From NCBI GenBank assembly GCA_051439425.1, contig JBFRWD010000004.1, positions 1 through 41,108 of the forward strand: 41,108 nucleotides of DNA, read 5' to 3'. The notes below the pieces were generated by a model. That model ran no database searches. It worked only from the letters and a program-made list of their open reading frames with translations, and had not been told where the DNA came from. Below, one piece after another: positions 1-41,108 of this stretch (its first letter is position 1; each line of letters starts with the position of its first letter). This DNA is from Synechococcus sp. (GTDB taxonomy: Bacteria > Cyanobacteriota > Cyanobacteriia > Thermostichales > PCC-7336). Both the position numbers and the translations under genes were made by a program.

Positions 1-1
1 A

Positions 2-127
2 AGGCTCAACCAACTGGCCCACCAAACTGGGCAAACCATTTACCAACTCAAGCATGGACTCTTGGATGCATACCTCTCTCAGCAGCTTAAGAGTCCCTCT
101 CTCAATATGACTCTTGCGTAAGTCCTG
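2..127 (+). mobile_element. 3' end of an IS701-like transposase (runs off window start) with right terminal inverted repeat
   Basis: Frame from 2 reads RLNQLAHQTGQTIYQLKHGLLDAYLSQQLKSPSLNMTLA* (TAA 119-121). This resembles cyanobacterial IS701-type transposase C-termini. The stop overlaps GCGTAAGTCCTG (116-127), a typical end sequence. Confidence 0.65.
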
Positions 128-185
128 GAACTGTATACGGGGGTCGGTGAAAACCGCCCTGCCAGTAAAGCCTCGGCTGGACCGT

Positions 186-236
186 GACTCTACTGGAGAG
201 GGCTAGCCAGAGAGGCTAGCCCTCTCCAGTAGAGTC
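186..236. repeat. Perfect 23-bp inverted repeat (hairpin, 5-nt loop)
   Basis: GACTCTACTGGAGAGGGCTAGCC (186-208), loop AGAGA, then the exact reverse complement at 214-236. Confidence 0.95.
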
Positions 237-285
237 GATAACGAGTTGTTTCGACAGGGAATGGCCACCCTCTGGAATTGGGTGG

Positions 286-390
286 ACTCACATCTTGCAC
301 CAGGCAGGATTAAGGCATAGAAGAGGGAACACTCTTCATAAGGGCGTTCTCTCTTCTACGATCTCCAACTGCCTGGTGCAAGATGTGAGT
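286..390. mobile_element. MITE (~105 bp) with perfect 22-bp terminal inverted repeats and a palindromic interior
   Basis: ACTCACATCTTGCACCAGGCAG (286-307) and its exact reverse complement (369-390). The interior TAGAAGAGGGAACACTCTT / AAGGGCGTTCTCTCTTCTA also pairs. The same TIR core ends the IS remnant at 611-626. Confidence 0.8.
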
Positions 391-391
391 T

Positions 392-626
392 CAGGGAGTT
401 TATCGCTATCTGCTGGTTTGCATGATTGCCTTCGTCTTGGCTCACTGGGCCTCGTTATTGGCAAGCTCTCCAGCCGCATTGAATTGGGGGCATGCTGCTC
501 GGGATGCCCTTGAAGTTTTCCCGCCTCTGGTTGCTCTTTCCAGGCTTTTACTTGATTTGGAACGCCTACGCCCACTTGGTCTCAACCATGGCATCTCACT
601 TCAAGCCTCTTGGTGCAAGATGTGAG
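392..626 (+). pseudogene. C-terminal remnant of a cyanobacterial DDE transposase with right TIR
   Basis: Reads QGVYRYLLVCMIAFVLAHWASL...LLLDLERLRPL...SWCKM*. The stop lies inside TGGTGCAAGATGTGAG (611-626), matching the TIR of the adjacent MITE. The 5' part is missing. Confidence 0.65.
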
Positions 627-1423
627 CTCAAAGCAACTCCCATGAATGGATGGCGACCGATTCGCCGTGTTGCTTTTCACGCCCATCGCGACCCACAACC
701 TGCGATAGCCTCCCTGAAGCAACATCAGAAAAGAACCTATCACTTAGAGTTCCAGATTCTGAGAGCCGAGCGGCTCTTTTGCTCCAGTACTGGTTAGTGT
801 TGCGATGTGGGCATTTGGTATCACGGCTACGAATGTTTTGTATATCAATCAGGATTCTTGACACTCAACACTTTTCTGCAACATAATCCAACCCATGAAC
901 TTTTCATAGAGAGAAGCCCGCCACCAATAAGTTAACTTGTCAGCGTCGTACAAAGGGTTGGAGCTATGTTCGCTAAGATTATCCCTGCCTCAACGCCTGG
1001 ATCGAGCTTCTGGCGACACGAATCGATATTGTATCATTTAATACAAAATAAAAACCAAAATATGTCAATAATGAGCTAGATCATCATCATACTAAGCTTG
1101 CTTAAGTAAATTCAAGTCTACATGAAGCGTGCACTTAACCAATTGCATCTATTGCATTAAGTATAGCTATGTGTTGGAACCTGCGACATAAGTTGCGGAT
1201 TATTATCTTGGATAACAGACTGTCTTCAGCACACTTATGCTAGCCTGAACGCTTATGACAAGTAACTTGTTTAGATAATAAAGAGCAAGAGTAGACATGT
1301 GGAAAATAAAATTTCCATGTGCCTATTCTATCTTAAATATTAGGAATGAAAGATATATCATCTAACTATTGCTAATGGCGTATGTGGTATTGCATATGAA
1401 CCATTCCAAAATTTCTTCTTAAA

Positions 1424-2290
1424 TTGGAAATTATCCGCTCTATTCTTGTGAAGAGACATCTTGTGAAGCGAAATCTTGTGAAGGAAAGCCACCCTAGGAA
1501 AAGCAGGAAGGCTATCTTAGGTGTTCCTGTCAGCTGTTTTGAAAGCAAATCTTCAATATCATCTATATTTGAATTGGCTTGTAATGGTAAGGGTGGGTTT
1601 GTTTGCCTGGCTAACGTACATATGGTGATGGAAAGTTACTGGAATTCCTCATTTAGAAAGGTTTTGCTACGGTCAAGCTATATATTGCCTGACGGAATGC
1701 CCATCGTATGGATGTTACGTGCCTTAGGAGTTATTAATACTGAAAGGCTGTCAGGAATTGATACTTTTAATAGTATTTGTGAATTGGCAGAAAAGAACAA
1801 CATGTCTATCGCATTAATAGGCTCTGAGAAAAGAATAGTTGATCTAATTCAGCTAAAGCTTAAAAATGAATATCCCAATCTCGTCATATCATCAGTTATT
1901 CCCCTTCCGTTTAGAGAACTTTCAGAGAAAGAAGAAAAGTCGCTAGCTGATGATCTTGCCTCGATGAATGCAAGTTTTTCATTCGTATCTCTTGGCTGTC
2001 CCAAACAAGAGGCTTTCATGAGTAAGTACAGAAACGTGACTAGCTCTGTAATGATAGGTGTAGGTGGAGTTTTTCCTATTTATGCTGGTTTGATTCCTCT
2101 AGCGCCAAAATGGGTTATGCATCTTGGTCTGGAGTGGCTTTTCAGATTGTGTCAAGAGCCTAAAAGGTTATGGAAGAGATACGCAACTACTAATATTCCT
2201 TTCATAGTATTAGCTCTGAGACAGCTTTTGTCAGAATACTACCTTAATGCTGCTGCACGTAATCGAAAACCTCCGTTACGTCAAAATTAA
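1424..2290 (+). CDS. WecB/TagA/CpsF family glycosyltransferase
   Basis: Motifs ANVHM, PDGMP, ERLSGID, VSLGCPKQE, GVGGVF and GLEWLFRLCQEPKRLWKRY. AT-rich gene; true start uncertain (TTG 1424 or a downstream GTG). Confidence 0.9.
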   Translation: MEIIRSILVKRHLVKRNLVKESHPRKSRKAILGVPVSCFESKSSISSIFELACNGKGGFVCLANVHMVMESYWNSSFRKVLLRSSYILPDGMPIVWMLRALGVINTERLSGIDTFNSICELAEKNNMSIALIGSEKRIVDLIQLKLKNEYPNLVISSVIPLPFRELSEKEEKSLADDLASMNASFSFVSLGCPKQEAFMSKYRNVTSSVMIGVGGVFPIYAGLIPLAPKWVMHLGLEWLFRLCQEPKRLWKRYATTNIPFIVLALRQLLSEYYLNAAARNRKPPLRQN

Positions 2291-2317
2291 GCTTAGAAAA
2301 TGGCTCATGCCGAGTCT

Positions 2318-2851
2318 CTATAAATGTGCACTTAAAACAGGGTCAATGATAAAATCCCATCCAGTAATGGAGCGAACAACAGTATCGCTTAAGTCGTCTA
2401 TCAAGCCCTGAACCCGCTGCCGTAAAGCCTTTAAATTGGGGAAAGGTTCCCATTTGATGTGGGATTTCAGATGTAGCCACAACCGTTCGATGGGATTGAG
2501 TTCAGGACAATAGGCCGGCTGACAAATGGGGATAATATTCTCAGGCCAATCCAGCTCATCCGGCAGATGAGCTTCCGCCGGGTCGACTTGCATGACGATG
2601 ACGCTATCGGAATAGCGCGCAGAGAACTGGTGAATGAATTGCCCGAAGTGCTCTGCATTGAGAGTGTCAAAACAGTCGAAGTACCATTCGCCGGTCAGTG
2701 GCTCCACCAATCCGCAAAGCCAAAAGGTTTTGCGTCCCCACTGGTAGATGCCTTCTGGTTTGACACCTTTGAGAGTAATCACTCGGCCCGAGCAAGTGAG
2801 CAGTCCCCAGCGGCTCTCGTCCTGGCAGAAGTAGCGCATCGGCTGTCCTGA
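2318..2851 (-). pseudogene. IS630-family transposase, catalytic (DDE) half only
   Basis: Motifs YFCQDESRWGL and QPAYCPELNPIERLW. The frame is cut at 2851 by the IS5 element, and the N-terminal HTH half is not in the window. Confidence 0.85.
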
Positions 2852-3739
2852 GAGGCTGTCTTAAAAGTCAGCAGCTATGCCAGGCGTCTCAGCATGATGC
2901 GTATAGAAGCCAGATAAATCCATGCCTCGGCACTACTGGTTTTGAGTTCGTAGTCTCGATTGAGCCTGCGACACCAGCGCATCCACCCAAACGTCCGCTC
3001 TACAACCCATCGCTGCGGTAGAAGCTTGAATCCCTTCACCTTAGGCGAGCGCATCACCACTTCGAGACACCAGGGCCCCTGTCGCATTACCCAGTCAGCT
3101 AAGGCTGGACCTCGGTAACCGCCATCAACCAATACTTTGACTAAACGCTTCAGATTCACCCATCGTCGAGCCCGCTTGATGAGCTGTTTTAATCCGTCTC
3201 CATCGGCCTTGTTGGCGGCGCTGACCACTACAGCCCGCAGTAGTCCCAAACTATCCACAAGGACGTGGCGTTTACGGCCTTTCATCTGCTTGCCACCGTC
3301 GTAGCCCACAGACTCTGCCACCATGGGAGCCGTAGGAACGGACTGGCTGTCGGCCACCGCCAGACTGGAGGATGAGGGCGGTGGTGCACCCCGACTCGCG
3401 TCCAGGCTCGCAATCGCTCGTGAACCTGAGACCAGGTGCCGTTATCGCGCCAGGTGGCGAAGTAGTGATAGACAGTCTTCCAATTGGGATAGCTTTTGGG
3501 AAGGTAGCGCCAAGGGCATCCAGTCACTAAGACGTAGAGGATGGCATTGACCACTGCATGTAGCTCCACTAGTCGAGGGCGACCACCTGATTTAGCAGGA
3601 GGTAACAGGGATTCAATCAATTACCATTGCAAGTCACTCAGATCGCTCGGATAAGATAATGAGCTCATAGCCAACTCGGTCTGCTTCACTTCAATTGCAG
3701 ATTAAACCTCGTTGGCTTTTCTACTTCTCAGACAGCCTC
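2852..3739 (-). mobile_element. IS5-family (IS1031-like) insertion sequence, inactive copy
   Basis: TIRs GAGGCTGTCTTAAAAGT (2852-2868) and ACTTCTCAGACAGCCTC (3723-3739) match at 15/17. The transposase (ATG 3668 to 2875) reads MSSLSYPSDLSDLQW* with TAA at 3621-3623, has a frameshift near 3365, and carries ADSQS, GYDGGKQMKGRKRH and RWVVERTFGW. Confidence 0.9.
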
Positions 3740-3781
3740 TTAGTTAGCTAATGTTCATTCAGTCTACTTATTCAGATAGCC

Positions 3782-4270
3782 ATGCATAATTTATCCGACT
3801 CTGACTCCGATCGCGAGAGCGATCTTCAACAGGAAATTCTACGGGGTAGGAAGTTTACCCTTTCAGAGGCTATTGCCCGGGAAGCGGGCAGCTTTATGAA
3901 GGGGGAATCCCCCATTCCTAAGTATGTTCAGGCCGAATATGCAGCCAAAACAATCATTACCAAACATCTTACAGATTCAGGTGGAATCTTACAGATTGTT
4001 CTAGGGCGCTGGGTAACAGTTGAATCTCGTATCAGTCGTTATGTAGATGACCCCGTTATGGCGGTTCATGAAACGGTAAAGATGTTGCTTGAACAAAATG
4101 AATTGTTTTCCGAATTTGTTCGCGAAGTTGATATCCAGTGGGGTCAAGTCAACGGTGAGCGTCCTCACTTTCAGCGGTTAGGGGAAAAAGCTCATCCGGA
4201 AGACGAATATAGTCACGAGTCGGTACGCGAGCAGCTGTCAACCTTCCTTCAAAGCTTAACTATTTCATGA
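3782..4270 (+). CDS. Hypothetical protein (162 aa)
   Basis: Clean ATG ORF co-oriented with acr3 and about 50 bp upstream of it. No motif recognised with certainty. Confidence 0.7.
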   Translation: MHNLSDSDSDRESDLQQEILRGRKFTLSEAIAREAGSFMKGESPIPKYVQAEYAAKTIITKHLTDSGGILQIVLGRWVTVESRISRYVDDPVMAVHETVKMLLEQNELFSEFVREVDIQWGQVNGERPHFQRLGEKAHPEDEYSHESVREQLSTFLQSLTIS

Positions 4271-4320
4271 TGTCGCTAGGCCCGCTAATCAATTAAAGAA
4301 CTAGTCGATAGGCAAGATTG

Positions 4321-5475
4321 ATGACAACAGACTCGTCTTCCCCCCCTCAGATGCCCGTTCAGGCCGGGGGAGAACTCAATATCTTCGAGCGATATTTAAC
4401 CTTGTGGGTTGCCCTCTGCATTGGAACTGGCATTTTGCTGGGGCGCACCTTTCCGGGAGTGGCTACAACACTTGAGGCCATGAGCATCTATCAGGTGTCG
4501 TTACCGATCGCAGTCTGCCTCTTTTTCATGATGTATCCCATCATGGTGAAGATTGATTTTTCCCAAGCCAAGCAGGCAGTGAAGACGCCCAAGCCTGTGC
4601 TATTGACGCTGGTCGTCAATTGGCTAATTAAGCCGTTTACGATGGTAATCCTCGCTCAGTTCTTTTTAGGATGGCTGTTTCAGCCCCTGATTACGGGAAC
4701 GGAGGCGATCCGTGGAGTTGAGGTATCGCTTGCTAGCTCCTACATCGCTGGGGCGATCTTGCTGGGGATTGCCCCCTGTACTGCAATGGTGCTGATGTGG
4801 GGCTATCTGTCCTACAGCAACCAGGGGCATACGCTGGTGATGGTGGCAATTAACTCCCTAGCAATGCTGTTTCTCTACGCGCCATTGGGGGGCTGGTTGC
4901 TGTCAGCGAATGACCTGTCGGTACCCTGGGAAACGATTATTTTGTCGGTACTGATTTATGTGGGGCTGCCGCTGCTGGCTGGGGCGGTTTCTCGAACTTG
5001 GATTTTGCAGCATAAAGGCAAAGCCTGGTTCGAGCAGGTTTTTCTGAAGTACCTAGGCCCCATAGCGATCGTTTCTTTGCTGACAACCTTGGTGCTGCTG
5101 TTTGCCTTTAAGGGGGAGCTAATTGTCAGTAACCCATTCCATATTGCACTGATAGCGATTCCACTATTCCTACAAACGAATCTGATCTTCCTGATTACCT
5201 ATGTGGCTGCTCAGAAAATGGGGCTGGCGTACGAAGATGCCGCACCAGCAGCGCTGATCGGGGCCAGCAATCATTTTGAAGTGGCGATCGCGACTGCTGT
5301 CATACTGTTCGGTCTCGACTCTGGTGCAGCGCTGGCAACTGTTGTGGGTGTGTTAATTGAAGTGCCGGTGATGTTGATGCTGGTCGCTTTTTGCAAACGA
5401 ACGGCCTTTTGGTTTAGCCGTGAACCTGACAAGGCGACCTTGAAGGACCCGCGTTGCCTGCATCTGCTGAAGTGA
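4321..5475 (+). CDS. acr3: ACR3-family arsenite efflux transporter
   Basis: Motifs [40 protein letters not shown] and [16 protein letters not shown]; about 10 hydrophobic segments. Confidence 0.95.
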
Positions 5476-6000
5476 GCCAGGGAAGAGCTTACTAAATTAA
5501 CGCTCAATTTTCGATACTTGTGACCATTCTTTGAGCTGTCGCTCAGTTGTAGCGATCTGCAATCCACTACGGAGGGTTTTCTTCTCACCTCTGCTTGTAA
5601 TTTACGGCTTTGGGCTTTTTACCGACTCCAGACCTTAGATCGGATTGCCATCGCATCTTCGATAGGCCATCCATCGGCATACAATGCCAATCATTCTTCC
5701 TACAGTCTCTTGAATTTCTATCCGGTATTTCGCTGAGGACGAGAGAGAGAGCCTCTTCCATTAGCTAGTTTTTTGGCCTGGATGTATTGTGAAAGACCTT
5801 TGAAACCTTGCTGGTTTTATTAAAAAACAAAAAGAATGTATTGATGCATCTGCTGATAGGTGTTGAATGCAACTATATCAATCACTGACTACTTTTTAAT
5901 CCAAAAAGATTTGTAAATTAACACGATTGCTTCGGTCATTAACGACTATGGGCATCCAAAACAGTCCTAGGTTTTAACGCTTCGCTTTATAAACCCGCAA

Positions 6001-8556
6001 ATGCAAACATCTCAAACGACCCGTACCGCCCTGCAATTCAAGGCTCCACTATCCGGCATCTTGATGCCAATCGAATCCGTGCCGGATCCGGTATTCGCTC
6101 AAAAGATGGTTGGCGACGGTATTTCCATTGACCCCATCTCCACTCTCGTCAAGGCTCCCTGCGATGGGGAAGTGATACAGCTCCACCCCTCTCACCACGC
6201 CGTGACCATAAAATCCGCCGATGGGATTGAAATTCTCATGCACGTTGGGTTAGATACGGTTGAACTGCGGGGTAAGGGATTTACGCCAAAAGTGCAGGAG
6301 GGCGATCGCGTCAAAACCGGCGATACTCTGCTCGAAGTCGACATCGACTACGTTGCTCTGCATGCCAAAAGCTTGCTCACCCAAGTGGTGGTGACCAACA
6401 GCGATCGCGTCGCCGAATTCCGTCCAAAATCTGGTGAAGTGAGAGGCGGACAGGATATTGCGTTGGAATTGGTACTTGCGGCTGCTGAAGAAGCCGTTGA
6501 AGGGGCAGGGGGTGAGGTGGCGACGTCGGAGCCGATCGAGATCGGCAATCCACAGGGATTGCATGCCCGTCCGGCGGCGGTGCTGGTGAATTTGGCGAAG
6601 AAGTATGCCTCCCAGGTAGCGTTGCTCCGAGGCAGCGATCGCGCCAATGCCAAAAGTGTCGTGTCCATCATGGCGATGCAGGTGGCCCTGGGGGACACCG
6701 TAACCTTGGAGGCGACTGGTGCGGATGCCAAAGCCGCGATTACTGATTTAACATCAGCCATCATGTCGGGATTGGGGGAGGAAGGGGCGGCTCCGGTGTC
6801 GGCTCCTGCCAGCATTGCCCAGTCCGATCTGAAAGCCCCTCCCCCACAGCCGAAATCTGACGATCCAAACATTATTTTGGGGGTGGCGGCTTCTTCCGGC
6901 TTGGCATTGGGTAAAGCCTATCGGGTACGCCAGCAGCAGGTGACCGTAGCAGAAGTCGGGGAGTCTCCGGAACTGGAGCGGCGGCGGTTGGACGATGCGA
7001 TTGCGCAAGCCAACCGAGAAGTGGAATCTCTGCGTGCCAAAATTCACGGTCAGGGGAATCCTGGCAAGGCGGCTATCTTTGCCGCCCACCAGGAGATCTT
7101 GCAAGACCCCGAACTCATGCATGTGGCCACCAGTACCATCAATAAAGGAAAAAGCGCAGCCTTTGCCTGGCGACAGACGTTCACAACCCAGGCGGAACAG
7201 CTTGCTCGTCTAGATAATGAGCTGTTGGCGGAGCGTGCTAACGACATTCGCGATGTGGGGATGCGGGTGCTGCGGATTATTACGGGCGAGGAAGTCCAAG
7301 CGATCAAATACCCCCACGACAGCATTTTGGTGGCGGAAGATTTGACTCCGTCAGATATGGCCAATCTCGATCGCGAGCGGGTGGTGGGGTTCTGCACGCT
7401 GGCAGGAGGAACGACCTCTCACGTAGCGATTTTGGCCCGCTCGATGGGAATACCGGCGATCGCCGGAGCAGAACCCCGAGTTTTGGAGGTTGCCGATGGC
7501 ACATCCATGATTTTGGACGGTACTAAAGGCAAGTTGAGAATCAACGTTGCCCCGCAGGAGGTGGAACGCACGAAAGAGCGGATTGCCAGACAAAAGGCCA
7601 AGCGGGAGACGGATCTGGCAACCGCCTTCGAACCTGCCATCACCCAAGATGGGTATCGCGTTGAAGTGGTGGCCAACATCGCTAGCCTCAAAGATGCAGA
7701 GGAGGCGATCTCGCTGGGTACGGAAGGGGTGGGTCTGCTCCGCACCGAGTTGGTCTTCATGGAGCGAGCGAATGCGCCTAGCGAAGACGAACAAACGGCT
7801 ATCTACCGCAGCATTGCGGAAGTGATGGGGCCAGACAAGCCGATTATTATTCGCACTTTGGATGTGGGGGGAGATAAACCCTTGCCCTATTTACCGATGG
7901 TTAACGAAGAAAATCCTTTTTTAGGAGAGCGGGGCATTCGGTTTGGGTTCGATCAACCGGAGCTGCAGCGCACTCAATTGCGGGCGATTTTGCGGGCGTC
8001 ATCTGCTGGCCAGCTACGGGTGATGTTCCCAATGATTGCCCGGATTGAAGAGCTGCACATGGCCAAGGCCATGCTTGAGGAAGAGCGGCAAAAACTCGAC
8101 CTGCCCCCAGTGGAGGTCGGCATCATGATTGAAGTGCCCTCGGCGGCGGTAATGGCGGAGCAGTTTGCTAAGGACGTGGACTTTTTCTCGGTGGGCACCA
8201 ATGATTTGACCCAGTACACCCTGGCAATGGATCGCGGACATCCGAAGCTGGCCCCCTTTGTGGACGGTCTGCATCCTGCCGTACTGCGGTTAATCGACCA
8301 AGCGGTGAAGGGGGCAGGTCGTTTTGGCAAGTGGGTGGGAGTGTGTGGTGGAATTGGTAGCGACCCCCAGGCGGTCCCGATTTTGATCGGCTTAGGGGTG
8401 AAAGAACTCAGCGCCAGCATTGCCACGATTCCCGCCATTAAGGCGCAGGTGCGATCGCTGACCTTAGCCCACTGCCAAAAGCTGGCAGCCCAAGCATTGG
8501 GGCTGGAAACCGCTGCCGAAGTGCGGGATCTGGTGCCTTTACCTGGAGATGAATAG
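6001..8556 (+). CDS. ptsP: PTS multiphosphoryl transfer protein: EIIA(Glc family)-HPr-Enzyme I fusion
   Basis: EIIA motifs VPDPVFAQKMVGDG, HAVTI and ILMHVGLDTV. HPr motifs GLHARPAA and NAKSVVSIM. EI motifs GGTTSHVAILARS, GVGLLRTE, RTLDVGGDK, EENPFLGERGIR, FSVGTNDLTQY and GVCG. Confidence 0.95.
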   Translation: MQTSQTTRTALQFKAPLSGILMPIESVPDPVFAQKMVGDGISIDPISTLVKAPCDGEVIQLHPSHHAVTIKSADGIEILMHVGLDTVELRGKGFTPKVQEGDRVKTGDTLLEVDIDYVALHAKSLLTQVVVTNSDRVAEFRPKSGEVRGGQDIALELVLAAAEEAVEGAGGEVATSEPIEIGNPQGLHARPAAVLVNLAKKYASQVALLRGSDRANAKSVVSIMAMQVALGDTVTLEATGADAKAAITDLTSAIMSGLGEEGAAPVSAPASIAQSDLKAPPPQPKSDDPNIILGVAASSGLALGKAYRVRQQQVTVAEVGESPELERRRLDDAIAQANREVESLRAKIHGQGNPGKAAIFAAHQEILQDPELMHVATSTINKGKSAAFAWRQTFTTQAEQLARLDNELLAERANDIRDVGMRVLRIITGEEVQAIKYPHDSILVAEDLTPSDMANLDRERVVGFCTLAGGTTSHVAILARSMGIPAIAGAEPRVLEVADGTSMILDGTKGKLRINVAPQEVERTKERIARQKAKRETDLATAFEPAITQDGYRVEVVANIASLKDAEEAISLGTEGVGLLRTELVFMERANAPSEDEQTAIYRSIAEVMGPDKPIIIRTLDVGGDKPLPYLPMVNEENPFLGERGIRFGFDQPELQRTQLRAILRASSAGQLRVMFPMIARIEELHMAKAMLEEERQKLDLPPVEVGIMIEVPSAAVMAEQFAKDVDFFSVGTNDLTQYTLAMDRGHPKLAPFVDGLHPAVLRLIDQAVKGAGRFGKWVGVCGGIGSDPQAVPILIGLGVKELSASIATIPAIKAQVRSLTLAHCQKLAAQALGLETAAEVRDLVPLPGDE

Positions 8557-8622
8557 CCGTCGAACAATCATTGATGTCCATCATTGTTGCCCGTATTCAC
8601 CCGTTCGGGCCACCCAACTTAC

Positions 8623-8648
8623 ATACGCATTTTGAATACGCATTTTGA
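8623..8648 (+). repeat. Perfect 13-bp tandem duplication just upstream of the ptsG ribosome-binding site
   Basis: ATACGCATTTTGA at 8623-8635 and 8636-8648. GAGG follows at 8647-8650 and the ATG at 8659. Confidence 0.9.
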
Positions 8649-8658
8649 GGATTCTGGT

Positions 8659-10590
8659 ATGACGAGTGCCGCGCAGACTCCTAACGCGCAACCCCAACCC
8701 CCCTCCAAGCTGCAGGAGCAGTGGAGCAAAGCGTTTGGCTTGCTGCAAAAAATGGGCAAGTCTCTCATGTTGCCCGTCTCTGTCCTGCCGGTGGCGGGGA
8801 TGTTACTTGGATTGGGCAGCGCCCGACTGATCGAAATTCAGAAGCTCGAAGAGGGCGTTTTAGAGAGCGCCAAATTTGATTTTCTGCCTGCTGCCCTGGC
8901 AGAAATCATGAAAAGCTCGGGGGATGCCATATTTGCCAACCTACCTGTGATTTTTGCGGTTGCAGTTGCCATTGGTTATACGGGCAATGACGGGGTGTCG
9001 GCCTTGGCGGCGATCGTCGGGTTTGTGGTTTTTCTGGCCTCCCTAGGGGTGTCCTCCGTCATTTTTCACGAGTTGGACCCCAGCGCTCTAAAACCCGTCA
9101 TGGGGATTCCTTCATTGGATACGGGGGTCTTTGGTGGTTTGATTGTGGGCTGTGTAGCGGCCTATATGTTCAACCGTTTTTTTCGCATTAAGCTGCCTCA
9201 ATATTTGGGATTCTTTGCGGGGAAGCGATTCGTACCGATTATCACGTCACTGGCAGCGATCGCCGTTGGCATTTTATTCAGCTTCATTTGGCCCCCGATA
9301 GGCGGAGCGATTGATCGGTTTGCTGAGGCAGCAGCGGAAGGGGGGAACGTCCCGATTACGGTCGCCATCTATGGCTTTGTGGAACGATTGCTCATTCCCT
9401 TCGGCCTGCATCACGTCTGGAACGTGCCGTTCTTCTTTCAAATTGGTTCGTTTGTCGATCCAATTACTGACGAAGTGGTAACGGGGGACATCAACCGTTT
9501 TTTTGCCGGGGACCCAACCGCTGGAATCTTGGGGGGGGCCTATTGGTTCAAGATGTTTGGATTGCCTGCCGCGGCGATCGCGATGTGGCATAGTGCTCGA
9601 CCCGAGAGTCGCAAAGTCATCGGCGGCATTATGATCTCTGCGGCCCTAACGTCTTTACTGACAGGAATTACCGAACCGATCGAGTTTTCCTTCGTGTTTG
9701 TCGCTCCGGTGTTGTACCTAATGCACGCGGTACTGGCGGGGTTTGCAGATTTCTTGTTTGCCAGTCTAGGGGGACGAATGGGGTTCACCTTCTCCCACGG
9801 GGCGATCGACTTTATTTTGTTCTATGGCTTAGGTACTCGGGTGTGGCTGATTCCCTTGCTGGCTCCCCTGTTTGCCGCCTTGTACTACTTTAGTTTTCGC
9901 ATCGTTATCCGGCGGTTTAACCTCAAGACCCCCGGTCGAGAACCGAAATACAGCGACGAAGAGTCAACGGTCAACCTGCCCCAAGATGCGGCAGCCATGT
10001 CCAAAGAACTGACGCTGGCGTTTGGGGGACGCAGCAATATCGAGAGTTTGGACGCCTGCATTACAAGGCTGCGCATCGGAGTAAAGGATATGAGCAAGGT
10101 CAACATTGCTCGTCTCAAGGCATTGGGGGCGTCGGGAGTATTGCAGGTGGGGAATAATGCCCAGGCCATTTTTGGTCCGCGTTCCGAAAACCTCAAAACG
10201 GACATGGAGGAATACCTCAAAACTGCCGGTCCAGAGGCGGATGCGGTCGTTGCCCCAACCCCCGAACAATCCATGACTGTTGAGGCAACTCAACCACAGA
10301 TTGCAGCCGATCCTGCAGCTGTGGAAAAGGCACGCGGTATGGTTGCGGGCATGGGTGGGGCAGAGAATATTTGCAGCGTGGATGCGGTGGCAATGACTCG
10401 ACTGCGGGTGGAACTGGACGACTCAAAGGCATTGCAAGAGCAAGCGCTAAAGCAGTCTGGTGTTAAGGGGTTAATGCGGGTGGAAGATCGCGTATTGCAT
10501 CTAGTCGTGGGATTGAATGCAGACCAATATGCGACCGAAATTGCCAAGCTTTGTAAAGAGGGCGCTGCCCCACCTGCGGGTCACTCATAA
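8659..10590 (+). CDS. ptsG: PTS glucose-family permease EIICB with an extra C-terminal EIIB-like domain
   Basis: PtsG-type motifs GKSLMLPVSVLP, FFAGKRFVPI, PFGLHHVWNVPF, FKMFGLPAAAIAMWHSARPE and LTGITEPIEFSF. EIIB motif LDACITRLR; second copy VDAVAMTRLR. Start set at ATG 8659 because of the GAGG RBS. Confidence 0.92.
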   Translation: MTSAAQTPNAQPQPPSKLQEQWSKAFGLLQKMGKSLMLPVSVLPVAGMLLGLGSARLIEIQKLEEGVLESAKFDFLPAALAEIMKSSGDAIFANLPVIFAVAVAIGYTGNDGVSALAAIVGFVVFLASLGVSSVIFHELDPSALKPVMGIPSLDTGVFGGLIVGCVAAYMFNRFFRIKLPQYLGFFAGKRFVPIITSLAAIAVGILFSFIWPPIGGAIDRFAEAAAEGGNVPITVAIYGFVERLLIPFGLHHVWNVPFFFQIGSFVDPITDEVVTGDINRFFAGDPTAGILGGAYWFKMFGLPAAAIAMWHSARPESRKVIGGIMISAALTSLLTGITEPIEFSFVFVAPVLYLMHAVLAGFADFLFASLGGRMGFTFSHGAIDFILFYGLGTRVWLIPLLAPLFAALYYFSFRIVIRRFNLKTPGREPKYSDEESTVNLPQDAAAMSKELTLAFGGRSNIESLDACITRLRIGVKDMSKVNIARLKALGASGVLQVGNNAQAIFGPRSENLKTDMEEYLKTAGPEADAVVAPTPEQSMTVEATQPQIAADPAAVEKARGMVAGMGGAENICSVDAVAMTRLRVELDDSKALQEQALKQSGVKGLMRVEDRVLHLVVGLNADQYATEIAKLCKEGAAPPAGHS

Positions 10591-10685
10591 GAATAGTCTC
10601 TCCTAGTAGCTCCTATAGCTGCAGCCGGTGCTGACAACACAAAGGGCTAGGTGCTGCGAGCATGGAGTGACTAGCAAGATCTACC

Positions 10686-12488
10686 GAAACTGCCAGAATT
10701 GAGGGCGCAAATCAAGGGATAGAAATGAATGGTGCTATTTCCATATCCTTGGCCTCCAAGCGGCCAAAAAAAAAACAGCTTCCAATTCTTAAACCCTCTG
10801 CCGAAATTGAGCCTGTTGCTCGGATAAGCACGCGTATTCTGTCATTTGCCTCAGATACATCAAAAGCTGATTTATTTCATCAAAAACTTCGCAAAGCGGG
10901 TTGGCTGATTTGAAGGCTCCAAATCCCATCATTGGATAGTATCTGCCCTAAACTAGACGATGACTCGGCTCTCAACCACAGTGTGATAACGCCAACTGGC
11001 GGCCAGCCGTTGGAGCTCAGCCAGTGCATCCTTGGCACAACTAAAGTCAGTTTTGCCCTGACGGCGTAATTGCTTCTCGGCCAATAGCCGCTGTTTCTCC
11101 ACTTGCTTGTTGAGTTGCTGGCAGTCGCTCTCAAGCCGAGCTTGGTTTTCTACAACCACCCAACGCTGCTTGACATCTCCATAAGTGCTACAAACACTGC
11201 TGAGACGATAGCCCTCTCGCTCATTGGCGTAGAAGGCCTCAGACGGCAGTTGGGTGACTAACTCCTGAGCGGAGGCAAGGGTTAATGGGACACGGGTAAT
11301 CCAACGCAGTGACCCCAGTAGGGCTAAGCTCTCGGCGCTATACAGGGCGCTATCGGCTACGAGTGTTCCCTCTACATCCCACTGCTCGCAGAAGGTTTTG
11401 AACCGTTGCCCAAACACGGCTTTATCCGATTGATTACCACTAGCCACCTCAAACGCCAACGGCACTTCGCCATCGTTACAGCAAATCGTTTCGATGATGA
11501 ACTGTTTCAGGTCGGGACGGTGGTCTTTTGAATAGCCATGGGTGATTTGGAAGCAACCCTCACTGTCCTCTCCCTCTTCGTACGCTCCATGCACACTCAC
11601 ACTGCTGCTATCGAGGGGGTATATCTGCACGTCTAAGCCCATCGTTCGATATGCTTCCACCGCAATCAGGCTGAATAGCTGGCTAGGGCCGTACTCCCAG
11701 ACTTGATCCAGCAGTCGACCCAGATAATCATCATTCAGGTGGTCTGCTTCGATTCCTTCTCCCAGTAAGTGACTGGTCGCCTTACCCACGAAGAAGCTTT
11801 CGTACAAGTACAGTGGCGCACTGACAAAGCCCAATCCATTCAGAATCATTGCTTTGATTCCTTGACCGGGACTAACTATTTGCTGTGGATGAGTGCCCAG
11901 GCTCTCATTGACACGCTCCTCTAGCTTTATTTCGTCTACAATTCCGGAAATGATTCCTAAGTGATTTAGGTCTTCGACACGCATCCTCTCGTTCGGGGTC
12001 AAAAAGCGCTCACTACTTAATTTCCCAATTCTCTTCCACAACATGTGGAATGAATGTTTTATCCACATACAAGTTGCGGTTGACTGTTCCTCGAAGTTTA
12101 ACTCGCAACTGATGGATGAAGATTGGAAAGAATCTTCCAGCCCAATCCCTTAAAGTTTTGTGAGTGAACTCGAAGCCACGTAGCAAGAAGAATTCCACCT
12201 GATTGCGCAAGCTGAGCTTGGATTACACTCGACTGAACAGGACATAGAAGACAATGTCGGTATAGACTTCGACGAAAGTGAAGGGAGTTCCTGTTCGTTC
12301 GTTGAAGGTGCGCTCGCAGTTCTGACAGCGAAAGACTGGGTAACCAAAATTGGTCGTGCGTTTGAGACGAGTAATGCTGCCAGATGTGCAATGGAGACAG
12401 TTCATTCAGGGCGAGCAAGTACTGGGGTAAGACTGCGTAGCCTAGCAGACTGATGCTCCTCGCTGAGATCTCAGATCTGACAGAATCT
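10686..12488 (-). mobile_element. Degenerate IS6-family element interrupted by an IS1634-family element
   Basis: N-terminal pieces at 12405-12055 read MNCLHC...FRCQNCERTFNERTGTPF and FFLLRGFEFTHKTLRDW...LYVDKTFI. The C-terminal piece at ~10945-10790 reads RYYPMMGFGAFKSANPLCEVFDE...AQFRQRV. The end motif CTGACAGAATC is at ~12478-12488, with a degenerate partner at ~10686-10703. Confidence 0.75.
10953..11984 (-). pseudogene. IS1634-family transposase, 3'-truncated (343 aa)
   Basis: Motifs DLNHLGIISGIVDEI, MILNGLGFVSAPLY, LNDDYLGRLLD, ITHGYSKDHRPDLKQF and VADSALYS. It ends abruptly at the junction with the IS6 C-terminal piece. Confidence 0.88.
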
Positions 12489-12619
12489 GAGCTTGGGAGG
12501 TCGTTTTGGGGAAGGTAGCCCTCAAGTGAACCAAGCCGAAAATTCTACTGTTCTCACGGAGTCAAAGCGATGCAGGACAGTCATCCACGAATGAACTACC
12601 GGTGATATCGAACTGAAAA

Positions 12620-12647
12620 TGATCCGTTTTGGGACTTAACGCGTATT
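12620..12647 (+). promoter_or_regulatory. Candidate ECF sigma promoter TGATCC-N16-CGTATT
   Basis: TGATCC at 12620-12625 and CGTA at 12642-12645, about 30 bp before the fasciclin ATG. It resembles promoters of RskA-paired (SigK/RpoT-like) ECF sigma factors. Confidence 0.5.
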
Positions 12648-12678
12648 AACAGATAGAAATATTTGCTAGGAGCAAGTC

Positions 12679-13257
12679 ATGGGCTATTTCTTCCCCACCA
12701 TCAGCACATACGGCATTGGTGTCTTAGTTGCAGTCAGCAGCCTTTTACCTGCCACAAATTTTGCAGTAGCTCAAGCCACTAATCCTTCTGAGCCTCTACA
12801 AGTTGCCGCAACACCCCAAATGTCCGAGAAGTCATCCACCACGGACAAAACTTTAGTAGGGCTAGCTGCTTCTAGCGAGAATTTTACAACTCTGGCAGCA
12901 GCGATCGAAGCTGCAGATTTAGTAGACATTCTCAATGGTAGCGATGTCTTTACAGTCTTTGCTCCCACGGATGAAGCCTTTGCCGCTCTGCCTGAAGGAA
13001 CGTTGGATACCTTGCTTCAGCCCGAAAACAAGGAACAACTCGTTCAAATCCTGACCTACCATGTTGTATCCGGGAGCGTCATGTCTGGCGACCTTGAAGA
13101 AGGGACTGTCACATCTGTTGAAGGAAGCGAGCTAGCTGTGGAGATCGATGGTTCGGATGTTGCCATAGGCGAAGCAAAAGTCATTCAGGCAGATATCGAA
13201 GCCAGTAATGGTGTAATCCATGCGATCGATCAAGTGCTTTTGCCCCCAGCACAGTAG
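12679..13257 (+). CDS. Secreted fasciclin (FAS1) domain protein
   Basis: Signal-peptide-like N-terminus; motifs FTVFAPTDEAFAALP, ILTYHVV and ASNGVIHAIDQVLLP; AGGAG RBS. Confidence 0.93.
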   Translation: MGYFFPTISTYGIGVLVAVSSLLPATNFAVAQATNPSEPLQVAATPQMSEKSSTTDKTLVGLAASSENFTTLAAAIEAADLVDILNGSDVFTVFAPTDEAFAALPEGTLDTLLQPENKEQLVQILTYHVVSGSVMSGDLEEGTVTSVEGSELAVEIDGSDVAIGEAKVIQADIEASNGVIHAIDQVLLPPAQ

Positions 13258-13612
13258 CGCATTGCTTCAAGGCTGCACGAGCTTCAGAGCAGGGGGTTAA
13301 CTTTGTTGCTCTTCTCTCCAGGGTGCAGCCGGCTCAGCCTGAGAAAGGTATGCAAGGTTCTCAAGGTCTATCTATTAATGAGAGCTTCTCCGCCATGCGG
13401 GCTGGGAGGCCCCTAGGAATAGAGTTTCTGGCTCTCTAAAAAAGCCGTTGCAACTTCCTTTCTGCTGTTCAAGGCGGCATCTTGCCGGGGAGGTAGGGTT
13501 GGGGCAGTGGGGAACGCACACTCCCTGTATTCACCCGCGGCTCCGATCGCAACCGATACCACCGAAGCAAAACAAATGCGGACGCAAATCTTGAATTGAC
13601 AACTCGACGCGA

Positions 13613-14239
13613 ATGCTTAGCCTCAGACTATTAGAGCCAAACAGCGAAATGGCATCGGATTTAACTTCACCGACCCCCGAGCAGACACCTGAATTGACGG
13701 ATCTCGAATTAGTCGAGGCTCTCAAAGACTGTGATACCGCTGCCCTCAGCCGACTTTACGACCGCTATTCTGGCTTAATCTATGGTTTAGCCTTACGAAT
13801 TCTGAAGGTGCCTGAAGAAGCTGAAGATGTTACCCAAGAAGTTTTTCTCAAACTCTGGCAAAAAGCCGGACTCTACAATCCTAATCGAGGCTCAGTCAGT
13901 AGTTTTCTGGTAACAATGGCAAGATCGCGAGCCATTGACAAGCTGCGATCTCGAGGCTCCCGGTTCCGATTTCTCCAACGCTGGCAAACCTCTACTGTCC
14001 ACAATATCGGTGGGGAAGCTCCCTTAGAATCTGTTTCGCGACAGGAGCGCGCACAGGTAGTCCACTCAGCCTTGAAAAATCTATCCGACAAAGAACGCCG
14101 GGTGCTGGAGTTTTCTTACTACGAAGGGCTGAGCTATTCTGAGACAGCTCAACGTCTCGAGCTTCCTCTCGGCACTGTCAAGTCCCGCGCCCGCACAGGA
14201 CTTCATAAACTTCGACATGCATTGAAGCACTCTCTTTGA
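13613..14239 (+). CDS. ECF RNA polymerase sigma factor (SigK-like)
   Basis: Motifs LYDRYS, AEDVTQEVFLKLW, MARSRAIDKLR and YYEGLSYSETAQRLELPLGTVKSR. Confidence 0.93.
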   Translation: MLSLRLLEPNSEMASDLTSPTPEQTPELTDLELVEALKDCDTAALSRLYDRYSGLIYGLALRILKVPEEAEDVTQEVFLKLWQKAGLYNPNRGSVSSFLVTMARSRAIDKLRSRGSRFRFLQRWQTSTVHNIGGEAPLESVSRQERAQVVHSALKNLSDKERRVLEFSYYEGLSYSETAQRLELPLGTVKSRARTGLHKLRHALKHSL

Positions 14240-15108
14240 ATTCAGGGACTATGACTCGTTCGAACCATTCCGAGAATTGGCATGAGCTACTACTGGATTA
14301 TGTGCTGGGGAACCTCGCTTCGGAGGAAGCCGCAGCTTTACAGCAGCAGATATCAGATAACCCTGAGCTTCAAAAAGAGCTGTTAGCACTGCAAGAAGCA
14401 CTATCAACGCTGCCCTACACACTACCTGAAACCAATCCACCGTCGAGACTAAAGGCGTCTATCTTGCATGCGATTGAGGAGTCCGGGTTACAAAATCCGT
14501 CCCCAGATCGGCTCGCTCGTGCGCTACCTCCTGAAGCAAAAGAGCGGAGAGCAAAGCCTCGAATCTGGCAGAAGTCTCGGATTCTCGGTCTATCTACATC
14601 AATTGCTGCCGGGCTCGTACTGGCCCTCGGGCTTGACAATTACCGTCTTCGTCTAAAGCTCGATACAACAGCTCAGCTACAGCAACAAGTTCAGCAATAC
14701 CGTGTCGAACTCTCTAACCAACAGGATCAATTACAAACAACTAGCACTCTCGTTAGAGCACTACAAAGAACTGAGCCTATCCTTCTGTATGGGCTCGAAG
14801 GAACTGGCCAAGCGGAAGGAGTGACAGGGCGGTTGGTGATGGTTCCCGGCCGGGAAGAAATCGTGTTTGTTTCTAATAATTTGCCAACACTCTCCGAAAA
14901 ACAGGTTTATCGTCTTTGGGCGATTGCAGAAGAATCGGCTTCTCCGCAATATTGCGGCCAGTTTAGAAGTAGCACGATTGGTGCAGTCCACTGGTCCGCA
15001 CCAACCACCAGCTGTAGCAACAATCCAATTCAGCTTTTGATTACCCTCGACATGTTCGAAGACTCCATCGAATCGGCAGGGCCTCTGGTCATGCAGGGCC
15101 AGATTTGA
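14236..15108 (+). CDS. Anti-sigma factor, RskA family
   Basis: Overlaps the sigma stop codon (TTGA). Has the N-terminal ELLLDYVLGNL...PPSRLKASIL, one TM helix, a coiled coil, and a C-terminal LPTLSEKQVYRLWAI...GPLVMQG. Confidence 0.85.
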   Translation: MNSGTMTRSNHSENWHELLLDYVLGNLASEEAAALQQQISDNPELQKELLALQEALSTLPYTLPETNPPSRLKASILHAIEESGLQNPSPDRLARALPPEAKERRAKPRIWQKSRILGLSTSIAAGLVLALGLDNYRLRLKLDTTAQLQQQVQQYRVELSNQQDQLQTTSTLVRALQRTEPILLYGLEGTGQAEGVTGRLVMVPGREEIVFVSNNLPTLSEKQVYRLWAIAEESASPQYCGQFRSSTIGAVHWSAPTTSCSNNPIQLLITLDMFEDSIESAGPLVMQGQI

Positions 15109-15473
15109 TGAATAGACTTCACAACGTTAAGTCAGGCAGAAAAAAGTTCCCTTGCAACGCTCTTGATATTTTTTGGTTTCATTCAGGAAGCTGATTAGCA
15201 TTGCAAAAACGAGTTCTTAATTTAGTAGTGATGGTAGTCTGAGTGACCACACCACCAATCCTTTGCCTAAATGCGCTTAGATACTCCGTTTCCAATGGCG
15301 TCATTTCCTCTCCTGGCTGACCATATTAAATATCAGGTGACATATACTTTATTCGCCGAGCTATCAAAGTCTAGAAAAGATGATATCCGAGAAATATTCA
15401 TCAGCCGATTACCTGCTTTTAAATAGTCATAAAAGTTACAATCTACATATATTATTGTTGTTGAGGTTCAAGC

Positions 15474-16082
15474 ATGAACGTTATTAGATTAGGTGTATAT
15501 TCTCTTTCTTTTTTTAAGACATACCTGCTATCAGCTTTGATATTCCCTCTTGGAGTTAATGCTGGTACGACAAATGAATTCACATCAAATTACTCAGAAC
15601 AACTTGGGGAAGGTGCTGATATAGCTCAGGTTTTTAGTGATGAGTCTGATGACTTAGAAGAAGAGACTTTCCGCATAACCTACCTTGGCGTTGGAGGTAC
15701 AATTGGGTTGGCAGATAATGGCGATACACCGATAGGCAACGGAGGTTTCTCACTAGCAGGACGCATTTCTTTCACTGAGAACATATCTATCCATACAGCT
15801 TCAGTGATTGGTAGTGATTCATTATTTTCACTGGCATTAACAGGCGGGGCCCCCATTCGAAATTCATCGGATGACAATATTAATTTCTTTCCATTCGTAG
15901 GTGCAGGTCTCTCGGCAGAAATAGATGACTTCACTATAGCCCCCTTGATTTCTGCCGGGGTTGATATTCCTATAAACGAGCTACTAACAGGAACCGCACG
16001 GGTGAATACAAATTTTGCTGATGATGGCACTGACGTCGGCTTAGTCCTTGGTGTTGGAGTTAACATATTTAGACTATTTTAG
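15474..16082 (+). CDS. Putative small outer-membrane beta-barrel protein
   Basis: Signal peptide; amphipathic strands (TYLGVGGTIGL, PFVGAGL, LISAGVDIPI, DVGLVLGVGVNIF); ends in Phe; GAGG RBS. Confidence 0.65.
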   Translation: MNVIRLGVYSLSFFKTYLLSALIFPLGVNAGTTNEFTSNYSEQLGEGADIAQVFSDESDDLEEETFRITYLGVGGTIGLADNGDTPIGNGGFSLAGRISFTENISIHTASVIGSDSLFSLALTGGAPIRNSSDDNINFFPFVGAGLSAEIDDFTIAPLISAGVDIPINELLTGTARVNTNFADDGTDVGLVLGVGVNIFRLF

Positions 16083-16520
16083 AGATTTGCTGGCACTGTT
16101 AATTTGGAGTAGCGATTCCTATTGTCAAAAAAGGTTTTTTATGGCTTCATCGTAACTTTCATGGCTAGACAATCGTTTTATTCAGCCATGGAAATACAAA
16201 AAGGGGGAATGAAGTCAAACGGTTGTATAGAACAAGATCGGAATAAATTCCTAATGAGGAGTTCTGTAGTTTCCTCTGAGAATGGCAAATATAACCGATC
16301 TATTATCTGTAAAATCTTTGAGGAAATATCCCCTATAACACAGTCAATTAACTACAGATAATTCAGGGTTATCTAGAATATGTGAAATATGCAGAGATGA
16401 AATTACTTGCACACTCCCTAGGTCGATCTTTCACGCCATTTACCTTAGGCTATCAGCTCAATCCATCTACCAATTTCATCCGATCGGGCAACACGTAGCT
16501 TTTATCAGTGTCAAGCATTC

Positions 16521-17073
16521 AGCGAAGCTCAAATTCAGCGCAATTTTGAAACCAATCTTTATGGCCCCATCAACGTGATGAGAGATGCATTGCCTATTCT
16601 GCGAGCCCAAGGAAGCGGGCACATCGTTAATATGTCAGCCATTGCTGGATTCACCAACGTAACTGGGCTTCTCAATTTATGGCGGCGCGAAGTTTGCTCT
16701 AGAAGGTGTCTCAGAGGCCTTGCACGGGGAGTTAGAACCTTTTGGGATTAACGTCACTCTTGTGGAACCGGGGCCGTTTCGGACAGACTTCATTGGGCGA
16801 TCGCTCGACAGAGTTGAGCAACCAATGCCAGAGTACGAGCCAAGCGTCGGCAAATTTCTCAGCTTTCTGAACAAGATTGAAGGACAGCAACCCGGCGATC
16901 CAACCAAGGCCGCCAACGCCATCATTCAAATGGTGGAATCAGATAACCCACCGCTACGCCTGGTTTTAGGTGGATACGCTTATGGCAAGTGCCGCAAAAA
17001 GATTGAATCTCTCACTCAGGAACTGGACAAATGGGAATCGATTGGCATTGCGACCGACTTCGCGACTTCTTGA
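16521..17073 (+). pseudogene. Short-chain dehydrogenase/reductase pseudogene
   Basis: 5'-truncated with no Rossmann GxxxGxG. Reads EAQIQRNFETNLYGPINVMRDALPILRAQGSGHIVNMSAIAG, then a frameshift near 16660, then YGGAKFALEG (YxxxK) and VEPGPFRTDF. Confidence 0.85.
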
Positions 17074-17095
17074 ATAGGCGAATCACACGAATCGA

Positions 17096-17196
17096 TATAG
17101 CAATCCGCTGTAAGGTCTGGAGGATTGAGACAGCGAAAATACTTAGTTCTCAAGGAAAAGTAGTCAGGGAAGTCCCCATAGCGGATTGCCGATCGC
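17096..17196. mobile_element. MITE-like dispersed repeat, copy 1
   Basis: Runs TATAGCAATCCGCTG ... ATAGCGGATTGCCGATCGC with inverted ends GCAATCCGCT. A second copy is at 21841-21918. Confidence 0.7.
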
Positions 17197-17358
17197 AATA
17201 TCGTCAACGATGCCTTACAAAGCGCCATCATAAGTCGATTGGGTGTACGATCGCGGCGAGATCGAGGACGTAGCTGAGTTGGTGTCGCGAGGTAAGACGA
17301 GACACTTGTTTTGAAGAGATTTACGAGATGGGATTTGCTCATCTGGTGAGCGAGGTGA

Positions 17359-18828
17359 GTGATGAAACAGTTATTTTTGAGGCGATTGCTTGCAAGACGA
17401 TTAATTGTCCTGGGCATAAGTGTCTTACTTCTAGTTGCATTGGCGATCGCGAGGCCAACAGCATCCGCACAGCCAGACTTTAAAGCGCAGGTAGAGCAGC
17501 TTGCTCGGAGATCGCCACTAACCCCTGCCACATACACCGTTTCGCTGCGAGATGTGGCGTCAGGAGACGTTGTCGCAGAACTGGGGGGAGATAACAGCAT
17601 GGTGCCCGCCAGCACCCTCAAATTGGTGGGGACGAGCTTGGCCATGAGCGTGTTTCCTAGCGATCGCCGTTTTTCAACTCAACTACTGCTTCCTCAGCCG
17701 GTGGAGTCCGGTGTTGCCGATAGCTTGGTGGTGGTGGGTGGAGGAGATCCTACTTTTGGCAGCCATCAGATTGATGGAAATCCCACGACCGAGCAAATTC
17801 TGGGGGATATTGTTTCCGCCGTTCAAGCTACGGGGATTACAGCCGTACAGAGGTTGGTGGGAGACATCAGTGCTCTGCCTCTGGAGCCCATTCCGTGGTC
17901 GTGGACGTACGACGATTTCGGTAACTATTTTGGTGCTCCGGTCAGTGCCCTCAGCATTCACGACAATTTGTACAAACTGACATTTCAGCCAGGACAAGTG
18001 GGTCAACCGGCAGAGATCGTCGGCATTGACCCCGATCTCAATTGGCTGACGTTCCATAACCAGATGAAAACGGATGCTGCGGGAACGGGAGACAACGGTT
18101 ATATCTTTGGGGTGCCGGGCAGTCGCGATCGCTGGATCAAAGGCACCATACCGGCGGGTGGTGCTTTCCCCATTTACGGAGCCCTGCCCGATCCAGCCGA
18201 TACTTTTTTGCGTTTGTTGCAGACCACCTTACAAGCACGAGGGATCTCGGTGGACGAGATTGCCCTCCAAACTCAACCCGTCTCGCGATCGGGCAGCAGC
18301 ATTCTGTGGGAGCACCAATCCCCCACCGTGCGGGAAATGGTGAATTTCACCAACCAGTCCAGCTTTAATTTGTATGCGGATGGATTGGTTGCCCTTGCGG
18401 TGCAACAGTACGAAGGCAGCAATCCGGTAGCCACCTGGAAGCAAGCGACAGACGCGGAGACCGATTGGCTGAAAGCAATCGGGGTCCCCACGAAAGGACT
18501 GCGCTTGGAAGATGGCAGCGGGTTGTCCCGCCGCAATTTGGTGACAGCCGATGCAATGACGGCGTTGTTGCGTAGCGATCGCCAACAATCGTGGTGGCCG
18601 CAGTTTTGGGAAGGGTTAACGGTGAGTAACGGGCGAGTGCGTCCCAATGGGGTGGCGCGGGGGAAGTCGGGGTTTATCGAAGGGGTAAGAACACTGTCTG
18701 GGGTGATTCGGACTGCCAGCGATCGCGAACTGGCATTCAGCGTCCTGGTCAACCATTACGATGGCAGTGTGGGCGAAGCGAATGCATTCATCAGCGATGT
18801 TTTAGATTTGATTTGGCAGCAGTACTGA
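17359..18828 (+). CDS. dacB: D-alanyl-D-alanine carboxypeptidase/endopeptidase (PBP4, peptidase S13)
   Basis: PASTLK (SxxK), GGGDPTF, SFN (SxN), EDGSGLSRRN and KSG (KTG equivalent); N-terminal signal or anchor. Confidence 0.92.
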   Translation: MMKQLFLRRLLARRLIVLGISVLLLVALAIARPTASAQPDFKAQVEQLARRSPLTPATYTVSLRDVASGDVVAELGGDNSMVPASTLKLVGTSLAMSVFPSDRRFSTQLLLPQPVESGVADSLVVVGGGDPTFGSHQIDGNPTTEQILGDIVSAVQATGITAVQRLVGDISALPLEPIPWSWTYDDFGNYFGAPVSALSIHDNLYKLTFQPGQVGQPAEIVGIDPDLNWLTFHNQMKTDAAGTGDNGYIFGVPGSRDRWIKGTIPAGGAFPIYGALPDPADTFLRLLQTTLQARGISVDEIALQTQPVSRSGSSILWEHQSPTVREMVNFTNQSSFNLYADGLVALAVQQYEGSNPVATWKQATDAETDWLKAIGVPTKGLRLEDGSGLSRRNLVTADAMTALLRSDRQQSWWPQFWEGLTVSNGRVRPNGVARGKSGFIEGVRTLSGVIRTASDRELAFSVLVNHYDGSVGEANAFISDVLDLIWQQY

Positions 18829-18865
18829 CAAGGCTCTACCCCGAACCCCTTTCATCAGGAAAGCC

Positions 18866-19876
18866 ATGCCTCAACTTCATCAATTACCCCGAGCGCTGTT
18901 GGGATTTTTTCCAACTCCTGTGGTCGAGCTAGCGCGGTTGTCTGCTTTCTTGAACGGCCCCAAGCTGTGGATGAAGCGGGATGACCAAACGGGGTTGGCG
19001 CTAGGGGGAAACAAAACTCGCAAGCTAGAGTTTCTCATCGGAGCCGCCTTGGCTGCGGGGGCCGATACCGTGGTGACGGGTGGAGCGGCGCAATCCAATC
19101 ACTGCCGCCAAACTGCCGCTGCTGCCGCCCTGTGTGGGTTGGACTGTCATTTAGCGTTGGGGGGAACTGCCCCTGCCGAGATAGCGGGAAATCTCTTACT
19201 CGATCGCCTGTTTAATGCCCGCATTCACTGGTCGGGGGATGCCCGCAAAGGGGAGACGATTCCTCATATATGTGCGGAACTGGAACAAGCGGGTCGCAAG
19301 CCTTATGTGATTCCCTACGGCGGTTCTAACCCAATGGGTGCTGCAGGATTCGTAGAAGCGCTCCACGAAATCAACCAGCAGAGTCCCGGTCTATCGAAAG
19401 CTTTTACTCACATGGTTTTCGCGTCCAGTTCGGGGGGGACTCAGGCCGGATTGATGGTGGGTCAAGCTCTGTATGGTGGGGATTTTGAGATTATCGGAAT
19501 TGCGATCGACAAGGAACCAGCAGCGAACGGTGAGCCTGCAAACGGACGATTGTTTTCTGACTCGGTGCTAAGGCTGGCGAATGAAACCGCCAGATATTTG
19601 GAAGTCGATCGGTCGTTTTCCGATCGCGATCTCGTACTGCGATCGGACTATGTCGGAGACGGCTACGGGATGGTGGGCGATTTGGAGCGGGAGGCGATTG
19701 CTATTATTGCCCAACAGGAAGGCGTTTTGCTCGATCCGGTCTACACGGGGCGAGCGATGGGGGGCTTGCTCGACATGATCCGAGCAGGGGAATTGACCAA
19801 AAGCGATCGCGTGCTGTTTTGGCATACTGGCGGTGCTCCAGCACTATTTGCCTACAGCGATCGCCTATTGTCCTAA
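18866..19876 (+). CDS. dcyD: D-cysteine desulfhydrase family PLP enzyme
   Basis: Motifs KRDDQTGLALGGNKTRKLEF, QSNHCRQTAAAA, SSSGGTQAG, LDPVYTG and WHTGG. Confidence 0.85.
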   Translation: MPQLHQLPRALLGFFPTPVVELARLSAFLNGPKLWMKRDDQTGLALGGNKTRKLEFLIGAALAAGADTVVTGGAAQSNHCRQTAAAAALCGLDCHLALGGTAPAEIAGNLLLDRLFNARIHWSGDARKGETIPHICAELEQAGRKPYVIPYGGSNPMGAAGFVEALHEINQQSPGLSKAFTHMVFASSSGGTQAGLMVGQALYGGDFEIIGIAIDKEPAANGEPANGRLFSDSVLRLANETARYLEVDRSFSDRDLVLRSDYVGDGYGMVGDLEREAIAIIAQQEGVLLDPVYTGRAMGGLLDMIRAGELTKSDRVLFWHTGGAPALFAYSDRLLS

Positions 19877-19988
19877 ACGCGCTTTTTTGCAGCGAATACT
19901 CAAAGACGGTCTTGAATTCTTATGATGAATGGGACCATCGTTCCATCGATCTAGAGGCTCCTGCCCCTTGCTTGCCACAGACTCCTCA

Positions 19989-20597
19989 ATGACGGATACC
20001 GTTAGTCAGGCCGCTGCGCGCGTCAAATTTTTAGTCGCCCAAACATCGACTGCATGGGTCGAGCTAGCGCTATCAAACCTGGACGAAATCCTTCTGGATC
20101 ACTCCCATTGCGAGCGCAAAGCGGCCAGCGCAGCCCTCAATTTGATGTTTCGCTATCCCTCTTCTCAAAAGCTAGTCAAGATGCTGACGGCGATCGCCAA
20201 AGAAGAGCTAGAACACTTCGAACAAGTCAACCGCTGGTTGGAAAAGCGCGGTGTTCCACTAGCCCCCCTCAATGCTCCCCCTTACGGTGGCAAGCTTAAG
20301 GCACTCGTTCGTCGCAACGAACCCGATCGCATGCTCGACTTTTTATTGGTTAGCGGACTCATCGAAGCCCGCAGCCACGAGCGCCTGGGCCTACTCGCAG
20401 AACACATACCCAACCCCGAACTAGCGGCGTTCTATCGCGGACTGATGGCCTCTGAAGCCAGACACTATGGAGCCTATTGGGTGTTAGCCGACACGTATTA
20501 CGATCGCAACCAGGTGACCCAGCGATTGGAAGAACTAGCCGCAGCGGAAAGCGAGATTTTATCCACCCTGCATCCCGAACCGCGAGTTCATAGCTAA
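19989..20597 (+). CDS. miaE: tRNA-(ms2io6A37) hydroxylase
   Basis: Di-iron ferritin-like motifs DHSHCERKAA, EELEHFEQV, LIEARSHER and SEARHY. Confidence 0.92.
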   Translation: MTDTVSQAAARVKFLVAQTSTAWVELALSNLDEILLDHSHCERKAASAALNLMFRYPSSQKLVKMLTAIAKEELEHFEQVNRWLEKRGVPLAPLNAPPYGGKLKALVRRNEPDRMLDFLLVSGLIEARSHERLGLLAEHIPNPELAAFYRGLMASEARHYGAYWVLADTYYDRNQVTQRLEELAAAESEILSTLHPEPRVHS

Positions 20598-20629
20598 TCG
20601 GCTCACAACGAGTTAGGGATTCACAATTA

Positions 20630-21136
20630 ATGCACCAAACCTACCGTCAGTTTTTAATTCGCGACTGGGAACCTCGCGATCGCCAAGCCGCCGCCAACCT
20701 GATTGGCTCGGTACTTGCGGAATATGGCTTGGGCTGGGAACCGGATGCCACCGATCGAGATGTGGTGGATGTGGAGGGCTGCTATCACGCCAACGGAGGG
20801 GAATTCTGGGTGGTTGAAACTGGAGAGCGTGTTGTCGGCACCGCCGCCTATTACCCCATCGAGCGCGGAGAGAATGCTGTAGAGCTGCGCAAAATGTATC
20901 TACTGCCCGAGGCTCGCGGCCAAGGCTTAGGCCGATATTTGCTATCTGTGGCTGAAGAGGCGATCGCGGCCAAGGGGTTTGGCGAAATTTGGCTGGAGAC
21001 TGCCACAGTCTTAAAAGAGGCTTGTCAGCTTTACGAACGAAATGGTTATTGTCCTCCTGAAGGCAATGTGGGGCCGGACGTGCAACGGTGCGATCGGGTG
21101 TATTTCAAAGTTTTGAGCGATCGGAGTGGGGATTGA
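20630..21136 (+). CDS. GNAT family N-acetyltransferase
   Basis: Motifs ELRKMYLLPEARGQGLG and ACQLYERNGY. Confidence 0.9.
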   Translation: MHQTYRQFLIRDWEPRDRQAAANLIGSVLAEYGLGWEPDATDRDVVDVEGCYHANGGEFWVVETGERVVGTAAYYPIERGENAVELRKMYLLPEARGQGLGRYLLSVAEEAIAAKGFGEIWLETATVLKEACQLYERNGYCPPEGNVGPDVQRCDRVYFKVLSDRSGD

Positions 21137-21150
21137 GGGAGGGCCTTTTT

Positions 21151-21178
21151 GTCCTTAGTCATTGGTCATTGGTCCTTG
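21151..21178 (+). repeat. STRR-like heptamer tandem repeat (4 units)
   Basis: GTCCTTA-GTCATTG-GTCATTG-GTCCTTG directly after the GNAT stop. Confidence 0.7.
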
Positions 21179-21245
21179 GCTCTCGATCCTCTGTGCTTTA
21201 TCTTTGCCGTTTTCGCTTGCCAAACGAAATTGAGAAGAGTCAGCT

Positions 21246-21723
21246 ATGTTCGAGCAATGTGTGCGCGGGTTACGAACGCTTCCAACGCTCCGACAGGTTG
21301 CCGAACTCGTGCCGTTAGCTCTTGGCTTTGGGGCGATCGCCTACAGTCTCGATCCAGATTTGATCGATCTCTGACTCAGGCCTAGCGCCCAAAAGCTCGC
21401 GTTTGTTATTCCACTCACCTTCGTCGTGCCGGCTCTGATGGAAGAAGTGGTGTTTCGCGGTTTGTTAATGCCCGCATTCAATTGGCGTTGGGCAGTTGTC
21501 TCAACTACGTTGTACGTTCTTTGGCATCCGATCGAGGCTTATACCTTTTTACCTGCCGCTGACCCTCTTTTCAGACAACCAGTGTTCTTAGGGTTAGTGA
21601 CAGTTGGGGGGACTCTGTGGATTTGTTTATTGGAGAACGGGTTCTTTGTGGACTGGCGTACTCCTTCATTGGTGGGTAGTGGCTGCTTGGAAGGCGCTGG
21701 GAGGAGCGGGATTTATTGCTTGA
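21246..21723 (+). pseudogene. CPBP (CAAX/Abi) intramembrane metalloprotease pseudogene
   Basis: Starts MFEQCVRGLRTLP, has an in-frame TGA at 21372-21374, then MEEVVFRG and YVLWH. After a frameshift near 21603 it reads CGFVYWRTGSLWTGVLLHWWVVAAW...*. Confidence 0.8.
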
Positions 21724-21840
21724 GAGACTGTATGCAATCAACGTTTGTTGAAGAACTTCTAGCAGAGCTGGGACATTGAGGCTCTTCTCGGCATGTTGAA
21801 AACTCGCGGCTTTCGGATTGAGTAGAGCCCAGCCTGGAGC

Positions 21841-21918
21841 TATAGCAATCTGCTGCAAGGTCTTTTGATTTTCACGAAAAAGTAGTCAGGGAAGTCTCTA
21901 TAGCGGATTGCCGATCGC
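21841..21918. mobile_element. MITE-like dispersed repeat, copy 2 (internally shortened)
   Basis: TATAGCAATCTGCTGCAAGGTCT ... AAAAGTAGTCAGGGAAGTCTCTATAGCGGATTGCCGATCGC, with ends nearly identical to 17096-17196. Confidence 0.7.
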
Positions 21919-21938
21919 GATAAATTTAACCGCAACGT

Positions 21939-22757
21939 TCAAGCCTCCTCAGATTGGAGGCGAGCAACAAAGGATTGAAATTTTTGCAAAATATCGGCTG
22001 CGCGATCGCCGACGATTCGCAGAATTCGATCGCCAGCGTTTGATTCAACCGACCATTGATTCTCCGTGTCTTTCCACTCCAGCAACGGCCAATCTCCCAA
22101 CAGATACAGTGACCCCCAGCAGGTATGGTTCTCCAGAACGCCTGCTGTTGTTAAGGCTGAATGGGGGAAACTCGACACAATCGCCTCCCGCAAAACTGGA
22201 GCACCATCACGGTCGATCCGAAGTCGATTACTCAGACGCTTGAATCGCCATTGCTCCAGTTCTGCTGCTCCGGCCGGGGCAAATTCTTGGCTCATGGCCA
22301 ACCGGCCTGCAGACCATACCTCTCCATATGCCAAGCGAGCACCCGGAGCCAGCGTTACATTCACCGTCTGTTCGAATTCGGTATCGGTGCCCAAAATCGA
22401 CGGATGGTTCACCCACACCAGACTACTGTCAGTCTCTAGGGTCAGATCGATCGCTTGGCGGGATAAACCGGGGTGCAATCGAGTGGCGCTTTGGGTACGA
22501 ATCTCCACATGAGCATCTGCTTCCAAACAGATAGAGATCGACTGGGCATCCCCCCGCAACAACCCTCCATTGGGGTTGCGTAGATATAGTAATTGGCGGC
22601 GATCGCTAGGGTGCAGTGGCCCCAACCATTGCAGCGGAGCACAGGAATATTGGTGGGTGACAACCGTGCGACCGGAACGTTCGCGGGCAACCAGCTCTGC
22701 ACGGCCCAGATTGGTCGCGGCAGGATCGGTAGCGATTGGTGTAGACAGGAACGTCAT
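21939..22757 (-). CDS. ureD: Urease accessory protein UreD
   Basis: Motifs NPNGGLLRGD, RTQSATR and EVWSAGRLAM; starts 2 bp after the ureG stop. Confidence 0.85.
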   Translation of the reverse strand: MTFLSTPIATDPAATNLGRAELVARERSGRTVVTHQYSCAPLQWLGPLHPSDRRQLLYLRNPNGGLLRGDAQSISICLEADAHVEIRTQSATRLHPGLSRQAIDLTLETDSSLVWVNHPSILGTDTEFEQTVNVTLAPGARLAYGEVWSAGRLAMSQEFAPAGAAELEQWRFKRLSNRLRIDRDGAPVLREAIVSSFPHSALTTAGVLENHTCWGSLYLLGDWPLLEWKDTENQWSVESNAGDRILRIVGDRAADILQKFQSFVARLQSEEA

Positions 22758-22759
22758 CC

Positions 22760-23383
22760 TTACGCAACTGGCTGAGCAAATAGGACTTCGCGATCCAGCC
22801 AGTCGATGATGCGATCTAGCCCTTCACCGCTGCGCAAATTGGTCATCAAAAACGGTCGCTCTCCGCGCATCCGCTTGGCATCCCGAGCCATCACGTCCAA
22901 ATCGGCTCCGACATAGGGGGCGAGGTCAATCTTGTTGATGACCAGTAGATCGGAGCGGGTAATTCCCGGCCCTCCTTTGCGGGGGATTTTGTCCCCTTCC
23001 GCCACATCAATCACATAGATGCAGCTATCCACTAACTCGGGGCTGAAGGTAGCTGCGAGGTTATCGCCTCCCGACTCCACCAGAATCAGATCGAGAGGGT
23101 TGAACTTTGCTTCTAAAGCGGCGATCGCATCTAAGTTCAGCGAAGCATCTTCACGAATGGCCGTGTGAGGACAGCCACCGGTTTCCACGCCCACAATGCG
23201 ATCGGCAGATAGGGCTTCGGCCCGCACCAAAAACTCGGCATCTTCGCGGGTGAAGATATCGTTGGTGACCACCGCGATCGACAGGCGCGATCGCAGTTGC
23301 TTGCACAAGGCTTCCACCAAAGCCGTTTTTCCCGACCCCACTGGGCCACCAATGCCCACCCGTACCGGTTGCGTCGCAGCCAT
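22760..23383 (-). CDS. ureG: Urease accessory GTPase UreG
   Basis: Motifs [39 protein letters not shown] and NKID. Confidence 0.97.
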
Positions 23384-23525
23384 ATCGCACCCTCGATTCG
23401 CTGTAAGCAACCATATCCTTCACTTATAGAAGAAAGGCACGAATATCGGCATTTTTTAGCACTTATGGTTTGAATTGCGGCCATAGAATAGGACGAAAGG
23501 AATTTAGCATCCCCTACGGGCCTCC

Positions 23526-26291
23526 ATGAGCCACAGCCCAACCGATACCGCCGCCAATACCTACGACTACGACGTGTTTATCTCCTACAGCTCTGCTGAT
23601 AAGAAGTGGGTGCGAGGGGAACTGCTGACGAGGCTGCGAAAGGCGGGTCTAAGGGTTTGTATTGACTATGAGGATTTTCGACCAGGGGCACCCGCGATTA
23701 AGGAGATGGAGCGGGCGGCGATGACAAGTCGAAAGACTCTGCTGGTGCTAACGCCTAATTATTTGAAGAGTGGCTGGACGGAGTTTGAACGGTATTTGTT
23801 GCAAACCCAAGATCCGACTAATACGGAGCTGCGATTGCTGCCTGTATTGAAGGAGGCTTGTGACCTGCCGCCGAGCATTAGCTATCTGAGTCATGTCAAC
23901 TTTACCGACCCGGAAGAACTGGATATTGCCTGGAAACAGGTTTTTCGAGCGTTTGGAATTGTAGAAGGTGAAGCGGCACCACCGCAGGAAGAGACACCGC
24001 ATCAATGGTTTCTGGCTCACCCCTATGGGATGCCGCCGTACTTTACGGGGCGCACCGCCGAGCGACAACTACTGAGTAAATGGTTGAATCATGGAACCCA
24101 GCCATTGCTGGTGCTGCGGGCTTTGGGGGGCTTTGGCAAGAGTGCGCTGACCTGGCATTGGCTGCTGCACGATGTAGAAGAGCGGGATTGGTCCGAGGTG
24201 GTGTGGTGGAGCTTCTACGAAGAGAAAGCGGGGTTTGATAATTTTGTCTCTGCCACGTTGGCCTACTTAAAACAAAAGCCAGAGGGCTTGAATCCGTCAG
24301 AGCGGGTAAGGCGGTTATTGGAGTATTTGCAGCAGCATCGGATTTTGTTGGTGCTAGATGGGTTTGAGCGGGAGCTGCGGGCCTATGGCAACTTGGGGGC
24401 GGCCTACCAGGGAGATGGGGAACGGGACATCGCCGATGCGGGGCGCGATTGTATTAATCCGGGGGCGGAGTGGTTTTTGCGGAATTTGGCGAGTTTGCCG
24501 AAGCTGCAGGGCAAGGTGCTGATGTCTACCCGGCTGCGGCCACGTCCGGTGGAGGTGACTGGGGGGGAGCTGCTGCTGGGCTGTCAGGAGGAAGAGCTGA
24601 CGCAGATGCAGGCGGCGGATGCGGTGGAGTTTTTTGAGGTGCAGGGGATCAGGGGTAATCGTGGGGAGATTGAGCAGGCTTGTGGGGTCTATGGGTTTCA
24701 CCCGTTGAGTTTGCGGTTGCTGGCGGGGCTGGTGATCAAGGACTTGCGCAATCCGGGGGATATTCAGGCGGCGCAGCGGCAGAATTTGACGGAGAGCCTG
24801 GTGCAGCGGCAGCACCATGTGTTGGAGCAGTCCTACAACGGTTTGAGCTTGGATGGGCGGAAACTGCTGAGTCGAATTGCCTGTTTTCGCAGTCCTGTGA
24901 CCTTTAAGGTGCTAGCGGCGTTGGCGACAGAGGAGTCCGATCTAGAGTATGCGCTGCAGGATTTGCTCGAGCGGGGACTCGTGCAGCGGGAAGGTAGGCG
25001 ATTTGACCTGCACCCGATTGTGCGGCGCTATGCCTATGACCGCATGGGCAGGGCAGAACGCAGTAGCGCCCATGGCCAACTGCGGGACTACTTTGCAGCA
25101 GTGCCAGCGGCGGAGCGAGTGAAGACGCTGGATGACCTGGTCCCGGTGATTGAGCTTTATCACCATATGGTGCGGGTTGGGCAGTATGACGAGGCGCTTA
25201 AATTGTTGCAAGAGCGCTTGATGCCTCATCCTCTTTACTTCCAACTCGGAGCTTACCAACAATGCATCGAACTCCTCCGTGCCCTCTTTCCCCAGGGCGA
25301 AGCCCAGCCCCCCCAACTCCAGTCTGAGGGTGACCAGAGTTGGACGCTGATCGAGCTGGCCAACAGCTCCAGCCTCAGCGGCCAGCCCGCGCAGGCTGTG
25401 CCCCTGTTTGAGCAAGCTGCCTCTCTTTACGAAAATGAGCCAGACGAGAATACTTCAAAACGCAGAGTGGCGATCTGCCTGGTAAACCTGGCTGATGATC
25501 AATTCAAAATCGGTGCCTTACAAGCCGCCGAAGTCAACCTGCGCCGTGCGATCGCCCTCGGCCAGGAGATTGAGAATGAGTTCCAGGAGGCGGTGGGGCA
25601 CTCAGAATTGGGGCCACTGTTGGCTTATCAGGGAGACTGGGGAGCAGCGGCAGAGGAGTTGGATCGGGCACTAGAACTATTTGGGAAAGTGAATACTGTT
25701 CAATATCAAGTCGTAACATGGAGCTATCGAGCTTTGAGCGCCTTGCTGCGGATCCGATCGCCCCAAACCTCCGTTCCACAGCGGACTGAACTTGCCGCCA
25801 CCGCCCTCGCTGCCGCCCAGCGTTCGATCACCCTTGCCGATGAATTTGCCCGCACCAGTTTCCCTGTGAAACAAGACTACGCCCGCGCCCACTGGTTCCT
25901 TGGTGCCGCCTACCGCCTCACCTACGATCTCTTGCAGAGCGACCACCACCTCAACGAAGCCCTCCGCCGCTCCCGTGCCATCAACTTAGTTGAAGTTGAA
26001 GCCGATATCCTGCTCGACCTCGCCCGCCTCCGCCGAGACCAGAACAATCTCCCCGAAGCCCACCGCCTCGCCGAAGACGCTCGCGCCATTGCAACCCGCA
26101 GTGGCTACGTCCTCCAAGGGGCAGATATTCACCTATTTTTGGCAGAGCTAGCCCAGGCAGCGGGCAACCTGCCCGAGGCGCAGACTTTGGCCCAGACGGC
26201 GTTGCAGTTGGCCACCTGTGATGGCGGCGAGTTTGTTTACCGGGTCGCTTACGACCAGGCTGAGGCAATGCTGTTGCAGCTAGGAGGATAA
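23526..26291 (+). CDS. TIR domain - STAND (NB-ARC-like) NTPase - TPR protein
   Basis: TIR motifs YDVFISYS, DFRPG and SGWTEFE. NTPase motifs FTGRTAE, Walker A GGFGKS, Walker B LLVLDGFE, FHPLSL and FDLHPIVR. Helical TPR-like C-terminal third. Confidence 0.88.
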   Translation: MSHSPTDTAANTYDYDVFISYSSADKKWVRGELLTRLRKAGLRVCIDYEDFRPGAPAIKEMERAAMTSRKTLLVLTPNYLKSGWTEFERYLLQTQDPTNTELRLLPVLKEACDLPPSISYLSHVNFTDPEELDIAWKQVFRAFGIVEGEAAPPQEETPHQWFLAHPYGMPPYFTGRTAERQLLSKWLNHGTQPLLVLRALGGFGKSALTWHWLLHDVEERDWSEVVWWSFYEEKAGFDNFVSATLAYLKQKPEGLNPSERVRRLLEYLQQHRILLVLDGFERELRAYGNLGAAYQGDGERDIADAGRDCINPGAEWFLRNLASLPKLQGKVLMSTRLRPRPVEVTGGELLLGCQEEELTQMQAADAVEFFEVQGIRGNRGEIEQACGVYGFHPLSLRLLAGLVIKDLRNPGDIQAAQRQNLTESLVQRQHHVLEQSYNGLSLDGRKLLSRIACFRSPVTFKVLAALATEESDLEYALQDLLERGLVQREGRRFDLHPIVRRYAYDRMGRAERSSAHGQLRDYFAAVPAAERVKTLDDLVPVIELYHHMVRVGQYDEALKLLQERLMPHPLYFQLGAYQQCIELLRALFPQGEAQPPQLQSEGDQSWTLIELANSSSLSGQPAQAVPLFEQAASLYENEPDENTSKRRVAICLVNLADDQFKIGALQAAEVNLRRAIALGQEIENEFQEAVGHSELGPLLAYQGDWGAAAEELDRALELFGKVNTVQYQVVTWSYRALSALLRIRSPQTSVPQRTELAATALAAAQRSITLADEFARTSFPVKQDYARAHWFLGAAYRLTYDLLQSDHHLNEALRRSRAINLVEVEADILLDLARLRRDQNNLPEAHRLAEDARAIATRSGYVLQGADIHLFLAELAQAAGNLPEAQTLAQTALQLATCDGGEFVYRVAYDQAEAMLLQLGG

Positions 26292-26420
26292 GAACGTTAC
26301 AAGCACACCGCTCATGTCATCCGTTTGCTCTCGCTAACACAAACGACTTTGCGACCCTGAAGCGATATGATTGGTTGGCGAAATCGCCAAAACTTCATCA
26401 CCTCTAAGCAACCACCGAAC

Positions 26421-27593
26421 ATGCTCGAACCCCGTCGTGCGGTCCGCAAACCCGCTCTGCTCGTACTGGCAGACGGCACTACATTTTCTGGATACTCCTT
26501 CGGCGCAGAAGGAACCACCATCGGCGAAGTGGTTTTCAACACAGGCATGACCGGTTACCAAGAAGTCATGACCGACCCCAGCTACTGCGGTCAGATTGTC
26601 ACCTTTACCTATCCCGAACTAGGCAACACCGGCATTAACCCCCTCGATACAGAATCAGAGCGACCCCAAATTAACGGCGTCATTGCCCGCAACATCTCCC
26701 GCATCCCCAGCAACTGGCGCAGCACCCAACCCCTACCCGAATATTTAGCCGAGCACGATATTGTCGCCATCTACGGCATCGACACCCGCGCCCTCACGCG
26801 TAAATTGCGCTCTCAAGGAGCCATGAACGGCGGCATCTCCACAACCATCCTCGACCCAGATGAACTGCTTCAGCAGGTCAAAGCCGCCCCCAACATGACC
26901 GGCCTCAACCTAGCCGAAAAAGTCACCACCTCCCAGTCTTACGAATGGGCTGAAGCGACCAACAGTGAATGGGCATACGGCAATACCCAAGAGCAACAAC
27001 CTCAGGAGTTAACGGTCGTCGCTCTCGACTTCGGCGTCAAACGCAATATTCTCCGACGATTGGCCACCTATGGCTGCCGCGTCATTGTCATGCCCGCATC
27101 CACCCCCCCTGAAGAAATCTTCAGCCACAATCCCGACGGCATTTTTCTCTCCAACGGCCCTGGAGATCCGGCGGCAGTGAAGGAAGCGATCGCCACCACC
27201 AAAGAACTCCTCAAAGCCAACAAGCCCCTGTTCGGCATTTGCTTGGGCCACCAAATCATTAGTTTGGCTATGGGCAGCGAGACTTTCAAACTCAAGTTCG
27301 GTCACCGCGGATTGAATCAACCCTGCGGCCTCCAAAAACGCGTCGAAATTACCAGCCAAAACCACGGATTTGCCGTATCTGCCGACTCAGTCGAACGCAC
27401 TAACGATGGCGGCACTTCAGAGTTTGAAATCACCCACCTCAACCTCAACGATCGCACCCTTGCCGGTATCCGCCACAAAACCCTGCCCATCTTCTCCGTG
27501 CAATACCACCCCGAAGCTAGCCCCGGCCCCCACGATGCCGACTACCTATTCGAACAATTTGTCGATGCCATGCGAGCGGCAAAAGCGGGTTAG
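26421..27593 (+). CDS. carA: Carbamoyl-phosphate synthase small subunit
   Basis: Motifs [35 protein letters not shown] and [12 protein letters not shown]. Confidence 0.98.
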
Positions 27594-27655
27594 CTGTAGA
27601 GGTTCCTCAAACTCTCCCAAAGTCCTAAGTTAGTCATCAACCTGGTTGTAGCCTC

Positions 27656-28276
27656 ATGCTGCTATTAACGCGATCGCCCCTAGAGCTGTCTCCTGCCGAA
27701 CAAAAACAGGCCCTCATTTACTTACTTCGCCAGCTTGCCTATCGAGAAGGAGACTTCACCCTATCGTCCGGCCAAAAAAGCACGTATTACATCAACTGCA
27801 AACCAGTCACCCTTCACCCTCAGGGGGCCTACTTAGTCGGACAGCTTATATTGGCCGAACTTCCAACAGAGGTGGAGGCAGTCGCAGGATTAACATTAGG
27901 CGCTGACCCCATTGTGTCAGCGGTGAGTCTGGCATCTGCATATGCCGAGCAAACACCGCAAGCAGGACAGTTGAGCAACCTACCCGGATTGATCGTCCGC
28001 AAAAAAGCCAAAGGCCACGGCACCCAAGCCTTCATTGAAGGGCCAACTCTACCGGCCAACGCATGTGTCTGGATTCTAGAGGATGTGGTAACAACCGGAG
28101 CATCGGCGCTTCAAGCCGCCGATCGCATTGCCGATGCAGGCTATACGGTCGGAGGCATTCTGTCCCTCGTCGATCGCCAGCAGGGCGGGGCACAACTGTA
28201 CGCAGATGCCAAACTGCCGTTTAAGTCCTTACTGACCATTGCAGATATTCAGCAGGCAGTTGACCTAAAAATGTAA
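27656..28276 (+). CDS. pyrE: Orotate phosphoribosyltransferase
   Basis: Motifs GDFTLSSGQKSTYY, VRKKAKGHGT and LEDVVTTGAS. Confidence 0.96.
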   Translation: MLLLTRSPLELSPAEQKQALIYLLRQLAYREGDFTLSSGQKSTYYINCKPVTLHPQGAYLVGQLILAELPTEVEAVAGLTLGADPIVSAVSLASAYAEQTPQAGQLSNLPGLIVRKKAKGHGTQAFIEGPTLPANACVWILEDVVTTGASALQAADRIADAGYTVGGILSLVDRQQGGAQLYADAKLPFKSLLTIADIQQAVDLKM

Positions 28277-28574
28277 TGCCAGTGATTTGGTCCGCCAAAC
28301 CAGCAATGACCGCCGAATAACCAAGGGCGACCCCCATCACCCTCAAACTCCACATCAGTATTTACACCTATAAATAGCGCTTTTGTATGTAAAATTCCGT
28401 ATTAATATCGGTCCGTCTGTAAAAAATAACTCCGACTTCGATACAATACAAAGAACATTCATCAATCGTCCTGCAACGCTACTGTGGCTGAGTGGTTGCT
28501 AGGGACGCCCACTGATGGTTTTGTCTGCAATCTCCGCCACACATCTGCAGACCCCTGACGGAGCTTAAATCCCC

Positions 28575-29078
28575 ATGACGGATCTCAATCTGCAGCTACG
28601 GTACTCCCGTGGCTTTAGCACTCTTGAAGTCATCGCCACTTTAGTGATTGCTGGCATTTTGGCGTCCATAGCTGGTTTCGCATTCTTCGGGTTGAGAAAT
28701 CCATTGGGGAATGCCACTGAAGAAGTCGCCAATGCCCTCAAATATTCGCGGTCGGTGGCGATCGCAACGACCTCTTCCTGTCGAGTCAGAACGACCTCCG
28801 CCACTCAACTATTGGTTGAATGTTCGAATACTTGTGCGGCCGCACCCGCAACTTGGGAACTTGCCCCTGCCAGTCCGAGGTTGGATCTGGATGAAGTTAC
28901 AGTTTCGGAAGTGAATGGAGCGGCATTGGTGGCTGGAGGAACGGTTGTCTGTTTTGACAGTCGAGGAGCTGCAAATACTGCCGCATCACTAGAATTGTCA
29001 TTTGCAAATGGTGGAGTGACATCCACCAGCGACGTTGATGTTTTGCTCGGAGGAGCTGTTGACGTCACGTTCAATTGA
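28575..29078 (+). CDS. Type IV minor pilin, FimT/GspH-like
   Basis: Prepilin site RG|FSTLEVIATL; ALKYSRSVAI; FDSRG. Confidence 0.85.
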   Translation: MTDLNLQLRYSRGFSTLEVIATLVIAGILASIAGFAFFGLRNPLGNATEEVANALKYSRSVAIATTSSCRVRTTSATQLLVECSNTCAAAPATWELAPASPRLDLDEVTVSEVNGAALVAGGTVVCFDSRGAANTAASLELSFANGGVTSTSDVDVLLGGAVDVTFN

Positions 29079-29163
29079 ATCCAAGTGCCCTCAGATTCTC
29101 TGATGTGGGCAACCTTAACGTATCTATATTTGCGAACAGGAATTGAACCTGGGAGCCAGAGTT

Positions 29164-29667
29164 ATGCCAAAGATAGACCGAGATCTCAGCTTGCTTCGCA
29201 CCACACTCCCCACAGTGACCCACTCCAGTCGGGGGCAATCGTTACTTGAAGTTGTAGCTGCGACCTTGATTTTATTCATTGGAGTGACAGGGGCTTCAAG
29301 CGGTTTCCTAAACTTTGCACTGCAAAATCGTAGAACTGAGCAATCGACTGGGGCCGTATCTGCAGCCCGAACCGTGCTCGATCGCTTGCGTTTGGAGGAC
29401 ATTGCAACGTTGCCCGATGGTGGCGATCGGCAAATTTGTAACCCAGCCGATGATTATGTTTGCCAAGCATTCAGCCCTGGTCTAATTGATGTGGGCTCGG
29501 TTGTTCTGACATTCTGCCCAGACTTTGCTAACGACCTAGAATATTGCGATCCTGCTAACCCTTCTCTCCGCCATGTGTTGGTCGAAGTTTACGAAAATGA
29601 TGGTGAAGGTGGGGCTGAAATCACCTTTAATGCTGAAACCGTATTTTCTGAATTGCGCGAACTGTAG
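29164..29667 (+). CDS. Type IV minor pilin, PilV-like
   Basis: RG|QSLLEVVAATLIL followed by a hydrophobic helix; second gene of the cluster. Confidence 0.78.
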   Translation: MPKIDRDLSLLRTTLPTVTHSSRGQSLLEVVAATLILFIGVTGASSGFLNFALQNRRTEQSTGAVSAARTVLDRLRLEDIATLPDGGDRQICNPADDYVCQAFSPGLIDVGSVVLTFCPDFANDLEYCDPANPSLRHVLVEVYENDGEGGAEITFNAETVFSELREL

Positions 29668-29690
29668 TAGTTCAAGTGAGGATTAATTTG

Positions 29691-30653
29691 ATGTTTCTAA
29701 AGCTCCGACCTTACGTTTTTTCTACTGCAGGATACACATTACTAGAGCTAATCATTGCTGCCACACTGGGGGTCGGTGTGATTAGTATTTCAGCCACAGC
29801 GATCTTCTTCAATCGAAATTTATTACTGAGAGATGGGGCTAGGGTGGAGGTCAATCAAAGCCTTAGAACCTCGCTAGACATTATTGGGGCAGATATTCGC
29901 CAGGGAGGAGAAAACTTAATTCTCAGTGATTTTCCGGTTATCGAATTATTGGATAACGCAAGAAATGGCCAAGATATTTTAGTGATTCGAACCGGTACCC
30001 CACTCGATATCCTAACCATATGTGCCGATGCTAGCGGTACCGATCTTCTCGTCGCCGATACCAGTGTTGGAGGCGTTGCTGACTGCCCTTCAACGTTACG
30101 TAGTCTGGACCCGGCCGATCTACTTCCAGATAACTTATACAACTGGCAACAATATCGTCTGCAGCAGGTGGCGAATGGTGAGCCTGCAGAGGCATATATT
30201 TTCGATGCTGACACCCGAGATGGCGAGTTTTTCACCTTCTCTGACGAAATTCGCAATCCCAGCAACCCTGGAAACGATCCATCTACGTATTCGATACGAA
30301 GTTCATCCGGATCGTGGAGCGGTACGTACGATGCTGCTGGCACGCGACCGATAATTGCTGTTATTACCGAGCAGCGCTATTCAGTCGATGACCAAGGATT
30401 CCTGACCGAACAAGTCAACGGAGGAGTGGATAGTCGGCTAGTCTCTGACATTCAGGATTTTCAGGTGCGCGTTCTGTTGCAGGATGGCTCGGAGCTAGAC
30501 GCCTTTGGTTCTAATGTCGGAGATGATTGGTCAAACATTCAAGCCGTTGAAGTAACCCTTTCTGCATCATCCGAGTTTGCTGCTGGGCGCGAGATTGATA
30601 ATACGTTTACTTCCAGCTACCTTCCCCGGAATGTATTGTCGTTTCCGCGATAA
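29691..30653 (+). CDS. Type IV minor pilin, PilW-like
   Basis: AG|YTLLELIIAA; LRTSLDIIGADIRQGG; C-terminal YLPRN. Confidence 0.82.
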   Translation: MFLKLRPYVFSTAGYTLLELIIAATLGVGVISISATAIFFNRNLLLRDGARVEVNQSLRTSLDIIGADIRQGGENLILSDFPVIELLDNARNGQDILVIRTGTPLDILTICADASGTDLLVADTSVGGVADCPSTLRSLDPADLLPDNLYNWQQYRLQQVANGEPAEAYIFDADTRDGEFFTFSDEIRNPSNPGNDPSTYSIRSSSGSWSGTYDAAGTRPIIAVITEQRYSVDDQGFLTEQVNGGVDSRLVSDIQDFQVRVLLQDGSELDAFGSNVGDDWSNIQAVEVTLSASSEFAAGREIDNTFTSSYLPRNVLSFPR

Positions 30654-30697
30654 TCCCATCACGTGAATAATTGCCCATTCCCATTGTTATATCCGTT

Positions 30698-32737
30698 ATG
30701 AACCGCTCATCCTTCAGCACTAAATTTGTTCTACATGTTGCCAGCGCCCGCAGGCAGTCTCGGGGCTATTCTCTCGTGGTTGCGATTGGAACGATCGTTG
30801 TGCTGTCCACCTTGCTAGCGTCTTACTCTGTGGTCAGTAAATTTGAGTCTTTGACGGCTACTAGCTCCGAGCAAAGTGGGGCTGGGTTTTATGCTGCAGA
30901 AGCAGGGTTGAACTTGCGGGCAGATGTGGTCAGAGGCATATTCGATGACTTCGATATTCCAACTGGCACTTCGGAAGATATTTCAGTCGTAGGTCTGCCT
31001 TGTCTGGATGGAGTTGGAGGAACCGACGATTATTCTTGTATTAACTATGAATTTCAGGACTTCACCACTCAAACTGGATTGGCGTTTGAGGATCTTTCCA
31101 ATATTGTCATTCCTCCTGGAGAGCCTTTTCAGTTCTTAAATGCCCAAGAATTTAGCTATTTGGCTTCCGCCATATCCTATCGAAATGGAGATGTTGATAG
31201 CCCTCAAGCAATTTTGGGCATGAACTTTCTGAATAGAAGCATTCCCATGTTCCAATTCATGGCCTTTTTTGATAAAGACTTAGAAATCAGGCCAGGTTCC
31301 TCCATGACATTGAACGGTCCACTTCATGCGAATGGCAATATTTTCTTAAACGCCCAGGGAGGTTCGTCAAATCCTTTGACGATTAACGATCGCATTTCGA
31401 TCGGAGACTTCCCCGATGGAACGCCAGGAAATATCTACCGCGTTTCTAAACACAACAGTACTCTCAGTACTTGCACTTCAAATTCAGTGTTGCTTGAAGA
31501 CAATAACGGTGTCCTAGCCGCTATTCCTTGCAGTACTGCACCAGTAACGATTACTGCCAATCTCGACCAACAAATAGCGACTGGATTTCCGAGGTTAGAA
31601 GTTCCAAATAACTCGGATTTTAGTGTCGGGGCAGCAGGACAGTACTGGACGTCTGCAGAGTTGCGCATAGCACTCAACGTGGCCACCTCTTCCATTGAGG
31701 CTCGAACCGTGTCGAATACCGTCAATGCATCTCGCACTGTTCTGTTCTCGGCTGGTGGAGCCTGTAATGGCACGTTCACCGATTCCACATCGTTTTACAA
31801 TGCGCGCGAAGCTGACTTCATCGAAATGCTTGAAGTTGACGTGAACCAATTACTGGACTGTATTAACACCAATAGTGGATCGTTAGGTTTTGGGCTGGAT
31901 GACAATACTCAAGGGGGCCTAGTTATCTATCTAACTGTTGATGGTCCTCTTTCCAATGCCGTCAACAATTACGGAGTGAGACTGCGGAACGGCAGCGATT
32001 TGAGAGCAGCAAATGTTGAAGGATTAACAATAATCACCGACCAAGCGGTCTATATCCAAGGGGATTACAACACTGTCGGGTGGGTCCCTGCTTCGGTGAT
32101 TGGAGACTCCCTCAATGTCCTGTCAAATGCTTGGAGTGATTTTCGGGATGATGGAGATGGTGTGGATTATGGAGTGACAACATCAGGTGGTGGTGGTGGT
32201 GACGACGATGACGATGACGATGATGGTGGCGGTGGGGGAGGAACCGGCAGTATTTTTGCGTGCTCGGGCCTGACACATGCGAATTGCCTCCCAGCTGAGC
32301 GCCTGGCCACAGATACGGCAATTTTCGCAGCCTTTCTGGCAGGAACAACCTCAACCGGATGGGCAGAAGGTGGTTTGAATACCGGAAGTTACAACGGTGG
32401 CATGCACAACTATCCTCGACTCCATGAGATCTGGACGAGCCGTATTGATGCCATCGATCAGTACAATAGCTCGTTCTCTGGCTCGCTCTCTACTTCAGGG
32501 GTTCCGGACGATCAAACACTGACGCTAGTCACATCATTCATTAGTCTGCAGCAGCCAGATCATGTTGATGGTTTATGGCAACAGGGTTCAGACTCTGGTG
32601 CTATGTGGTGGTATCAACAGCCCATTCGCAATTTCAGCTTCGACGATCGCTTCAGAGATCCCAACCAGCTCCCTCCCATGACCCCTCAAGTAACCTACCT
32701 TCAGCAGCAACTATTTGTGAGAAATTTCAATCGATAG
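30698..32737 (+). CDS. Large PilX-like minor pilin / putative pilus tip protein
   Basis: RG|YSLVV lacks Glu5, as in PilX/GspK. Has FYAAEAGL and a large Cys/Gly/Asn/Asp-rich C-terminal region. Confidence 0.78.
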   Translation: MNRSSFSTKFVLHVASARRQSRGYSLVVAIGTIVVLSTLLASYSVVSKFESLTATSSEQSGAGFYAAEAGLNLRADVVRGIFDDFDIPTGTSEDISVVGLPCLDGVGGTDDYSCINYEFQDFTTQTGLAFEDLSNIVIPPGEPFQFLNAQEFSYLASAISYRNGDVDSPQAILGMNFLNRSIPMFQFMAFFDKDLEIRPGSSMTLNGPLHANGNIFLNAQGGSSNPLTINDRISIGDFPDGTPGNIYRVSKHNSTLSTCTSNSVLLEDNNGVLAAIPCSTAPVTITANLDQQIATGFPRLEVPNNSDFSVGAAGQYWTSAELRIALNVATSSIEARTVSNTVNASRTVLFSAGGACNGTFTDSTSFYNAREADFIEMLEVDVNQLLDCINTNSGSLGFGLDDNTQGGLVIYLTVDGPLSNAVNNYGVRLRNGSDLRAANVEGLTIITDQAVYIQGDYNTVGWVPASVIGDSLNVLSNAWSDFRDDGDGVDYGVTTSGGGGGDDDDDDDDGGGGGGTGSIFACSGLTHANCLPAERLATDTAIFAAFLAGTTSTGWAEGGLNTGSYNGGMHNYPRLHEIWTSRIDAIDQYNSSFSGSLSTSGVPDDQTLTLVTSFISLQQPDHVDGLWQQGSDSGAMWWYQQPIRNFSFDDRFRDPNQLPPMTPQVTYLQQQLFVRNFNR

Positions 32738-32878
32738 TTGGTCTCTACTCCAGACAAATATCCGTCTAACCGGCAGTTTCTATTTTTCCAGGCCCGATCC
32801 ACGATGGTCACCTCTACCGATGTCGTCAACAAACATCCGACATAGGATTGCTAGTGGTTTGCATGGTGTTGAGGGTCT

Positions 32879-34405
32879 GTGGAATTTAAGCTTAGGGACT
32901 ACCAGCAGCGGCTGTTCGATCGCGTCCTAACCCGCTGGCAGCAAGGACAACAGCGGCTAATGGTACAGCTCCCCACTGGAGGGGGAAAGACCATTTTGTT
33001 TGGGGCCATTGCCCGCGAGCTGTTGCCCCGAGGTCAAACCATTGTGATCTTGGCCCACCGAGAAGAATTGCTCACCCAAGCAGCAGAAAAAGTAGCTAAG
33101 GTAACCGGATCGTCCGTCGGCATCGTCAAAGCTGGATATCCTCCAGAACTCGATGCCCCAATTCAAGTGGCCAGCGTCCAAACCTTAGCTAGGCGTCCGG
33201 GTTATCTCAGCAACGTTGGCTTGGTTGTCGTCGATGAGGCCCACCACACCAACGCCACCAGTTACCGCAAAATTTTGGCTGAATTTCACGATGCCTTGCA
33301 TTTAGGAGTCACAGCTACCCCCATTCGCACCGACGGCAGTGGATTTGAAGAGCTATTTCAAGAGATGATTGGTGGCCCCACAGTTTCTCAACTTGTGAAG
33401 GCAGGATACCTCTGTCCGCTGAAGTTGTATGCCGACCCGCAGCCCATGAAAACACGGGGAGCCCGCACCACAGGCGGAGATTTTAATCCGGCAGACTTGC
33501 TCAGACTGAATGGAGAAAAAGGACTATCTGGCAATCTCGTATCCATGTGGAAGCGCTACGCTCGCGATAAGCGCACAGTTGTCTTTGCCATCAATGTGGC
33601 TCACTCGGAAGCGATCGCCGCTCGATTCAACCAACAGGGGATATCTGCCGAGCATCTCGATGGCAATATTCCAGCCCCCGAACGTCGAGCCATTCTGGAA
33701 CGCTTCTCTAGCGGAAAGACGCTGGTGTTAGTCAACTGCAATTTGGTCTCTGAAGGCTTCGATCTGCCAGCCATTGAAGCGGTCCAAATCGCCCGCCCCA
33801 CCCAGTCTCTAGCGCTGTGGCTGCAGCAAATTGGACGTGCCTTGCGCATCCATCCAGGCAAGGAAGAAGCGATCGCGATCGATCACACTCGCAACTGGTT
33901 GCTGCACGGATTACCCACTCAGCCCCGCATCTGGTCGCTAGAGGGAGTGCGCACTGACGACCCACCCATGACCCACTGTCCTGACTGCAGTTTTGTCTTT
34001 GAAAGTCTGCGCCATCGCTTCAATCCAGGGTTCTTGCAATGTCCCAACTGTCAGAAGCTGATTCCCAATGACGAGCCTTCCTTATTTCCTGCCGTCACTG
34101 TCAAGGTGGAGCGCAAGCCCTTCGAGCTGCCTGAGGAATCCCATTACGATTTGGAAGAAGTGAGTCCAGCCGTGTTGAAACTCGCTAGCGAGTTGCTGCA
34201 CCTCCAAGAGCTGATTGCGCAAAAAGATGCTCGCGGACGCAGCCGCGAATGGGTGGTATACCATCTGGCCGAAATCAATCCGGATTTGGAAACGTGGGAA
34301 GCTTGCGCACGGGAACTGGGATACTCGCAGGAATGGGCAGCGGAGCAATATCGCGATCGCCAAGCACTCGTGCAAGCCTTGGAATATAAGCCACAGGTGG
34401 CCTAG
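32879..34405 (+). CDS. SF2 DEAD/DEAH-box helicase with C-terminal zinc ribbon
   Basis: Motifs LRDYQ, PTGGGKT, DEAHH, TATP, SEGFDLP and QQIGRALR; CPDC...CPNC. Confidence 0.92.
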   Translation: MEFKLRDYQQRLFDRVLTRWQQGQQRLMVQLPTGGGKTILFGAIARELLPRGQTIVILAHREELLTQAAEKVAKVTGSSVGIVKAGYPPELDAPIQVASVQTLARRPGYLSNVGLVVVDEAHHTNATSYRKILAEFHDALHLGVTATPIRTDGSGFEELFQEMIGGPTVSQLVKAGYLCPLKLYADPQPMKTRGARTTGGDFNPADLLRLNGEKGLSGNLVSMWKRYARDKRTVVFAINVAHSEAIAARFNQQGISAEHLDGNIPAPERRAILERFSSGKTLVLVNCNLVSEGFDLPAIEAVQIARPTQSLALWLQQIGRALRIHPGKEEAIAIDHTRNWLLHGLPTQPRIWSLEGVRTDDPPMTHCPDCSFVFESLRHRFNPGFLQCPNCQKLIPNDEPSLFPAVTVKVERKPFELPEESHYDLEEVSPAVLKLASELLHLQELIAQKDARGRSREWVVYHLAEINPDLETWEACARELGYSQEWAAEQYRDRQALVQALEYKPQVA

Positions 34406-34519
34406 CTGCTTCTCACGATCCTGAGAATGGATAGACTCATAATTGTGACGTTGAGTAGAAAGAAGGTGCTGTCGAGACCTACAGCCCTTACCCTCAGGGG
34501 ATTGACAAGTTAACTTATC

Positions 34520-34811
34520 GGCATTGCATTCCAAGCTGTGCAAGGCTTTGAGGACGAGCATCAGTTACAAGCGTCATCGCTTCCCCTCCGAAATCATCTC
34601 GTAATGTGTCTGGCTACACTACACGTTCCCTTTGAGCTACCGAGATATCGAGAAGATGATGCTCTATCGCAGGATCGACCTGACTTACGAAACGATCCGC
34701 TACTGGTGCCTGAAGTTCGCCCGGGCCTATGCCAATCAACTGCATCGCTGACGTGCCAAGCCAGCTGACAAGTGGCACTGGGGCGAAGTTGAAGTGAAAA
34801 TCAGTAGCTAA
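34520..34811 (+). pseudogene. IS6-family transposase N-terminal remnant
   Basis: Reads YKRHRFPSEIIS*CVWLHYTFPLSYRDIEKMM...TYETIRYWCLKF...*RAKPADKWH with two in-frame stops. GGCATTG at 34520 looks like an element end. Confidence 0.85.
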
Positions 34812-34870
34812 CATAGAAGTGGGGGTGTGGGGCGCATGCACCTGTAATAGCCCTTGCGCAAGGGGGTTGT

Positions 34871-35098
34871 ATGAAACCTGTCACACGAGCCATTACACGG
34901 CTGATAGTCTTGCTGTCTGCCATTGCACTGGGCATGTGGCTTTTTACGGAAAGAGCAACCGTTGTTGGCATGATTGCTGTGTCGAACCCAGGGACTGAGC
35001 CGCCGACGAGCGAGCCTAAGCCACCACCTTCTAAAGACGCTCAAACCGAGCCCATGCTCATCGCTCTCAGAAACTATGACGACTGGCCATGCAGCTAG
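34871..35098 (+). CDS. Small hypothetical membrane or secreted protein
   Basis: 75 aa with a basic N-terminus, hydrophobic helix and Pro-rich tail; G-rich RBS-like sequence upstream. Confidence 0.4.
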   Translation: MKPVTRAITRLIVLLSAIALGMWLFTERATVVGMIAVSNPGTEPPTSEPKPPPSKDAQTEPMLIALRNYDDWPCS

Positions 35099-35199
35099 CT
35101 TCAGACGTTACTGGGGATCGATAAAGGCGGCCCAGGCGAGTAGTGTCCGGGTCACAAGTTCCTTCTTTTTGATGACTTGTCTTGGCACTGTCAATTTAA

Positions 35200-35889
35200 C
35201 GGCACTGACCAGAAATTGGTTGAAGGCCTAAAACACTGTAGGCGTATAGCTTGTAGTCCCAATGCAATGCCTCTACTGCCAACTTGTTAAGTGGTGAGCA
35301 ATTGCCAGCAACAGCTTGTCATTGCTCACCACCCTCTAATCGAGCGCGATCGAGCAATAGTCGGTAAGCCCGACACAATCGTCTACGAGTCTTAGTGTGC
35401 TGTTGGGCCGTCTGCGCCACCTGCAGAGGATAGCCCACCTCCAAAGCCTTTAAACCATCCAACTTGCGGAACGCTGCCTTATAGTTTTTCCCAAGTCGTC
35501 TTGCTCTGATACGTGCGCTGGCGATAAGTGAAATAGTCGGCCTCAAATGACTCCACCCAGGCCTCAATTGTTCTCTTCTGCTTACGCACCGGGCTCTTGA
35601 CCCAATCCGCCCAGTCAAATTCTCCAGTCTGCACCTGCAGAGCGAATAGTCGTGCCTTACGAATGACAGAATTGAGCCCAATCTTGTTGCACTCACACCC
35701 AGCGGCGATCGCCTCCTGGTTCTTCTTGTTTGGATTATCACGATACCGTTTCGTGCCAGGACGGGGATACAAACGGGCTTGCAACCACAGGCGATCGCCA
35801 CAGATAAAAATGGTAACCTTAGCCTTGGATGCCCTCAGTTGCTGGTTCGCCTTGGCAACCCGCGCTGCAAAAGTAGTCACAATCCACAA
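35200..35889 (-). pseudogene. Cyanobacterial-type tyrosine integrase remnant (N-terminal part, frameshifted)
   Basis: Reads ANQQLRASKAKVTIFICGDRLWLQARLYPRPG...GEFDWADW...ESFEADYF...TTWEK, then a frameshift near 35480 into NYKAAFRKL...TRRRLCRAY. No intact catalytic domain. The 3' boundary is approximate. Confidence 0.75.
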
Positions 35890-35983
35890 TCAGTAGCTAC
35901 AGTGCGGAAAGAGAGGCAGGGGCGATTGAAACCCTTACGCAGTCGGAGGTTTCAACGAGGAATAAGGAGTTGACTGCGATCGA

Positions 35984-36056
<73 letters not shown>

Positions 36057-36186
36057 TTCCTTGTAAATCAGGGTTTGACGGGCTTTTGGCCGTTTCTGTC
36101 AGAATAAATATGGTTAATCTGATAACCCCGAATAAACCGAAATCGCCCATAATTAGCCCGTAAAACGGTCAAACTTTGGTCAAAGA

Positions 36187-36476
36187 ATGGCGAGAAACAA
36201 TGGACTGTAGAACCAGTACAGTCAAGGCTTGCGGGCTCATCGATCAAAGTGGATCGGCTTAGGAAATCGCCGTATCTACGTGTCATTCTTCCGCCAAAGC
36301 CAGGGCAGGGTTCGAAAGCTAAGCGAATGCGCCTACCGATGGGGAAGGCTACTGTTGCGAGCCTGCAGTTTACCGAGCAGATGGCTCATGAGCTAGAGGC
36401 TAGCATCCACTGGCATCGAAAGGGAAACAAGTTTGGCTGGTCAAAGTGGTCAAAGCCGCTTGACCCACTAGTCTAA
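36187..36476 (+). pseudogene. Second integrase N-terminal remnant
   Basis: ATG 36187 is out of frame by one base with KQWTVEPVQSRL...PYLRVILPPKPGQG...KFGWSKW*. It has the same LPPKPG/FxW signature as the upstream remnant. Confidence 0.65.
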
Positions 36477-36485
36477 AAACAGGCA

Positions 36486-36528
36486 ACAGACAACAAAAAG
36501 ACATTACTCAAAGACATCTCAAATCCAG
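36486..36528 (+). repeat. Direct repeat copy A (AGACA-rich)
   Basis: AGACATTACTCAAAGACATCTCAAATCCAG (36499-36528) matches 38617-38646 at 27/30. Both copies are preceded by ACAGACAACA. Confidence 0.8.
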
Positions 36529-36997
36529 CTTTAATTAGAGATAGAGTATAGGAAACAAATAAACAGACACTTCCCTCATATATACATAGTAACCATCATT
36601 GACTTGAGAGAGTTACGATTTTTTGTAAGCCTCTCTAGCAAAGGGATTGAGAGATTCATCTTCTATGCTATGAGCTACGATTGCTATAGAGTCTCTGTCA
36701 TTATTTCACTTGCTATTGTTAAATAGTTTCTCCGCTGCACTCCTACCTCTCCATCAAATTCTGGACTACTTAGGCGTTGGACATGTGGAATGAGCCAAGT
36801 GCAGCTCGTTCTTCAGTCTTCTACACCCGTATTAATCCACCACAGATAAATGTCAATTATTGTAAGGAGTTGGTTCTGAAGATTTCATCTATAGTACTCT
36901 CTATTAGATTACCAATTTACGATCAACCATAATATCTGTGCTGTGATATTTCATTGACATTTTATGATTCAAGTCAACCCACCATCCTAAATGACTT

Positions 36998-37804
36998 ATG
37001 AATATATCTCATTTGAGTTTTTTTATATCGATCTATTTGGGTACGGTTGGAATTGTTCTTCTCTCCATTGGTGTCGGCTTTCGATTAGGCATCAAGACAC
37101 GAAGAAACAAAAAAAGTAGAAATCTCGATATTCCTTCGATTGGTACCCTGGTCGGAGCAATGCTAGCTCTGCTTGCTTTTATTCTTGCCTTTGTATTTTC
37201 GATGACTTCAGCGCGCTATGATGCACGCAAGCAATTGGTTTTAGAACAAGCGAATATGTTTGGGACAGCAATGTTACGTACCGAGTTTCTTGCTGACTCT
37301 CCCCGTGATGAGTCTCGAAAGCTTCTTCAAGAGTATATTAGTCTTGGAGTTGAGGCTGTCCAAAATCCTGACAAGATCGCAAGGGCACTAGTCGAGATAC
37401 AAGACATACACGCACGCCTTTGGGATATTGCAAACGATAGTTCTAATCAAGAGAAAGACTCTGAGTTGGTTGGACGCTATATTGACTCTCTAAACGAGCT
37501 TATCGATCTACATTCAACAAGGGTAGTGGTTGGTCTTCAATATCGGATACCTAAGGGAGTATGGCTTCTGGTTTACTTCATAACTATTTTGACAATGATG
37601 AGCGTAGGTTATGAATTTGGACTGACAAGCTCAAATACTACCGTAGGATTCCTGTTATTAGCTTTGATGTTTTCCGCCGTAATTCTAGTTATAGTCGACC
37701 TCGATAATCCTGCTAAAAGTATTTTTGTTACGGTAAGCCAGCAGCCACTCATTGAAGTTCAGGAGAAATTTGGATCATTGGATAATCCGGCTTTGTCACG
37801 TTAA
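36998..37804 (+). CDS. DUF4239 / bestrophin-like membrane protein
   Basis: Four TM helices; motifs LLAFILAFVFSM, RYDARKQLVLEQANMFGTAMLR, SLNELIDLH and IVDLDNP. Confidence 0.8.
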   Translation: MNISHLSFFISIYLGTVGIVLLSIGVGFRLGIKTRRNKKSRNLDIPSIGTLVGAMLALLAFILAFVFSMTSARYDARKQLVLEQANMFGTAMLRTEFLADSPRDESRKLLQEYISLGVEAVQNPDKIARALVEIQDIHARLWDIANDSSNQEKDSELVGRYIDSLNELIDLHSTRVVVGLQYRIPKGVWLLVYFITILTMMSVGYEFGLTSSNTTVGFLLLALMFSAVILVIVDLDNPAKSIFVTVSQQPLIEVQEKFGSLDNPALSR

Positions 37805-38607
37805 TTCAGCAAACAAGCATCTAGCCATCAACTCCCCTGCAGTTGACCTCAGCAGTACTAGGTAAATATTGTTTCCGGCTTGAGCATCGATAGAAAAATG
37901 GGCTGACCCTGTCCAGTTGAGGTCAGCCCTAGAAGTTGTTTTCTGCAAAGTGAATGAAAGGAACTGAGCTTTGTCAGAAGTACGTGCTTATTCAATACCC
38001 TCAAGATAACACTCGTAGACATATGTTTAGATAAATGTTCTGAATGGCTATCATAGATCAAAAGGTATGCAAGCTGTTAACTGCTTTATCAATAAACGCT
38101 GCCTATGGTGGCAGGAGACGGCACTAAGCATAAGCTCAGGCGTCAAGAAGATAGCTTCGCCGTTGTGCATCTAAGTGAAACCACGTACAAAAAATAATAA
38201 GCCCGCACACTGATGCACTTGCTACCCATCTAGGTTGTGTTGTCTCTATGATGAGTTGCGAGCAGTGCCACATTGGGGGGCCTGCAATAAGGCATCGTCG
38301 CGTACTAAAGAATAAATGCGTTCTGATTTAGCAAGCATTCTTCAGATTTGTCATTTCCTGCCACCTTTTGAATCGCTGGCTCATCGTTTCTCGATATTCA
38401 GCAGGAGAGAAGATGGGGCAACTTCAGCGCTCGCCAGCATCGCGACACGGGGCATTGGATTCGCCTTTAGGAAAAAATGGATTGTCACCATATTCGGATT
38501 AAGTATCTCCTTCTTGGCCCTCAGTCGGTAGCGAACTCCTCCCAGTGGGTCGCAGCTAACTTCTGCGATCGTGTCGCCGTCTATCCAATACTGCGTCGAA
38601 ACTAAAG

Positions 38608-38646
38608 ACAGACAACAGACATTACTCACAGACGCCTCAAATCCAG
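38608..38646 (+). repeat. Direct repeat copy B (AGACA-rich)
   Basis: ACAGACAACAGACATTACTCACAGACGCCTCAAATCCAG; see 36486-36528. Confidence 0.8.
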
Positions 38647-38782
38647 TAGTAAGTAGCCTGACCAAATTAAACGCAAGATAGCAATTTGACAGCCCTTACA
38701 AGGCCTCAGGCTCCTGCAATATTCATTTGGACGACCTACTTAGAAGCCTAATGTCATTGTTCACTGTTAGATTTTCATTAAT

Positions 38783-39598
38783 CTATTCATCAAGGTCTCT
38801 CGAATTCCGTAGTTGTTCTTGAAGGTCTAATATCGGCTGTTGGCTAACGTTGATGATAGTACCTCGCCCTCCTTTATCTAAATCGTAAATCAGCAATAAT
38901 ACCGATGAGAATATAATGGGAAGTAAAACCACTCCAAACAATGAATTAGAATTATTTATGCTGAACTCATAACCTAAAATAATCATAGCAAGAATAGTTA
39001 CAATATATAGTGTTCCCCACAGTCCTCTAGATAAGCGATATTGAAGTCCTTGATTATAACGACTGGTATGCAGATCGATGACTTCATTGACTGAACTAAC
39101 ATAAAGCGCAAACAACTCTGATTCTTGGTATGCGTTAGATGCATTTCCAACGAGTGACCACAGTTTTTCAAGAATAGTATTTGACTCTTCCATGAGTAGG
39201 TCTGTTGCCTCTGCTTCTGGAAGGCCTTGCTGCGTACTGTCCTGAATAATATCTTGTACTTGTGCTCTCACATCAACGTATTGCGTTAGTAGCTCCTTTG
39301 ACTCTGACCTAAAAGGCTCATCAAGAAAATCAGTTCTTAGTATGGCCGTTCCTATCGCGTTTGCTTCTTCTAACACTAATCCTTTACGGATGGAAAAACG
39401 TGAAGAAACTATTGAGAGGGTTATGGCTAGGATAAAACCCAGTAGAGCCAAAGTTGCACTGACAACGCTACCTAGAGACTGATTGCCAGCATCATTTTTT
39501 GCCTCTCGGATCCATTTCCCGACTACTAACCCTATTCCAATCGAAATTGAAATGGACATGACGCAGATTGCGAAGTAAAGGATTGAATGGATGAACAT
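38783..39598 (-). CDS. DUF4239 / bestrophin-like membrane protein (paralog)
   Basis: Motifs LLGFILAITLS, RFSIRKGLVLEEANAIGTAILR, SVNEVIDLH, GLQYR and VSQQP align by eye with 36998-37804. Confidence 0.8.
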   Translation of the reverse strand: MFIHSILYFAICVMSISISIGIGLVVGKWIREAKNDAGNQSLGSVVSATLALLGFILAITLSIVSSRFSIRKGLVLEEANAIGTAILRTDFLDEPFRSESKELLTQYVDVRAQVQDIIQDSTQQGLPEAEATDLLMEESNTILEKLWSLVGNASNAYQESELFALYVSSVNEVIDLHTSRYNQGLQYRLSRGLWGTLYIVTILAMIILGYEFSINNSNSLFGVVLLPIIFSSVLLLIYDLDKGGRGTIINVSQQPILDLQEQLRNSRDLDE

Positions 39599-40071
39599 GT
39601 ATATAGTCAGATTAACGGGCTCGAACTATATGATTTAATCACACATACTAATTGCAGACTGATTCCTTTCTCTGAAGAAGGAGTGGATGCATATTCAGAT
39701 TTTTTATACAGGATGAGTTTCATTTTCGTATCTTAAGCCTTCATCCCTTCAAGGCCTATCTTTAACCTGGAGGAAAGAGTCTATGTCGCGAAATAGACGT
39801 AATGTAGTGGCTAACAGACCCTTCGCGGTAGTGTTTCAAAGGTTTTTCAAAGCACTACCTGGAGTGTCATTAGTGGAATTTCTTGCACTGCGCGTAGCAT
39901 TTCAGAAAATCTTTGCAACAATACCCTGTTCTCCAATTCCTGCCGCACTTCTTCTCCGTAAGTGCTTCTCTCACAAGCAATCATTTATGGGGGACGGGCG
40001 TTTTACTACCAGTCCCATTACTACCTTTCTGAAGTCGGTGAACGCAGCTTCTCCCTGCAAGCTTTAGACAA

Positions 40072-40105
40072 AAAATGGCTGGCTCTGTTTAGGGCCAGCC
40101 ATTTT
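40072..40105 (-). terminator. Intrinsic terminator (potentially bidirectional)
   Basis: AAAATGGCTGGCTCT-GTTT-AGGGCCAGCCATTTT hairpin with T runs on both strands, downstream of the DUF4278-like pair. Confidence 0.75.
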
Positions 40106-40185
40106 ATCGAAGTGACACAACGACCAATTTGATCGTTATACAGACCGGAAGGCGGGATGCTGTCTGCCCGCAGAGCGACTACGGG

Positions 40186-40416
40186 CTAATCGCAAAGCCA
40201 GTTTCCCGTTGATAAGACGCTCGCCAGGACGGGGCTTGCAGTCAGACAAGCCTGGATTGACCTGACGACCCATGAATTGGGCTTGGTCGGTGGAGCTTTG
40301 ACGGGACTTTGAACGTTTGCTTTGCGGCCGAGAAAGGTTGCTTCGCGATCGGTTTCAACCACGTCGTTTACTTTCATGCACCAGGGGCGACCCAGAAAAT
40401 TAAGTTGAGAGTTCAT
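40186..40416 (-). CDS. Small DUF4278-like protein
   Basis: MNSQLNFLGRPW...VETDREATFLGRK resembles the upstream paralog; GAGG RBS before ATG 40416. Confidence 0.55.
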   Translation of the reverse strand: MNSQLNFLGRPWCMKVNDVVETDREATFLGRKANVQSPVKAPPTKPNSWVVRSIQACLTASPVLASVLSTGNWLCD

Positions 40417-40475
40417 TGTGCTGAGCCTCATCTCGATTACGTTATTGTCGTTGTCAGTCCGTCAAGTTTTGAAGG

Positions 40476-40703
40476 TTACGCAGGGACCAATCCATCGCTG
40501 TTGATGCCAACAGTCTGGGGAGCGATTGCCTTTGTAGTGCGGTGTCCGAAGAATTGAATGTCTGCAGGCAGAGAGACGTGAGGCTTCATGGGGCTGCTGA
40601 TATAAGCTTTGCGGCCCAAGAACATTGCTTGCTGTTTGGTCTCGACGGTTTCGAAGGATTGGGATTGGAAGGGAAGGCCGCGGTAGGTAGCTTGTAAGGT
40701 CAT
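40476..40703 (-). CDS. Small DUF4278-like protein
   Basis: MTLQATYRGLPF...AMFLGRK...IQFFG shows the repeated Y/F-x-G pattern of DUF4278; GGAG RBS. Confidence 0.65.
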   Translation of the reverse strand: MTLQATYRGLPFQSQSFETVETKQQAMFLGRKAYISSPMKPHVSLPADIQFFGHRTTKAIAPQTVGINSDGLVPA

Positions 40704-40842
40704 GATGTCTTTCTCCAGTAGCGTGTGGGCAGTGCCCTTTTCTTCGATGCACTTAGTATCCCGAAGCCGACCCGTTGATGAAATCCAGAAAGTTTCAGGT
40801 TTGTTCAGGAGAATGTTCAGGTCTTGACAGTGATGGTGAAAA

Positions 40843-40975
40843 TGTCAGAACTGAGATCTCAAACTAATACAGGGATGATGAGTAACCTTATTTCCTTTTT
40901 CTCTTGCCTCTCATTCAGCTAAGAATGCCGCTTCCAATTGCTGCACCTTCTGCTGAAACTGAGCCCGTTATCAGA
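40843..40975 (-). mobile_element. IS6-family right-end remnant
   Basis: Minus strand reads RAQFQQKVQQLEAAFLAE* (stop 40911-40913), like the IS6 C-terminus at ~10800. TGTCAGAACTGAGATCTCA (40843-40861) matches the reverse complement of the IS6 end at 12464-12482 at 18/19. Confidence 0.65.
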
Positions 40976-40984
40976 GTGCAAAGC

Positions 40985-41108
40985 CTGAGTACAGGACAAA
41001 AGCTTGAAAAGGAACAGAGGTGGGGGTTTCGTAGGATAACCACAACCAAACGAATCCCCCATGGACGAGGTTAACCTGCTCAGAGAGCGTCTGCGAGCCC
41101 ACTTTCCC
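40985..41108 (+). mobile_element. Left end and start of an IS4-family (IS10/ISAba1-like) transposase, runs off window
   Basis: End-like CTGAGTACAGGACAAAA at 40985; ATG 41061 reads MDEVNLLRERLRAHFP. Confidence 0.55.

Follow-up and report, generated by a model that had tools for sequence, protein, structure and literature searches.

The 41,108-nucleotide stretch of Synechococcus sp. DNA analysed here (the window; contig JBFRWD010000004.1 of assembly GCA_051439425.1) carries two adjoining genes, ptsA and ptsG, which we read, with fair but not firm confidence, as a complete and self-sufficient PEP:sugar phosphotransferase system (PTS) of the glucose family, one of proteobacterial-type descent that now forms a cyanobacterial clade and that would have reached this genome on an accessory block from another cyanobacterium. 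In textbooks, cyanobacterial sugar use is explained by MFS and ABC transporters, and a literature search found no published description of a glucose-type PTS in the phylum. What we show for the pair is its domains and catalytic residues, the order of the two genes, where they occur and where they fall in trees.

Architecture of the ptsA-ptsG module

The two genes are intact open reading frames on the same strand, ptsA at 6001–8556 (+) and ptsG at 8659–10590 (+). ptsA encodes an 851-residue multiphosphoryl transfer protein in which an EIIA(Glc) domain (6034–6408 (+), residues 12–136; PTS_EIIA_1, PF00358, 153.8 bits), an HPr domain (6529–6762 (+), residues 177–254; PF00381, 84.9 bits against a cut-off of 23) and Enzyme I (EI; 6874–8535 (+), residues 292–845) are fused in that order. 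The EIIA-Glc model TIGR00830 scores 135.6 bits on PtsA (cut-off 97.5) and the EI model TIGR01417 scores 560.4 bits (cut-off 341.7), and residues 294–820 match PEP-utilisers_N, PEP-utilizers and PEP-utilizers_C (PF05524, PF00391 and PF02896). The adjoining ptsG encodes an EIIC-EIIB-EIIB' permease comprising the EIIC membrane domain (8755–9741 (+); PF02378, about 257.4–259.8 bits), an EIIB domain with its phospho-Cys in LDACITRLR (9910–10176 (+); TIGR00826, residues 443–531 of a 668-aa form) and a second, Cys-less EIIB-like domain considered below. The longest reading frame starts at 8584 and gives the 668-aa form; the true start is probably the ATG at 8659, since the exact 643-aa protein, and not the longer one, is found in an NCBI-derived collection. 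A GAGGA lies 7 nt upstream of this ATG.

BLASTP against E. coli K-12 places the motifs of both proteins on known catalytic residues. In PtsA, the phospho-histidine H81 of EIIA (LMHVG) aligns with Crr H90 and H66 with Crr H75; the HPr phospho-histidine H188 (GLHARP) aligns with HPr H15 and S219 with HPr S46; and the EI phospho-histidine H474 (TSHVAI) and catalytic cysteine C782 align with EI H189 and C502. The DACITR motif of PtsG falls on the active-site cysteine of E. coli PtsG. All six PtsA residues are invariant in a 19-sequence alignment, as are, across 28 PtsG sequences aligned to the E. coli protein, C467, E339, H251/H252 and the EIIC motifs GLHH and GITEP. These scores and alignments uphold the earlier note, made from the sequence alone, which had described an intact, co-oriented EIIA-HPr-EI fusion and PtsG-like EIICB with every phospho-relay residue in place. 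By homology to the E. coli proteins, PEP would phosphorylate H474 in the EI part of PtsA, from which the phosphoryl group would pass to H188 and on to H81, all within one polypeptide, and then to the EIIB cysteine C467 of PtsG; EIIB is expected to hand it to the sugar during passage through EIIC, so that sugar-6-phosphate is set free inside the cell.

The E. coli glucose PTS (PtsI, PtsH, Crr and PtsG) is among the closest known systems, with the same four phospho-carriers and the same catalytic residues at 41% identity for EI (over 572 residues), 34% for HPr, 46% for Crr and 54% for PtsG, and the best solved-structure match of the window's PtsG is the E. coli EIICB itself (8qsr, E = 4e-165). 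Against this system, the cyanobacterial module differs in carrying EIIA, HPr and EI on a single polypeptide, the genome having no general PTS genes outside the pair, in a 16-residue insertion near the N-terminus of PtsG and a C-terminal Cys-less EIIB' of about 100 aa, and in having no Mlc-like regulator near the pair.

A Cys-less EIIB' domain

The extra C-terminal domain (10324–10560 (+), residues 556–634 of the 643-aa form), which the first reading of the sequence overlooked, is a second PF00367 stretch in which the active-site region reads VDAVAMTRLRV. It is 33% identical to the IIB domain of E. coli PtsG (BLASTP, E = 3e-9) and lacks the cysteine in 114 of the 120 top database matches, the remaining six having no second motif match under the search pattern used; 18 of 19 proteobacterial-type long forms likewise carry a Cys-less EIIB'. 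A partial precedent is E. coli FruA (EIIB'BC), which, together with FruB, pairs a permease bearing a duplicated, non-phosphorylated EIIB' with a multi-domain fused phosphoryl donor; FruA belongs to the fructose family, however, and its B' is N-terminal and of a different fold family (PF02302).

In structure models of the complex, EIIB' sits on the EIIA domain; the score is 0.82, as against 0.00 for the best of three controls, and exceeds a calibration mark that 116 of 157 solved complexes attained but just 2 of 215 mismatched pairs. The modelled contacts agreed at 100% across three runs, with a partner pLDDT of at least 87. Because a related EIIA:EIIB complex is already solved (1o2f, from the structure search), this pass may reflect likeness alone. 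If the placement is true, the Cys-less EIIB' would hold the fused EIIA-HPr-EI donor on the permease.

Host genome and self-containment

The genome is a draft of 182 contigs, 96% complete with an estimated contamination of 1.1%. It contains four full psbA/psbD-type matches, a signal that among 14 control genomes appeared only in Synechococcus elongatus, and the carA gene is closest to that of Synechococcus sp. PCC 7336 (77%), all named carA matches being cyanobacterial; both lines agree with the cyanobacterial host that had been assumed. Genome-wide, one EI N-domain, one HPr and one EIIC were detected, that is, none beyond ptsA-ptsG, and searches of the genome for EIIA-2 and HPr kinase found neither. 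The description of the pair as self-contained therefore holds: EIIA, HPr and EI reside in one protein, the EIICB gene directly adjoins it, and the lack of a second EI N-domain or HPr in a 96%-complete genome is consistent with a predicted independence from general EI and HPr. The same genome carries an MFS Sugar_tr gene (189 bits), which means that the PTS is not necessarily the principal way in for sugar.

Searches for regulatory context gave little. The pair has no linked regulator, glucokinase or further sugar gene, and NtcA sites (GTAN8TAC), CRP-type motifs and common 9-mers upstream of ptsA yielded nothing in common between the window and four relatives. A scan of 5400–11000 returned three promoter-like sites against 4.5 expected, none of them on the + strand upstream of ptsA, and no terminator-like site after ptsG. 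Across the whole window, the sole Rfam match at gathering thresholds is a tRNA (35984–36056), with no riboswitch or leader near the PTS genes.

Distribution in cyanobacteria

PTS permeases are rare in the phylum, as the earlier note had stated. Among 401 sampled cyanobacterial genomes, six carry an EIIC above cut-off, four of these of the glucose type. That a PTS is absent from cyanobacteria proves too strong a statement where the soluble parts are concerned: an EI N-domain scores above cut-off in 35 of the 401 genomes. A published account of 'Nostoc azollae' 0708 also describes a PTS, "lacking in most cyanobacterial genomes", and proposes it as an importer of host sugar (PMC2900214), the Azolla cyanobiont protein being ascribed in a later review to a fructose-specific IIC (PMC10095879). 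Four other EI-bearing loci were annotated, and none is of the glucose type, unlike that of the window: three encode DhaM-type EIIA(Man)-HPr-EI fusions with no adjoining permease gene, one of them next to a Dak1 gene, and the fourth is a fructose PTS (fruB-fruK-fruA).

The glucose-type PTS is thus rare in cyanobacteria and not unique to the window. The best 120 database matches are 62–83% identical, and the 25 of these that carry organism names are all cyanobacterial, among them Leptolyngbya, Nodosilinea, Planktothrix, Rubidibacter, Aphanothece, Kovacikia and others; matches of this kind are already labelled "glucose-specific PTS transporter subunit IIBC" by NCBI, which removes the uniqueness that the first description had implied. 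The same two-gene order recurs in all four other matching genomes of the phylum sample, one of which, on a single contig, places the pair a few kb from psaF, a ferrochelatase gene and tsaD. Closer to the host, 31 relatives were searched, this genome counted among them, and two gave real matches. Within the genus, two of four genomes carry the pair, and a complete genome assembled as a single contig gave no match; the 26 other genomes of the order gave none either. ptsA-ptsG is accordingly an accessory trait in the genus, carried on a repeat-bounded block.

Ancestry of the module

The PtsG tree groups the 18 cyanobacterial rows, without exception, in a single clade (SH-aLRT 100), whose sister (94) is a clade of proteobacterial long forms; enteric and Vibrio PtsG branch next, and NagE is the outgroup. 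In the PtsA tree, the five cyanobacterial rows likewise fall into a single clade (99), which sits inside the proteobacterial-type rows (mostly Pseudomonadota) and repeats the inner topology. Both trees come from quick searches, with SH-aLRT as their sole measure of support, both leave out C. necator NagF/NagE, and the sister relation in the PtsG tree, at 94, lies under the threshold for starred support.

The nearest relatives of the window's proteins are cyanobacterial, at about 80% identity. The nearest non-cyanobacterial ones, at 49–56%, are the long-form modules of Chromobacterium, Paraburkholderia, Propionivibrio, Jeongeupia, Iodobacter, Steroidobacteraceae and others, which share the gene order, the fusion of about 850 aa and the Cys-less EIICB-B', score as PtsG, and form a clade apart from the cyanobacterial one in both trees. 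To our knowledge these modules are uncharacterised. At the non-cyanobacterial loci, a full-length or almost full-length fusion gene lies directly upstream on the same strand in 18 cases, and a contig end cuts two more. EIIA-HPr-EI fusions are typical of proteobacteria, as the earlier note stated. On both trees, the ultimate origin of ptsA-ptsG looks proteobacterial, and the best explanation of the cyanobacterial clade appears to be descent from a module of proteobacterial type that shared this gene order and the Cys-less EIIB'.

The repeat-bounded block

The pair lies on a block whose left border is a repeat at 3603–3740, also present on two other contigs of the assembly, C178 (93%) and C77, and whose right border is a repeat at 10702–10971, found on six other contigs. 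Between them lie genes for a 162-aa hypothetical protein (3782–4270 (+)) with no Pfam or NCBIfam family and for an ACR3 arsenite efflux transporter (4318–5475 (+); TIGR00832, 414.4 bits against a cut-off of 282.8), followed by a short dispersed repeat of about 100 bp upstream of ptsA (5547–5655), which has nine other copies at 74–84% identity on other contigs. A 371-aa IS1634-family transposase fragment with DUF4277 (10953–12068 (−); NF033559, 240.5 bits over profile positions 2–334 of 483) overlaps the right border. A sequencing run from another study (X2) contains 3738–10561 at about 97–98% identity with other flanks: its contigs diverge from the window at 3738, cover the hypothetical gene at about 98%, link the ACR3 gene to the PTS as the window does, and end loosely at 10561, 10781 and 10829.

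Base composition is native-like, with GC (GC3) of 0.570 (0.624) for ptsA and 0.537 (0.595) for ptsG, beside 0.554 (0.643) for carA, 0.568 (0.618) for ureG and a genome GC of 0.5135; an unusual composition, such as would betray recent foreign origin, was considered and is ruled out by the likeness of ptsA and ptsG to carA and ureG. As the block is repeat-bounded and native-like in GC, its immediate donor was probably another cyanobacterium. Of the horizontal acquisition proposed in the earlier note, the proteobacterial ultimate origin stands, whereas a fresh cross-phylum transfer does not fit relatives at about 80% in cyanobacteria and 49–56% in proteobacteria, nor the host-like GC and GC3.

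Two rival readings concern the block itself. The PTS block might come from another organism of the metagenome, through misassembly or contamination: the assembly is a 182-contig draft with 1.1% estimated contamination, and IS fragments and repeats flank the block at places where an assembler could mis-join. The link to the carA and ureG side of the contig crosses the IS fragment and is seen in the probable source run (X1), where depth is even at 10–15; among the short Logan contig pieces listed for X1, no exact one spans 10672–11193 (ptsG to the IS1634 fragment). That even depth does extend over the block and its right flank, however, and the closest relatives of PtsA and PtsG are cyanobacterial, GC and GC3 match host genes, a same-genus genome holds a ptsG end at 84% identity, and in one closed cyanobacterial genome the two genes lie near psaF; we regard a chimera as scarcely credible. 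Only a shade more credible is a silent or decaying recent passenger, which the patchy presence within the genus, the mobile-element flanks and the lack of a recognised + strand promoter upstream could suggest. Against it, both reading frames are intact with every catalytic residue kept, the clade is 62–83% identical across the 120 best-scoring 90%-identity clusters listed, and between X2 and the window all 13 listed differences within ptsA (8004–8310; 40 of the 355 differences were listed) fall at third codon positions.

Substrate and role

Glucose is the most likely substrate of PtsG on profile and sequence similarity. The glucose IIBC model TIGR02002 scores 679.1 (cut-off 591.8), and the PtsG model NF008301 scores 656.9, a narrow margin over its cut-off of 647; two other cyanobacterial members reach 601.4 and 644.7 on NF008301, below that cut-off, and pass TIGR02002. 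PtsG is 54% identical to E. coli PtsG over the whole 477 aa, versus 39% to NagE (BLASTP). The NagE model TIGR01998 gives 493.2, short of its cut-off of 553.2, as compared with 712.5 for E. coli NagE and 599.2 for the G091 protein, and the MalX, alpha-glucoside and trehalose models all stay under their own cut-offs. The companion gene of NagE, nagA, has no match above cut-off in the 96%-complete genome (best match 28.1 bits versus 225.65).

Specificity inside the glucose family nevertheless appears labile, and a working system that takes another sugar of this family (N-acetylglucosamine, glucosamine, maltose or another glucoside) is an unlikely reading. At two Azospirillum loci, a long-form EIICB passes the PtsG model NF008301 (733 and 728.6 versus 647) and adjoins SIS and amidohydrolase genes resembling an amino-sugar operon (annotated in one of the two loci), so that the HMM label does not settle the substrate. 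The experimentally studied nagF and nagE of Cupriavidus necator (Ralstonia eutropha) H16, described as a fused EI-HPr-EIIA plus EIIBC independent of general EI and HPr, have the same architecture, a self-contained two-gene PTS as in the window, and take N-acetylglucosamine (PMC3222305). The window's PtsG, too, still gathers 493 bits on the NagE model. That system, as described there, has a porin gene alongside (PMC3222305), whereas the window permease stays below the NagE cut-off and above those of the PtsG models; the remaining models just listed also fall short, nagA is missing above cut-off, the clade branches with the enteric and Vibrio PtsG proteins and away from NagE, and neither the window nor four other cyanobacterial contexts show amino-sugar genes next to the pair. 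The module might instead chiefly sense or regulate, responding to the PEP/pyruvate ratio or to sugar availability rather than feeding the cell, which we hold to be quite improbable. PTS parts are kept for regulation in many bacteria, Brucella being reported as one example (PMC2937029), a non-phosphorylatable EIIB' could be a regulatory surface, and the MFS Sugar_tr gene offers another candidate sugar transporter. Regulatory PTSs usually lack the permease, however, whereas this clade retains EIIC in full, with every conserved motif, throughout; moreover, the EIIA is fused into PtsA and so is not free for other targets, and neither EIIA-Ntr nor HPr kinase was found in the genome.

The flanking reading frames of 13 long-form loci are mostly uninformative on substrate; a Paraburkholderia long-form locus has isoamylase and glycogen phosphorylase genes nearby. 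The names nagF and nagE in a 2026 endosymbiont paper (PMC12903740) denote ABC permeases and are unrelated.

Significance

We return, then, to a glucose-family uptake system, whose predicted activity would serve sugar scavenging in the dark or under mixotrophy. More tentatively, and with doubt outweighing confidence, the pair may represent a sparse, cyanobacteria-wide clade that moves within the phylum among benthic, mat-forming and filamentous lineages and supports sugar scavenging that is driven by PEP and spares ATP, for instance in mats that are dark or anoxic, with EIIB' acting as a docking site for the donor and not as a relic. The glucose-PTS question is directly testable, because cultured holders exist among the database matches: Nodosilinea sp. 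E11, Kovacikia minuta CCNUW1, Planktothrix serta PCC 8927, Rubidibacter lacunae KORDI 51-2 and Leptolyngbya sp. Heron Island J. In themselves, ptsA and ptsG are ordinary PTS genes, labelled already by annotation pipelines, and the value of the finding lies in the whole clade rather than in the single window. A compact two-gene module of this kind could act as a portable sugar-uptake cassette in phototroph engineering, and a complete PEP-dependent glucose-type PTS in phototrophs would constitute a third sugar route, one that couples uptake to the PEP/pyruvate node.

Genetic context and integrity of the ptsA-ptsG pair

The window is the entire contig C4 of a Synechococcus sp. genome (4.8 Mb, 182 contigs, estimated 96% complete), and the claim of an earlier note that it carries a complete two-gene PTS holds: both ORFs are intact, co-oriented and located as that note had placed them. 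The first, ptsA (6001-8556, + strand), encodes an 851-residue protein with PTS_EIIA_1 (residues 12-136), PTS-HPr (177-254) and three Enzyme I domains (294-820), which scores 560.4 bits against the curated EI model TIGR01417 (cut-off 341.7). The longest ptsG ORF (8584-10590, + strand) codes for 668 residues comprising PTS_EIIC and two PTS_EIIB stretches. The true start is probably the ATG at 8659, yielding 643 residues: this exact 643-residue protein occurs in the public collection, which lacks the 668-residue form, and the motif GAGGA is located 7 nt upstream of this ATG. Alignments with the E. coli K-12 ptsG, nagE and ptsH-ptsI-crr products established that the four phospho-relay motifs singled out in the earlier note coincide with known catalytic residues, PtsA H81 (and H66) corresponding to Crr H90 (and H75), H188 to HPr H15, H474 to EI H189, and the cysteine of LDACITRLR in PtsG to the phospho-cysteine of E. 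coli PtsG; PtsA C782 additionally aligns with EI C502. A genome-wide count of one EIIC, one EI N-domain and one HPr is consistent with the description of a self-contained module, and neither EIIA-2 nor HPr kinase was found in the genome. An MFS Sugar_tr gene on another contig (C77, 58898-60205, - strand; 189 bits) is a possible second route of sugar uptake.

There is little doubt that the PTS genes are genuine and intact and that they belong to a cyanobacterium. Four full psbA/psbD-type matches were found in the genome, for which only Synechococcus elongatus matched among 14 control genomes, and all named matches of the carA gene on the same contig are cyanobacterial, the best being a cyanobacterial MAG (90%), a Synechococcus MAG (82%) and Synechococcus sp. 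PCC 7336 (77%). In GC and GC3, ptsA (0.570 and 0.624) and ptsG (0.537 and 0.595) resemble carA (0.554 and 0.643) and ureG (0.568 and 0.618). A marine sediment metagenome run (X1), the probable source, yielded exact contig pieces over 3125-14500 at an even depth of 10-15; no independent bridge was found for the join that leads from ptsG through an IS1634 fragment to the carA side. Contigs of a run from another study (X2) match 3738-10561 at ~97-98% identity and diverge from the window at either end, and thus a close relative carries the block of the 162-residue protein gene, ACR3, ptsA and ptsG between different flanks. Within ptsA 8004-8310, all 13 X2 differences among the 40 listed (of 355) fall at third codon positions.

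Repeats with further copies elsewhere in the genome, on other contigs, mark both borders of the block (3741-10701). Besides the PTS pair, its ~7 kb include a gene for ACR3 arsenite efflux and one for a 162-residue protein of no known family. Beside it lie IS fragments of three families, IS630, IS5 and IS1634 (2318-3357 and 10953-12068), the IS1634 ORF covering only profile positions 2-334 of 483. A possible miniature mobile element is the dispersed repeat of ~100 bp at 5547-5655, of which other contigs carry nine further copies (74-84% identity). Elsewhere on the contig, a 921-residue protein that combines TPR repeats with a TIR domain at its N-terminus (23526-26291, + strand), encoded between ureG/ureD and carA, may serve in defence or signalling. 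Four successive ORFs (28575-32737, + strand) encode a GspH-like pseudopilin, two familyless proteins and a 688-residue protein that includes a short HpsA-like stretch; they may together specify a pilus or hormogonium polysaccharide. Two Bestrophin-like domain proteins (36998-37804, + strand, and 38783-39598, - strand) are encoded in a low-GC stretch (~0.42) near the contig end.

Distribution among cyanobacteria

Across a phylum sample of 401 genomes, this one included, PTS permeases are as rare as had been supposed, whereas soluble PTS parts are not: an EIIC of any kind scored above cut-off in six genomes (four of glucose, one of Nag and one of fructose type) and the EI N-domain in 35 (37 at E <= 0.001). 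A single cyanobacterial family, of which 45 genomes were sampled, accounts for 26 of these. The four annotated EI loci comprise three EIIA(Man)-HPr-EI fusions with no adjoining permease gene and one fruB-fruK-fruA cluster. The three fusions (L095, L097 and L098, in genomes G098, G029 and G172) are DhaM-like phosphoryl donors of ~837 residues, one encoded directly upstream of Dak1. The fourth locus (L096, G029:C1:1544000-1558000), also cyanobacterial, encodes a complete fructose-type PTS of EIIA(Fru)-HPr-EI, a PfkB-family kinase and EIIB'BC, and adjoins a pyruvate phosphate dikinase gene.

A PtsG protein search matched five of the 401 genomes. Three belong to the same class (65-79% identity) and one to another class (40%), the latter protein being of NagE type in a nagA/SIS/GntR/TonB context. 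The two-gene order is kept in all four other matching genomes and the neighbouring genes vary; one holder is a single-contig 5.5-Mb genome with the pair a few kb from psaF, a ferrochelatase gene and tsaD. In the protein database, the 120 best-matching clusters (90% identity) share 62-83% of their residues with the window protein; all 25 that carry an organism name are cyanobacterial, and many are labelled "glucose-specific PTS transporter subunit IIBC" by NCBI. Glucose-family PTSs in oxygenic phototrophs are uncommon (~1% of sampled species), recurrent and already annotated automatically. The nag cluster in a genome of another class of the phylum (L010, G091:C39:1-12517; 5% estimated contamination) looks proteobacterial, with genes for an amidohydrolase, a SIS protein, a NagF-like fusion, a NagE-type EIICB, a TonB-dependent receptor, a NAGPA-domain protein and a GntR/UTRA regulator.

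Probable origin and movement of the module

The closest non-cyanobacterial EIICBs (49-56% identity) come from Chromobacterium, Paraburkholderia, Propionivibrio, Jeongeupia, Iodobacter, Azospirillum, Steroidobacteraceae, Opitutus, Humidesulfovibrio, Anaeromyxobacter and others. At 18 such loci a full-length or almost full-length EIIA-HPr-EI gene lies directly upstream on the same strand, at two more this gene is cut by the contig end, and at two Azospirillum loci it is divergently oriented. A quick-search PtsG tree of 60 rows groups all 18 cyanobacterial rows together (SH-aLRT 100), sister (94) to a mainly proteobacterial clade (99) of long forms, that is, EIICBs with an additional EIIB-like domain (EIIB'); enteric and Vibrio PtsG follow, Bacillota PtsG falls outside, and NagE is the outgroup. 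The PtsA tree, a quick search with 23 rows, unites the five cyanobacterial rows (99) among proteobacterial-type rows, beside two poorly classified MAG rows and then Chitinibacteraceae (100), and its inner topology is that of the PtsG tree. The pair thus travelled together. The cyanobacterial clade looks to be derived from a proteobacterial-type module, a direction that hinges on the NagE/NagF-like outgroup.

Among 31 close relatives, this genome included, real matches were confined to it and one same-genus genome, in which residues 490-639 match at 84% identity before a contig end, with a different flank. No match to the pair was found in a complete single-contig genome of the genus or in the other three genomes of the family, and no real match in 23 genomes of the order's other family. 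In the PtsG tree, Rubidibacter and Aphanothece (NCBI family Aphanothecaceae) stand on opposite sides of the basal split, as do the Leptolyngbyaceae Heron Island J and Kovacikia. From this patchiness, the repeat-bounded block, the IS flanks and the divided families we infer one older entry into the phylum followed by transfer among cyanobacteria, allowing that the NCBI cyanobacterial taxonomy is imperfect.

Substrate

Judged from sequence, the substrate is more probably glucose than not. PtsG exceeds the cut-offs of two glucose-specific IIBC models (TIGR02002, 679.1 vs 591.8; NF008301, 656.9 vs 647) and falls below that of the NagE model (493.2 vs 553.2), its identity to E. coli PtsG, taken along the full 477 residues, is 54% vs 39% to NagE, its placement in the tree agrees, and no nagA above cut-off was found in the genome. 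That the system instead takes another glucose-family sugar seems rather unlikely; such a reading draws on two Azospirillum long-form proteins that score even higher as PtsG (733 and 728.6), one of which (L025, with annotated flanks) adjoins SIS and amidohydrolase genes, and on the studied nagF/nagE system of C. necator, which shares the architecture of the window pair and takes N-acetylglucosamine (PMC3222305). The Azospirillum loci (L025, L027), which combine a PtsG-scoring long-form EIICB with a divergent and distantly related EIIA-HPr-EI gene, suggest a reshuffling of module parts and of substrates.

A conserved cysteine-less EIIB' domain

PtsG extends ~100 residues beyond the canonical EIIB into a second EIIB-like domain (556-634) that escaped the first reading. 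This EIIB' aligns with the IIB domain of E. coli at 33% identity (E = 3e-9), and its active-site loop, VDAVAMTRLRV, has no cysteine. The cysteine-less motif is common to 114 of the 120 best database matches (the other six show no second motif under the pattern used, and at least two of these are partial proteins) and to 18 of 19 non-cyanobacterial long forms, so the missing cysteine is ancestral to the long forms as a whole and no sign of decay in the window copy. A complex predicted for PtsA residues 1-265 (EIIA and HPr) with PtsG residues 545-643 scored 0.82 vs 0.00 for the best of three controls; of 157 solved complexes, 116 pass the calibration mark, as do 2 of 215 mismatched pairs, counts that are only rough for this complex because our own alignments were used. 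Contacts agreed 100% across three runs, with a partner pLDDT of at least 87, and the confident ones join EIIA-side residues 19-20, 26, 28, 44, 46-47, 83, 115-126 and 146 to the EIIB' loop 577-581 plus 583 and 603-619. As an E. coli IIA:IIB complex has been solved (1o2f), the pass may reflect mere likeness. The model is compatible with the hypothesis that the fused donor docks on EIIB', which would itself have no catalytic part.

Significance

No description of a glucose-type PTS in a cyanobacterium was found in the full-text, largely non-subscription literature searched. A PTS in 'Nostoc azollae' 0708 has been published by Ran et al., who call such systems absent from most cyanobacterial genomes and propose that it imports sugar from the host (PMC2900214). 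A 2022 review ties the Azolla cyanobiont protein to fructose-specific IIC (PMC10095879) and a 2023 paper states that a PTS was not found in Synechococcus elongatus PCC 7942 (PMC10562401). Taken by itself, the system is an unexceptional PTS of the glucose family, built on a two-gene plan already known. What gives it interest is the still unstudied physiology of the cyanobacterial clade at large, together with the conservation of EIIB'.
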